From an uncultured Clostridium sp. (GTDB lineage: Bacteria; Bacillota; Clostridia; Oscillospirales; Acutalibacteraceae): a DNA stretch of 64,000 bases. Under the pieces are notes generated by a model that saw only the letters and a list, made by a program, of their open reading frames with translations, did no database searches and had not been told where the DNA came from. Positions within the stretch are counted from its first letter, which is position 1; each line of letters starts with the position of its first letter. The stretch is taken from NCBI GenBank assembly GCA_964448835.1, contig CAYUXK010000004.1:409-64408 (forward strand), read 5' to 3'. The position numbers and the translations under genes are program-made. This document shows, piece by piece, positions 1-64,000 of the stretch.

Positions 1-603
1 GTTACCCGCCTTGAGGATGTCGGGGTTTTTCTGACTTCATATGATTTTGATGTTCCATCAAGCACCTTTGGGCGGATTGTCTTTGTTGTTCTTATCTCGG
101 TTGTGCCCGCGCTCACGGAGGAACTCGCCATAAGAGGCACGGTTATGCAGCCGCTTCGCAGGTACGGCGACACCTTCGCGATTATCGCTTCGTCCGCGGT
201 TTTCGCAATTATGCACGGCAACCTCGTTCAGGCGCCGTTCGCTTTTATCGCCGGCATCACAATAGGCTACGCGGTGTGTATCACGGGCACGCTGTGGACC
301 GGCATTGCTATCCATTTCCTAAATAACCTCTATTCTGTCGCCGTATCGTTTATGGTTGAGGACATTAAAAATGAGACGCTGCTGAATTTGATTTATATGC
401 TTTCGCTTTTCATCATTTACGCCGTGGGCTGCGTTTGCGCGGTGATGTTTTTCGCTACAAAAAAAGAAGCCCGTCTTCGCCCCTCGGTAACCTGCCTGAC
501 CGCGGGCAAAAAAGCCGCCGCCTTCATATTTACGCCGCCGATGATAATTGCCATAATAATTATGCTTTCTTACACGGCGGATTATGTCGAATTCAAGGGG
601 TAA
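1..603 (+). CDS. CPBP family intramembrane glutamic endopeptidase (CAAX protease-like), 5' end outside window
   Basis: Frame open from base 1; motifs EELAIRG, FAIMHGN and IHFLNN plus several hydrophobic segments. Confidence 0.85.
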   Translation, partial: VTRLEDVGVFLTSYDFDVPSSTFGRIVFVVLISVVPALTEELAIRGTVMQPLRRYGDTFAIIASSAVFAIMHGNLVQAPFAFIAGITIGYAVCITGTLWTGIAIHFLNNLYSVAVSFMVEDIKNETLLNLIYMLSLFIIYAVGCVCAVMFFATKKEARLRPSVTCLTAGKKAAAFIFTPPMIIAIIIMLSYTADYVEFKG

Positions 604-608
604 CGGCG

Positions 609-1064
609 ATGGAGGATAAAGATTTTATGCTTCTCGCGCTCGAGCAGGCGCGGCTGTCGGTCTCTCAGGGCGAGGTGCCCGTCGGAGCGGTCATAGCTCG
701 GCGCGGCGAGGTTGTTTCAACAGGCAGAAACCGCCGCGAAAACGATAAAAACGCCCTTGCCCACGCGGAGCTTGAGGCGATAGACAAGGCCTGCAAGGCC
801 CTTGGCGGCTGGCGGCTTTGGGAATGCGAGCTGTTCGTTACCCTTGAGCCCTGCCCGATGTGCGCGGGCGCGATAATCAACTCCCGAATTCGCCGCGTGG
901 TTTTCGGCGCGTATGACTCAAAAGCGGGCTCGTGCGGCACATTGGTTGACCTTTTCAGCCTGCCGTATAATCACCGCCCCGAGGTTGAAGGCGGATTTAT
1001 GCAGGAGGAGTGCGGCGAGGCTTTGAGTGAGTTTTTTTCAAATTTAAGAAAATCGCGGATATAA
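609..1064 (+). CDS. tadA: tRNA adenosine(34) deaminase
   Basis: MEDKDFMLLAL start at 609; HAE and TLEPCPMC Zn motifs; canonical position before SRP RNA-dnaX. Confidence 0.93.
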   Translation: MEDKDFMLLALEQARLSVSQGEVPVGAVIARRGEVVSTGRNRRENDKNALAHAELEAIDKACKALGGWRLWECELFVTLEPCPMCAGAIINSRIRRVVFGAYDSKAGSCGTLVDLFSLPYNHRPEVEGGFMQEECGEALSEFFSNLRKSRI

Positions 1065-1086
1065 CAAAATTTTTTGTAAAATCCCC

Positions 1087-1115
1087 TTGATATTACAGAT
1101 ATTTTATAATATAAT
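1087..1115 (+). promoter_or_regulatory. sigma-A promoter for SRP RNA
   Basis: TTGATA (1087-1092), 17 bp spacer, TATAAT (1110-1115). Confidence 0.75.
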
Positions 1116-1123
1116 ATATCGGT

Positions 1124-1280
1124 AAGGGACAGGGCTTTGATTTGGTCATGTGGCGTGCGGGTCCTGTGCGACAGGGCACCGTGAACCATGTCAGGCGGGG
1201 AACCGAGCAGCATTAAGCGGACAGTTTTGTGCGCCACAGTCTGCCTGCCGCCATATGACCAAGTTAACGCTTTGTTCCTT
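1124..1280 (+). ncRNA. ffs: Signal recognition particle RNA
   Basis: Conserved S-domain core GTGAACCATGTCAGG-CGG-GGAA-CCG-AGCAGCATTAAG; long rod closed by AAGGGACAGGGC/GCTTTGTTCCTT and TTGGTCATGTGGC/GCCATATGACCAA; lies between tadA and dnaX. Confidence 0.92.
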
Positions 1281-1332
1281 ATCTTTTTGTTTTTTTATAT
1301 TACCATTATTTTCTGAGTGGGGGGCAGACCGT

Positions 1333-2862
1333 ATGTACCAGGCGCTATACCGCAAATGGCGTCCCGAGGATTTCGACAGCGTATCCGGTCAGCCGCAGGT
1401 AACCTCCACTTTAAAGAACGAGCTGATGCTCGGCAGGCTCTCGCACGCCTATCTTTTCAGTGGCTCGAGGGGCACGGGCAAAACCAGCTGCGCTAAAATT
1501 CTGGCAAAGGCGGTTAACTGCCTTAATTTAAAAGACGGCAACCCCTGCAACGAATGTGAAAGCTGCCGAGGCATAACTAACGGCTCTATTTTAGACGTGC
1601 TTGAAATCGACGCGGCAAGCAACAACGGCGTTGATTATATCCGCGATTTGCGCGAGGAGGTCAATTATACCCCCGTCTCGGTAAAATACCGAGTCTATAT
1701 TATTGACGAGGTTCATATGCTCTCGTCGGGCGCGTTTAACGCCCTGCTCAAAACTCTTGAGGAGCCGCCTAAGCACGTTATTTTTATTCTTGCCACAACA
1801 GAGGTTTATAAGCTGCCGGCCACGGTGCTTTCGCGTTGCCAGCGGTTTGATTTTAAGCGCATTTCCCCCGAAGAAATAGCTTCGCGTCTGCTCTATGTCG
1901 CTGAGCAGGAGGGTGTTTCGATTGAGAGAGACGCCGCGTTGCTCATCGCTCAAATTGCTGACGGCGGTATGCGTGACGCCCTTTCGCTGCTTGACCTCTG
2001 CCTTGTCAGGAACTCCGATGTCACCGTTGACAGCGTTCGCTCCGCCGCCGGAATTGCCGGAACGGAGCATCTTTTTGAGTTCTCGCAGTATATCGCCAAA
2101 AGCGATTTTACCGCTGCTCTTTCTCTAGTTACAAGGCTTCATAACGAGGTTTGCGACGCCGAGAGCCTTTGTGCCGAGCTTACGCAGCACTTTCGTAATC
2201 TTATGGTCGCCAAAACCGTTCCGAACTGCGCCGGGCTGATTATATGCACTCCAAAAGAGCTATCACAGCTCAAGGAGCGTTGCACCGAAATGAAGCTTTC
2301 AAAAATTCTTGACTGCCTTGATGTGCTTGAGCAGGCGTCAAAGGATATGAAGGGCGCAATTAATAAAAAAATCAAGCTTGAGTCCGCCGTTGTGCGTATG
2401 TGCGCTCTTTCGTCCGCTCCCGGCGCCGAGGCGGCTCCCGTTGCCGAGCCCGTCTTGCGGGCGGCTGAGCCTGCTCCTGACGACTCCAAGGCAAAGGTGC
2501 CTGTTCCTGCCCCTGCCGCTCCTTCAGCCGAAAACGCGGCTGCTTTGACCTTTGCGGACGGCGTTTTTGACCGCTGGCCCGAGGTTATTGAAGCGCTTAA
2601 GAAGTATGATATGCCTCTTGTTGGCATTCTGTCAGGCTCGAGCGCCAACTTTGTTAACGGCGGATTACAGATTGTTTCGGATAACCCGACCCTTTACGAT
2701 TTTATCCGCACAGATACCCATGCCTCCGATTTAAAGCGCAGCGTAACCGATGTTTTGGGCGTAAGCGTCAAAATGAGCGTCAAAAAAAATACACCGACAG
2801 AAGCAGTAAAAAATCCGCTTGCGGATATTAAATCAAAGATAAATAATTTCAACAATAATTGA
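1333..2862 (+). CDS. dnaX: DNA polymerase III subunit gamma/tau
   Basis: MYQALYRKWRP start; Walker A GSRGTGKT, Zn cluster, DEVHMLS, SRC motif. Confidence 0.97.
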   Translation: MYQALYRKWRPEDFDSVSGQPQVTSTLKNELMLGRLSHAYLFSGSRGTGKTSCAKILAKAVNCLNLKDGNPCNECESCRGITNGSILDVLEIDAASNNGVDYIRDLREEVNYTPVSVKYRVYIIDEVHMLSSGAFNALLKTLEEPPKHVIFILATTEVYKLPATVLSRCQRFDFKRISPEEIASRLLYVAEQEGVSIERDAALLIAQIADGGMRDALSLLDLCLVRNSDVTVDSVRSAAGIAGTEHLFEFSQYIAKSDFTAALSLVTRLHNEVCDAESLCAELTQHFRNLMVAKTVPNCAGLIICTPKELSQLKERCTEMKLSKILDCLDVLEQASKDMKGAINKKIKLESAVVRMCALSSAPGAEAAPVAEPVLRAAEPAPDDSKAKVPVPAPAAPSAENAAALTFADGVFDRWPEVIEALKKYDMPLVGILSGSSANFVNGGLQIVSDNPTLYDFIRTDTHASDLKRSVTDVLGVSVKMSVKKNTPTEAVKNPLADIKSKINNFNNN

Positions 2863-2878
2863 GGAAGGATGTTTTAAT

Positions 2879-3208
2879 ATGAAAGCAAGAATCCCGGGCG
2901 CAGACCAAAACAATATGATGAAACAAATTCAGGATATGCAGGATAATATGGCCCGCATACAGGCAGAGGTTGAGGCAACGGAGTTTTCTTCAAGCGTTGG
3001 CGGCGGAACTGTTGAGATTACCGTTAACGGCGCCCACGAGGTTACGGCCATTAAGCTTAAACCCGAGGTTGTTGACCCCGAGGATGTTGAAATGCTTGAG
3101 GATTTGATTATGTCCGCCTTTAACGAGAGCCTTCGCAAGGCTGACGAAGCAATGAAGAGCGGCCTTGAGCAGGCAAAGGGCGGGCTTTCAGTGCCCGGGC
3201 TGTTTTAA
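2879..3208 (+). CDS. ybaB: YbaB/EbfC nucleoid-associated protein
   Basis: VDPEDVEMLEDLI motif; between dnaX and recR; GAGGAAGG RBS. Confidence 0.93.
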   Translation: MKARIPGADQNNMMKQIQDMQDNMARIQAEVEATEFSSSVGGGTVEITVNGAHEVTAIKLKPEVVDPEDVEMLEDLIMSAFNESLRKADEAMKSGLEQAKGGLSVPGLF

Positions 3209-3808
3209 TTGGCGGGCTTTGCCTCACCGCTCGAGCAGCTCATAGAGCAGCTGGCGCGTTTACCCTCCGTGGGGCGCAAAAGCGCTCAGCGGCTTGCTTT
3301 TTATCTGCTTTCACTGAGCGAAAACGACGCGGAGGCCTTTATACAGTCTATCCTTGACGCGCGCAACAAAATCCGCCGCTGCGCGGATTGCTGCGATTTA
3401 ACAGATAAGGAGCAATGCCCGATTTGCTCAAGCCCCTCGCGTGACCGCAGTGTCATATGCGTGGTTGAGAACCCGAAGGATGTTATCGCCATTGAGCGAA
3501 CCCATGAATATAACGGCCTTTACCATGTGCTTCACGGGGTTATTTCGCCGATGAATAATATAGGCATTGAGGATTTATGCATAAAGGAGCTTATCAACCG
3601 CCTGGCCGATGACCGTATTAAAGAGGTTATCATGGCAACCAACCCCACGGTTGAGGGCGAAGCGACCGCGATGTATATCTCACGCCTTATTAAACCGATA
3701 GGTGTTTCGGTCAGCCGGCTTGCTTACGGTATTCCGGTTGGCGCCGAGCTTGAATATGCCGATGAATACACACTTATCCGAGCCATTGAGGGAAGAAATC
3801 AGCTTTAA
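3209..3808 (+). CDS. recR: Recombination mediator RecR
   Basis: LPSVGRKSAQRLA HhH, C4 Zn finger, Toprim ATNPTVEGE; TTG start. Confidence 0.97.
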   Translation: MAGFASPLEQLIEQLARLPSVGRKSAQRLAFYLLSLSENDAEAFIQSILDARNKIRRCADCCDLTDKEQCPICSSPSRDRSVICVVENPKDVIAIERTHEYNGLYHVLHGVISPMNNIGIEDLCIKELINRLADDRIKEVIMATNPTVEGEATAMYISRLIKPIGVSVSRLAYGIPVGAELEYADEYTLIRAIEGRNQL

Positions 3809-3821
3809 AAATGAGCTTAAT

Positions 3822-4020
3822 ATATCCACACTTTTTTAAACATTCAACAGCTCTTTTTTAACAGTTTTAACATTGCACTTTTTTGGTTTGTTAAGTATTT
3901 CATTTTTTTTAACAGCTTCTCGATTTTTAATAAAACCGGTTTTCCCATATATTTCAAGCAATGGGGGAGTTTTCCATAATTTTAACAGCCCCTACTTCTA
4001 CTACTGTTTAATATTACCTA
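3822..4020. other. Putative replication origin unwinding region: DnaA-box-like repeats, GC clamp, DnaA-trios, AT-rich tract
   Basis: ATATCCACA 3822-3830; TTTTCCATA 3970-3978 and ATTTTAACA 3979-3987 followed by GCCC, CTA-CTT-CTA-CTA-CTG (3992-4006) and TTTAATATT, directly upstream of dnaN. Confidence 0.7.
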
Positions 4021-4050
4021 TTCAAACACTTAACCAAAGGAGAAAAAGAT

Positions 4051-5160
4051 ATGAAGGTTGTTTGCAATACCACCGCCTTGTCGGAGGCATGTCAAAATGT
4101 TCAGAGAGCTGCCTCAACTAAGACGGCAATACCCGCTATTGAGGGTATTTTGCTTGTTTCTTCAAACGGAGCGCTTAATTTAACGGGCTATGACCTTGAG
4201 ATGGGCATAACCACCTCTATCCCCGCGAGGGTTGAGGAGGAGGGCTCAATAGTTCTCAACGCCCATATGCTAAGTGACATTATCCGTAAGCTCCCCGGCG
4301 AGGTTGTTACATTAGACAGCGACCAGCGTCAGATTGCCTCAATCAAATGCGGCGACGCAGAATTTTCGCTCATAGGTATCGCGCCCGAGGAATATCCCGA
4401 GCTGCCTTCGGTTATGGGCGGATATCCAGTGACAATTGACCAGAATATTCTTAAGGATATGGTCAGAAAAACAATTTTCTCCGTTGCGGTTAAGGATAAT
4501 AAAGCAGTTCATACGGGCGTTAAGTTTGAGCTTGAGGAGAATCATATTCGTCTTATCGCTGTTGACGGTGTAAGACTTGCAATCAGAAACGAGACTGTCA
4601 GCTACTCCGGCGAGGAGCTTTCATTCGTTGTTCCGGCTAAAACGCTCTCCGAGGTTATTAAGCTCATGGGCGATGAGGAAGAGGACATTTCGATCGGTGT
4701 CGGCAAACGCCATATCATTTTTGAGGTTAAGGATTACAGGATTATTTCGCGCCTTCTTGACGGCGATTTTCTTAATTACAAGGCTGCCATCCCTTCAAGC
4801 ACAAAGACCGTTATTTCAGTCAATACCCGCAGCTTCATTGACAGCATTGAAAGAACCTCATTAATTATTACCGATAAGCTCAAAAGCCCGGTAAAATGCG
4901 TTTTTGATAACAATCTTATCAGCATTTCGAGCATAACCTCTCTGGGCACGGCGAGCGACAGAATTCCCGCGGCGGTTAACGGCGAGGGCTGCACGGTGGG
5001 ATTTAACAACAAATATATGATTGAAGCTCTCAGGGTTTGCGATACCGACGAGGTTAAAATCATGCTTAACGGCGCGATTTCGCCTATTTTGATTGTTCCG
5101 CCCGTTGACGACGCTTTCATTTTCCTGATTCTTCCCGTGAGGCTTAAGAATGAAGATTAA
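4051..5160 (+). CDS. dnaN: DNA polymerase III beta clamp
   Basis: GYDLEMGI, AVDGVRLA, RLLDGDFLNY and terminal LILPVRL motifs; AAAGGAG RBS. Confidence 0.97.
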   Translation: MKVVCNTTALSEACQNVQRAASTKTAIPAIEGILLVSSNGALNLTGYDLEMGITTSIPARVEEEGSIVLNAHMLSDIIRKLPGEVVTLDSDQRQIASIKCGDAEFSLIGIAPEEYPELPSVMGGYPVTIDQNILKDMVRKTIFSVAVKDNKAVHTGVKFELEENHIRLIAVDGVRLAIRNETVSYSGEELSFVVPAKTLSEVIKLMGDEEEDISIGVGKRHIIFEVKDYRIISRLLDGDFLNYKAAIPSSTKTVISVNTRSFIDSIERTSLIITDKLKSPVKCVFDNNLISISSITSLGTASDRIPAAVNGEGCTVGFNNKYMIEALRVCDTDEVKIMLNGAISPILIVPPVDDAFIFLILPVRLKNED

Positions 5161-5389
5161 TGTTAAGGTCGCCAAAAAACCCGAAATAACAAAGCATATA
5201 GATACGGATTTTATCCGCCTTGACGCTTTTCTCAAGATGTGTGACGCTGTTCAGACAGGCGGGCACGCCAAGATTGTTATTCAGGACGGCGAGGTTCACG
5301 TTAACGGTGAAGTATGCCGCCAGCGCGGCAAAAAACTGCATAAGGGCGATAAGGCCGAATTCAACAATACTATTTATACAGTAGGCTGA
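5150..5389 (+). CDS. yaaA: S4-domain RNA-binding protein YaaA
   Basis: IRLDAFLK...TGGHAK...QRGKKL; between dnaN and recF. Confidence 0.9.
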   Translation: MKINVKVAKKPEITKHIDTDFIRLDAFLKMCDAVQTGGHAKIVIQDGEVHVNGEVCRQRGKKLHKGDKAEFNNTIYTVG

Positions 5390-5390
5390 T

Positions 5391-6488
5391 ATGAGAATAA
5401 TCAGACATTCCGCGGATAAGTTCCGCAACCTGTCCGGCCTGAGCTTTGAGCCTGACGAAGAAATGAACATCATCTACGGCGAGAATGGGCAGGGCAAAAC
5501 AAATATAATAGAAAGCATGTGGCTTTTCACGGGCTGTTACAGCTTCCGCACGCGTAAAAACGCTCAGCTCATTATGGATAATGAGAAGGAAGCAACGGCA
5601 AGTGTTGATTTTTATGCTGACGGCAGAGAACAAAACGCAGTTATGAAAATCAACCAGCGCAAAGAGGTCACGCTAAACGGCATAAAAAGCGAGTCACCGC
5701 GCGTGATGCTCGGCAGGTTTTATGCCGTTGTTTTTTCGCCGAATTTACTGTCAATTGTTCAGGACGGCCCGGGCGAGCGCCGAAAGCTGATGGATGTCGC
5801 GATAAGCCTTATTAAACCGAATTATGCCGTTCTCACCGCGCGTTACCTTCGCGCCGTTGAGCAGCGAAACGCGCTTTTACGCCAAATGGTTGAGTCCCCG
5901 CGCCCCGCGGAGCTTGAGCCGTGGGATGAGGAAATTGTCAAGCTCGGCTCGCGCATTGTTGATTACAGACTTGATTACATTGACCGCCTGAGAACCATCG
6001 CGGGCGAAATCTACGGCGGGATAAGCGCCGGGCGCGAAGAATTTCTTATGGATTATGATTTTTATCGCTCGGGCGAAAAACCCTCGCTTGAAGCAATCGC
6101 GGAAAAGCTTCGCTCGGAGCTTGAAAAAAACCGCGAGAGCGATATTCGCCGCCAATACACAAGCGCCGGACCGCACGCTCACGATTTAATTCTGACTCTT
6201 AACGGGCGCGACGCGAGAGTTTTCGGCTCACAGGGGCAGCAGCGCTCCGCTTCTCTTGCAATGAAGCTTGGCGAGGCGGCTATAATAAAGGAGCTTTGCG
6301 GTGAGGAGCCTGTGGTTCTGCTAGATGATGTTATGAGCGAGCTTGACGAGGGAAGACAGGGCTTTATACTCAATTATTTAACCGATTGGCAGGTTTTTAT
6401 CACCTGCTGCGACCCTTCGCAGCTGCTGCGCTCAAAAAAAGGCAAGGCGTTTGAGGTAAAAAGCGGAAAAATCGAGGAAATATCGTAA
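5391..6488 (+). CDS. recF: DNA replication/repair protein RecF
   Basis: GENGQGKTN Walker A, GSQGQQRS, LLDDVMSELD. Confidence 0.97.
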   Translation: MRIIRHSADKFRNLSGLSFEPDEEMNIIYGENGQGKTNIIESMWLFTGCYSFRTRKNAQLIMDNEKEATASVDFYADGREQNAVMKINQRKEVTLNGIKSESPRVMLGRFYAVVFSPNLLSIVQDGPGERRKLMDVAISLIKPNYAVLTARYLRAVEQRNALLRQMVESPRPAELEPWDEEIVKLGSRIVDYRLDYIDRLRTIAGEIYGGISAGREEFLMDYDFYRSGEKPSLEAIAEKLRSELEKNRESDIRRQYTSAGPHAHDLILTLNGRDARVFGSQGQQRSASLAMKLGEAAIIKELCGEEPVVLLDDVMSELDEGRQGFILNYLTDWQVFITCCDPSQLLRSKKGKAFEVKSGKIEEIS

Positions 6489-6579
6489 TATCTGCATTAT
6501 TTTGTTTGTGTTGCAGAGAACGGTTATGACATTTCCGCAAGTATTCATCGATTGGTTATAATCCGGATGATTTATTATT

Positions 6580-6605
6580 GGGTCGTCGAGGACGCCGACC
6601 CCTAC
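6580..6605 (-). repeat. GTAG-type REP-like hairpin (single copy seen)
   Basis: Minus strand reads GTAG-GGGTCG-G-CG-TCCT-CG-A-CGACCC, i.e. GTAG followed by an imperfect palindrome. Confidence 0.55.
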
Positions 6606-6655
6606 AAAAAAATGTAATCCTTTTGTATCATTAATTCACATCAAAGGAGAATAAA

Positions 6656-6928
6656 ATGTATCTCCACCTGGGACTTGACAAGGTTATCACCTTTGACGAC
6701 ATTCTCGGCATTTTTGATTTGGATACCTCCACGGTGTCCAAAAATACGAGGGATTACCTCGCGCGCGCCCAAACGGCAGGCGAGGTTGAAAACGTTTGCA
6801 AGGATTTGCCGAAGTCTTTTATTGTTTGCCTTGACGGCAAGGGCAAAAGGAAAATATATATTTCGCAGATTTCCTCCTCAACCCTGCTAAAAAGAACGGG
6901 GTATGTTGACAGCCTGACCAATGTATAA
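6656..6928 (+). CDS. remB: DUF370/RemB family protein
   Basis: MYLHLG...DILGIFDLD, PKSFIV, YISQISSSTLLKR; follows recF. Confidence 0.88.
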   Translation: MYLHLGLDKVITFDDILGIFDLDTSTVSKNTRDYLARAQTAGEVENVCKDLPKSFIVCLDGKGKRKIYISQISSSTLLKRTGYVDSLTNV

Positions 6929-6964
6929 TGTATATTATATAGTTTAATCTCTTAAAATATAAAG

Positions 6965-6996
6965 AAAAACAGCCCCCCTATTGGGAGGCTGTTTTT
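6965..6996. terminator. Bidirectional intrinsic terminator between remB and 5S rRNA
   Basis: AAAAACAGCCCCC...GGGAGGCTGTTTTT with A and T tails between convergent genes. Confidence 0.85.
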
Positions 6997-7002
6997 ATAA
7001 AT

Positions 7003-7118
7003 GTTGGCACCGACCTATCTTCCCGGGACGCTGCCGTCCAAGTATTTTCGGCACGATTGAGCTTAACTACCGTGTTCGGGATGGGAACGGGTGGACCCTC
7101 AACGTAATCAACACCAAC
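7003..7118 (-). rRNA. rrf: 5S ribosomal RNA (stand-alone)
   Basis: Reverse complement contains CCCGTTCCCATCCCGAACACGGTAGTTAAGC and AAGATAGGTCGGTGCCAAC; 116 nt with paired GTTGG/CCAAC ends. Confidence 0.97.
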
Positions 7119-7153
7119 TAAAAAACGCATCGGCGTTTTTTGAATGCCTGATG

Positions 7154-7182
7154 ATTATATAACGGCAAAGCCCTTTTGTCAA
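7154..7182 (-). promoter_or_regulatory. Consensus sigma-A promoter for the 5S rRNA gene
   Basis: Minus strand TTGACA (7177-7182), 17 bp, TATAAT (7154-7159). Confidence 0.9.
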
Positions 7183-7200
7183 GAGCTTTTTTAAAAAATG

Positions 7201-7701
7201 TTAAATTTTTTTAAATACCTTCAAAATTTCGCCGATATACATCTTGTGATAATCGCCTGAAGAATAATTATCCTCGATTGATATGTCGGCAAAGCCCTTC
7301 GGGTCAAAAAACTGTGAGGCAAGCTTCTTGCAAAGCAGAGTATACTCCGCCTGCTCAAAGGCAACAGAGCCCTGCTCAAATAGCGGCGTTAAGCCCGTGA
7401 GCGCGGCCTTATCGCAATCCCTGCCGCTATGCGAGCCGCAGAATTTTAATATATCCTTATGCTCGGGTGCGAAAAAACTGACCGTGAAAAGCTCCTCACG
7501 CTCGAAAAAGCCGAAGGTGTGGCGCTGCGGGCGGACGAAAACAAAAGCCGCGTCCTTGCCCCAGATTTCGCCTATCGCGCCCCAGCTGACGGTCATGGTG
7601 TTCCAGCTTTGCTCGTTTCCTGCGGCGATAAGGCCCCAATCGTCGCCAATGAGCTTAACCGGGCTTTCTTTAATATCTCTGATGTTGATTTCTTTAAGCA
7701 T
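7201..7701 (-). CDS. Flavin reductase family protein
   Basis: WNTMTVSWG, VFVRPQRHT, SGRDCDK, terminal DYHKMYIGEI; GGAGG RBS before ATG at 7701. Confidence 0.85.
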   Translation of the reverse strand: MLKEINIRDIKESPVKLIGDDWGLIAAGNEQSWNTMTVSWGAIGEIWGKDAAFVFVRPQRHTFGFFEREELFTVSFFAPEHKDILKFCGSHSGRDCDKAALTGLTPLFEQGSVAFEQAEYTLLCKKLASQFFDPKGFADISIEDNYSSGDYHKMYIGEILKVFKKI

Positions 7702-7859
7702 TAAGACTGACCTCCAAATAAAAATATGCGGTTGTTGTGAATTTTCTTTAAAATTACAGCAAAATATTATCAAGGAAAAATATATGCGGTTATTTGTTGT
7801 ATTATTATATCACAACGAGAAAATAATGCAATATTTATTTGCAGGCGGGAGCTGTAAAA

Positions 7860-8537
7860 ATGGCAGACCAGAAAACACCTGAAATCAAAGGACTTCTCAG
7901 AGATTTTATGATAAAAGTACCCCAGGAGATTTATACCTGCTCGGGAATAAAAATCTTGGGCAGGCGGATTAAATCCCTGTTATTTTCAACAGATGTGAGC
8001 ATTATCAGAAACACAAACGCCGATGCGATAATTGCAGTGTATCCCTTCACGCCGCAGCCTGTTATCACTCAGGCAGTTATGGCGGCGGCGGATGTGCCTG
8101 TCTTTGTCGGTGTAGGCGGCGGGCTTACACAGGGCACGCGGGTGGTGAACCTCGCGCTTCACGCCGAATTTCAGGGCGCGATCGGCGTGGTTGTTAACGC
8201 GCCGACATCAAACGAAGTAATCCGCGAGCTTGCTCGAACGATTGATTTACCGATTGTTGTTACTGTTGTATCAAAAGATGAGAACATAGCCGCGCGTCTT
8301 GACGCGGGGGCTTCGATTCTAAATGTATCCGCGGCGGCACTGACGCCCGAATGTGTGCGTGCAATAAAGCAAAGCTATCCCGATGTTCCGATTATCGCAA
8401 CGGGCGGACCGACGGGCGAAACAATTCTTGAAACCATAGCCGCGGGTGCGAACGCGATAACCTGGACTCCGCCCTCAAACGGCGAGGTCTTTAAGAAAAT
8501 TATGGACAATTACCGAAAGGGCCTGCCCCACCCGTGA
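7860..8537 (+). CDS. Uncharacterised TIM-barrel protein
   Basis: Alternating beta/alpha pattern; VGVGGG, IIATGGP and GANAIT segments resemble phosphate-binding barrels; no specific function assignable. Confidence 0.55.
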   Translation: MADQKTPEIKGLLRDFMIKVPQEIYTCSGIKILGRRIKSLLFSTDVSIIRNTNADAIIAVYPFTPQPVITQAVMAAADVPVFVGVGGGLTQGTRVVNLALHAEFQGAIGVVVNAPTSNEVIRELARTIDLPIVVTVVSKDENIAARLDAGASILNVSAAALTPECVRAIKQSYPDVPIIATGGPTGETILETIAAGANAITWTPPSNGEVFKKIMDNYRKGLPHP

Positions 8538-8542
8538 TAAAA

Positions 8543-10840
8543 TCAAAGATGCTCGATAACCGCGGCAATCACGGTCATATCATCATACCGGTTGCCGCAC
8601 TTTGCTTTTGCTTTGTCAAGGATTTTATGGGCAAGGGCGGTGGCGTCCTCGCCGGCGAAGGCGTTAAGCTCATCGAGAACCCATTCGTTGCCGCAGCCCA
8701 GAATTCCGTCGCTCACCATCAGCAAAGTGTCGCCGCCGCGAAGGGTGAGGCTTGTTTTGGCAAACCTTGAGTTTGGCAGAATACCAAGCGGAGGCGAAGA
8801 AATCTGTAGAGTGCGCACCTTACCGATGCACTTGCAAAAGCTTGCCGCGGCACCCGCTTTATAAATTGTTGTTTCGCCTGTGAAAAGGTTAATCTCCGCG
8901 ATGTCAAGGGTTGAAAGCGACTCGTCGCCCGATTTGACTGTGAGCGCGCAGGCGGTCATATCAAGAGCGGTTTGCATTGAAATACCCGCGCGAAGAAGAC
9001 GCGAATAAAGCTCAACGGTCATCGCCGAATCCACAGCCGCCCTGCCGCCCGTACCCATTCCGTCGCTGAGCAGGATATAAGCGTTTGTCTCGCCGCGGAA
9101 AAACTCGTAATAATCACCGCAAAGCCTCTCGCCGCCGCAGGCGCTGCCCGCCGCGCCGAGCCTTACGGCAAAGCGTTCCTTGCCCGCGAAAGAAAGCAGC
9201 GCGCCCTCCTGAGCCTCGCTGAGCTCGGGCGGTGAAAGCTCGACGGCAAGCTCTGACGAAAGCTGCCTTGTCAAGCGTGAAAGGCTTACCCCGGGCATAA
9301 CGGATTTTACCTGCGCCTCAAGCTGCAAAGCTCCGTTCGGCGGTATCGCGCAGCGCAAGTTATCGACTGAAAGACCGTTTTCGCGTAAAACGCGAAGAGC
9401 GGTTTTTTCTTTTTCAAAAAGTATCTGCGACTCGCCGCGCAGTGACGCAGAAAGCTCGCCCAGGAGCGCCGCGGCGCTGTCAAACTGGCAGCAGGAAAGC
9501 TCGCGGCTGCGGGCGTTTGCCGCCTCAAGGGCGGAGCTTGTCGCTCGGGAGCGAAAAACCTTGTTAAAGGAATCGCCTACCTGCAAATAGCTCGGGCATT
9601 TCGCCTTGAATTCCTGCGGAAAGTCATCGGCCTCGATTTCTCCGCCGCCCCGCAGTTTCTCTGTAAAGGAGGCGAATTCTCCGCTTTCGGGGCAGCCGCC
9701 CTCTTTAAGCGGACAATCGGCGCAAACGCGCTCGTAAACACGAAGGCGGATTATGCTGTCGTGCGCCGGCGAAAGAGCCTCAATTCCGCGCGAAACGGTG
9801 CGAATACATTCGGCAACCGAGCCGACGGCGGCAGAGGCCTCCATGAGTCTGTCGGGCGCGGTTTCAAGCCCGCTCTGAATTCGCAGGGCCGCGGGGCGGG
9901 TTAAATGTGACTTGACGGTTTCAAGCTTGGATGTGGGAATCAGCATAAAAATTACCGAGGCCACCGCGCTCTCCGCAAGCACCGCAACCCCCTGTGAGGA
10001 GCCGTCGATTACAGCCGCCAGCGCCGCCGTTACCGAGAAAGCCGCGGCTGCCGCGAGCCTTCCGTAGGCAGAGAAAATGCCGCTTGTAAGACCGCATACG
10101 GCGTAGCAAACGCTCAAAACATTAGCCGTGCCTGTAGCGGCAAAGCATGTCCCGACGCAAACGCCGGCTATGCTGCCGCCCGGCTCCGCAAAAAGATAGG
10201 CCGCGGCAAGGAGCGTGAGCGAGCCTGCAATTCTTGCGGGGTGAATGCCGTAAATGCTGACATCCGAAACGCTTAAAAGCAGCGAGCAAACCGCGATTAT
10301 CAGGCTGACAAGGCTGCGCTTGTCAAGCAGGGCAAGACCCTCTCGCCTTTCAATGCCGTAGAGCGCGCCCATATAAAGAAGAACCGCGCCGCCGCCCAGA
10401 AGCGAATCACAAACGCATTGCAGGAATCCGCTCGCTGTTGGTACGCCTGCAAACAGCACTGTAATCCCGGTAACAATGCAAACGGAAAAAACGGTTAACG
10501 GCATAATCAGCCGCCTTTTTTCCGGAAGACCGATTTTCTCAAGCAAAAACGCCGCCGCGCCCGAGGCGATGCACACGGCGATATAGCGAATAAGTCCGGC
10601 GCCCGAAAGACGCAAAAAACCGCCCGCTATGGCGCCCGCGCAGGTATAAAAAATCGCCGTGCCGCGCGAGGCTGCCGTGAGTGAGGCGGAGAGCGGTATG
10701 TAAACGCCGAATAGCCGCGCGCCCGCGAGCAAAAAGCCGCTTGCGGCGTACCCTGCCGCGACAAGGGCCTTTTTGCCTGTTTCCCAGACGAGGTCAAGCT
10801 CATCCTCGTCACGGGCAACGCCGATTTTAGTTATCTCCAT
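8543..10840 (-). CDS. spoIIE: Stage II sporulation protein E (membrane PP2C phosphatase)
   Basis: About 10 TM segments, central Cys-containing region, C-terminal CGD, LSDGMG, TLD, MVSDG and DDMTV motifs. Confidence 0.88.
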   Translation of the reverse strand: MEITKIGVARDEDELDLVWETGKKALVAAGYAASGFLLAGARLFGVYIPLSASLTAASRGTAIFYTCAGAIAGGFLRLSGAGLIRYIAVCIASGAAAFLLEKIGLPEKRRLIMPLTVFSVCIVTGITVLFAGVPTASGFLQCVCDSLLGGGAVLLYMGALYGIERREGLALLDKRSLVSLIIAVCSLLLSVSDVSIYGIHPARIAGSLTLLAAAYLFAEPGGSIAGVCVGTCFAATGTANVLSVCYAVCGLTSGIFSAYGRLAAAAAFSVTAALAAVIDGSSQGVAVLAESAVASVIFMLIPTSKLETVKSHLTRPAALRIQSGLETAPDRLMEASAAVGSVAECIRTVSRGIEALSPAHDSIIRLRVYERVCADCPLKEGGCPESGEFASFTEKLRGGGEIEADDFPQEFKAKCPSYLQVGDSFNKVFRSRATSSALEAANARSRELSCCQFDSAAALLGELSASLRGESQILFEKEKTALRVLRENGLSVDNLRCAIPPNGALQLEAQVKSVMPGVSLSRLTRQLSSELAVELSPPELSEAQEGALLSFAGKERFAVRLGAAGSACGGERLCGDYYEFFRGETNAYILLSDGMGTGGRAAVDSAMTVELYSRLLRAGISMQTALDMTACALTVKSGDESLSTLDIAEINLFTGETTIYKAGAAASFCKCIGKVRTLQISSPPLGILPNSRFAKTSLTLRGGDTLLMVSDGILGCGNEWVLDELNAFAGEDATALAHKILDKAKAKCGNRYDDMTVIAAVIEHL

Positions 10841-10877
10841 TTTTAACAGTCCTTTCAATTATGCAATATACGGATTT

Positions 10878-10911
10878 ATTTTACATTATTGCACTAAAAT
10901 AATTTGTCAAA
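10878..10911 (-). promoter_or_regulatory. Putative Spo0A-dependent spoIIE promoter
   Basis: Minus strand TTGACA (10905-10910, inside a 0A-box-like TGTCAAA) lies 21 bp from TAAAAT (10878-10883). Confidence 0.45.
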
Positions 10912-11007
10912 GCACATAGGGCGAAAAAGCAAAGCTTATTATTTTTTTTGTAAATCTGCGTATTATACTGTTGTTTTTTTAATTTTTATGATATAATATT
11001 TAATATT

Positions 11008-11793
11008 ATGGGTAGATATGTTCGAAAAAAGAAGACCAAGGAGGTCGCTGTTACGGATACTCAAATCGAAGAAGGGCTTATAATCGGCAGGAACGCTGTT
11101 GCCGAGGCCTTAAAGAGCGGCAGAGAAATCGACTGCCTGCTCGTTGCCAAGGGCGAAAGAAGCGGCTCAATCGGTCAGATAATCAGCAGGTGCCGCGACA
11201 ACGGCATTGTGGTCAAAGAGGTTGATTCCCGTAAGCTTGACAGCCTTTGCGGCGGAGAAAATCATCAGGGTGTCGCCGCGAGAGCCGCGGCGCATGAATA
11301 TTCGGACATAGCGACGATTTTAGCGGCGGCTGAAGAAAAGGGCGAGGCGCCGTTCATTGTAGTTTGCGACAGCCTTGAGGATCCTCACAATCTCGGCGCG
11401 ATTATCCGGACCGCCGACGCGTGCGGAGCGCACGGAATCGTTATCCCAAAGCGCCACGGAGTCGCGCTGACATACGCGGTCGGCAAGGTTTCGGCGGGCG
11501 CTGTTGAATATGTTCCGGTCGCGAGGGTTTCCAATCTCGCCTCTGCCATTGACGAGCTTAAAGAAAAAGGTCTTTGGGTTTACGGCGCGGATATGCAGGG
11601 CGAGGATTTCGGCAAGGTTGATTTTTCGGGCGCGGTCGCGCTTGTGGTCGGCTCTGAGGGCAAGGGTATCAGCCGACTGATAAGAGAGAAATGCGATTTT
11701 CTCGTTTCGCTCCCGATGAAAGGCAAAATTAATTCCCTTAACGCCTCCGTGGCGGCGGGGATTCTGATGTATGAGGTTGCAAGGCACAGGTAA
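11008..11793 (+). CDS. rlmB: 23S rRNA (guanosine-2251-2'-O)-methyltransferase
   Basis: IIGRNAV, NHQGV, DPHNLGAIIR, GSEGKG and SLNASVA SPOUT motifs. Confidence 0.93.
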   Translation: MGRYVRKKKTKEVAVTDTQIEEGLIIGRNAVAEALKSGREIDCLLVAKGERSGSIGQIISRCRDNGIVVKEVDSRKLDSLCGGENHQGVAARAAAHEYSDIATILAAAEEKGEAPFIVVCDSLEDPHNLGAIIRTADACGAHGIVIPKRHGVALTYAVGKVSAGAVEYVPVARVSNLASAIDELKEKGLWVYGADMQGEDFGKVDFSGAVALVVGSEGKGISRLIREKCDFLVSLPMKGKINSLNASVAAGILMYEVARHR

Positions 11794-11808
11794 CCAAAGT
11801 TTTGTGAG

Positions 11809-14736
11809 GTGAGAGTTTTGAGCGGGTTCGATAATTCTGCCGTCAGCAGCGCGACACTCGACGCTATTCTTGATGAGATAAAATCAAAAAAGACCGAGAA
11901 GACCTCCGCCGGGCCGTCAGGCGCGGCGAGGACCTGGTCTATGGACGATATTGACCGCCTGATTGCCGACACCGGCAAAGACAAGGCGGCAAAGCCGTTA
12001 TACAATCCGCCAAAGCCCATGGCCGAGCCCCCCGCGCCGCCAAGAGCTTTTGAACCCTCTCCTGTTGCGCAGGAAAGCGGACTTTCAAGGTTCCTGAGCA
12101 GCGAGTTTGACAGTAGCATTTTCACCGTTGAAGCCCCCGCCCCCGAGCTGCCGAGGCCGCTGCCCGATGTTTTTTCGGATTCCCGTCAGCTGCTCCCCGA
12201 GGTTGAAGGGCAGGAAACCTTCTTTGAGCCGATTGTGAGCGAGCCCGAGGTCTTTGAAATTGAAACAGTCGTTGTTCCCGACGAGGCTCCGCCCGTTCCG
12301 GCAGAGCAAAAGTATATTTTTGACAAAACCGCGCCCGCCGCTCCTCCCGAGAAACCGCGCCCGATTATCAACGAGTTCCCGGAGGACGAGTCAAGCGCGT
12401 TAGAATTTTTCCGCACAAAATCAGGAGCGGAGCGAAAGCCCGCGGCGGTTTCAGCCGACGGAACAAGCGAATTCAGAGCAAGATTTTTCAACAAACTGCG
12501 CCTTGAAAGAACCGCTGAGGTTGACGATTCACTGGAGGGTCCCGTTGACAAATCCGGCATAATTGTTGAAAGAAAGCCGTCAGAAGACGCTCAGCCCGGT
12601 GACCTTCAGCCCCTGCCTAAAATTGTCGCGGCTGAGGATATGCTTCAGGGCGGCGGCGATTATGACGGCAAGACGATAATTGTCGGCACCGAGAAGGAAC
12701 CCGTTCTCAAGCCTAAAAAAGAGGATGACAAGGTTGACGGGCAGATAGTGCTTACAGGCTTTGACGAGCCTCACCAAGAGGCGGAGCCCGTGACCGCCGA
12801 CGAGGTTGATATAGAGCAGGCTCTTTGGGAAAAACGAAGACAAAAGGCAAAGAGCTTTAAAATAGTTGACGCTCCCCCGATTGAGAACCTTGACGAGCCC
12901 GAGCATACATACGAGGCCGAGGAGCAGGAACAAAAGGAGCGCAAAAAAGAGAACCGCAGACATCTGGAGGATGAGAATCCCCCCGATGACTCCCCCGCGG
13001 GCGAATACACAATGAGCGCCGAGAGAATCGCCGTTCACAGCCGCCTTAACAGGGCCGTTAAAAAAGCCTCCGCAGCGCTTATAGTCAACCTGATTGGTGA
13101 AGTTCTGTTTTTGCTGATGTTTTTCCTGCCGCGGATAGTCGAGGCGCTTTCATATAAGAGCGTTGTTTTCGCCGATGGCTCGTTATTTATGCTTTCGGCA
13201 AACGCGGCGCTTCTCATAATCCTGACGGTAATCAATAACGAGAGCTTTATCGACGGATTCACTAAGCTGATAAATAAAAAACCCGACGCCGATTCCGCCG
13301 CGAGCCTGTGCGTGGCTGTGGCTTTGGTACAGACCGTGATTTGCGCCGTTGCCGGCAACGGCGCGTCAAGCGCTCCGATTTTTACCGCTTCTGCGGCGTT
13401 CGCGATGGTGATTGCCACACTTACGCGCAAAACCGTCGCGGCTCGCATACTCGAAAATTTCGAGGTTTGCGCTTATAAAAAGGAACACAGCCTTTACGCA
13501 ATCCACCGCTTCGATAACGAGGCGGAGATATTTGAGCTGGGCAGAGGTCTTTTGATGGGCAACGCCGAGCTGCTCTACTCCTCCAAGGTCGGCTTCCCCT
13601 CGGATTTTCTCAAGAACTCCGACAGCTGCTCCGTGCAGGAAAAAACAGCGAAAATCCTCATTCCCGCGGCTGCTGCCGGCGCTGCCGTTTCGGCGGTGCT
13701 TACGGGGGTTTTCACAAAGGATGTTTACCTTGCCCTCGCCGCGTTCGCGGGAACATTTTGCATCTGCTCGCCTGTGCTCTCGGCGCTTTGCCCCGAATGG
13801 ATTACAAGAAGGTCAAACATTACTCTTAACGCCGCAGGCTCGATGATTGTCAGCATTGACGCGGCAGAAAAAACCGTTCAGGCAAACGCCGTAGTTATTG
13901 ACAGCGCCGATATTTTTGATCGTTCGAACTGCGCCATGCACGGAATGAAGGATTTCAAAAACATCAGAATTGACGATGTTCTTCTTTACGCGGCGGCGCT
14001 TGTTATTAAGTCGGGCGGTCCGCTTCGCGAAAGCTTTGAGCAGGTTGTCAGCAACAGGCAGGATTTGCTGCCGCCCGTCAAGGAGCTTGTTTATGAGGAT
14101 AAGCTCGGCATCGCGGCAAGAATTCACGGGCAAAAGGTTTTGCTCGGCAACCGCAGCCTTCTCACCAATCACAACATTGAGGTTCCCGATAAATCGGTTG
14201 AGGATAAATATACCCACAGTGGGCGCAAGGTAATGTACCTTGCCGTCGCGGGTAAGCTCGCGGCGCTGTTTGTTGTGAGCTACGCCGTTGACGAATCGCT
14301 TCGCCCCTACCTTAAAGAGCTTGAAAGCAACGGCACTCAGGTGCTTGTGCGCACAAACGACGTCAATGTGACCGAGGAGCTTATTTCTCACGCGTTTGAT
14401 ATGCCCAAGCAAAGCATCCACATTCTTTCATCTGTCGCGGGCAGACTATTTAAGCGCCGGCGTGACGCGGTTACGGACCGTTTGCCTGTTCGCGTAATGC
14501 ACGACGGCACGGCGTATTCAATGCTGCGCACAGTTGCGGCGGCAGGCAGAATGAACGCCGCGTCGCGGTTAGGCTCAGCGGCTCAGATAGCGGCGGCTGC
14601 AATCGGATTTGCGGGCATGGCTGTGCTTGGGGGATTAGGATTATCCGAATATTTTAACGGTTTTACGGCGGTGCTTTTCAGCGTCGCGGCAACGGCGGCG
14701 GTACTCGGGGTTACTTCAATTAAGCGCATAAAATAA
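11809..14736 (+). CDS. Degenerate P1B-type ATPase-like membrane protein with long acidic/Pro-rich N-terminus
   Basis: C-terminal half tracks P1B N and P domains (LGIAARIHGQKVLLGN, GRKVMYLAVAGKLAALF, VLVRTND), but DKTGT is replaced by DSADI; start could be TTG 11818. Confidence 0.65.
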   Translation: MRVLSGFDNSAVSSATLDAILDEIKSKKTEKTSAGPSGAARTWSMDDIDRLIADTGKDKAAKPLYNPPKPMAEPPAPPRAFEPSPVAQESGLSRFLSSEFDSSIFTVEAPAPELPRPLPDVFSDSRQLLPEVEGQETFFEPIVSEPEVFEIETVVVPDEAPPVPAEQKYIFDKTAPAAPPEKPRPIINEFPEDESSALEFFRTKSGAERKPAAVSADGTSEFRARFFNKLRLERTAEVDDSLEGPVDKSGIIVERKPSEDAQPGDLQPLPKIVAAEDMLQGGGDYDGKTIIVGTEKEPVLKPKKEDDKVDGQIVLTGFDEPHQEAEPVTADEVDIEQALWEKRRQKAKSFKIVDAPPIENLDEPEHTYEAEEQEQKERKKENRRHLEDENPPDDSPAGEYTMSAERIAVHSRLNRAVKKASAALIVNLIGEVLFLLMFFLPRIVEALSYKSVVFADGSLFMLSANAALLIILTVINNESFIDGFTKLINKKPDADSAASLCVAVALVQTVICAVAGNGASSAPIFTASAAFAMVIATLTRKTVAARILENFEVCAYKKEHSLYAIHRFDNEAEIFELGRGLLMGNAELLYSSKVGFPSDFLKNSDSCSVQEKTAKILIPAAAAGAAVSAVLTGVFTKDVYLALAAFAGTFCICSPVLSALCPEWITRRSNITLNAAGSMIVSIDAAEKTVQANAVVIDSADIFDRSNCAMHGMKDFKNIRIDDVLLYAAALVIKSGGPLRESFEQVVSNRQDLLPPVKELVYEDKLGIAARIHGQKVLLGNRSLLTNHNIEVPDKSVEDKYTHSGRKVMYLAVAGKLAALFVVSYAVDESLRPYLKELESNGTQVLVRTNDVNVTEELISHAFDMPKQSIHILSSVAGRLFKRRRDAVTDRLPVRVMHDGTAYSMLRTVAAAGRMNAASRLGSAAQIAAAAIGFAGMAVLGGLGLSEYFNGFTAVLFSVAATAAVLGVTSIKRIK

Positions 14737-14752
14737 AAATTTCAAAAAACAC

Positions 14753-14781
14753 TTGACTTTTTGCCGTATATGGCATAGAAT
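14753..14781 (+). promoter_or_regulatory. sigma-A promoter of infC operon
   Basis: TTGACT (14753-14758), 17 bp, TAGAAT (14776-14781). Confidence 0.75.
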
Positions 14782-14789
14782 AACTGCAC

Positions 14790-14930
14790 AACAAAGCAGA
14801 GTGGCGGCTCTCACCGCGGGGTTTCGTCCCATCGTCGGTCAATAGCTTATTCAACGGGCAAGCGCTCGGATAAGTGTTTTGATTATTTCGGCGAGGGCAG
14901 AGATCACTGCCCTCGCTTTAAATTTTACTT
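14790..14930 (+). ncRNA. Ribosomal protein L20 leader (autoregulatory element)
   Basis: AAGCAGAGTGGCGGCTCTCACC resembles the L20 leader 5' motif; hairpin GCGAGGGCAG/CTGCCCTCGC plus T tract at 14891-14919; directly upstream of infC-rpmI-rplT. Confidence 0.7.
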
Positions 14931-14947
14931 ATGGGAGGTGCTTTAAC

Positions 14948-15472
14948 ATCAGCACTAACAGCAAAGAAGCTCAAATTAATGAGGAAATCCGTGATAAGGA
15001 GATCAGAGTCATCGGCGACGATGGCGAGCAGCTCGGAATAATGTCTGCCGCTCAGGCGCTTTCGATTGCGGAGAGCAAAAATCTTGATTTAGTCAAGATT
15101 GCTCCTATGGCGCAACCGCCTGTGTGCAAAATTATGGATTACGGAAAGTTCCGCTTTGAGAAATCAAAGCGTGAAAAGGAAGCCAAAAAAAATCAAAAGA
15201 TTGTTGAAATTAAAGAAATCAGGCTTTCCCTCAATATTGACACCCACGATTTTGACACCAAAATCAACCACGCCCGCAAGTTCCTGGAGTCGGGCGACAA
15301 GGTTAAGGTCTCAATTCGCTTCAGAGGGCGCGAGATGGCTCACCCCCAGCTCGGGCATGTTATAATGGAGCGTTGCGCAGAGGCCTGCGCCCAGTATGCC
15401 ACGGTTGAGAAGGCGGCAAAGCTTGAGGGGCGTCAGATGCTGATGTTCCTGGCTCCCAAGGCAACAAAGTAA
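14948..15472 (+). CDS. infC: Translation initiation factor IF-3
   Basis: [30 protein letters not shown]; likely ATC start 7 nt after GGAGGTG. Confidence 0.96.
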
Positions 15473-15510
15473 CGGCTGACACAGCCAACATTATTAAGGA
15501 GGAAACACCA

Positions 15511-15708
15511 ATGCCCAAGATTAAAACGCACAGCGGCGCAAAAAAGCGCTTCAAGATTTCAAAAGGCGGCAAGCCTATCCGCTCCCATGCGAACAAGTCC
15601 CACATTCTGACAAAGAAGAACACAAAGCGCAAGAGAAATCTGCGTAAGACTTCCGTTGCCGACACAACAAACTGCAAGCAGATTAAGCGTCTTGTTCCTT
15701 ATAAATAA
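15511..15708 (+). CDS. rpmI: 50S ribosomal protein L35
   Basis: [14 protein letters not shown]. Confidence 0.97.
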
Positions 15709-15766
15709 TTAACAAACAGGTTGTTGATTGTTTAACAACTTTTTCAAAATTTGGAGGTAAACTATA

Positions 15767-16123
15767 ATGGCTCGTATTAAAGGCGCGACAATGACTCGCA
15801 AAAGAAGAAACAAAGTATTAAAGCTTGCCAAGGGCTACTATGGCTCAAAGAGCAGTCTTTTTAAAACCGCAAAGCAGGCCGTAATGAAGAGCGGCCAGTA
15901 TGCATACATCGGCAGAAAGCACAAAAAGCGCGATTTCCGTCGCCTTTGGATTACCCGCATCTCCGCGGGCTGCAAGCTCAACGGTATGAATTATTCCACA
16001 TTCATTAACGGCCTCAAGAAGGCGGAGATTAACCTTAACCGCAAGATGCTTGCCGAGATTGCCGTTTCCGACCCTGCTGCTTTTACGGAACTGACAGACA
16101 AGGCTAAGGCGGCGCTCAACTAA
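15767..16123 (+). CDS. rplT: 50S ribosomal protein L20
   Basis: MARIKG...LAKGYYG...FRRLWITRI...NRKMLAEIA. Confidence 0.97.
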
Positions 16124-16209
16124 ATTATGCAAAGCTTGAGATGTAACAAATATTTACTTTGTTACATCTCTATTCTATAGTTGATATTCGCGCCGAAAGG
16201 AAGGGCAGA

Positions 16210-16995
16210 ATGCTTAAAATCGAGAGCCGTTCCAACGAAAGAATCAAATACGCCGTCTCCCTTCGCGAGAGCGCTAAGAATCGCGCGCAGAGCGGCGAGT
16301 TTTTAATTGAGGGGGCGCGCCTGTGCCGCGACGCGGCGCAGAGCGGTCTTGAGATCAGGTGTGCCTTTTTTACGGCAGAGGCCCTTGAAAGATACGGCGA
16401 GTATATTAATGTAATAAAAACTGCGGCGCGTGAATGCTATGAGCTGGCGGAGCATATTTCGGCCAAGCTGTCCGAAACCGCGGGCAGTCAGGGCGTTTTT
16501 TGCATATGCGCCGTACCCGCGCAAAAATCTGACGGCGACATTGAAGCGAGCGGAAAATATCTCGCTCTCGAGAACATACAGGATCCTTCGAATTTCGGCG
16601 CAATCTGCCGCACGGCTGAGGCGCTCGGGCTGACAGGGCTGATTGTATGCGGCGGCTGTGATATCTATAACCCGAAGGCGCTTCGCGCCGCGATGGGCTC
16701 TTCGTTTCGCGTTAATATTATTATGTGCGGAAACCTGCCGCAGCTGATTAAAACAGCAGCCGCCAAGGGCATGAACACCCTCGCCTCAACCCCCGATTCG
16801 GGCGCGGCGGATATTCGCGCGGTCGATTTTAACGGCGGAGTTATCGCTGTTGTGGGTAACGAGGGCGCGGGCGTGAGCGATGAAACCCTTCGCGAGTGCA
16901 AGCAGACCGTAACAATACCCATGCATGGCAAGGCGGAGTCCTTAAACGCGGCGGCCGCGGCGGCAATTATCGCGTGGGAAATGATGAGGGCATAA
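16210..16995 (+). CDS. TrmH/SpoU family RNA methyltransferase
   Basis: FLIEG, IQDPSNFGAICRTA, GNEGAG, ESLNAA. Confidence 0.9.
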   Translation: MLKIESRSNERIKYAVSLRESAKNRAQSGEFLIEGARLCRDAAQSGLEIRCAFFTAEALERYGEYINVIKTAARECYELAEHISAKLSETAGSQGVFCICAVPAQKSDGDIEASGKYLALENIQDPSNFGAICRTAEALGLTGLIVCGGCDIYNPKALRAAMGSSFRVNIIMCGNLPQLIKTAAAKGMNTLASTPDSGAADIRAVDFNGGVIAVVGNEGAGVSDETLRECKQTVTIPMHGKAESLNAAAAAAIIAWEMMRA

Positions 16996-16999
16996 GAAT

Positions 17000-18151
17000 A
17001 TGGAGAAACGCGCATATTGGATATGGCTTTCCGCGGTGCTGGGCGCGGGCGCGAGAACTGATGAAATCCTCGCCCATTACCCCGACCCCGAGGCGCTTTA
17101 TGAGGCCGGCGAACGCGAGTGGCGCACGAGCGGCGTGTTCACTCAAAGGCAGTTAAAAAACCTTACTGAGCTTAACCCCCTGCGCGCGCGGCACAATATT
17201 GAAATATGCCAAAAAAACGGCTGGGGCTTTGTAACCCCGTCAGATAAAGAATATCCTCAGCTTTTGCTGCGTATAAGCAGCAGCCCCCTGGTGCTGTATG
17301 TTCAGGGCGACATTTCGTACATTAACGACAGCGTCACCGTCGGCGTGGTCGGCACGCGAAAGCCCTCAAATAACAGCATTGCCCTTACGCGCACTATTTG
17401 TGCAGATGCGGCAAGGGCCCGCGCGGTTATTGTGAGCGGAGGGGCGCTCGGAATCGACAGCGCCGCTCATGAGGGAGCAATGCTCGGCGGCGGCAAAACC
17501 GTAGCAGTTCTCGGCTGTGGGCTTGGCGAGAGGTACCTTGCCGCGAACGAGGCGCTGCGAAACGAAATAAGCAAAAACGGAGCGGTTATTTCAGAGTATT
17601 CGCCGTTTTCGCCGGTAACAAAAAGCAGCTTCCCGTTAAGAAACCGGATAATTTCGGGTATGTGCTACGGAACTCTTATAATTGAGGCAGGCGAAAAAAG
17701 CGGCTCGCTGATTACGGCGGGTTATGCCGCGGAGCAAAACAGAGATGTTTTTGCCGTTCCGGGCGAGGTGCTCAGCGGCGCGTATAACGGCGCTAACAAG
17801 CTTATTCGCGACGGCGCGAAGCCTGTTTCCTGCGCTTCGGAGCTGCTTGAGGGCTACGCTCTTCTTTACCCCGAAAAGCTTGACATGAAGAAGCTTTCAA
17901 TTGAGCAGACAAGGATAAAAGCTTCGCCAAAAAAAGAAAATCCTAAAGTAAGCCCTGCGGCCAATGTACCGCTTGCTCTCTCGGAAAACGCCAAAAAGCT
18001 TTACTCGGTTCTCGGCGCTCAGCCGCAGCACAGCGACGAGCTGGCGGCGCAAACGGGCTTCGCGGCGGGCGATGTAATTGCCGCGCTCACCGAGCTTGAG
18101 ATGGAGGGCTTAATTGAGCAGGTCACAGGCAGACAATACAGACTGATATAA
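17000..18151 (+). CDS. dprA: DNA-processing protein DprA
   Basis: VGVVGTR, VSGGALGID, FPLRNRIISG, SGSLITA; C-terminal winged helix; precedes topA. Confidence 0.95.
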   Translation: MEKRAYWIWLSAVLGAGARTDEILAHYPDPEALYEAGEREWRTSGVFTQRQLKNLTELNPLRARHNIEICQKNGWGFVTPSDKEYPQLLLRISSSPLVLYVQGDISYINDSVTVGVVGTRKPSNNSIALTRTICADAARARAVIVSGGALGIDSAAHEGAMLGGGKTVAVLGCGLGERYLAANEALRNEISKNGAVISEYSPFSPVTKSSFPLRNRIISGMCYGTLIIEAGEKSGSLITAGYAAEQNRDVFAVPGEVLSGAYNGANKLIRDGAKPVSCASELLEGYALLYPEKLDMKKLSIEQTRIKASPKKENPKVSPAANVPLALSENAKKLYSVLGAQPQHSDELAAQTGFAAGDVIAALTELEMEGLIEQVTGRQYRLI

Positions 18152-18206
18152 ATTTTATATACTACATTTCAGCGGATGTCCAAATTAAGACAGGAGATTA
18201 CTCAAT

Positions 18207-20315
18207 ATGTCTAAACTGATTATCGTTGAGTCGCCGGCAAAGGCGAAAACAATCAAAAAATATCTCGGCAGCGACTTTAAAGTGGTTGCCTCAATGGGGC
18301 ATATCCGCGATTTGCCTGCGGCAAAGCTCAGCGTTGATGTTAAAAACGATTTTGCGCCAAAATACGCGCTTATTAAAGGCAAGGAGAAGCTGGTTAAGGA
18401 AATCCAGGATATGGTCAGCGCCAGCGATAAGATTTACCTTGCCGCCGACCCCGACCGCGAAGGGGAGGCCATCTCGTGGCACCTCGCGACGGTGCTCGGG
18501 CTCGACCTTGACAGCAAAAACAGAGTTACCTTCAACGAAATTACACAGACAGGCATAACAAACGGCATGGCGAACCCGCAAAAGGTGAACCTCGACCTGG
18601 TCAACGCTCAGCAGGCGCGCAGGATTCTTGACCGCCTTGTCGGTTACCGTCTGAGCCCGTTTGTGTCGCAAAAAATCCGCCGCGGTCTTTCCGCGGGCAG
18701 GGTTCAGAGCGTCGCGGTGCGGCTCATAGTTGACCGCGAAAGCGAAATCAGCGCTTTCGTGCCCGAGGAATATTGGATAATTGACGCTAAGCTCACAAGC
18801 GCTCAGCGCAAGGTTTTCACCGCTACGCTTGCCTCGGATGAGAAGGGCAAGGTAAAAATCGAAAGCAAGCAGCAGGCGCAGGCTTACCTTACAAGGCTTG
18901 ACGGCGCCCAATACAGCGTTAAATCCGTCAAAAAAGGCACAAGAAAAAAGAACCCCATGCCTCCATTCATTACATCAACCCTGCAGCAGGAGGCTTCGCG
19001 CAAGCTCGGCTTCCAAGCGGAGCGGACAATGCGCATAGCCCAGGAGCTTTATGAGGGTGTCAACATCAAGGGCGTCGGCATGATGGGTGTTATAACCTAC
19101 ATGAGAACCGACTCACTTCGCATATCCGAGGAGGCGAGAGCCGCCGCGAACGATTACATTGTCAACACCTTCGGCGCGGCATATCTGCCCGACAAGCCGA
19201 ATTATTATAAATCCCGCGCCAACGCGCAGGACGGTCACGAGGCAATCAGACCGTCGAGCCCCTCTCTTACGCCCGAAATGGTCAAGGAAAGCCTTACGGC
19301 CGACCAGTTTAAGCTTTATTCGCTTATCTGGAAGCGCTTTGTCGCCTGCCTTATGTCAAGCTGCGTGCAGGACACGGTTAAGGCGGAGATCCTTGCACAA
19401 AAAGATGGCGAAAGCAATAAGTACTGCATTTTTTCCGCGGCGGGCTATTCGGTTAAGTTTGACGGCTTCACTCGCCTCTACGAGGTTACCGAGGAGGATG
19501 AAGAAAAGGGCGGCGCTCTGCCTGAGCTCAAGGCTGACGAGGCTGTTAAGCTCAAGGAGCTCATGAGCAACCAGCACTTTACCCAGCCCCCTGCCCGCTT
19601 CACCGAGGCTTCTCTGATTAAGGAGCTTGAAGAAAACGGCATCGGCCGCCCCAGCACCTACGCCACGATTCTGTCAACGATTATCAGGCGCGAGTATGTT
19701 CAGCGAAACGCAAAGCAGCTTGTGCCCACCGAGCTTGGCACGGTGACGACAAACCTGCTTAAAGAAAGATTCCCTAAAATAGTTAACGCCAAATTCACCG
19801 CTCAGCTTGAAACGAACCTTGACGAGGTCGGCGGCGGCACGATGGATTATGTGGCGATGCTTCATGGCTTTTATGACGAGTTCGAAAAAACTCTTGAGAA
19901 GGCCAAGGAGGACATGAAGGACGTAAAAATTCAGCTTGAGGAGGACACTACGGACATCCCCTGCGACAAATGCGGCAGGATGATGGTTGTCAAATCAGGC
20001 CGTTTCGGCAAATTCCTTGCCTGCCCGGGGTATCCCGCGTGCAAAAACACAAAGCCGCTCATGTCAAACACGGGCGCGAAGTGCCCCAGCTGCGGCAGTG
20101 AAATAATAGAAAGAAAATCTAAAAAAGGCCATACATTTTTCGGCTGCTCAAGTTGGCCGAAATGCAGCTTTATGAGCTGGGACGCCCCCGCGGGCGAGGA
20201 CTGCCCGCAATGCGGCAAGACCTTATTCATAAAGAAAGTCGGTAAAATATATTGCGCGACCGAGGGCTGCGGCTATGAAAAAAAGGCGCCCTCAAAGAAA
20301 AAAGTAAATGACTGA
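18207..20315 (+). CDS. topA: DNA topoisomerase I
   Basis: IVESPAK, DPDREGE, SAGRVQS, ITYMRTDS, C-terminal Zn ribbons. Confidence 0.98.
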   Translation: MSKLIIVESPAKAKTIKKYLGSDFKVVASMGHIRDLPAAKLSVDVKNDFAPKYALIKGKEKLVKEIQDMVSASDKIYLAADPDREGEAISWHLATVLGLDLDSKNRVTFNEITQTGITNGMANPQKVNLDLVNAQQARRILDRLVGYRLSPFVSQKIRRGLSAGRVQSVAVRLIVDRESEISAFVPEEYWIIDAKLTSAQRKVFTATLASDEKGKVKIESKQQAQAYLTRLDGAQYSVKSVKKGTRKKNPMPPFITSTLQQEASRKLGFQAERTMRIAQELYEGVNIKGVGMMGVITYMRTDSLRISEEARAAANDYIVNTFGAAYLPDKPNYYKSRANAQDGHEAIRPSSPSLTPEMVKESLTADQFKLYSLIWKRFVACLMSSCVQDTVKAEILAQKDGESNKYCIFSAAGYSVKFDGFTRLYEVTEEDEEKGGALPELKADEAVKLKELMSNQHFTQPPARFTEASLIKELEENGIGRPSTYATILSTIIRREYVQRNAKQLVPTELGTVTTNLLKERFPKIVNAKFTAQLETNLDEVGGGTMDYVAMLHGFYDEFEKTLEKAKEDMKDVKIQLEEDTTDIPCDKCGRMMVVKSGRFGKFLACPGYPACKNTKPLMSNTGAKCPSCGSEIIERKSKKGHTFFGCSSWPKCSFMSWDAPAGEDCPQCGKTLFIKKVGKIYCATEGCGYEKKAPSKKKVND

Positions 20316-21621
20316 CGCGATAGTTGTCGGCGGCGGCTTTGCGGGATGTGAGGCGGCGTGGCAGCTGGCGAAAAGGGGTTTTAGCGTAACTCTTTACGAA
20401 ATGAAGCCAAAAAAATTCTCGCCCGCTCACACGAGCGGCGGGCTCGCGGAGCTTGTTTGCTCAAATTCGTTTAAGGCGGTGCGGCTCGGCTGCGCCGCGG
20501 GGATGCTCAAGGCCGAAATGGAGCTTTTGGGCTCTCTTTGTGTTGAATGCGCCAAAGAGACCGCTGTACCCGCAGGCGGCGCTTTAGCCGTCGACAGGGA
20601 CAAATTTTCCGCCCTTGTTACCTCAAGAATCGAGTCGCAGCCGCTTATAAAAGTGCTTCGCGAGGAGGTTACCGACATACCTGAGGGCAAGGCTGTTATT
20701 ATTGCCGCCGGGCCGCTTGCCTCCGAGGCGCTTTCGGATAAAATATCCGCTCTGTGCGGCGGCAGCTTAGCGTTCTTTGATGCGGCGGCGCCGATTATTA
20801 CAGGGGAAAGCATTGACCGCAGCAAGGCCTTTGAGCAGTCGCGTTACGACCGCGGTGAGCCCGAGGATTACATTAACTGCCCGATGGATAAAGAGGAATA
20901 CGAGGCGTTTTATTCGGCTCTAATAACCGCCGAAAGCGCGCCGCAGCACGACTTTGATATCAAAAAGGGCGTCTACGAGGGCTGTATGCCGATTGAGGTT
21001 ATGGCAAAGCGCGGGCGTGATACAATACGCTTCGGACCGATGAAGCCGGCGGGGCTTGTGAACCCCGCTACGGGGCATCGCCCGTGGGCGAACCTTCAGC
21101 TTCGTAAAGAGAACAGCGCGGGCACAATGTATAACCTTGTGGGCTTTCAGACCAATTTAAAGTTCGGCGAGCAAAAGCGAGTGTTTTCAATGATACCCGC
21201 CCTCGCAAACGCCGAATTTGTGCGCTACGGAGTTATGCACCGAAACACCTTTATTGATTCCCCGCGCCTGCTTAACGCTGATTTTTCTTTCCGCGCTTGT
21301 GACCGGCTGTGGTTCGCGGGGCAGATAACAGGCGTTGAGGGCTATATGGAATCCGCTTCATCCGGAATTGTCGCCGGTATCAACGCGGCAAGAACGCTCG
21401 AGGGCAAAAATTCGTTTGTGCCGCCGCGCGAAACGATGCTCGGCGCGCTTATGGCATATATCGCGGACGATTCGGTTAAAAGCTTTCAGCCCATGGGAGC
21501 GGCGTTCGGTTTGCTGCCGCCGCTTGATGAAAAAATACGGGATAAAAAACTGCGTTATGAGGCGCTTTCACAGCGGGGACTCGCCGTTCTTAAAGAAAAA
21601 ATTTCGCAAGATTTAATATAA
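20308..21621 (+). CDS. trmFO: tRNA (uracil-54) methyltransferase TrmFO
   Basis: GGGFAGCEAAWQ, ELVCSNS, RYGVMHRN, AGQITGVEGY. Confidence 0.95.
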   Translation: MTDAIVVGGGFAGCEAAWQLAKRGFSVTLYEMKPKKFSPAHTSGGLAELVCSNSFKAVRLGCAAGMLKAEMELLGSLCVECAKETAVPAGGALAVDRDKFSALVTSRIESQPLIKVLREEVTDIPEGKAVIIAAGPLASEALSDKISALCGGSLAFFDAAAPIITGESIDRSKAFEQSRYDRGEPEDYINCPMDKEEYEAFYSALITAESAPQHDFDIKKGVYEGCMPIEVMAKRGRDTIRFGPMKPAGLVNPATGHRPWANLQLRKENSAGTMYNLVGFQTNLKFGEQKRVFSMIPALANAEFVRYGVMHRNTFIDSPRLLNADFSFRACDRLWFAGQITGVEGYMESASSGIVAGINAARTLEGKNSFVPPRETMLGALMAYIADDSVKSFQPMGAAFGLLPPLDEKIRDKKLRYEALSQRGLAVLKEKISQDLI

Positions 21622-21717
21622 CTACACATTTTATTTGATATTTTTTATGATATGGAGTATAATTTTACCGTGAAACGATAGATTTTATTGAGAAGCTATC
21701 TATCTGGAGGGATTAAG

Positions 21718-21945
21718 ATGCATCTTGACAAAGTTATTGAATTTGTTTGCGGTGAACTTGGCGTTGATTCCGCGCTGGCGAGCGAATACACCCCGCTCGG
21801 CGAAATCTTCAGCGACGAGACGGAGGCCGCCGAGCTTTCGCTTGCGCTCGAGAGTGAATACGGAATCGAAATTGACGAGGAGCTTGACGGCAAAATGACC
21901 ATCGGCGAGCTTGTTGAAATGATAGAGGAATTACAGGAAATATAA
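21718..21945 (+). CDS. Acyl-carrier-protein-like protein with atypical attachment motif
   Basis: 75 aa, very acidic; ELGV...ELSLALESEYGIEI...TIGELV matches the ACP pattern; immediately upstream of rnc; GGAGG RBS. Confidence 0.7.
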   Translation: MHLDKVIEFVCGELGVDSALASEYTPLGEIFSDETEAAELSLALESEYGIEIDEELDGKMTIGELVEMIEELQEI

Positions 21946-21961
21946 ATTCGGAAAGAAGTGC

Positions 21962-22648
21962 ATGCAAATAATGTCTGAGTATTTGCAGGAATTTCAAAAA
22001 AGATTGGGATATGCGTTTAAGAACGAGGCCCTGCTTGTCAGGGCCCTGTCGCATTCGTCATATGTTAACGAGAAGCAAGACGGGTCTGAGAGCAATGAGC
22101 GCCTGGAGTTCCTTGGCGACTCTGTTCTCGGCTTCATAACCGCTGACCTTTTCTTTGACAGCTATGCTCATCTGCCCGAGGGCGAGCTTACCAAATACCG
22201 CGCGGCGGCGGTTTGCGAAAAATCGCTGAGCGTTTTTGCACGCGAGCTTGACATCGGTGGCGTTTTGCATCTTGGCAAGGGCGAGGAAAGGACAGGCGGG
22301 CGTAACAGGCCGTCAATTCTCGCCGACGCCTTTGAGGCTGTGCTTGCCGCGGTTTACCTTGACGGCGGAATCGGAGAGGCGCGCAAGCTCGCTGTGCGTT
22401 TTGTGGGTCGGGAGGAAATTATTCCCTCGGTTACCGACTACAAAACACGCCTTCAGGAGATTGTGCAAAAAAACCCCGAGGAGCTCCTTGAATATATCGT
22501 TGTCAACGAGAGCGGCCCCGATCATAACAAGACATTTGAGGTTGAGGTCCATTTAAACAGCAATGTTATCGGCCGCGGCACCGGGCGAAGCAAGAAAATT
22601 GCGGAGCAGGAGGCGGCGCGTGAGACGCTTGCCCTGATGGGCGTATGA
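21962..22648 (+). CDS. rnc: Ribonuclease III
   Basis: SNERLEFLGDSVL, ADAFEA, dsRBD DYKTRLQE. Confidence 0.97.
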   Translation: MQIMSEYLQEFQKRLGYAFKNEALLVRALSHSSYVNEKQDGSESNERLEFLGDSVLGFITADLFFDSYAHLPEGELTKYRAAAVCEKSLSVFARELDIGGVLHLGKGEERTGGRNRPSILADAFEAVLAAVYLDGGIGEARKLAVRFVGREEIIPSVTDYKTRLQEIVQKNPEELLEYIVVNESGPDHNKTFEVEVHLNSNVIGRGTGRSKKIAEQEAARETLALMGV

Positions 22649-23640
22649 AGCATATAAATGTTGCCCTGTTTGTTGTTCACGAGGGCTGCCCGAATTACTG
22701 CAGCTTCTGTAACCAGCGCAGTATCTCCGGGGTTAAGCAGCGCCTGACAGCCGAGCAGGTTGACGCCGCCGTAGCCACGGCGCTCGAGTCAAATGAGGAG
22801 CAGGCGGCGCAGGGCGAGATTGCTTTTTTCGGCGGCAGCTTTACCATGATTGAGCGCTCATATATGCTCGAGCTGCTCAGCACCGCTAAAAAATACATTG
22901 ACCGCGGCAAATTCCGCGGGATTCGGATATCCACAAGGCCTGACGGAATTGACGCGGAGATTTGCTCCATTCTTAAAGAATATGGCGTAACGAGCGTTGA
23001 GCTCGGCGCTCAGAGCATGGACGACGAGGTTCTTATTAAAAACCGCAGGGGGCACACGGCAAAGCAAGTGGCGGATGCCTGCGCTTTCTTGCACTCCTTC
23101 GGGTTTGAGGTCGGCTTGCAGATGATGACGGGGCTTTACGGCTCACGGGATGAGGACTGCATTCTAACCGCCGAAAAGCTGATTAAGCTTTCGCCCGCCT
23201 CCATGCGGATTTATCCCACGGTGGTGCTTGAGGGCACCGAGCTTGCCGAGAGGATGCGAAGGGGCGAATACACCCCGCAGAGCGTTGAGAGCGCGGTGGA
23301 GCTTTGCGCAAGGTTGCTTTTGATGTTTGATGAGGCCGAAATACCTGTTATCCGCCTCGGGCTTCACTCGGGCAAAGGTGTAGAGGACGGCTTTCTGGCC
23401 GGCGCCTATCACCCGGCCCTGCGTGAAAAATGCGAAAGCTGCGTTTACCGTGAGCTTACATTAAAGGAGCTCGGCGAAGACAAAAATGTAATTGTTGCCG
23501 TCAACAAAAGCGAGCTTTCCAAGTTTATTGGTCAGAAGCGTGAAAACATTGAATATTTCAATCAAGCGGGATACACCGTGCAGGCGCTTCCCGTGGATTT
23601 TCTTAAAAAATACGAGATCAAAGTCTATGGCGACCGCTGA
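22645..23640 (+). CDS. Radical SAM protein (Elp3/YhcC-like)
   Basis: CPNYCSFC, FFGGSFT, STRPD, ELGAQS. Confidence 0.88.
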   Translation: MKHINVALFVVHEGCPNYCSFCNQRSISGVKQRLTAEQVDAAVATALESNEEQAAQGEIAFFGGSFTMIERSYMLELLSTAKKYIDRGKFRGIRISTRPDGIDAEICSILKEYGVTSVELGAQSMDDEVLIKNRRGHTAKQVADACAFLHSFGFEVGLQMMTGLYGSRDEDCILTAEKLIKLSPASMRIYPTVVLEGTELAERMRRGEYTPQSVESAVELCARLLLMFDEAEIPVIRLGLHSGKGVEDGFLAGAYHPALREKCESCVYRELTLKELGEDKNVIVAVNKSELSKFIGQKRENIEYFNQAGYTVQALPVDFLKKYEIKVYGDR

Positions 23641-23670
23641 TTTGCGGTTAGCGACAGAAGAGGTACGCAG

Positions 23671-26600
23671 ATGATTTTAAAGGCACTTGAAATGCAGGGC
23701 TTTAAATCTTTTCCGGACAAGACCGTTCTTGAATTCGGCAAGGGCATAACCTGCGTTGTCGGCCCGAATGGCGCGGGCAAAAGCAATATTTCCGATGCTG
23801 TGCGCTGGGTTTTGGGCGAGCAGTCCACAAAGTCGCTGCGCGGCGCTCGCATGGAGGATGTTATTTTCAGCGGCACGGGTGTGCGCAAGGCCGTGGGCTT
23901 CGCGGAGGTTACGCTTCGCCTTGATAACAGCGACAGAGGGCTTAACGGCTGCGATAAGGACGATGTCAGCGTAACGCGGCGTTACTATCGCTCGGGCGAG
24001 AGCGAGTACCTCATTAATGGCGGGATTTGCCGCCTGCGCGATGTTCACGAGCTGTTTATGGATACCGGTCTTGGCAGGGACGGCTACTCTCTTGTCGGTC
24101 AGGGCAGAATTGCCGAGCTTGTTTCGGCGCGTTCAAGCCAGCGGCGCGATATGATTGAGGAGGCGGCGGGAATTTCGCACCTTCGTTATCGCAGAGAGGA
24201 CGCAAGCCGCCGCTTGGAGCAGGCGGAAGAGAACCTGATTCGTCTGCGCGATATTTTAAGCGAGCTTGACGACAGAATAGGACCGCTCAAGGCTCAAAGC
24301 GACAAGGCGCAAAAGTTTCTTGCCCTTGCAAAGGACAAAAGAGAGCTTGAAATCGGGCTTTGGCTACATACAATAGAGAAATCAACCGCCGGCCTGCGCG
24401 AGCAGGAAAACAGGCTTGCCCTTGCCTCATCACAGTATGAGCAGACAGGGCGGGAGCTTGAGGAGCTGGCTCAAAGCATTGAGCAGCATATCACCATAGG
24501 GCAGGAAATAACGCTCGAAATTGAGCGCGTGCGCCTCGAGACCGCCGCAGGCGAAGAAGAAGCCGCGGGCATCGAGGGTAAAATCGCGGTTGAAAACAAC
24601 ACCTTAGAGCATAACAACGAAACGATTGAAAGAATCACGAGGGATATGTCCGCCGCGTCGGAAACCTCGAGCAAAATACAGGCTCAAATTGACGCCGCCG
24701 AGGCTGAAATCGAGCAGCTCAATTTGCAGATTATCGAGAAAAGAGAGGCTCTTGAGGCAATTCTGGAGCAAGCGGAGCTTATCCGAGGTGAAGACAGCTC
24801 CAATTCTGACAAGGCAAGGCAATTGAGCGAGGCGATAACCGCCAAAACGATGCGTCTTTCAGATTGCAGGGTTGAGAAATCCACGGCTGAATCCACCATT
24901 GAGGAGCTTCGCGGCCGCATTGCCGCAATTGAGGAGGTTTTTGCCGCCCGCGGGGGCTTGCTCAAGGAGATTGAGGAAGAAAAAACACAGTGTAAATTAC
25001 AGCTGAGCGAAATCAGAGAAGAATTATCGGGCTACGAGAATTCCCTTGAGGGCTACGGGATGCTCGTTTCGTCAAAGACCGCGAAGGCCGACGCGGCGCG
25101 AAAAGAGACCGAGAGAATCAACCTTGACATATATCAAAAGAACGCACGCATATCGATGCTCAACGACCTCGAAAAAAACATGGACGGTTATCAGGGCAGC
25201 GTGCAAAAGGTTATTCAGCAGTCAAAGCGCGGCGTTTTGCGGGGAATTCACGGCACACTCTCGCAGCTTATCACGGTCGAGGGCGAGTATGCTGTAGCGG
25301 TTGAAACCGCTCTTGGCTCCGCGATTCAAAACATTGTTACCGACAATGAAGATGACGCGAAGCGCGCAATCAGCTTCCTTCAGGAGAACCGCGCGGGCAG
25401 GGCGACATTTTTGCCGATATCCGCAATCTCATCAAAGCCGTTTACCGAGAAAGGTCTGTCCGCCTGCGAGGGCTTTGTGGACATGGCAGACAAGCTGCTT
25501 ACATATGACAGCAAATATTCTGAAATTATCAAATCCTTCCTTTGCCGCACCGCCGTGGTCGACAATATCGACAGCGCGATTGCCATGGCAAAAAAATACT
25601 CATACCGCTTCAAAATAGTTACCCTTGACGGGCAGGTGCTTAACGCGGGCGGCTCAATGACGGGCGGCTCACGCGGGCAAAACACAGGATTTTTGAGCAG
25701 GGCAAACGAAATTGAGGATTTGCGCCAGGCGGTTAAACGCCTTGAGGGGCAGCTTGAAGAGAAACAGACACAGCTGAAATCAGTTCTCGGCGAGCTTTCG
25801 GGTGTTCAGGCGCAGCTTGACGCGACGAACGCCGAGATTTCAAAGAGCAAAGAGGCGCTTGTATACAAAGAGAGCGAGCTTAGCGTGCTTGAGGACCGCT
25901 ATGTTTCCGCAAAGGGGCACCTTGACGACCTGGCAGACGAAAAAGGACGCGCGAACGCGAGAGTCAAAGAGAATCAGGCGCTTGCCGCCGCCGCGCAAAG
26001 CGAATGTGATGCCCTGATTAGCGAAACCGAGGCGCTTACCGCCGAGCTGGCTTCGCTCGATGAAAGGCGCGGTACTCTTCTTGCCAGACGAGAGGAAACC
26101 GCCGACGCTCAGGCTCAGCTGAACCTTCAGGAGGTCGCGCTTCGCAAGGATATAGAGGCTAAAAAAGAGATTATCGGTGAATTACGCCGCCGCTTTGCTG
26201 TTCACGGCATGAAGGCGGATGAATTAAACGACGAAATTGCATCAATAGCACAAAACAGCATTGACGCCAAGGCGAGAATAGCCGAGCTTAAAGCGCGCGC
26301 TGAGCTTCTTCGTTCGCAGGGCTCTGATGCGAAGGCGCAGATTGCCGCTTTGGTTGAGCGCAGAACAAAGAGCGAGGCGCAGGGTGAGGTTATGCGCAGC
26401 GCCGAGCGCTCAAAGATGCAGGATAAAGAAAAAATCAGCGGCGAGCTTGCAAGACTCGAGGAGCGCAGAGATACAATGCGCGGCGAGATTGAAAACGCTC
26501 AAAACAAGCTTTATGACGAATACCAGCTTACCCTGCGAGAAGCGCAGGAGCTTGATATTAAAATAGAGGATATCCCGAAGGCGGGAAGAGAGCTGCAGGA

Positions 26601-27243
26601 GATTCGCTCCAAAATCCGCGCGCTCGGTAATGTCAATGTCGGCGCTGTGGAGGAATACAAAGAGGTCTATGAGCGCCATACCTTCATGAGCGCCCAGGTC
26701 AACGACATTGAGAAGGCAAAAGAAGCGCTCACGGCTCTCATCGGGGAGCTGACAGGCAAAATGGCGGAGCGCTTTCGCGAGCAGTTCAGGCGCATTAACA
26801 ACAATTTCGGCGAAACCTTCAAGGAGCTTTTTGACGGCGGACGCGCCGAGCTTGTGCTTGAGGATGCCGCCGATGTACTCGAATGCAACATTGACATCAG
26901 AGTTCAGCCCCCGGGCAAGAATGTTCAAAACATAGATTTGCTCTCGGGCGGTGAAAAGGGACTTTCGGCAATTGCTTTGCTTTTTGCAATATTAAAGGTT
27001 ACGCCCTCACCGTTTTGTATTTTTGACGAGGTTGAGGCGGCGCTTGATGATATTAACGTTTCACGCTATGCAAAGTATGTAAGGAGCATAACGGGCAACA
27101 CCCAGTTTATACTTATTTCCCACCGCCGCGGCACCATGGAGGAGGCAGACGTTCTCTACGGCGTTACGATGCAGGAGGAGGGCGTATCAAAGCTCCTTGA
27201 GCTTAAAACCGCCGAAATGGCAAAAAAACTCGGATTGGCATGA
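23671..27243 (+). CDS. smc: Chromosome segregation protein SMC
   Basis: GPNGAGKSN, long coiled coils, hinge, LSGGEK, FDEVEAALD. Confidence 0.98.
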   Translation: MILKALEMQGFKSFPDKTVLEFGKGITCVVGPNGAGKSNISDAVRWVLGEQSTKSLRGARMEDVIFSGTGVRKAVGFAEVTLRLDNSDRGLNGCDKDDVSVTRRYYRSGESEYLINGGICRLRDVHELFMDTGLGRDGYSLVGQGRIAELVSARSSQRRDMIEEAAGISHLRYRREDASRRLEQAEENLIRLRDILSELDDRIGPLKAQSDKAQKFLALAKDKRELEIGLWLHTIEKSTAGLREQENRLALASSQYEQTGRELEELAQSIEQHITIGQEITLEIERVRLETAAGEEEAAGIEGKIAVENNTLEHNNETIERITRDMSAASETSSKIQAQIDAAEAEIEQLNLQIIEKREALEAILEQAELIRGEDSSNSDKARQLSEAITAKTMRLSDCRVEKSTAESTIEELRGRIAAIEEVFAARGGLLKEIEEEKTQCKLQLSEIREELSGYENSLEGYGMLVSSKTAKADAARKETERINLDIYQKNARISMLNDLEKNMDGYQGSVQKVIQQSKRGVLRGIHGTLSQLITVEGEYAVAVETALGSAIQNIVTDNEDDAKRAISFLQENRAGRATFLPISAISSKPFTEKGLSACEGFVDMADKLLTYDSKYSEIIKSFLCRTAVVDNIDSAIAMAKKYSYRFKIVTLDGQVLNAGGSMTGGSRGQNTGFLSRANEIEDLRQAVKRLEGQLEEKQTQLKSVLGELSGVQAQLDATNAEISKSKEALVYKESELSVLEDRYVSAKGHLDDLADEKGRANARVKENQALAAAAQSECDALISETEALTAELASLDERRGTLLARREETADAQAQLNLQEVALRKDIEAKKEIIGELRRRFAVHGMKADELNDEIASIAQNSIDAKARIAELKARAELLRSQGSDAKAQIAALVERRTKSEAQGEVMRSAERSKMQDKEKISGELARLEERRDTMRGEIENAQNKLYDEYQLTLREAQELDIKIEDIPKAGRELQEIRSKIRALGNVNVGAVEEYKEVYERHTFMSAQVNDIEKAKEALTALIGELTGKMAERFREQFRRINNNFGETFKELFDGGRAELVLEDAADVLECNIDIRVQPPGKNVQNIDLLSGGEKGLSAIALLFAILKVTPSPFCIFDEVEAALDDINVSRYAKYVRSITGNTQFILISHRRGTMEEADVLYGVTMQEEGVSKLLELKTAEMAKKLGLA

Positions 27244-27284
27244 TAATCAGGAAATCTTATTTTTCAGGAAAGGTTTTGTACCGA

Positions 27285-28484
27285 ATGAATACTCAACAAG
27301 CAAAAAATTTGGTTATTGACGCGGGTAAGGAGCTTGTAAGAACAGGGCTTATCGCAAGAACATGGGGCAATGTCAGCTGCCGCATTAACGATAAAAGCTT
27401 TGTTATCACTCCCAGCGGCAAGGCCTATGACTCACTTACCCCCGACGATATAGTTGAGGTTGCGATTGACACGCTCGAATATAGCGGAGAGGTAAAGCCG
27501 TCCTCCGAAAAGGGCATTCACGCCGAGGTATACAAACTTCACGAGGATGCGAATTTTGTTATCCACACTCATCAGGATTTTGCGTCGGTTGTCAGCGTGC
27601 TTGATAAGGGCATTTCTCCGCTTACGGGCGAAGCAGCCAAAGTTATCGGCAACGAGGTTTTGATTGCCTCCTACGGTTTGCCCGGCACGGGTAAGCTGTG
27701 CAAGGGTGTATCCGAGGCGCTGGCCTCATCAAGCTCAAAGGCGATTATTATGGCGCGTCACGGCGCTCTTTGCTACGGCAAAGACAGCGACGAGGCCTTC
27801 GCGGTTGCCAATATGCTCGAAAAGGTTTGCGAGGACTATGTTCTTGATAAACAGGCAAAGGTTATGGGCGCAAGGAGCAGAAGCTACGGTGATTTTTGCC
27901 TTGACTATGCAAAGAAGTATTCTAAATCCGAAAATGTCGGCGAAATAGTAAACGCCGTGGTTTATAACAGCATCTGTTACAGAGATAAGGGCGAGGTGGT
28001 ATTCTCTGCCCCCAACTGCAGCGATGTGGTTATGCGCCTTTCCGACGGCTCACTTATAGGCGAGGGGCTTTTGCCTGCGTTTTCCGAGTACCACAGGAAT
28101 ATTTACCTTGTTAATCGCAAAGCGCATTTTATCGTTCACAACAATACCCCCGAGGTTGCAGCGGCGAGCGCGCTGGTCGAGAGCAAAAGACCGTTGACTG
28201 ACGATTTTGCGCAGATAGTCGGTTCAAAGATTTTAGTCGCCTCGAGCGCTGAGGATTGCAAGCGGGCAATAAAGAATGTTAACGCGGCGTTTATTAAGGA
28301 TTACGGCGCTCTGTGCTGCGGCAAAAACAAGGGCGACACTCACGCTGTTGATATGATTATGAGTAAGGCTTGCAAGGCGCTGTTTGCCGCGAAGCTTTTC
28401 GGCAACGAAGAGCCGATAGGCAGATTTGACGCGCATCTTATGAGATTTGTTTATTTAAAAAAATACTCAAAGAAGGCGGAGTGA
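27285..28484 (+). CDS. Class II aldolase/adducin family protein with two tandem domains
   Basis: TWGNVS, ITPSG, PSSE, HTH and MARHG in domain 1; a degenerate repeat follows. Confidence 0.85.
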   Translation: MNTQQAKNLVIDAGKELVRTGLIARTWGNVSCRINDKSFVITPSGKAYDSLTPDDIVEVAIDTLEYSGEVKPSSEKGIHAEVYKLHEDANFVIHTHQDFASVVSVLDKGISPLTGEAAKVIGNEVLIASYGLPGTGKLCKGVSEALASSSSKAIIMARHGALCYGKDSDEAFAVANMLEKVCEDYVLDKQAKVMGARSRSYGDFCLDYAKKYSKSENVGEIVNAVVYNSICYRDKGEVVFSAPNCSDVVMRLSDGSLIGEGLLPAFSEYHRNIYLVNRKAHFIVHNNTPEVAAASALVESKRPLTDDFAQIVGSKILVASSAEDCKRAIKNVNAAFIKDYGALCCGKNKGDTHAVDMIMSKACKALFAAKLFGNEEPIGRFDAHLMRFVYLKKYSKKAE

Positions 28485-28577
28485 TTATTTCAAAGCAAGC
28501 CGTGTTTTTAACCGCAGACAGCATTAGCTCGGCTTTTGCCTGTTAAAGCAAATTAAAACACCTGTATAGAATTTTCA

Positions 28578-28611
28578 CGGGAGGCAGAATTCATTGGAAT
28601 TTTGCCTCCCG
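28578..28611 (+). terminator. Hairpin/terminator after the aldolase gene
   Basis: CGGGAGGCAGAATTC/GAATTTTGCCTCCCG followed by a T-rich tract. Confidence 0.65.
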
Positions 28612-28820
28612 AGCTGTTTTTTGTACGGATGAAGGTAAAAAAAGCGCAAATACACTTGTATTTTAATTAAAATATCATTATAATGAATGTATATTGCCTT
28701 TATAATAGCGGAGCCTCGGATTTTACACAAAAGCTTAACAAAAAGTTAACAGCAAAATACGCGCACTGTAATATAATTTATTTACCGCGACGCGCCTTTC
28801 ATGAATGAGGAGGAAATAAA

Positions 28821-30422
28821 ATGAGCAAAAACGCATATGTGCTTGCCTACGACCTCGGCACAACGGGGGTTAAAACCTGCCTTTTTGATGTGGGCGACAC
28901 AATTAAGCTGATTGGCGCTGAAATGGAGGGCTACGAGCTTTATATTTTGCCCGACGGCGGCGCGGAGCAGGATACCGATGAGTGGTGGAACGCACTCTGC
29001 TTAACCACCCGCAAGCTTTTTGCGAATTGCGGCATCACCCCCGACCAGATTTCCGGCATTTCGTTCTGCTCACAGATGCAGGGAATCGTGCTTGTTGATA
29101 AAAACGGCGTTCCCGTTCACCGCGCTATGAGCTACATGGACCAGCGCGCGAAGGAGCAGCTTAAGAAGGGCATGGCAAACGGCGTTCAGATCGCGGGCGC
29201 AAACATTGCTACGCTGATCCCCTCGCTTATCATAACAGGCGCTGTTGCCGCGAGCGTTAAGGACCCTGTGTGGAAATACAAATGGATTGAAGATAACGAG
29301 CCCGAGAATTTTGCGCGCGCTTACAAATGGCTTGACGCGAAGGAATACATTATTTGCCGAATGACAGATAAATTCATCATGACGCGCGACTCTGCCTTTG
29401 CAACGCTGATCTATGATATTCGTAAAGGCAAAGGCTGCTGGAGCGAAACAATCTGCAAAAAGCTCGGTGTTAACACCGCCCATCTGGCGGATATTATTGA
29501 CTGCACTGATGTTGTCGGCGGCTTAACCGCCAAGGCGGCCGAGGAGCTCGGCCTAAAAGAGGGCACTCCCGTTTACGGCGGCGGCGGCGACGCTTCGCTG
29601 ATAGGCGTTGGCGCGGGCGCTGTTGAAATGGGCGCAACGCATGTATATATGGGCACATCGGGCTGGGTTTCAACCGTAGTTGACAAAAGCGTGGTAGACA
29701 CTTCCGCGATGATTGCCGCAATAGTCGGCGCGCAAAAAGATAAATTCAATTATTTCGCGGAGCTTGAAACGGCCGGCAAGTGCCTTGAGTGGGTTAAGGA
29801 TCATCTCGCGCTTGATGAAATCGATATTTACCTTGAAAAAATTCATGTTGCGCAAAGCAAGGAATCAATATACACAAATCTTTATGATTACCTTTCAAAG
29901 GTTATCAGCGAGGTTCCCGCCGGGAGCGGCGGCGTAATATTTACTCCGTGGCTTCACGGCAACCGCTGCCCGTTCGAAGACCCTAACGCGCGCGGGATGT
30001 TCTTTAATATTAGCCTCGAAAACGGTAAAAATGAGCTTATCCGCTCAGTTATTGAGGGCGTTTGCATGCACCTTCGCTGGTTTCTTGAAACAGAAGAAAA
30101 GAAGGTTAAAACAAGCGAGATTGTCCGCTTTGTCGGCGGCGGCGCGCTGTCGGATGTTACCTGCCAGATTCTCGCGGACTGCATAGGCAGGCCGGTTGAA
30201 ACGGTTGAAAGCCCCCAGAATGTCGGCGCGGTCGGCGCGGCTGTGCTTGTAGCTGTCAATATCGGCAAAATTGACAGTGTCGGCGAAGCGAAAAAGCTTA
30301 TTCCGGCTAAAAAAACCTTCACGCCCAATATAGAGAACAAGGCAATATATGACAAAAATTTTGCCGTCTACAAAACCCTTTATAAGAACAATAAGGATGC
30401 GTTCAAAGCGCTTAACGGTTAA
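28821..30422 (+). CDS. FGGY-family carbohydrate kinase (xylulokinase-like)
   Basis: AYDLGTTGVK, EQD, GGGDA, GTSGW, FTPWLHGNR, VGGGALS. Confidence 0.92.
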   Translation: MSKNAYVLAYDLGTTGVKTCLFDVGDTIKLIGAEMEGYELYILPDGGAEQDTDEWWNALCLTTRKLFANCGITPDQISGISFCSQMQGIVLVDKNGVPVHRAMSYMDQRAKEQLKKGMANGVQIAGANIATLIPSLIITGAVAASVKDPVWKYKWIEDNEPENFARAYKWLDAKEYIICRMTDKFIMTRDSAFATLIYDIRKGKGCWSETICKKLGVNTAHLADIIDCTDVVGGLTAKAAEELGLKEGTPVYGGGGDASLIGVGAGAVEMGATHVYMGTSGWVSTVVDKSVVDTSAMIAAIVGAQKDKFNYFAELETAGKCLEWVKDHLALDEIDIYLEKIHVAQSKESIYTNLYDYLSKVISEVPAGSGGVIFTPWLHGNRCPFEDPNARGMFFNISLENGKNELIRSVIEGVCMHLRWFLETEEKKVKTSEIVRFVGGGALSDVTCQILADCIGRPVETVESPQNVGAVGAAVLVAVNIGKIDSVGEAKKLIPAKKTFTPNIENKAIYDKNFAVYKTLYKNNKDAFKALNG

Positions 30423-30458
30423 TTAGTAATAAACATTAATTTCGAAAGGGAAGTCATT

Positions 30459-31151
30459 ATGAAAAAATATATCTCGCTTTTTTTAGCTGTTATTGTTCTC
30501 AGCGGGGTTCTTACCTCCTGCTCCCATTCGCTAAAGGGCGGCGCGGCGGTAGTTACAGACCTTGCAGGCAAGGGCTACGCGGCCGTTACAAAAGAGGACG
30601 GCGGTATCGAGAGGGATGCCGCAGGCAATGTAATCGTGCTTGAAACCGACGCCGATGGCAAAAATGTTACGGGTGAGAACGGCGAATATGTATCTAACGC
30701 TGTCAGGATTGAGCACGCGATTGTTGTGGGTGACCGCATTGAGGCCAGGTTTTTTTCAATGAAAATCCCCGATGGCTGGAGCGACAAAACGAGCTACTCC
30801 GACCTTATCATCAGCCGTGACGGCACAAAGGACCAGCTGATTGTCAGCTTTTTTGAAGACACTACCCTTGAGGAAAAGACCAAGGAGCGCCTGAAGCTTT
30901 ATGACAGCATTAAAAGCATGTACAGCGCAACCGGCAAATTCAGCGACGGCGAGGTAACAATAAGCGGCCAGAAGGCCACCTTCTATGAGGGCTTTGTTGA
31001 CCCCGAGGGCGAAGAAACCGAGCCTGTTTATGTCTGCTTCTATTTCTTTGAATACGGCGGCATAGTGTATTCGTGCTATATTTCCTCAAACCATGACCTT
31101 ACGGGCACCAAAGATTTTACGAATATTTTAAACACTATTGAATTTATATAA
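30459..31151 (+). CDS. Hypothetical lipoprotein
   Basis: MKK + hydrophobic stretch + VLTSC lipobox; GAAAGGGAAG RBS. Confidence 0.75.
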
Positions 31152-31167
31152 AGAAGGGGAAGTTAAA

Positions 31168-32184
31168 ATGTTATTTTCACAGGACATTGGCATTGACCTC
31201 GGAACCGCCAATACGCTGGTGTTTTTGAAGGGCAAGGGCATCGTTATCCGCGAGCCCTCTGTGGTTGCCGTTGACCAAAAAAGTAACCCCCCGCGTGTTG
31301 TTGCCGTGGGTATGGAAGCAAAAGAAATGATTGGCAGAACTCCCGGCTCAATTACCGCCGTTCGTCCGCTTAAGGACGGCGTTATTGCAGATTTTGAGAT
31401 AACAGCCGATATGATAAAGGCGTTTGTCAAGCGCACCGCGAGTCGTTCGCCCTTCGCACGCATCAGGGTGCTTATCTGCATCCCCTCGGGCGTTACCGAG
31501 GTCGAGCGCAAGGCGGTTTATGACGCGGCAAAAAGCGCGGGTGCTAAATATGTGAGCCTTATTGAGGAGCCTATGGCGGCGGCTATCGGCGCAGGGCTTC
31601 CCGTGAGCGAGGCGACAGGCAGTATGGTCGTCGATATCGGCGGCGGCACAAGCGAGGTCGCCGTTATTTCTCTGGGCGATGTTGTTACCGCGAATTCAGC
31701 CAGAGTTGCGGGCGATAACTTTGACGAATCGATAATTTCATATATAAAGAAAAAATATAACCTGCTTATCGGTGAAAGAACAGCAGAGGATATCAAAATT
31801 AAAATCGGCTCCGCCTATCCCTATGAGGGCGAGGGAACGCTCAACATCAAGGGGCGCAACCTTATGGACGGGCTTCCCAAGAATGTTGATGTAACATCGG
31901 AGGAAATTCGCGAGGCGATGGCAGACACGGTTAACCTCATTGTCGACGCGGTTAAATCCACGCTCGAAAAAACCCCTCCCGAGCTTGCGGCGGATATTAT
32001 TGACCACGGCATTATGCTCACGGGCGGCGGCGCGCTGCTGCGCGGGCTTGACAAGCTGATTGCTACCGAAACAAAAATCCCTGTTCTTGTTGCCGAGAAT
32101 CCGCTTGACTGCGTAGTTGACGGCACAGGTATATGCCTTGAGAACGATACGCTCAATGTAATCAGCAACAAAAAATATATCTGA
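31168..32184 (+). CDS. mreB: Rod shape-determining actin homologue
   Basis: [37 protein letters not shown]. Confidence 0.96.
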
Positions 32185-32278
32185 GGCGTTACGGTGAACC
32201 TTGATTAACTGATTTCGAGCTCGCGCTCCGGGCTAATCAGCGTTTTATTAAATCGCCTTTTCGGCAAGGAGTAGACCT

Positions 32279-33151
32279 ATGCGCCGATTTTTTAAGAGTT
32301 CAGCTTTCAAAATATTTGCGGTTGTGGCGGCGGCGCTGCTGGCCGGGTCGGTTTTTGCAACCGCCTCGCGCGGTGGCACCTCGCCGCTTACCGCTTTTAC
32401 AAGCTTTGTCTTCGGGCCGGTTCACCGTTTTTCCGCATATGTGGCGGGCGAGCTCAAGTCCCTGCCCATTTCTTTCCGCTCCTCGTCAACTCTCTCAAAG
32501 GAGCTCGACGAGGCCAACAAGCAGGTGGACACGCTAATGGAGCAGCTTGTTGATTATGAGCAGGCAAAGCAAAAGAACAAGTTTTATCAGCAGTTCCTTG
32601 AGCTGAAAGAGGAGCATGATGATTTTACCTTTGCCGAGGCGGCCGTCGTCGGCAGGGATTCTATGGACAGGCTCGGAACCTTCACGCTAAACCGCGGCAG
32701 CGCTCACGGAATAAGCGTCAATGACCCTGTCATTTACGGCAAATACCTCGTGGGTGTCGTTACAAGCGTTACGCTCATGCAATGCACCGTTGAAACAATT
32801 CTGAACCCCAATGTTAATGTGAGCGCCTATGAGGTGAGAACCCGCGGGCTCGGCTTCGTGACCACAACAGTGGAGCTTTCACAGGAGGAGCTTTGCCAGA
32901 TGCCGGGGCTTCCCAACTCCACCGCGGTCACCGCGGGCGGCGTTGTTTGCTCTTCGGGTGTCGGCGGAATTTACCCGCGCGACCTGATAATAGGTACGAT
33001 TGTTGATGTTGTTGACGGGACCGTTGACATTTCGGCGAGCGCGATTATTAAGCCGGGCGCCGATATATCGGAGATTACCGATGTTTTCATCATCACAAAC
33101 TTCCTCGGGCAGACAAGCGCGGGAACAGGTGAACAAAATGACGACAATTGA
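32279..33151 (+). CDS. mreC: Rod shape-determining protein MreC
   Basis: N-terminal TM, coiled coil, LNRGSAHGI, SGVGGIYP; follows mreB. Confidence 0.92.
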   Translation: MRRFFKSSAFKIFAVVAAALLAGSVFATASRGGTSPLTAFTSFVFGPVHRFSAYVAGELKSLPISFRSSSTLSKELDEANKQVDTLMEQLVDYEQAKQKNKFYQQFLELKEEHDDFTFAEAAVVGRDSMDRLGTFTLNRGSAHGISVNDPVIYGKYLVGVVTSVTLMQCTVETILNPNVNVSAYEVRTRGLGFVTTTVELSQEELCQMPGLPNSTAVTAGGVVCSSGVGGIYPRDLIIGTIVDVVDGTVDISASAIIKPGADISEITDVFIITNFLGQTSAGTGEQNDDN

Positions 33152-33659
33152 GAAACCGCTTAAGAACACAATTGCCCGCAGGGCGTCTTACGCCCTGCTA
33201 CTGTTTATTATGTCGGTTTTGCAAAACACAGACGGCTTTTTCCCCTCTGTCTTTGGCGTGCGCGCGCTGCTGCTGATTCCCGCGGTGGTGTGCATAGCGA
33301 TGAATGAGCGTGATATCCCGGGGATGTGCCTGGGGCTTTTCGCGGGCTCGCTGTGGGATATTTCCGCATCAGGTAACAATTTTAACGCGCTGTTTTTACT
33401 TGCCGTCGGGTTTTTATGCGGCACGCTGATTAATACAGTTATGCGCAACAACATTGTAACCGCTTCGCTTTTGAGCTTAGCGGCGTTACTGATCTATAAC
33501 CTGGGCTACTGGTTTTTCCAATATGTTCTGCATTCGTATGACTCTGCGCTCCGGGTGCTTTGGCGGTATTATTTGCCCGGAGTTTTGTATTCACTTGCCC
33601 TTGTGCCGTTTATGTTTTTCGGCATCAGAGCAATCGAAAGAGCATTCAGAGAGGAATAA
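33138..33659 (+). CDS. mreD: Rod shape-determining protein MreD
   Basis: Multi-TM protein with GLFAGSLWD; follows mreC. Confidence 0.85.
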   Translation: MTTIEKPLKNTIARRASYALLLFIMSVLQNTDGFFPSVFGVRALLLIPAVVCIAMNERDIPGMCLGLFAGSLWDISASGNNFNALFLLAVGFLCGTLINTVMRNNIVTASLLSLAALLIYNLGYWFFQYVLHSYDSALRVLWRYYLPGVLYSLALVPFMFFGIRAIERAFREE

Positions 33660-33691
33660 TCCAATCAAAAATACAGGGAGGAGGAGCTTTA

Positions 33692-35743
33692 ATGTCAAAA
33701 AAGCTGTCAAAGGCGCGCAGGACAACGGCAATTTGCGTTGTTCTGGGTTGTTTTTTTATCTTTTGCTGCGGACTGGTTAAAATTCAGTTAATTGACGGCG
33801 ATACCTATGCTGCCGCGAGCTCCTCTGTTTCCGAAAATACTATTTCCATCCCCGCGGCAAGGGGCGGAATCGTTGACCGAAACGGCGACCCGCTGATTAT
33901 CAACCGCCAAGGGTATTCAATTGTTTTTGACGCGACCTATTTCCCGCCCTCATCACAGGCGGCGGTACGAAACAACATTATCGACAGCCTCATTACGCTT
34001 TTTGAGCAGCGTAAGGAGCCGTGGCTTGACAATCTGCCCCTTGAGTTTGACGGCAAGGGAGTAATCAAATTTAAGGCCGACTGCGAAAGCGAAATCAAAA
34101 CCATGAAAAGCGCTGATTTACTTGACCTTAACGAATACGCCGCCGCGTCGAACTGCTACGATGCGCTTATTTCGAGGTATTCCCTTGAGAGCTACGCTCC
34201 GGCTAAGGCTATTAAAATAGCCTCTGTTCGTTATTCGATGGAGCGAAACGCCTTCAGAATAAGCAACCCCTACACCTTCGCTCAGGATGTATCGGATGAA
34301 ACCGTGGCGCTGATTAAAGAAAACAGCAGCTTCTATAAGGGCGTTGATGTAGCCGTTGTGCCTTACCGAGAGTATATTGACGGCACGCTCGCGCCCCATG
34401 TGCTTGGCAGAGTCGGCGCGATTGACGCCGAGGAATACGCCAAGCTCAAAAGCTCCGGATATAAAATTACCGACGAAATCGGCAAAAGCGGCATTGAATC
34501 CGCCATGGAAGAGTATTTGAGAGGCAAAAGCGGGGTAAAAACCGTTTACACCGATGCCGAGGGCAAAAAATCAACTGCCGTCACGACCGAGCCTGAGCAG
34601 GGCAACACCGTTGTGCTCACCATTGACGCGGGGCTTCAGGAGGTTACGCAAAACGCTCTGCAAAGCGCGATTGAAACCTACGCCGGGCTAAAGGGCAATC
34701 TGGTGGATAACGCGGGCGCGGCTGTTGTGCTCGATTGCCGCACAGGTGAAATCCTCGCCTCGGCGAGTTACCCGTCATATGATATCTCAACTTATAAAGA
34801 AAACGCCGCCGCGCTTAACAGCGCCCCCGCCGCTCCGCTTTGGAACAGGGCGCTTATGAGCACCTACGCGACCGGCTCTACAATGAAACCCTCGGTGGCA
34901 ATCGCCGCTCTCGAGGAGGGCGTTATTACAGAGGAAACAACCTTCTATTGCACGGGAATTTACAACTATCTCGGGCAGAAGTTCAAATGTGAGCAATCAC
35001 ATGTAAGACAAAATGTCAATGTTGTTAACGCGATTAATGAATCCTGCAACATTTTCTTCTACGAGGTCAGCAGACTCCTCGGCATTGAAAAAATGAATGA
35101 TTACCGTGTAAGGCTCGGCTTCGGGCAAAAAACAGGCTGCGAGCTTTCGGAGGCCGACGGTGTGCTTGACAGCCCGGAATACCGTGAATCCCTCGGGCAG
35201 GAATGGCTGCCGGGCTACACGATTCAGTCGGCAATCGGTCAGGCGGGCAATCTTGTTTCGCCGATTCAGCTCGCGAACTACTGCGCCACGATAGCAAACG
35301 GCGGCACAAGGTATTACACTCACTTTGTGAAAGCGGTTAAGAGCTATGATTATTCAGAAACCTTGATAGAGAAGGAACCGACTGTCGCTTATGAAACAGG
35401 AATTTCGGCTAAAACGCTCGATATAGTTAAGCGCGGTATGCTTGCCGTGGTCACAACGGGCTACCTCGAGTCGGCTTTCGCCGACCTGCCCGTTACGGCG
35501 GCGGCAAAAACCGGCACATCTCAGGAATACAGGGTGCTTGAGGGCCAATCGGTAAAAATCAACAACGGCTTCCTTATCGCCTTCGCGCCTTACGATAACC
35601 CCGAAATCGCAATCGCAATCGCGGGCGAAGGCATGGGCAGCGGCAGCTTTGCTGGCCCTGCCGCGGCAAAAATAATTGATTACTGTTTTTCGGGAACCGA
35701 TGAAGCGGATAAGCCGCAGCCGGTAAACGAATTACTCAGCTGA
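33692..35743 (+). CDS. mrdA: Class B penicillin-binding protein (PBP2/MrdA-like)
   Basis: AARGGIVDRNG; SxxK (GSTMK), SCN and KTGT transpeptidase motifs. Confidence 0.88.
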   Translation: MSKKLSKARRTTAICVVLGCFFIFCCGLVKIQLIDGDTYAAASSSVSENTISIPAARGGIVDRNGDPLIINRQGYSIVFDATYFPPSSQAAVRNNIIDSLITLFEQRKEPWLDNLPLEFDGKGVIKFKADCESEIKTMKSADLLDLNEYAAASNCYDALISRYSLESYAPAKAIKIASVRYSMERNAFRISNPYTFAQDVSDETVALIKENSSFYKGVDVAVVPYREYIDGTLAPHVLGRVGAIDAEEYAKLKSSGYKITDEIGKSGIESAMEEYLRGKSGVKTVYTDAEGKKSTAVTTEPEQGNTVVLTIDAGLQEVTQNALQSAIETYAGLKGNLVDNAGAAVVLDCRTGEILASASYPSYDISTYKENAAALNSAPAAPLWNRALMSTYATGSTMKPSVAIAALEEGVITEETTFYCTGIYNYLGQKFKCEQSHVRQNVNVVNAINESCNIFFYEVSRLLGIEKMNDYRVRLGFGQKTGCELSEADGVLDSPEYRESLGQEWLPGYTIQSAIGQAGNLVSPIQLANYCATIANGGTRYYTHFVKAVKSYDYSETLIEKEPTVAYETGISAKTLDIVKRGMLAVVTTGYLESAFADLPVTAAAKTGTSQEYRVLEGQSVKINNGFLIAFAPYDNPEIAIAIAGEGMGSGSFAGPAAAKIIDYCFSGTDEADKPQPVNELLS

Positions 35744-35760
35744 AAAGAGGAACGGTTAAT

Positions 35761-36486
35761 ATGGCAAAAATTATAGCTGTTGCCTCGGGCAAGGGCGGTG
35801 TCGGGAAGTCCTCCGTTACAGCGGGGGTTGGGCTTTCGCTTGCAAAGAACGGCTTTAAAACCCTTGTGCTTGACTTTGATATCGGCCTGAGGAGCCTGGA
35901 TGTTATGCTTGATGTGAGCGAAATGATAATATTTGACTGGGGCGATTTGCTGCTTGACCGCTGCTCGGCGGAGCAGGCAATCGTTGATTGCGACGGCCTT
36001 AGCTTTCTTGCCGCGCCTCAGAACTTTGCCGAGGAATTCACAGCTCAGGCGGTAACCGAGATGGTGCAAAAGCTCGCGCAAAATTACGACTATGTTTTGA
36101 TTGACGCTCCTGCGGGCGTTTCGGGCGGATTTTCCCTCGCCTGCCTTGCGGCTGAGCAGGTTTTGCTTGTCACAACGCCCGATAATGTCTGCCTTCGCAC
36201 CTGCTCATATACTGCCAAGATACTCAGAAGCATGGGCGTCAAGGACATCCGCCTTATAATCAACCGCTTTGCCTCTCGTCCTGTGTGCAAGGGCAAGCTG
36301 CTTAATATTGACGACTGTATCGATATTTCGACCGTTCAGCTCTTTGGCATTGTGCCCGAGGATTCACAGATTGTTTACTCCTCTGTCTTGGCTCGCCGCC
36401 CCGAGGAGTATTCACCCTCCGCCTCGGCGTATGAGCGCATTGCCGCAAGGATAGCCGGTAGGCGAATACCGCTGGTGGTGGAATAA
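35761..36486 (+). CDS. minD: MinD-family ATPase
   Basis: SGKGGVGKS, DFDIGLRSLD, LIDAPAG; follows the PBP gene. Confidence 0.8.
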   Translation: MAKIIAVASGKGGVGKSSVTAGVGLSLAKNGFKTLVLDFDIGLRSLDVMLDVSEMIIFDWGDLLLDRCSAEQAIVDCDGLSFLAAPQNFAEEFTAQAVTEMVQKLAQNYDYVLIDAPAGVSGGFSLACLAAEQVLLVTTPDNVCLRTCSYTAKILRSMGVKDIRLIINRFASRPVCKGKLLNIDDCIDISTVQLFGIVPEDSQIVYSSVLARRPEEYSPSASAYERIAARIAGRRIPLVVE

Positions 36487-36497
36487 AGGAGAGAATT

Positions 36498-37868
36498 ATG
36501 ACTGAAATCTTAACCGTTGCCGCCATCGCGACCCCCGCGGCTCCGGGCGGAATCGGAATAATCAGAATTTCGGGCTCGGATGCGCTGAATGTCGCGGGTA
36601 AGATTTTTCGCCCCGCGGCGGGCGGCAGTATTGAAAGCAGTCGCGGCTACAGGGCGCATTTCGGGCATATTTACGATAATAACGAGCGTATTGACGAGGC
36701 GGTTTGCCTCGTTTTTCGCGCTCCGCACAGCTATACGGGCGAGAATGTTGCCGAAATCAGCTGCCACGGCGGTCTGTATGTTACTCAGCGTGTGCTTCGC
36801 GCGGCATTAAACGCGGGCGCTCAGGCGGCAGGCCCGGGGGAATTCACTAAGCGCGCGTTTCTAAACGGCAAAATCGACCTTGCGGGCAGCGAGGCGGTTA
36901 TGGCGCTTATCTCCGCGAGCGGCAAGCGCGCCGCCGACGCCGCGCTCAACACCCTTGAGGGCAAGCTGAGCGATGAAATTCGCCGCTGCGCTGACAGTAT
37001 AATCGGCGTTTGCGCCGCCCTGAGCGCGTGGGTTGATTACCCCGATGACGAAACGCCCGAAACGGGCGCTGACGAAATGCGGGCTGTCTTTACCGCGGCG
37101 CTTGATACACTCAAAGGTCTTGTGCGCCGCTTTGATTGCGGGCGCGTATTAACCGAAGGCGTTGACGCTGTTATTGTAGGCAGACCGAATGTCGGCAAAT
37201 CAACGCTTATGAATATGCTCACCGGCTTTGATCGCTCAATCGTTACGCCGCTCGCGGGCACCACGCGCGATGTGGTGGAGGAAAAGGTGCGTGTGGGCGA
37301 AATAATACTGAGAATTGCAGACACAGCGGGAATCCGTGAAACGGATAACCCGATTGAGAATATCGGAGTTTCGCTCGCAAAAAAGCGCCTTGAGCGCGCC
37401 GAAATCGTGCTCGCCGTTTTTGACGGGGCTGCTCCCCTGTCCGAGGATGACATTGAGATTCTAAAGGCCTGCCAAAGTAAGCTCACTGTGGCAATCATTA
37501 ATAAAACTGACCTGCCGCGAGAGGCTGATATAGATATAATCCGGCAAAGCGCCGGCGAAACAGTGGAGCTTTGCGCCGCTGACGGTCAGGGCGCCGAGGA
37601 GCTTGAGCGGGCGATAACGCGCCTTCTTTCCGCTTCTGAATTTGACCCAGATGCCGCCTGCCTGACGGGCGAAAGACAGCGCGCGTGCTGCTGCGAGGCA
37701 ATCGGGCATCTCGAGCAGGCGCTCAGCGCTTTAAACGAGGGCGTCACCGTTGACGCGGTGAATGTGTGCGCGGACTGCGCGGTGGAGGCTTTACTTGAGC
37801 TTACGGGCGAGAAGGCAAGCAGCGCGGTTGTTAACGAAATTTTTTCACGCTTTTGCGTTGGCAAATAA
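36498..37868 (+). CDS. mnmE: tRNA modification GTPase
   Basis: PHSYTGE, GEFTKRAFLNGK, GRPNVGKS, DTAG, terminal FCVGK. Confidence 0.97.
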   Translation: MTEILTVAAIATPAAPGGIGIIRISGSDALNVAGKIFRPAAGGSIESSRGYRAHFGHIYDNNERIDEAVCLVFRAPHSYTGENVAEISCHGGLYVTQRVLRAALNAGAQAAGPGEFTKRAFLNGKIDLAGSEAVMALISASGKRAADAALNTLEGKLSDEIRRCADSIIGVCAALSAWVDYPDDETPETGADEMRAVFTAALDTLKGLVRRFDCGRVLTEGVDAVIVGRPNVGKSTLMNMLTGFDRSIVTPLAGTTRDVVEEKVRVGEIILRIADTAGIRETDNPIENIGVSLAKKRLERAEIVLAVFDGAAPLSEDDIEILKACQSKLTVAIINKTDLPREADIDIIRQSAGETVELCAADGQGAEELERAITRLLSASEFDPDAACLTGERQRACCCEAIGHLEQALSALNEGVTVDAVNVCADCAVEALLELTGEKASSAVVNEIFSRFCVGK

Positions 37869-37886
37869 GGAGAAAGCTTAAAGATT

Positions 37887-39764
37887 ATGAAATACAGCGC
37901 TGAAAAATTTGATGTGGCCGTTATCGGCGCAGGGCACGCGGGGATTGAGGCGGGTCTTGCCTCGGCGCGCCTTGGGTGCAAAACAGCGGTTTTTACCATC
38001 AACCTTGACTGGGTTGGCAATATGGCGTGCAACCCTTCAATCGGCGGCACATCCAAGGGACACCTGACGCGTGAAATTGACGCGCTTGGCGGCGAGATGG
38101 GAATCGCGGCGGATAAGAACACACTGCAAAGCCGTATTCTCAACCTCGGCAAAGGTCCCGCGGTTCAAAGCCTGAGGGCGCAAATTGACCGCCGCGCCTA
38201 TTCGGAGCTCATGAAAAACACTCTTGAGAAGCAGCCGAACCTTTTTCTCAGACAGGTTGAAATTGTCGACCTCGAGCGGGGCGACGGCGAGTGGTTGCTC
38301 ACCACCAAGCTTGAGGCTGTGTTCAGCGCGAAATGCGTTGTTATCGCCACGGGAACCTTCCTTGCGGGGCGGGTGTATGTCGGCGATATTTCATATGAAA
38401 GCGGTCCCGACGGAATGTTCCCCGCTAACGAGCTTGCCGCCGCCTTGAAAAGGCTCGGCGCTCAGACACGTCGGTTTAAAACGGGCACGCCGCCGAGAGT
38501 TAACCGCCGCAGCGTTGATACCTCTAAAATGGAAATACAATACGGTGACGAGCAGACCACACCGTTTTCATTTACAACCGAATTTCCGATTGAGAATAAA
38601 GAGGTTTGCTACATTACCTACACGGGTGATGAAACAAAGCAGACCATTTTGGACGATCTGCATCGCTCCCCTCTTTATTCAGGCAAAATCAGCGGTGTCG
38701 GGCCGCGCTACTGCCCGAGCATTGAAGATAAGATGGTACGGTTTCCGGAAAAAGAGCGCCACCAGATATTTGTTGAGCCGTGCGGCGCAAAAACGGACGA
38801 GCTGTATTTGCAGGGGCTGTCCTCTTCACTGCCCGAGGATGTTCAGAAGAAAATCCTGCAAAGCATACCCGGGCTTGAGAATTGCGAGGTTATGCGCACG
38901 GCGTACGCAATTGAGTACGACTGTGTTGACCCCCTATCGCTCAGGCAGTCGCTTGAATTCGCTGACCTTGACGGACTTTTCGGCGCCGGTCAGTTCAATG
39001 GCTCAAGCGGTTATGAAGAAGCCGCTGCCCAGGGAATTGTGGCGGGAATCAATGCCGCGCGCAAGGCACAGGGCAAGCCGGCTGTCATTTTTGACCGCGG
39101 AAGCTCGTATATCGGCACGCTTATCGACGACCTTGTTACCAAGGGCTGCTCCGACCCGTACAGGATGATGACCTCGCGCTCGGAGTACCGTCTGGTTTTA
39201 AGGCAGGATAATGCCGACCGCCGCCTGACGGAAATCGGGCATGAAATCGGGCTCATCGATGAAGATAGATATAATGGTTTTAAATTAAAGCTTGAGCTCA
39301 TTGAGCGTGAACGCGAGCGAGTGGAAAATACTTCCATACCGCTGACCGGGGCGCTCAACGATATGATTGTTTCACGTGGAACATCAGAGCTTGAGCGAGG
39401 GGTGAAGCTTGCGGAGCTCTTGCGCAGACCTCAGCTTAATTATGAGTGTCTTACTCCGTTTGACAAAACGCGGCCTCCCCTGCCCCGTGAAATTTTTGAG
39501 CAGGTTGAAACGGATATTAAATATGAGGGATATATTAAGCGGCAAAAGCAGCAGATAAACGAAATGCGCCGCCTTGAAGTTAAAAAGCTGCCTCATTCGC
39601 TGGATTATTCGCTCATTAAAGGCATAAGACTTGAAGCTGTCGAAAAATTATCCAAGATTAGACCCGAAAATGTCGGTCAGGCCTCGCGCATATCTGGCGT
39701 CAGCCCCGCCGATATATCCGTTTTGCTCATATACCTTGAAAGGAACAAAATTAATGGTGATTGA
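37887..39764 (+). CDS. mnmG: tRNA uridine-5-carboxymethylaminomethyl modification enzyme
   Basis: GAGHAG, CNPSIGG, GPRYCPSIEDK, GQFNGSSGYEEAAAQG. Confidence 0.97.
   Translation: MKYSAEKFDVAVIGAGHAGIEAGLASARLGCKTAVFTINLDWVGNMACNPSIGGTSKGHLTREIDALGGEMGIAADKNTLQSRILNLGKGPAVQSLRAQIDRRAYSELMKNTLEKQPNLFLRQVEIVDLERGDGEWLLTTKLEAVFSAKCVVIATGTFLAGRVYVGDISYESGPDGMFPANELAAALKRLGAQTRRFKTGTPPRVNRRSVDTSKMEIQYGDEQTTPFSFTTEFPIENKEVCYITYTGDETKQTILDDLHRSPLYSGKISGVGPRYCPSIEDKMVRFPEKERHQIFVEPCGAKTDELYLQGLSSSLPEDVQKKILQSIPGLENCEVMRTAYAIEYDCVDPLSLRQSLEFADLDGLFGAGQFNGSSGYEEAAAQGIVAGINAARKAQGKPAVIFDRGSSYIGTLIDDLVTKGCSDPYRMMTSRSEYRLVLRQDNADRRLTEIGHEIGLIDEDRYNGFKLKLELIERERERVENTSIPLTGALNDMIVSRGTSELERGVKLAELLRRPQLNYECLTPFDKTRPPLPREIFEQVETDIKYEGYIKRQKQQINEMRRLEVKKLPHSLDYSLIKGIRLEAVEKLSKIRPENVGQASRISGVSPADISVLLIYLERNKINGD
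39368..39383. promoter_or_regulatory. parS site inside mnmG
   Basis: TGTTTCACGTGGAACA matches the bacterial parS consensus. Confidence 0.9.
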
Positions 39765-40467
39765 CAGAGAGCTTTTATCCTCGCTTGCCGTGGGCTTTGG
39801 AGTGGAGCTTGACGAACAAAAGCTTGATTTGCTCGACGCCTATGCCGAGATGATGCTCCACACAAATGAAAGCATGAACCTTACCGCGATAAAAGATGCC
39901 CGTGGCGTTACGGTTAAGCATTTCGCAGACAGCATTTCACTTCTCGGCGCAGTGAATCCGCCCCAAGGTGCGAAGGTAATAGATATTGGGACCGGCGCGG
40001 GCTTCCCGGGCATTCCCCTTTTGATTTGCAGACCGGATTTGGATTTAACCCTTCTCGACTCAACGCGCAAAAAACTTGACTTCATTGACGAAAGCGCCGC
40101 GAAGCTCAATTTACCCGTCAAAACGCTGCATCTTCGCGCGGAGGAAGCGGGCAAAAGCGCTCTGCACCGTGAAAAATATGATTTAGTCGTTTCTCGCGCT
40201 GTGGCGAGCCTCGAGGTGCTGAGCGAATATTGTCTGCCGCTTGTAAAAATCGGCGGAGTTTTCGCGGCAATGAAGGGCGCGAATTGGCAGATGGAAGCGC
40301 AGCAGGCTCAAAGCGCGATTAAGCTTCTTGGCGGTGAAAAATTGCACGAAAAAAGCTTTTCACTTGCCGATGATGGCGAAAGATGCATAATTGTCATCAA
40401 AAAGATATCGCAAACATTGCCAAAATACCCCAGAGCCTCGACAATTATTTCGAAAAAACCGCTGTGA
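39754..40467 (+). CDS. rsmG: 16S rRNA (guanine-527-N7) methyltransferase
   Basis: NLTAI, KHFADS, DIGTGAGFPG, RAEE, SRAVA. Confidence 0.96.
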   Translation: MVIDRELLSSLAVGFGVELDEQKLDLLDAYAEMMLHTNESMNLTAIKDARGVTVKHFADSISLLGAVNPPQGAKVIDIGTGAGFPGIPLLICRPDLDLTLLDSTRKKLDFIDESAAKLNLPVKTLHLRAEEAGKSALHREKYDLVVSRAVASLEVLSEYCLPLVKIGGVFAAMKGANWQMEAQQAQSAIKLLGGEKLHEKSFSLADDGERCIIVIKKISQTLPKYPRASTIISKKPL

Positions 40468-40582
40468 ATCCGCAGATTTATGTCGTCGGAGCGAAAAATT
40501 GCGCGCACAATAATGTTGGACAAACTCCCCTCCCCGGTGCTATGCTTGAAGCAACGAACAAGCCACCGAGGGGGGTAAAATT

Positions 40583-41440
40583 TTGAAGGGACAAAAATGC
40601 AAGGTTGGCGGCCAGATATTGCTGGTTCCTCAGGGTGAAATAATACCAAATCCGAACCAGCCTCGCCAAAGATTTGATTTTGACGAGCTGGAGGGGCTTG
40701 CTCAAAGCATACGTAAAAACGGAATGATACAGCCCATTGCAGTCAGACTAAACGAGGATGGCAAGTATGAACTGATTTCGGGCGAGCGTCGGTTGCGCGC
40801 CGCGCGGCTCGTTGGGCTTACCACCGTTCCGTGTATACTTATGAATGCCAACGATGAAAAATCTGCTCTGTTTGCGCTGATTGAAAACATGCAGCGCTCT
40901 GAACTGGGTTTCTTTGAGGAAGCTGCGGCAATTGAAAAACTTATTACCGATTATGGCATGAGCCGGGAGGAAATTTCCGAGAATCTCGGAAAGGCGGCTC
41001 CTACCATATCTAATAAGCTCAGGTTACTCCGCCTTACGGAGGAAATGCGCCACAAAATAACCTCTGAAGGGCTCTCAGAGCGGCATGCTCGAGCGCTGCT
41101 GCGACTTACGAGCGAGTCGCAAATGAGCAGGGCGCTGGCAATTATTGCGGAAAAGCGGCTTACTGTAGCCGAAGCCGAAAAACTGATTACGCATATCCTT
41201 GAGAGTGACAACGGGCCCCGCCAGCCCGCTGTTAAGCTCTTCAAAGATGTTCGAGTATTTGTTAACACGCTTAATCACGCCGTTGACACTATGCGCAAGG
41301 CCGGGATTGATGCCGACAGCGCAAAAAGTGAGACGGACGAGTATATAGAATATATCGTTCGAATACCCAAAAGCAAAGGATATGTTATCCGCGCGAAGCG
41401 CAACCGCGAGGACCTAAACGATCGTGAAGCGATAGCATAA
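40583..41440 (+). CDS. noc: ParB-family nucleoid occlusion protein Noc
   Basis: NPNQPR, GERRLRA, ENMQR; C-terminal FVNTLNHAVDTMR; between rsmG and parA. Confidence 0.85.
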   Translation: MKGQKCKVGGQILLVPQGEIIPNPNQPRQRFDFDELEGLAQSIRKNGMIQPIAVRLNEDGKYELISGERRLRAARLVGLTTVPCILMNANDEKSALFALIENMQRSELGFFEEAAAIEKLITDYGMSREEISENLGKAAPTISNKLRLLRLTEEMRHKITSEGLSERHARALLRLTSESQMSRALAIIAEKRLTVAEAEKLITHILESDNGPRQPAVKLFKDVRVFVNTLNHAVDTMRKAGIDADSAKSETDEYIEYIVRIPKSKGYVIRAKRNREDLNDREAIA

Positions 41441-41501
41441 CCTGATTAATTTAACTACCACTACCATATCTTTCTCTTTCACACCCACATCCACAGCAGA
41501 G

Positions 41502-41529
41502 AGGGCAGGCTAAAAAGCCTGTCCTTTTT
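41502..41529 (+). terminator. Intrinsic terminator after noc
   Basis: AGGGCAGGC-TAAAAA-GCCTGTCCT-TTTT. Confidence 0.75.
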
Positions 41530-41533
41530 GCAT

Positions 41534-41549
41534 TGTTCCACGGGGAACA
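41534..41549. promoter_or_regulatory. Second parS-like site upstream of parA
   Basis: TGTTCCACGGGGAACA, one mismatch from the palindrome TGTTCCACGTGGAACA. Confidence 0.7.
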
Positions 41550-41631
41550 TTTTGTTCACATAAAGTTTACTACCATTTTGTAAAAACATATGATATAATA
41601 CCCGTGTATACATAAGTTGGGAGAGAGACGC

Positions 41632-42399
41632 TTGGGAAAAACCATCGCAATAGTAAATCAGAAGGGCGGAGTTGGCAAAACCACATCCGCCATTAACCTT
41701 GCCGCCGCGCTCGGTGCCAAGGGATACAGGATATTGCTCGTCGATATTGACCCGCAGGGGAACTCAACGAGCGGCTTCGGCGTCAACAAAAGGGGACTCG
41801 TGTCTTCTTCTTACGATGTGCTTGTTAATTCGGAGCCTGTTGAGGAAGCAATAATCAAAACCCGGTTCATAAATGTGAGCGTGGTCGCGTCAAATATGGA
41901 GCTCGCAGGCGCGGAGCTGGAGCTGATTGACACTCAAAAGCGAGAAAGTCGCCTTAAGATGGCGCTCGCTTCAGTTAAAGATAATTATGACTTCATTTTT
42001 TTGGATTGCCCGCCGTCGCTCGGGCTGATAACGCTCAATGGCCTTTGCGCCGCGGATACGCTGTTAGTGCCGATTCAATGCGAGTTTTTTGCGCTCGAGG
42101 GGCTTTCACAGCTGATTTCCACCGTCAGGCAGGTCAAGCGCCTTTATAACCCGTATATTGAAATTGAGGGCGTCCTGTTAACGATGTATGACGGCAGGCT
42201 GAACCTTACGCAGCAGGTGGTTGAGGAAGTAAAAAAATGCTTCCCCAAAAAGGTCTATGCGACCGCAATCCCAAGGAATGTAAGGCTTTCAGAGGCTCCC
42301 AGCTACGGGCAGCCGATTATGTATTACGATAAATCCGCCTCAGGGGCGCAGGCCTATGATGCGCTTGCAGATGAATTTCTGCGACTTAACGGTAAATGA
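41632..42399 (+). CDS. parA: Chromosome partitioning ATPase ParA/Soj
   Basis: NQKGGVGKTT, DIDPQGN, DCPPSLG, VRLSEAPS; TTG start likely at 41632. Confidence 0.96.
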   Translation: MGKTIAIVNQKGGVGKTTSAINLAAALGAKGYRILLVDIDPQGNSTSGFGVNKRGLVSSSYDVLVNSEPVEEAIIKTRFINVSVVASNMELAGAELELIDTQKRESRLKMALASVKDNYDFIFLDCPPSLGLITLNGLCAADTLLVPIQCEFFALEGLSQLISTVRQVKRLYNPYIEIEGVLLTMYDGRLNLTQQVVEEVKKCFPKKVYATAIPRNVRLSEAPSYGQPIMYYDKSASGAQAYDALADEFLRLNGK

Positions 42400-42413
42400 T
42401 AGGAGTGAGTTAA

Positions 42414-43289
42414 ATGTCTGCAAAAAAAGGCGGGCTTAACATAAACAGGGGATTAAGCGCATTACTTGTGGATAATTCTATTGAGGAATTAAACTCCGCA
42501 CGAATAGTAGACTTGAAGCTTATGGAAATTGAGCCGAACAAGGAGCAGGCGCGTAAGGATTTTGAAAGCACCGCGCTTGCCGCTTTGGCTGACAGCATCG
42601 CTCAGAACGGTGTGCTCCAGCCGCTTATAGTCAGGCCCATTATCGGCGGAGGCTACCGCCTGATAGCCGGCGAAAGGCGCTGGCATGCGGCAAGAATGGC
42701 GGGACTCACCGAGGTGCCTGTCATTATCAAAGAGGTTGATGATACACAGGCGGCGGTGCTTTCACTCATTGAGAACCTTCAGCGAGAGGACCTGAATCCG
42801 ATTGAGGAGGCGCTCGGTCTGAACAGCCTTACTCAGGATTTCGGGCTTACTCAGGAGCAGGTGGCTGAACGCGTCGGCAAATCACGCCCGACGGTAGCGA
42901 ACCTTTTGCGCTTACTTACATTGCCGCAGCAGGTAATTGACCTTGTGCGCGGCGGCGAGCTGAGCGCCGGGCACGCAAAGGCACTTGCCGGACTGCAGGA
43001 TGAGGACACAGCCGTTAAAGCGGCGAAGTTCATTATAGCTAAGGGACTGTCCGTTCGCGAAGCGGAAAAGCTGGTTAAGTCAATGACCGCTGAAAAAAAA
43101 GAGCGCAAAGTCAAGGCTGTCACGCGCGAAGCTTTTTTTGACGAGGTTGAGCTTTCGCTGGGCAGCGCGCTCGGCAGACGGGCAAAGGTCACAACCAATA
43201 AGGATAAACAATCAGGTACGTTGCAAATAGATTTTTACGATAAGGATGATTTGGCGCGCCTCGCAAAGGCACTCGGAAGGTTGGTATAA
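42414..43289 (+). CDS. parB: Chromosome partitioning protein ParB/Spo0J
   Basis: GERRWHAA, ENLQREDLNPIEEA, KSRPTVANLLRLL. Confidence 0.96.
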   Translation: MSAKKGGLNINRGLSALLVDNSIEELNSARIVDLKLMEIEPNKEQARKDFESTALAALADSIAQNGVLQPLIVRPIIGGGYRLIAGERRWHAARMAGLTEVPVIIKEVDDTQAAVLSLIENLQREDLNPIEEALGLNSLTQDFGLTQEQVAERVGKSRPTVANLLRLLTLPQQVIDLVRGGELSAGHAKALAGLQDEDTAVKAAKFIIAKGLSVREAEKLVKSMTAEKKERKVKAVTREAFFDEVELSLGSALGRRAKVTTNKDKQSGTLQIDFYDKDDLARLAKALGRLV

Positions 43290-43324
43290 TTGAATGAACC
43301 GCACAATAAATTTCAGGAAAAGAA

Positions 43325-43951
43325 GTGAGAAATGTGGCTGAAACAATTAAGGTAATGGACTACCACGAGGACGAACTAAAGTTTCATCGCTTCGTGAGAT
43401 GGATTCAGTTGCCCTTTGTATTTGTTGCGATGATAACACTGCTGGTTTTGCACTGGGAGGATTACAAAACCTTTATGCCTTTGGTACCTGAGGCGGTGCT
43501 ATGCGTTGTAGGTATACTGTTTATTTTAATGACAGAATTTGGCTTTATTTATAACGCGTCATATTCCTATTACACCGTGCAGCTCAATTATTTTAACTAT
43601 GTTATCATGTGCCTGTATTATCTCATTTACAACTATATCTACACATCGGTCAGCAACGCTGTTATTGTCGCTTACGCTATCGCTTTTATCGGCACGGTGA
43701 TGCTGTTCGCTTTTGTCAGCATTTACTATTTGGAGCGAAAGTACCTTTTTGTTGAAAGCAGAGAGGATAAGCGAATAAAAAATGCGGGACTAAAAGCGAC
43801 AAAAATCGACTTTAACCCCAAGTTTGAGCGCGAAAAAATGTCTCGCGGCGAGCTGAAGGGTCACATGGAAAAGCGATTTGAAGAGGTAGATAACAGCATT
43901 GACAAGAAAAAAGAAGAACACAAAGAAGCAGACCCGTTTGAAGATAAATAA
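43325..43951 (+). CDS. Hypothetical membrane protein (about 4 TM segments, charged C-terminus)
   Basis: Hydrophobic segments followed by a Lys/Glu-rich tail; start codon uncertain. Confidence 0.7.
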   Translation: MRNVAETIKVMDYHEDELKFHRFVRWIQLPFVFVAMITLLVLHWEDYKTFMPLVPEAVLCVVGILFILMTEFGFIYNASYSYYTVQLNYFNYVIMCLYYLIYNYIYTSVSNAVIVAYAIAFIGTVMLFAFVSIYYLERKYLFVESREDKRIKNAGLKATKIDFNPKFEREKMSRGELKGHMEKRFEEVDNSIDKKKEEHKEADPFEDK

Positions 43952-43960
43952 ATAAAACAA

Positions 43961-43997
43961 AAAAAGCGCTCCTCATTCATCACGAATGAGGAGCGCT
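43961..43997. terminator. Terminator between convergent genes
   Basis: AGCGCTCCTCATTC/GAATGAGGAGCGCT 14-bp stem; A-run gives a U tail for the minus strand. Confidence 0.85.
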
Positions 43998-44008
43998 GAA
44001 ATTATGCC

Positions 44009-44908
44009 TTAATACTTGACGTTGTAAATCTTCATTGTGTTAATAAGCTCCTGCTGAACCTCAAAGGCCATGCCGATTACCTTGCCCGATCCAACGATGG
44101 TAACATAGGATAATTGCTCAAGCTCTATAACCTGATTGGTTTTGGGATTGTAGGTGAGAACAGCCTTACAATCATGATAAGTAAGATTATACACAATGTT
44201 TTTCGCGACGGCGGAAACAAAGTCGCCATTAAGCTCTTTATCGATATCAGCCTTTGAAAGAGGGCTGAACATAGCGCCGGTTTTGCTCGGAGAGGTGCTT
44301 GCTCCGTCGGCGCAGGGCTCGGGGTTCTTCTCGCTCTTGAGAACGATTGTGAGCTGATAGTTGCCGTTGGGAAGCTGTTTCGCACTTGCTGATTTAATAG
44401 CAGAAGCATCTGTGAGTATGCAGCCCTTGGGGGATTTATAGACGGGGAACCATCTCATGTCGCCGCCCTTTTCTCTGAACTCGGGCTCCGCCTTCGCATC
44501 TTCTTCTGTGGTCATGAAGTGCTCGGCGAGGGGAAGAACGGTATTGACCAGGGTCTTGCCCTGAGTAACCTTTCTGGAAGCCTCATCATCGGGAAGCTGC
44601 TGGTACTCATATTTATTGAACGAGGGCTTGTCGGCTTTAGCCTGATTCATAACCGCGGTGTAAGCGGCAAGAATTTCCTCGGTGGTTTCAGGCAGCTTAT
44701 CGGTGAGCGCCGCTGTGGTGGTTTCGCCGATCGCCGTAGTGGTTTCGCCGTTAACGGTGGTAGCAGCTAATGTGGTTTCAATCACAGTGGTGGGGACATC
44801 ATCGGGCGTCTGAACAGCGGTGGTGGTTTCGGCAGCTTCATTGCCGCCGCAGGCCGCAAGAGCAAAAACAAACGAAAAAGCAAGAAGAAGTGCCAATATT
44901 TTTTTCAT
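44009..44908 (-). CDS. Hypothetical lipoprotein with Thr-rich linker
   Basis: MKKILALL...LAACGG lipobox; ETTT repeats. Confidence 0.8.
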   Translation of the reverse strand: MKKILALLLAFSFVFALAACGGNEAAETTTAVQTPDDVPTTVIETTLAATTVNGETTTAIGETTTAALTDKLPETTEEILAAYTAVMNQAKADKPSFNKYEYQQLPDDEASRKVTQGKTLVNTVLPLAEHFMTTEEDAKAEPEFREKGGDMRWFPVYKSPKGCILTDASAIKSASAKQLPNGNYQLTIVLKSEKNPEPCADGASTSPSKTGAMFSPLSKADIDKELNGDFVSAVAKNIVYNLTYHDCKAVLTYNPKTNQVIELEQLSYVTIVGSGKVIGMAFEVQQELINTMKIYNVKY

Positions 44909-44932
44909 AGATACTGTTCCTTTCAAGCAAGC

Positions 44933-45799
44933 TTATTTAATAACTACGCTGTAATCAACAATGCCTCTGAAATTCTTGAGGTTTGCGGAAATACCGAGCT
45001 TTGCTTTTGCATCGCCGATAAAGATGTGGACGGAATATACCCACGCGCCTGTGGTGATTTTGCCTGTCTTTTCGTTGATTGTGCACTTAACTGAGCTGTT
45101 CTTATATGTAAGCTTAACAGTATCTCTGCCTTCGGTCAGCTCTGCGCCCAGCTCTTCAAGAGCGCCGTCAATGCTGCCAAGGGTGCCGACAGCGCGGCCA
45201 ACAGGGCCCGCTTTGGAATCAGCATCGGAACCGTCGGTCTGTTCTTTAATTGAAAGCTTGATGGTGGTAACTCCGTTTGCGGAAACGGCTTCGGCTCTTG
45301 TAACATCAGAGGCTTTAAGCTCGCCTTTACCCGGGATATAGTCTGTGGGTGTCGAGTTCTTCTCGAGCGCCTTCTTTGCCGCGGGGTTGAGAACCTTGAG
45401 GATAACGCCGATAGCGCCGTCGCCGGTGATGTCGCCGTCAAGCTTCATTGTGCTTTGGCCTGCGGGAGCGCCTTCTTTGTTGGTCTTTTTAACTGCTGCG
45501 TTGTAATAAGCAACAACAGTTGCTATGTCGGTGGAGTTCAGACCGCCTGCGGCCGTTGCGGCCGTGGTGGTTGCGCCGGCAGCTGTGGTTTCGCCTGCGA
45601 CTGTAGTTGCTGCGGCTGTGGTTTCGCCGATAGCGAGGGTTGTTTCAGCGCCTGTGATAGTAGTTTCATCGGCGGCAAGAGTGGTTTCTTCAGCAAAAAG
45701 GTCTGTGGTGGTGGTGGCAACTTCTTCCTCACCGCCGCCGCAAGCGGCAAGCGTGAACACAAGTGAGAATGCCATTAACAGTGCAACAAGTTTTTTCAT
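44933..45799 (-). CDS. Hypothetical lipoprotein with Thr-rich linker (probable paralogue of neighbour)
   Basis: MKKLVALL...LAACGG lipobox; ETT repeats; AGGAGG RBS. Confidence 0.8.
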   Translation of the reverse strand: MKKLVALLMAFSLVFTLAACGGGEEEVATTTTDLFAEETTLAADETTITGAETTLAIGETTAAATTVAGETTAAGATTTAATAAGGLNSTDIATVVAYYNAAVKKTNKEGAPAGQSTMKLDGDITGDGAIGVILKVLNPAAKKALEKNSTPTDYIPGKGELKASDVTRAEAVSANGVTTIKLSIKEQTDGSDADSKAGPVGRAVGTLGSIDGALEELGAELTEGRDTVKLTYKNSSVKCTINEKTGKITTGAWVYSVHIFIGDAKAKLGISANLKNFRGIVDYSVVIK

Positions 45800-45978
45800 G
45801 GGGTACCTCCTAAAAATAGATAATTGATTTTTCCGCGGGATACCCCGCGAGTTATACCACAATAAAATTTACAACAAAGAGGCACATTTGTCAAGTATGA
45901 AAATAGATTACCTTGCAGAAAATGTCAAAATATCTTATAAAATTTACCGTTTATACATAATAAATTATATATAATATC

Positions 45979-46007
45979 GTGACATCCCGCGCAAAGTATG
46001 CTATAAT
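45979..46007 (+). promoter_or_regulatory. sigma-A promoter for xth
   Basis: GTGACA (45979-45984), 17 bp, TG-extended TATAAT (46002-46007). Confidence 0.65.
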
Positions 46008-46045
46008 ATTCGCATTAATCTTATAAGGAGCGCGGGATTCGAAAG

Positions 46046-46798
46046 ATGAAATTTGTTTCGTGGAACGTTAACGGAATAAGAGCTTGCGTCACCAAGGGCT
46101 TTTGTGAGAGCTTCTCGGCGCTTGACGCGGATATATTTTGCCTGCAGGAAACCAAGGTTCAGCCATGCCAGATTGAGCTTGACCTGCCCGGGTATCATCA
46201 GTATTGGTGCTACGCGGATAAGAAGGGTTACGCGGGTACGGCGGTTTTTTCGCGCCTCGAGCCATTGAGAGTTTCATACGGCATCGGTGTTGAACGCCAT
46301 GACACCGAGGGCAGGGTAATCACGCTTGAATTTAAGGATTTTTATTTCATAACCGTCTATACGCCAAATTCCCGCGACGGCCTTGTGAGGCTTGATTACC
46401 GCATGGACTGGGAGGATTCCTTCAGGGAGTATATTCTTGAGCTTGACAAAGACAAGCCCGTTGTCTTTTGCGGCGACCTTAATGTCGCTCATAATGAGAT
46501 AGATTTAAAAAATCCGGCGACAAATCGCATTAACCCCGGCTTTACAGATGAAGAGCGGGGCAAGCTTACTCAGCTGCTTGAGAGCGGATTTATTGATACC
46601 TTCCGCTTCCTTTACCCCGAAACGGTTAAATACAGCTGGTGGTCTTACCGATTCTCCGCGCGGGATAAGGATGTCGGCTGGCGTATAGATTATTTTATTG
46701 CTTCAAAAGCTCTCAAGGGCAAAATCAAAGACGCGCAGATACACAATGAGGTATTTGGCTCTGACCATTGCCCGGTTGAAGTGACAATTGACTTTTGA
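46046..46798 (+). CDS. xth: Exodeoxyribonuclease III / AP endonuclease
   Basis: SWNVNG, CLQETK, YTPNS, GDLNVAH, WRIDY, GSDHCP. Confidence 0.96.
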   Translation: MKFVSWNVNGIRACVTKGFCESFSALDADIFCLQETKVQPCQIELDLPGYHQYWCYADKKGYAGTAVFSRLEPLRVSYGIGVERHDTEGRVITLEFKDFYFITVYTPNSRDGLVRLDYRMDWEDSFREYILELDKDKPVVFCGDLNVAHNEIDLKNPATNRINPGFTDEERGKLTQLLESGFIDTFRFLYPETVKYSWWSYRFSARDKDVGWRIDYFIASKALKGKIKDAQIHNEVFGSDHCPVEVTIDF

Positions 46799-46818
46799 TT
46801 AAAAGGGGACAGGACTCT

Positions 46819-48141
46819 ATGAAAAACAAGGGGCTCACAATTACCGCGGCGATTCTTGCCGCGCTGATGATAGGTTCGGGTGCTTTCTATTTTATATCCG
46901 CCAAAGGTAACAGCGCGCCCTCGGATGATGAAGAAAAGGAAACTAAGATTTATTCATACGAGCAAAGCGCATATACTCTTTCGAACGGGCGAGCCAATCT
47001 CGCGTCCGGCGCTGTGCTGCTGCCAACGGGAATAGACGGTATCTATTATTCCGCCGACCTGAGCGGCAGGGTGGGCTTTTTTACTGTTGAAAACGGCGCG
47101 GTTAAGCCGTATGGCGGCGAGGTAAAAACCGTTAATGCTACTATAAGCAAAACCTACACAAGCCGCCAGGATATGGACACCAAAATCACCTATATTGAGC
47201 ATGAAGGCAAGGTATGCGGCTTCGGGCTTTTCACGACCGAAATAAGCTCTAAAGAGGCGAACACCTACCCCTACGCGTTCTTTAAGGTTATCAATAAGCC
47301 CGTCGGCTACGGCAGCGGGCATTTGCTTCTGATTGATTATGAGAAGGATAATTTCTATAGCGCCGATAAAGTATATTCGGAAATATTCTCATTTAATCTT
47401 TCGACCGGCAAGACAGAAAAAATATTTGACTACAGCAACCGAACCGTTGACTACACGGGCGGCTATCGTAACGACTGGGCAATGCTCACAGATTATTTTG
47501 CCGCTAATATGGCGGGCGAGAAATATTTCCTTTCATCGCGCAACTATAATAACTCCGACCGCGGCAAGGTATGCGACATTATGGTGGTCAGTGACGCGTA
47601 CAAGCCCACAATCAAAACAAACGGAATAGTAGGGCTTTGGGCGAGTGTTCAGGGGGACGGTCTTCACTACCTTCGCAACACAAACACAGGCTTCAACAGC
47701 ATCGCCCTTACCGACAGCGAAAAAATAATCGCCTCCTTTGAAGGCAATTATTTCAGCGATTACCTTCAAAGCGGCAACTATATCATAAATAAAAACAGCC
47801 TTGCCTTCGCGAACCTTTTGACAGGCGAAAGCAAGACCTTAAAAGATATTTATCTGGGCGATATTGATGTTTTCTCAGTAAGCCCCGACGGCAGCAAAGC
47901 GGTTTTCGCCGCCTTTGGCGAGCCTAACGAGCTTGGGGTAAAGGTTCAGCGAATCATCTATTACGATATCGCTAACGGCAAAGCGTTTACCTTCGCGGAG
48001 CCGCTGCTTCTGAGCGAAACGGCGAGCTCGTTTACCTGGCTCGATAATGACAGCGTTATGCACGCGCGCCCCGAAAAAGGCGACGGCAGCGGCGTTATGA
48101 TGTGCCGCTGGAGCTTCACGGCCGCCCAAACGCAGGATTAA
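46819..48141 (+). CDS. Hypothetical secreted/membrane-anchored protein, probably beta-propeller-like
   Basis: N-terminal hydrophobic anchor; beta-rich, with FSVSPDGSKAVF and FTWLDND motifs. Confidence 0.6.
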   Translation: MKNKGLTITAAILAALMIGSGAFYFISAKGNSAPSDDEEKETKIYSYEQSAYTLSNGRANLASGAVLLPTGIDGIYYSADLSGRVGFFTVENGAVKPYGGEVKTVNATISKTYTSRQDMDTKITYIEHEGKVCGFGLFTTEISSKEANTYPYAFFKVINKPVGYGSGHLLLIDYEKDNFYSADKVYSEIFSFNLSTGKTEKIFDYSNRTVDYTGGYRNDWAMLTDYFAANMAGEKYFLSSRNYNNSDRGKVCDIMVVSDAYKPTIKTNGIVGLWASVQGDGLHYLRNTNTGFNSIALTDSEKIIASFEGNYFSDYLQSGNYIINKNSLAFANLLTGESKTLKDIYLGDIDVFSVSPDGSKAVFAAFGEPNELGVKVQRIIYYDIANGKAFTFAEPLLLSETASSFTWLDNDSVMHARPEKGDGSGVMMCRWSFTAAQTQD

Positions 48142-48635
48142 ACATTCTCCTTGCGCAAATCCAGCACTATCTGGTCATGCTCCATTTTAAGCTGTGTGTA
48201 TTTGACTCCCACGCTGTCAAACATTCGCTTTGAAGCGCGGACACTCACGGAATCGGCGTATTTATCCGAAAGATAAAAGACCTCGCGAATGCCGCACTGA
48301 ATTATTGCCTTCGCGCACTCGTTGCAGGGGAAGAGCGCCACATATATCTTGCAGCCCTCAAGGCTTGAGCCGCCGTTATTGAGTATGGCGTTGAGCTCGG
48401 CGTGGCAGACATAGGGGTATTTGGTGTTGAACTCGTCGCCGTCACGCTCCCAGGGGAAGCTGTCGTCATCACAGCCCGCGGGCAGGCCGTTGTAGCCGAC
48501 TGACATAATCTTATTGTGGCTGTTAACTATGCAGGCGCCGACCTGAGTGCTTGGGTCCTTGCTGCGGTTGGCTGAGAGCAGGGCAATACCCATGAAGTAT
48601 TCGTTCCAGGTGATATAATCGGTTCTTTTCGGCAT
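48138..48635 (-). CDS. dCMP deaminase
   Basis: RSKDPSTQVGA, GYNG, CHAELNAI, FPCNEC. Confidence 0.92.
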   Translation of the reverse strand: MPKRTDYITWNEYFMGIALLSANRSKDPSTQVGACIVNSHNKIMSVGYNGLPAGCDDDSFPWERDGDEFNTKYPYVCHAELNAILNNGGSSLEGCKIYVALFPCNECAKAIIQCGIREVFYLSDKYADSVSVRASKRMFDSVGVKYTQLKMEHDQIVLDLRKENV

Positions 48636-48724
48636 ATCGGCAGCTCCTTTAATTTAAATAATATCTGAATTTTAGCATATTTTTGCGGTCATTACAACAA
48701 CAAATTGGCCGGTGAGGAGATTCT

Positions 48725-64000: not shown

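Follow-up and report, generated by a model that had tools for sequence, protein, structure and literature searches.

The origin context rnpA-rpmH-dnaA-dnaN is described as conserved in Firmicutes (PMC7561715). In the genome studied here, that of an uncultured gut bacterium of the Acutalibacteraceae (Clostridia, Oscillospirales), recR and not dnaA stands immediately upstream of dnaN, and the question is whether the short spacer between these two genes is a chromosomal origin that has become separated from its initiator gene. The DNA examined (the window, 64 kb, C4:409-64408) comes from a 118-contig draft assembly of 2.14 Mb that is 96.6% complete. dnaA is absent from the 64-kb window. Every gene around the spacer, from the tadA-like gene to recF, lies on the + strand.

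435-1064, + strand: tadA-like deaminase
1155-1253, + strand: SRP RNA, ffs (Rfam RF00169, 60.8 bits)
1254-2862, + strand: dnaX, clamp loader tau/gamma (Pfam DNA_pol3_delta2, 1.4e-45, and DNA_pol3_gamma3)
2879-3208, + strand: ybaB/ebfC (Pfam YbaB_DNA_bd, 3.3e-31)
3209-3808, + strand: recR, immediately upstream of the spacer (Pfam Toprim_4, RecR_HhH, RecR_C)
3809-4050, no strand assigned: recR-dnaN spacer, 242 nt, predicted oriC (homologous spacers in about 39 relatives)
4051-5160, + strand: dnaN, beta clamp (Pfam DNA_pol3_beta, 3/3 domains)
5150-5389, + strand: yaaA-type S4-domain gene (Pfam S4_2, 1.4e-24)
5391-6488, + strand: recF (Pfam SMC_N/AAA_23)

The spacer has a G+C content of ~27%, compared with ~50% for the genome, and the gene order downstream of it, dnaN-yaaA-recF, is the classical one. 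On its left side lies a conserved tadA-ffs-dnaX-ybaB-recR block, of which ffs is entered in our feature list as the first gene. The dnaX open reading frame as listed begins at 1150 and overlaps ffs; the real start must therefore be further downstream.

Anatomy of the recR-dnaN spacer

The first-pass annotation had picked out, just before dnaN and with recR upstream, a string of two DnaA boxes, GCCC, trios and an AT tract, and had likened the layout to that of the Bacillus subtilis dnaA-dnaN spacer. The string is present at 3970-4015 and the comparison is apt: the order of the elements matches the unwinding modules of B. subtilis and Clostridioides difficile as well as the published rules for a basal unwinding system (BUS). 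The elements of the spacer, from left to right, are as follows.

3822-3830, + strand: ATATCCACA, the only DnaA box of the spacer within 1 mismatch of the consensus
3855-3863, + strand: variant box TTTTTAACA (TTTTAACA copy 1)
3864-3872, + strand: variant box GTTTTAACA (TTTTAACA copy 2)
3906-3914, + strand: variant box TTTTTAACA (TTTTAACA copy 3)
3940-3949, + strand: TTTTCCCATA, a degenerate box-like element
3970-3978, + strand: BUS box A, TTTTCCATA (2 mismatches to TTATCCACA)
3979-3987, + strand: BUS box B, ATTTTAACA (4 mismatches; contains TTTTAACA copy 4)
3988-3991, + strand: GC spacer GCCC (box A to first trio, 13 bp)
3992-4006, - strand: five DnaA-trios, 3'-GAT GAA GAT GAT GAC-5' (top strand CTA CTT CTA CTA CTG)
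4007-4035, no strand assigned: AT-rich tract, the presumed unwinding region, beginning TTTAATATT (4007-4015)
4036-4042: dnaN ribosome-binding site AAAGGAG, directly after the AT-rich tract

The BUS is reportedly also to be credited to Richardson (2016/2019). Pelliciari et al. (2021, PMC8287927) searched for a DnaA box with no more than 2 mismatches 0-16 bp from the first trio, for a tandem second box with no more than 4 mismatches and for at least 3 trios with a central adenine. The trio pattern is 3'-NAN-5' with the consensus 3'-GAT-5', and the modal box-trio spacer is 13 bp (PMC8287927). In our spacer TTTTCCATA, with its 2 mismatches, is positioned 13 bp ahead of the trio at 3992, and ATTTTAACA, with 4 mismatches, lies at the limit allowed for the second box. 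Five tandem trios occupy the bottom strand at 3992-4006, and past them comes an AT-rich region, recognized by composition only (windows spanning 4000-4044 have 27-33% G+C against roughly 50% for the genome). Runs of at least four CT[AT] triplets occur three times on the two strands of the 2.14-Mb assembly, and only the recR-dnaN copy has the GC clamp, the flanking box pair and the AT tract.

We consider it likely, with a probability of roughly 0.85, that the recR-dnaN spacer is the working chromosomal origin and that dnaA is unlinked from it. The rightmost 60 nt of the spacer would then constitute a basal unwinding system of the Bacillus/Clostridioides type. DnaA, encoded on a different contig (C95), would bind the tandem boxes at 3970-3987 and also the weaker boxes upstream. 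ATP-DnaA would oligomerize from the boxes past the GC clamp of 4 nt and reach the five bottom-strand trios (3992-4006); stretching of the bottom strand would open the AT-rich tract just before dnaN, and helicase would be loaded there. The DnaA binding, the unwinding and the actual initiation at this spacer are what we infer.

Conservation, descent and the whereabouts of dnaA

The relatives used for comparison are gut MAGs from goat, water buffalo and faecal samples of unstated host. All 24 same-genus genomes sampled have recR as the immediate upstream neighbour of dnaN, and so do 17 loci from the public genome collection, 15 of which represent additional genomes. In a family-wide survey (one genome per genus) the dnaA-dnaN pair is found in 25 genera and recR-dnaN in 3. 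Contigs run past the recR-dnaN junction on either side, by as much as 190 kb. Misassembly had been named at the outset as something that would undo the finding, and a 118-contig draft with dnaA on a 4.4-kb contig would be in keeping with an assembly or binning artefact, dnaA being in reality directly upstream of the spacer. However, the same junction recurs across independently assembled genomes (24/24 in the genus, the 15 MAGs and the three other genera) and is therefore not a misassembly; in the relatives dnaA lies well inside long contigs, amid different genes, and on C95 it is followed not by the spacer but by what we read as ftsY. An artefact appears to us close to impossible.

A 49-nt module (box, box, 4-nt GC clamp, five trios, AT tract) is in register in about 39 recR-dnaN spacers, with CTACTACTACTACTA as the trio consensus among the relatives. 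In the spacer alignment the position of box A is occupied in relatives by TTATACCAT, TTTTCCACA or TTATCCACA, and that of box B by ATTTCAACA, ATTTCCACG, ATTTTCACG or ATTTTAACG. Ahead of the 49-nt block, TTTTCCACA and TTATCCACA boxes are arrayed in the relatives, TTTTCCACA being the commonest. The same module is present in most dnaA-dnaN spacers of the 25 other genera of the family; in the nearest of these (G090, DnaN 67% identical) the block reads TTTTCAACC TTTTCCACC GCCC CTATTACTAAGACTA TTTATAAG. This homology of the box-box-GC-trios-AT block upholds the proposal of the first-pass annotation that the unwinding half of the origin stayed with dnaN. Because the module is shared with the dnaA-dnaN spacers of sister genera, the recR-dnaN spacer is the former dnaA-dnaN spacer (incC/oriC2). 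In the ancestor of the genus and of a few sister Acutalibacteraceae genera, a rearrangement would have severed dnaA from the spacer; the latter and dnaN-yaaA-recF would have become joined to tadA-ffs-dnaX-ybaB-recR, and dnaA would have been left behind, in most species still adjoining rpmH. An attempted ordering of contigs against those of relatives showed that synteny left of dnaX is not conserved.

The sole dnaA of the assembly is located at C95:188-1483 and is intact (432 aa, no internal stops), with Pfam matches to Bac_DnaA (216.7 bits) and Bac_DnaA_C (86.9 bits). C95 is a 4.4-kb contig on which just 187 nt are present upstream of dnaA; the genes 3' of dnaA we take, from their sequence, to be ftsY, rdgB, yhbY, smpB and ssrA. 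That dnaA should lie elsewhere had been predicted from the window, and it holds for the relatives too: dnaA was found in 29 of the 31 genus genomes searched and in every case on another contig than dnaN. Contig geometry puts dnaA no less than about 89 kb from the spacer in the relative G024, no less than 84 kb in G022 and no less than 70 kb in G001; in our genome the distance exceeds about 4.4 kb because the tadA-to-recR block intervenes. If a genome start is set at dnaA, as in metagenomics, the origin of the relatives would be misplaced by 70-90 kb or more, and peak-to-trough growth-rate estimates anchored at dnaA would be equally misplaced.

In 21 of 25 relatives rpmH is divergent from dnaA and 230-411 nt upstream of it; since it still stands beside dnaA, the break occurred on the dnaN side of dnaA. 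Here rpmH is on a further contig (C69) beside a different gene, which indicates that this species rearranged further. The last 600 nt before dnaA, where the promoter is located, contain no near-consensus box (at most 1 mismatch) in 24 of 26 relatives, and the rpmH-dnaA spacer of four dnaA-dnaN genera contains 0, 0, 0 and 1. As the rpmH-dnaA spacer is box-poor even where dnaA-dnaN is intact, the family origin was probably effectively one-part already before dnaA became unlinked, and this may have made the split tolerable. The split can be dated inside one family since sister genera keep dnaA-dnaN, and a before-and-after comparison is possible.

DnaA boxes and known origins

In B. subtilis the BUS comprises DnaA-boxes 6/7, a GC cluster, DnaA-trios and an AT-rich DUE in the dnaA-dnaN spacer. 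The incC region of B. subtilis has the same order of elements and the same orientation relative to dnaN as our spacer, with tandem boxes abutting a ~4-nt GC clamp, likewise 3'-GAT-5' trios, 13 bp from the better box to the trios and dnaN-yaaA-recF downstream. Unlike B. subtilis, our genome has recR upstream in place of dnaA, lacks a second box cluster flanking dnaA and has weak variants (TTTTCCATA, TTTTAACA) as boxes. C. difficile belongs to the same class, Clostridia, and the GC clamp and CTA-type trio run of its oriC2 [trio string 5'-CACCTACTACTATTACTACTATGA-3', in the dnaA-dnaN spacer (PMC7561715)] are almost identical to ours and also directly upstream of dnaN. However, C. difficile keeps rnpA-rpmH-dnaA-dnaN and its unwinding in vitro needs both oriC1 and oriC2 (PMC7561715), whereas our genome has an unlinked dnaA and yielded no oriC1-like cluster. 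In the bipartite Firmicute oriC dnaA lies between two box clusters and the spacer towards dnaN holds the unwinding half; in our genome recR precedes the spacer. Judged by its sequence, the spacer is the oriC2/incC half, by descent and in its predicted function, and stands outside the bipartite rnpA-rpmH-dnaA-dnaN arrangement.

An origin linked to dnaN with a distant dnaA has counterparts elsewhere. The cyanobacterial oriC usually adjoins dnaN and has TTTTCCACA boxes, with dnaA elsewhere (DoriC 10.0, PMC6323995). Our genome, with boxes directly upstream of dnaN and dnaA on C95, resembles this arrangement in the position of the origin and in the unlinked initiator, and among its relatives TTTTCCACA is the most frequent box; cyanobacteria are, however, an unrelated phylum, and the rearrangement here is therefore independent. 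The E. coli oriC (gidA-mioC) was likewise parted from dnaA by rearrangement; initiator gene and origin are uncoupled there too (PMC8287927, PMC4285127), as they are in some other bacteria, but its gene context and architecture are different and its BUS score is weak (PMC8287927), whereas the BUS here is a textbook one. We found nothing on origins in Acutalibacteraceae in the open-access literature. Arrangements of this kind, a dnaN-side origin without a linked dnaA, are already known but uncommon among Firmicutes, and the present clade adds a new lineage to them.

The assembly yielded neither a second BUS-like site nor a second origin-like box cluster. The densest match to canonical boxes (C78:776-912) is AT-rich, coding-like by eye and without trios, and the top matches of a looser box pattern, on C7 and C21, overlap coding sequence in part or in full. 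Two intergenic clusters, one on C40 upstream of ylxM-ffh-rpsP and one on C19 upstream of a gene for 96 aa, are genuine and of the canonical TTTTCCACA type but are without trios; as there is no skew flip on C40 and the skew of C19 is mainly positive, both are read as regulatory or titration sites. The skew switches on C13 (at about 25 kb) and C2 (at about 10 kb) are without a box or trio module, and what looked like an extremely AT-rich patch at C13:28.2 kb consists of N.

The clusters on C40 and C19 bear on a two-part origin, in which the spacer would be the unwinding half and would need a distant DnaA-box cluster (an analogue of oriC1/incAB) acting by looping. Such an arrangement would suit a spacer that is poor in strong boxes in a genome that has strong clusters elsewhere, and C. 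difficile oriC2 is not unwound in vitro without oriC1 (PMC7561715). However, unwinding in B. subtilis requires only the box pair and the trios (PMC8287927), most relatives have 2-6 near-consensus boxes within the spacer itself and the rpmH-dnaA spacer is already box-poor in the dnaA-dnaN members of the family. We regard a two-part origin as highly improbable. If the spacer is the whole origin, as we prefer, a clade of Clostridia that keeps only the dnaN-side spacer offers a test, set up by nature, of whether an origin can do with its unwinding half, and a clade with both dnaA and rpmH unlinked fits the box pair and trios as a self-sufficient core.

Searched with the canonical consensus, our spacer contains 1 box with at most 1 mismatch and 3 boxes with at most 2, against 0.86 expected. 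The spacers of the relatives contain a median of 3 (range 0-6) and 6 such boxes respectively, and six relatives are without any box within 1 mismatch and have TTxTTCAC-type variants instead. The box weakness of our spacer thus marks the weak end of the genus and is not unique. Upstream of the BUS the relatives have TTTTCCACA boxes, whereas our genome has TTTTAACA variants and TTTTCCCATA; the 8-mer TTTTAACA occurs in four copies on one strand in the 242 nt, compared with 0.027 expected (P about 2e-8). A shift in the specificity of DnaA towards TTTTAACA was considered and rejected: box B is this variant in many relatives and also in L162, a genus with dnaA-dnaN; other loci of the genome have canonical box clusters; and its DnaA has the standard recognition motif RDHSTV. 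The motif is RDRTT in most of the genus and RHYSTV in two species; within the genus there is variation both in the boxes and in the recognition helix of DnaA, which provides material for co-evolution studies.

Four copies of TTTTAACA on one strand, together with TTTTCCATA, TTTTCCCATA and a single near-consensus box, raise the idea that the origin of this species has by drift come to depend nearly entirely on variant boxes of low affinity, while regulatory sites of the same genome still carry canonical TTTTCCACA clusters and DnaA keeps RDHSTV. We think the idea rather unlikely. If it were true, low-affinity boxes combined with the lost cis-linkage to dnaA and rpmH would amount to a naturally re-tuned initiation threshold, the origin firing only at high ATP-DnaA once the strong non-origin clusters had been titrated. 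The genus would then be a natural series for the co-evolution of box affinity, initiator sequence (RDHSTV, RDRTT, RHYSTV) and gene linkage.

Replication polarity and the neighbourhood of the site

In our genome the GC skew of the + strand is +0.019 to the left of the site, where only 4.2 kb are available, a flank too short to be informative, and about +0.05 to the right, where it is positive throughout 54 kb. Four relatives have the spacer on long contigs.

G001:C26, 131 kb: spacer at 79.3 kb, cumulative minimum at 78 kb, skew -0.030 left and +0.043 right
G021:C17, 85 kb: spacer at 37.1 kb, cumulative minimum at 36 kb, skew -0.017 left and +0.022 right
G024:C20, 340 kb: spacer at 70.9 kb, cumulative minimum at 70-75 kb, skew -0.027 left and +0.019 right
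G022:C7, 237 kb: spacer at 190.4 kb, cumulative minimum at 223 kb (ambiguous), skew -0.021 left and -0.005 right

The cumulative GC skew, proposed in the first-pass annotation as a check, has its minimum 1-4 kb from the spacer on three of these four contigs; on the fourth (G022:C7) there is no clear flip. The amplitudes are small, about 0.02-0.04, and other contigs of the draft have internal skew switches. Across 10 further loci with 10-kb flanks, which are related and not independent tests, the mean skew is negative upstream (10/10) and positive downstream (10/10), with the change of sign at dnaN. There is no change of sign at dnaA on any of three relative contigs (3/3); the strand that carries dnaA has the opposite skew, a sign that dnaA may be transcribed toward the origin.

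The skew to the left of the site in our own genome is not negative, and this, like the few consensus boxes of the spacer, would suit a relic or a regulatory DnaA-binding region (controlling the dnaN promoter, for example) with replication starting elsewhere. DnaA-box clusters are known to serve as regulators at non-origin loci (PMC3245932), and as the dnaA contig ends 187 nt upstream of the gene an unassembled cluster there is conceivable. However, trios, clamp and box pair are in register in about 39 genomes, and a promoter operator needs none of these. Where the region upstream of dnaA is complete, in the relatives, it is a promoter only, with neither a cluster nor a skew flip, whereas the skew flips at the spacer on three of the four long contigs; the assembly contains no second BUS-like site. 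A relic or regulatory role in place of an origin is, in our estimate, distinctly improbable.

For a working origin at the spacer, the warning of the first-pass annotation about head-on transcription was well placed. dnaX, ybaB and recR point at the site, as do most genes in the left 10 kb in relatives, and would therefore meet the leftward fork head-on. Gene-strand bias was set aside as an origin marker; called with two crude ORF callers it is weak and patchy across these genomes and carries little weight.

The parS sites that had been taken as a sign of origin proximity are also present and agree with it. A perfect site, TGTTCCACGTGAAACA (no strand assigned), and a second site with two mismatches are found where 0.03 would be expected, within 40 kb of the spacer and amid gidA, gidB, a parB-like gene, soj and spo0J (37.9-43.3 kb).

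39368-39383: perfect parS
41534-41549: parS with 2 mismatches

The soj-spo0J pair of the relatives stands left of the origin at a distance of 8-10 kb, whereas here it is 38 kb to the right; the region around the origin has been reshuffled.

Gene order around the origin and dnaA

In the genome under study rpmH is not adjacent to dnaA, which lies on contig C95; the divergent rpmH-dnaA pair is kept in 21 of 25 relatives.

C69:6998-7129, rpmH

With rpmH and dnaA on different contigs, rpmH, dnaA and oriC-dnaN therefore occupy three separate contexts. The gidA-gidB-parB-like-soj-spo0J cluster (window 37887-43289) is located on the right-hand side of the predicted origin, the recR-dnaN spacer, at a distance of 34-39 kb, and in related genomes soj-spo0J is found 8-10 kb to the left of it (loci L100-L115, positions 1-1600). 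This change of side points to rearrangement spanning the origin among members of the genus. In one relative, G024 (2.4-Mb genome), the GC skew of a 340-kb contig (C20) turns from positive to negative at ~285-340 kb (loci L078-L080), ~215 kb away from the origin on its right side. The reversal is too near the origin to mark the terminus in a genome of that size, and it probably reflects an inversion or a chimeric join.

Divergence of DnaA

Comparison of the C-terminal domain of DnaA across loci L034-L060 reveals that the recognition-helix motif differs between members of the genus. Most species carry RDRTT(I/V), the genome under study shares RDHSTV with G006 and G018, and G022 and G010 have RHYSTV. 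The DnaA of the genome under study shows 57% similarity to a DnaA from another family, compared with 52-71% to those of its own genus; the two levels are comparable, which hints at rapid evolution of the initiator since dnaA became unlinked from the origin.

DnaA-box clusters away from the origin

Clusters of canonical-type DnaA boxes occur at two non-origin places in the genome.

C40, ~9650-9900, upstream of ylxM-ffh-rpsP; boxes TTATTCACC TTTTCCACA ... TGTTGAAAA
C19, ~9490-9560, upstream of a gene encoding 96 aa; TTATCAACA TTTTCCACA G AGTTTTCAACA

DnaA-trios are absent from both clusters. There is no skew flip on C40, and the skew of C19 is mainly positive throughout. A stretch that the composition scan had returned as an extreme AT-rich patch (C13:28198-28296) was discarded, as it is a run of N that represents a scaffold gap or else withheld sequence.

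Genes flanking the origin

A solitary 5S rRNA gene, oriented toward the origin, lies ~3 kb to its right; no 16S or 23S genes were found in the surrounding region (window 1-12000).

Window 7002-7118, minus strand, complete 5S rRNA gene (Rfam, 87 bits)

The dnaX ORF, listed with a start at 1150, runs over the SRP RNA gene (window 1155-1253), so the true dnaX start must lie further downstream; the Pfam match of this ORF begins at residue 80.

Follow-up and report, generated by a model that had tools for sequence, protein, structure and literature searches.

The window, a 64,000-nucleotide stretch from an uncultured Clostridium species of the Acutalibacteraceae (order Oscillospirales), encodes a large protein directly behind rlmB, the gene for a SpoU-family 23S rRNA 2'-O-methyltransferase. 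We will refer to this protein as the pseudo-P1B-ATPase. The longest open reading frame (11809..14736, + strand) begins with GTG, encodes 975 amino acids, and is open throughout when translated, so it is as long and as intact as the first-pass annotation had stated. It likely begins slightly later, however: the ribosome binding site abuts the GTG at 11809, and the database protein P0002 (972 amino acids) is 100% identical to the product that begins with TTG at 11818, so we prefer the TTG start, which would give a protein of 972 amino acids. (Residue numbers run from GTG 11809.) The protein has no match in Pfam at E ≤ 1, including to E1-E2_ATPase and Hydrolase. There is no Pfam model for this family, and its members carry the label "hypothetical protein." This is also the only label in the cultured carriers Ethanoligenens harbinense, [Clostridium] cellulosi, and Anaeromassilibacillus senegalensis.

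Features of the rlmB and pseudo-P1B-ATPase locus. Coordinates are positions in the window.
Feature	Position	Strand	Remarks
rlmB (SpoU-family 23S rRNA 2'-O-methyltransferase)	11008..11793	+	Pfam SpoU_methylase, E = 8e-45; SpoU_sub_bind, E = 1e-22
Spacer between rlmB and pseudo-P1B-ATPase, 24 nt	11794..11817	+	contains ribosome binding site GAGGTGAG (11805-11812)
Pseudo-P1B-ATPase gene	11818..14736	+	likely TTG start; matches P0002
Tail motif 1, TLDAILDEIK	11854..11883	+	residues 16-25; N-terminal helix type phi-[DE]-[DE]-I-L-x-E
Tail motif 2, WSMDDIDRLI	11935..11964	+	residues 43-52
Acidic, Pro-rich disordered linker	11965..12534	+	pLDDT < 50 over most of residues 53-213
Conserved tail island	12535..12657	+	about residues 243-283; consensus of alignments A1 and A3
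Tail motif 3, GQIVLTGF	12739..12762	+	residues 311-318
Membrane-proximal amphipathic helix, ExxxExxLxxxRxxKxxxF	12802..12858	+	residues 332-350
Helices MA, MB, M1, M2	13021..13452	+	residues 405-548; from hhalign to CopA and model helices
Reduced A-domain remnant	13453..13659	+	residues 549-617; ~70 amino acids vs ~115 in CopA
Helices M3, M4	13660..13824	+	residues 618-672
First half of P domain, dead phosphorylation motif	13825..13956	+	Asp698 codon GAC at 13900-13902
N domain	13957..14286	+	residues 717-826; most conserved part
Shortened second half of P domain	14287..14520	+	residues 827-904
Helices M5, M6	14521..14733	+	residues 905-975

The C-terminal 570 residues are a full-length homolog of P1B (CopA-type) ATPases. 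When we aligned the family's profile to a profile of CopA with hhalign, the probability was 100% (E = 4.6e-44) and the alignment spanned CopA from MA to M6. The similarity is also found by phmmer against CopA from Legionella pneumophila (LpCopA, 3rfu; E = 8.9e-11) and as a partial match to the CopA equivalog of NCBIfam (E = 1.6e-13), whose 49.8 bits lie below the cut-off of 1316. The AlphaFold model (pLDDT 88.8, pTM 0.85) has the eight-helix topology and the cytosolic head of A, P, and N domains; its best Foldseek matches are LpCopA (4bbj and 3rfu) and ATP7B, with E values from 8e-18 to 1e-13, and also include HMA4 and ZntA. (For 4bbj, E = 8e-18 and the TM-score is 0.5-0.6.) The first-pass annotation had seen the helices, N domain, and P domain in the order of heavy-metal P1B ATPases, and had named a lack of structural similarity to P-type ATPases as grounds for giving up this view; structure prediction and profile comparison instead gave strong similarity to CopA-type pumps. 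Within the genome, a family HMM scores CopA (on contig C49) at 106 bits, as compared to 27 bits for a CadA-like pump. A search with PF00122 picked out five further genes of this genome, and that of the pseudo-P1B-ATPase was not among them. Since the genome also encodes two P1B pumps that are intact, along with three more P-type ATPases, pumping is covered by other genes.

We then compared the catalytic and metal-binding motifs across 138 diverse members of the family (representatives at 50% clustering) using an alignment to CopA. All of the strings that had been quoted earlier are present in the translation (VVIDSADIF, FCICSP, VRTNDV, and VMHDGT). In place of DKTGT, the protein has D698-S-A-D-I-F (the family's consensus is D[SA]x[DE]LF), so the KTGT has been lost, as described; D698 itself is kept in 115 of 138 members (83%) and is otherwise N, E, K, G, or H (17%). 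TGD reads T-N-D, with D851 invariant, and GDGxND reads H898-D-G here and H[DN]G in the family, also as described, while the lysine of HAD motif III is replaced by G878. No TGE is present anywhere in the translation, which agrees with the earlier description: in the alignment to CopA (hhalign), M-G-N within ELGRGLLMGN takes its place. What we found there is a remnant rather than a full A domain, with a mean column identity of 0.93-0.94 among close relatives. The CPC site had been read as CICSP, and that string does occur, but CPC aligns to S654-P655-V656 (xPx in the family) and not to the "CIC." Both cysteines of the site are thus gone, the M4 proline P655 is kept in 135 of 138 members, and Cys651 lies one helical turn upstream of it. 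The P1B-1 metal ligands of M5 and M6 (YN and MxxSS) are missing as well. More broadly, the membrane helices have almost no polar residues that are conserved, and no part of the core is under weaker constraint; the segment from MA to M2 includes a P1B-like kink (G..L....P.aDs) at G483 and few conserved residues.

In P1B pumps, adenine is held by a glutamate and a histidine. SEHPL reads S-G-G-P-L in the pseudo-P1B-ATPase, with glycine at the position of the histidine in 121 of 138 members, and the upstream position of the glutamate is valine or isoleucine in the family. About 50 positions of the N domain are conserved at ≥60%: G767, G780, and Y825 are invariant, and Y762, E763, R782, H788, E798, and Y825 are newly invariant or near-invariant polar residues. 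Overall, the family has lost all four HAD phosphotransfer motifs, the TGE dephosphorylation loop, the nucleotide-binding Glu and His, and the CPC site. With D698 kept in 83% of members and D851 invariant, most members might still have a residual site for Mg2+ or phosphate.

The N-terminal tail was originally described as acidic, proline-rich, and about 400 residues long. Of its 404 amino acids, 21% are Asp or Glu, 12% are Lys or Arg, and 11% are Pro, and its net charge is -36. The disordered linker aligns poorly and varies in length across the family, whose tails range from 151 to 1008 amino acids (median 364). We counted short tail motifs in the 138 diverse members and compared the counts to the expectation from shuffled sequences. 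Motif 1 occurs within the first 70 amino acids in 84 members (2.9 expected) and lies in a predicted helix (residues 13-27, pLDDT ~69). Motif 2 occurs in 53 members (0.1 expected), again in a predicted helix (residues 42-53, pLDDT ~72), and a search of the genome's own ORFs for WSxxDIDxL found no other carrier. The conserved island (consensus EKPG..K..T..L.P.P...AE..L) is predicted to form two short strands and a helix (pLDDT 75-88). Closer to the membrane, GQxxLxGF occurs in 58 members (0 expected), with Q312 kept in 118 and F318 in 110, and the motif of the amphipathic helix (pLDDT ~86) occurs in 107 members (11 expected). F350, at the end of this helix, is kept in 129 members and is invariant in alignment A3. 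As modeled, the tail is cytoplasmic and disordered apart from ordered islands; four or five of its short motifs are conserved, and two of these sit at its far tip. We considered whether GQxxLxGF and the helix might be a degenerate HMA domain, but rejected this (hhalign against the N-termini of CopA gave a probability of 0.1%). When we scanned the seven longest members (1197-1587 amino acids) against Pfam, no domains turned up in their tails, and none of these proteins was fused to RlmB or EF-G. Finally, one family of the host's order has no tail, yet its pseudo-P1B-ATPase gene retains the pairing with rlmB; this implies that the tether is dispensable for the core function.

In the host's order, 225 of the 251 sampled genomes carry one copy of the pseudo-P1B-ATPase gene, as do 119 of the 133 genera, and the family comprises 974 clusters at 50% identity (E < 1e-30). 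Outside of the order, it was not found in about 290 other Clostridia or in about 290 other genomes of the phylum, where we found only partial matches of the CopA type. Across 15 pairs of orthologs, dN/dS (ω) was 0.03-0.09 for the core and 0.00-0.04 for the cytosolic head; taken region by region, the tail gave 0.06-0.24, the membrane helices 0.06-0.15, and the head 0.00-0.04. These values are far below 1 in every region, so the gene is not decaying. With its catalytic residues lost, under purifying selection (ω of 0.00-0.09), and widely conserved, the protein fits the description of a pseudoenzyme. We also considered a link to sporulation, as spoIIE lies divergently upstream in the window. However, we see no support for such a link: the synteny with spoIIE is not conserved, and of 19 genomes of the order without a match to Spo0A_C, 18 still carry the pseudo-P1B-ATPase.

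The first-pass annotation noted that the gene lies directly behind rlmB, and this turns out to be a family-wide rule: rlmB is immediately upstream on the same strand at 20 of 20 diverse loci, at 33 of 35 further diverse loci, and at 79 of 80 loci from close relatives. Neighbors other than rlmB vary between loci. A scan of the 24-nt spacer found no promoter-like or terminator-like site between the two genes, and at 16 other loci the distance between them ranges from -62 to +58 nt, with a 4-nt overlap in two cases. From this arrangement, rlmB and the pseudo-P1B-ATPase are probably co-transcribed. (One genome outside of the order has a canonical CopA directly after rlmB, and we considered whether the family arose from a copper pump at this locus, but rejected this idea. 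That CopA is not especially close to the pseudo-P1B-ATPase family, and there was no second case among about 16 genomes compared, so this is an anecdote only.) Directly downstream, 8 of 21 loci have translation-related genes. In about a quarter of diverse lineages, the next gene downstream encodes an EF-G paralog: this is so at 5 loci out of 20 in one diverse set and at 9 out of 35 in the other, with two loci counted in each. The recurrence of this arrangement across at least 8 families of the order suggests that there was an ancestral cluster of rlmB, the pseudo-P1B-ATPase, and the EF-G paralog. In this paralog, DTPG[FYL]xDF replaces DTPGH, so that the catalytic histidine is lost. The host's own ortholog of the paralog, which is encoded on contig C22, likewise lacks the catalytic histidine; it is not adjacent to the pseudo-P1B-ATPase, nor is the paralog adjacent in any of the 80 closest relatives. 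In other lineages, the downstream genes encode IF3 (IF3-L35-L20), Era, or YebC.

The dead motifs, together with a near-universal intact copy behind rlmB, imply that the pseudo-P1B-ATPase has a job other than pumping. We consider it fairly probable that it descends from a Cu(I)-type (P1B-1) ATPase but is catalytically dead, and that it acts as a non-pumping, membrane-anchored scaffold or sensor, as had been proposed. Nothing points to ATP-driven transport, given that the motifs for the cycle and for metal binding are gone throughout the family; that the protein is a scaffold or a sensor is our inference. It retains the membrane domain of eight helices, with the kink at the M4 proline, as well as a trimmed A domain, a P domain, and an N domain, but it has lost every set of residues for the pump cycle, and even the aspartate of the phosphorylation motif is dispensable in 17% of members. 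The strongly constrained N/P head might be a binding surface for a protein or a small ligand. The tail might serve as a flexible tether, with motifs that catch partners in the cytoplasm or that fold back to dock on the head. The protein would be expressed from the rlmB operon, and its gene is a single-copy core gene of the order. Going by the recurrent neighbors (RlmB always, then the EF-G paralog without its histidine, IF3-L35-L20, Era, and YebC), its most likely field of action is housekeeping at the membrane that has to do with ribosomes or translation, and the scaffold or sensor is possibly linked to translation. The adjacency to rlmB could also reflect mere shared housekeeping expression.

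A narrower version of this explanation is that the protein is the membrane receptor of a translation module, with the head or the tail motifs binding the EF-G paralog without its histidine, RlmB, or ribosomes and tethering them there. We think that this is rather unlikely. It would account for the constant presence of rlmB upstream, for the EF-G paralog that follows in at least 8 families and that lacks its catalytic histidine in the host's genome as well, and for IF3, Era, or YebC downstream in further lineages; also, the acidic and hydrophobic tail motifs are reminiscent of the tails of stalk proteins, which bind translational GTPases. However, the EF-G paralog is adjacent in 0 of the 80 closest relatives and not in the genome itself, none of the seven longest members is a fusion protein, and the pairing with rlmB persists in the family without a tail. 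Alternatively, the remodeled N/P pocket might bind a nucleotide or another small molecule, change conformation without phosphorylation, and signal via the tail. Conservation is highest in the N domain, the glycines of its GxG and GN (G767 and G780) and Asp851 are invariant, new polar residues are invariant or nearly so, and the conservation of SGGPL despite the change from His to Gly suggests that the pocket is maintained but reshaped. But the Glu and His that would hold adenine are lost, and protein binding explains the conservation of the surface equally well; we think that a ligand switch is unlikely.

We think it very improbable that the protein, with its unorthodox motifs, is still an ATP-driven pump, or a passive channel, for some substrate. 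Although the full eight-helix domain, the M4 proline, and (in 83% of members) Asp698 are kept, the protein lacks TGE, Lys-Thr-Gly-Thr, the motif III lysine, the Asn/Asp of GDGxND that binds Mg, and the histidine that binds the nucleotide; 17% of members have N, E, K, G, or H in place of Asp698, whereas other positions never vary; and the membrane helices are poor in conserved polar residues and less constrained than the rest of the core. The loss of catalytic motifs, the lack of any Pfam match, and the "hypothetical" labels would also be expected of a decaying pseudogene or an annotation artifact, but this can hardly be correct. The intact ORF had been taken to argue against decay, and the presence of one intact copy in 225 of 251 genomes and the ω values (0.03-0.09 in the core) rule decay out. 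Furthermore, the frame is intact in the window and in nearly all of the matches from the order for which frames were listed, the structure model is confident, and the position of the gene is conserved.

The Cu(I) P1B-1 ATPases, such as CopA of L. pneumophila (3RFU/4BBJ), ATP7B, and the host's own CopA, have the same fold as the pseudo-P1B-ATPase. CopA shares with it the order of MA-MB-M1-M2, A domain, M3-M4 with the proline kink, P/N, and M5-M6, and the CopA-like kink motif of MB (G..L....PNMDS) is retained. Unlike CopA, the pseudo-P1B-ATPase has no HMA domain, CPC, TGE, DKTGT, SEHPL, or GDGxND; its A domain is ~45 amino acids shorter, the second half of its P domain is shortened, and a disordered acidic tail of 150-1000 amino acids replaces the HMA domain. 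Apicomplexan guanylate cyclases such as PfGCβ have a P4-ATPase-like domain in which most signature residues are unidentifiable and which is kept in a signaling protein (PMC6592433). As in our family, a degenerate P-type ATPase module has been retained, but that module is eukaryotic, comes from the P4 (lipid flippase) lineage, and is joined to cyclase domains, whereas the pseudo-P1B-ATPase is bacterial, from the P1B lineage, and stands alone, fused only to a disordered tail. In the yeast glucose sensors Snf3 and Rgt2, a transporter fold that has ceased to transport carries a long disordered cytoplasmic tail with short, conserved motifs that recruit partners. The combination of a transporter-like fold and a motif-bearing tail makes them a possible analogy for the pseudo-P1B-ATPase, but they belong to the unrelated MFS superfamily, have their tail at the C-terminus, and act with a ligand and partners that are known.

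Few membrane enzymes are understood as well as P-type ATPases, and we know of no description of a catalytically dead lineage of them in bacteria. Our literature searches found nothing relevant on this family. It might be the first clade of P-type ATPases without catalysis to be recognized in bacteria: a "pseudo-pump," present as one copy per genome across an order of Oscillospirales-type gut Clostridia, that serves a translation-linked module (ancestrally rlmB, the pseudo-P1B-ATPase, and the EF-G paralog without its histidine) as its membrane receptor, with the acidic, motif-bearing tail or the remodeled N/P head docking the pseudo-GTPase, RlmB, or ribosomes at the membrane. This full proposal is rather doubtful. 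In any case, one strongly constrained copy across an order of abundant gut and digester Clostridia, in an operon-like pairing with an rRNA methyltransferase, points to an undescribed core function. The family is a natural experiment in the re-use of a pump's fold for binding or signaling, and the cultured members of the order make its function directly testable.

The pseudo-pump, the gene that the first-pass annotation read as a P1B-type ATPase without working motifs, has no Pfam match even at E ≤ 1. It partially matches the NCBIfam model for CopA (E = 1.6e-13, 49.8 bits versus a cut-off of 1316), and phmmer aligns its residues 644-886 (numbered from GTG 11809) to LpCopA 3rfu (E = 8.9e-11). 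Profile-profile alignment of the family (138 diverse members) with CopA sequences from Clostridia gave a probability of 100% (E = 4.6e-44), and the match takes in the whole of CopA beyond its HMA domain (CopA residues 75-747). Residues 400-975 give a confident AlphaFold model (pLDDT 88.8, pTM 0.85), matched best in the PDB by LpCopA (4bbj, E = 8e-18; 3rfu), ATP7B, HMA4, ZntA, and KdpB. Profile alignment and structure prediction thus both bear out the proposed P-type fold. Within its own genome, the family HMM scores CopA highest (106 bits; a CadA-like pump scores 27 bits and a P2-type pump 20 bits), so the family's sequence places its origin in the Cu(I) P1B-1 group. That CopA is intact, with CPC, TGE, DKTGT, and GDGIND, and the genome also encodes another intact P1B pump as well as three further P-type ATPases. 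The pseudo-pump is an extra, degenerate paralogue beside them.

We read the motif losses from the alignment of the family to CopA and counted them by column over the 138 representatives (50% clustering). TGE has become M-G-N, in a shortened A domain (~70 aa versus ~115). CPC has become [SAV]-P-[VA], with the proline (135/138) as sole survivor, and no M5/M6 ligands are recognisable. DKTGT reads D[AS]x[DE]LF, and in 23 of the 138 even its Asp is replaced by N, E, K, G, or H. SEHPL reads SGGPL (His to Gly in 121/138, with a hydrophobic residue for the upstream Glu), TGD reads T-x-D with an invariant Asp851, the motif III Lys is Gly878, and GDGxND is reduced to H-[DN]-G, with the second half of the P domain shortened. 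All the strings quoted in the first-pass annotation were present in the translation, and its phosphorylation-site codon encodes Asp698. In sum, the fold is P1B-derived, and no catalytic or metal-binding element survives in it. Because none of five defining motifs tested was found, the protein is not a P1B ATPase in the functional sense; it belongs to the structural superfamily of P-type ATPases. Just past the dead phosphorylation motif, a C-x-M-H-G sequence (Cys708, His711) is invariant in 119/119 close relatives; in the diverse set, Cys708 is kept in 91/138 and His711 in 75/138. Together with Asp698, Asp701, and Asp704, these residues might constitute a new binding site for a metal or a ligand.

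The open frame encodes 975 aa from the GTG. The ribosome binding site GAGGTGAG directly abuts this codon without spacing, which makes TTG 11818 the better start; it has proper spacing and yields a 972-aa protein that is 100% identical to a public database entry (P0002). The start is probably this TTG.

Coordinates of the pseudo-pump and of features discussed with it (window positions unless a locus or contig is named)
Feature	Position	Strand	Remark
rlmB stop codon	11791-11793		
GAGGTGAG	11805-11812		ribosome binding site
Pseudo-pump open frame	11809-14736	+	
Asp698 codon	13900-13902		GAC
C-x-M-H-G	13930-13944		
TTGACT-17-TAGAAT	14753-14781		promoter-like
Hairpin and T-run	14890-14917		
Second SpoU/TrmH-family methyltransferase gene	16159-16995		31% identical to RlmB
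EF-G paralogue	L144:5817-7865	-	also L145, L151, L155, L158
EF-G paralogue orthologue	own genome, C22:23088-25091	-	not adjoining pseudo-pump
Tail-less case, family f75	L159 (G434:C23):6939-9560		pseudo-pump 550 aa
Canonical CopA behind rlmB	L168 (G030:C4):~10070-12700		another Clostridia order

Nei-Gojobori dN/dS over 15 pairs of close orthologues was 0.06-0.24 in the tail, 0.03-0.09 over the whole core, 0.06-0.15 in the membrane helices, and 0.00-0.04 in the cytosolic A-remnant/P/N head. The gene is thus under strong purifying selection, centred on this head, and the core values agree with the earlier view of an intact long frame that is not decaying. Conservation peaks in the N domain (~50 positions at ≥60% identity in the diverse set, with G767, G780, and Y825 invariant), and conserved polar residues are nearly absent from the membrane helices. 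Low dN/dS in the head and conservation concentrated in the N domain imply that the catalytically "dead" head is the functional centre.

The N-terminal tail had been described as acidic and Pro-rich, and the protein's first 404 residues are indeed 21% Asp+Glu, 12% Lys+Arg, and 11% Pro (net charge -36). Across the 138 representatives, tails span 151-1008 aa (median 364) and average 23% acidic, 13% basic, and 8.5% Pro residues, with a median net charge of -35. Most of residues 1-400 fall below pLDDT 50 in the full-length AlphaFold model; the predicted ordered islands are 13-27, 42-53, ~245-285 (two short strands, pLDDT 75-88), 329-346 (pLDDT 86), and 366-385. This disordered tail has conserved motifs, all far commoner than in shuffled sequences: phi-[DE]-[DE]-I-L-x-E at the very N-terminus (84/138 members versus 2.9 expected from shuffles), WSxx[DE]IDxL (53/138 versus 0.1), GQxxLxGF (58/138 versus 0), and, close to the membrane, a helix that ends with a nearly invariant Phe (107/138 versus 11). 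The seven longest tails contain no Pfam domains, and the WS motif is absent from the other ORFs of the genome. We considered the membrane-proximal segment as an HMA relic and rejected this by comparison. One family (f75) lacks any tail (ORFs of ~550 aa), which implies that the basic function resides in the core. At the tail-less locus L159, the upstream RlmB ORF has a ~60-aa Lys/Arg-rich N-terminal extension, and yebC and then four further ORFs lie 3' of the pseudo-pump.

Searched exhaustively, 1.84 billion cluster representatives yielded 974 matching clusters at E < 1e-30. Among the 150 matches listed, nearly all full-length proteins have a variable tail and a ~570-aa core, and none has a precomputed Pfam domain. 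Exactly one copy is present in 225/251 genomes and 119/133 genera of the window's order, which we take to be GTDB Oscillospirales. The window's organism is a MAG of the Acutalibacteraceae, a family that NCBI taxonomy assigns to Eubacteriales. Full-length matches in 300 genomes across the class were confined to this order, the remainder being CopA-type and limited to the P/N region; among 301 genomes of the phylum, matches were confined to the four that belong to this order. Named carriers, which include Ethanoligenens harbinense, [Clostridium] cellulosi, and Anaeromassilibacillus senegalensis, have it annotated as "hypothetical protein," "membrane protein," or "cation transport ATPase." A tie to sporulation found no support: 18/19 genomes of the order without a Spo0A_C match still carry the gene.

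In 20 loci drawn from ~18 families of the order, the sole conserved neighbour is rlmB, directly upstream on the same strand (20/20); it also adjoins the gene in 33/35 further diverse loci and 79/80 close relatives, so the reported position right behind rlmB holds well beyond this window. The distance between the two genes ranges from -62 to +58 nt, with some 4-nt overlaps, and the window's 24-nt gap has no promoter-like or terminator-like site. We conclude that the pseudo-pump is single-copy, nearly universal in one order, and part of what we term an obligate pair with rlmB. In other Clostridia orders (L162-L190), the slot after rlmB usually holds yacP/rae1 (NYN domain), sigH, or a small ACT-domain protein (UPF0237-like), and is otherwise varied; the pseudo-pump sits where other Firmicutes have the yacP-sigH pair. 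At L168, a canonical CopA (HMA domain with GMSCAAC) begins 2 nt past rlmB. This may echo the origin of the pairing or be coincidental; comparison of ~16 genomes yielded no second case.

The gene directly 3' of the pseudo-pump is connected with translation in 8/21 loci: an EF-G paralogue (five, spread over several families of the order), Era (one), YebC (one), or, in this window, infC-rpmI-rplT. The EF-G paralogue adjoins it in 9/35 further diverse loci (1.5 kb flank only), so that roughly one diverse lineage in four has it there, and in 0/80 close relatives; of these, 65/80 have infC next instead. The switch II of this paralogue reads DTPG[FYL]xDF where DTPGHVDF is expected, and the catalytic His is thus missing, as it is in the orthologue in our genome, whose canonical EF-G (on contig C30) keeps it. 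Most copies also lack the NKxD motif. In the window, a promoter-like sequence lies past the pseudo-pump stop, and a strong hairpin just inside the annotated infC start may act as leader or attenuator of infC-rpmI-rplT. The second methyltransferase gene follows rplT directly and precedes dprA.

What might such a protein do? With dN/dS of 0.00-0.04 in the head and 0.03-0.09 in the core, a pseudogene can practically be dismissed, and we consider retained pumping or channel activity very improbable. A small-molecule sensor seems quite unlikely, and a membrane receptor of a translation module, a narrower version of the reading we prefer, is conceivable but on the unlikely side. As precedent for a degenerate P-type ATPase module, we found just the P4-ATPase-like domain of PfGCβ (PMC6592433); our literature search found no paper on a bacterial one.

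We think it reasonably probable that the pseudo-pump does not pump and serves as a scaffold or sensor anchored in the membrane, working in the manner of a pseudoenzyme or of a sensor derived from a transporter. The head would serve to bind a partner or ligand, and the tail either to recruit partners or to regulate the head. That translation-related genes recur next to it suggests translation as its field of action.
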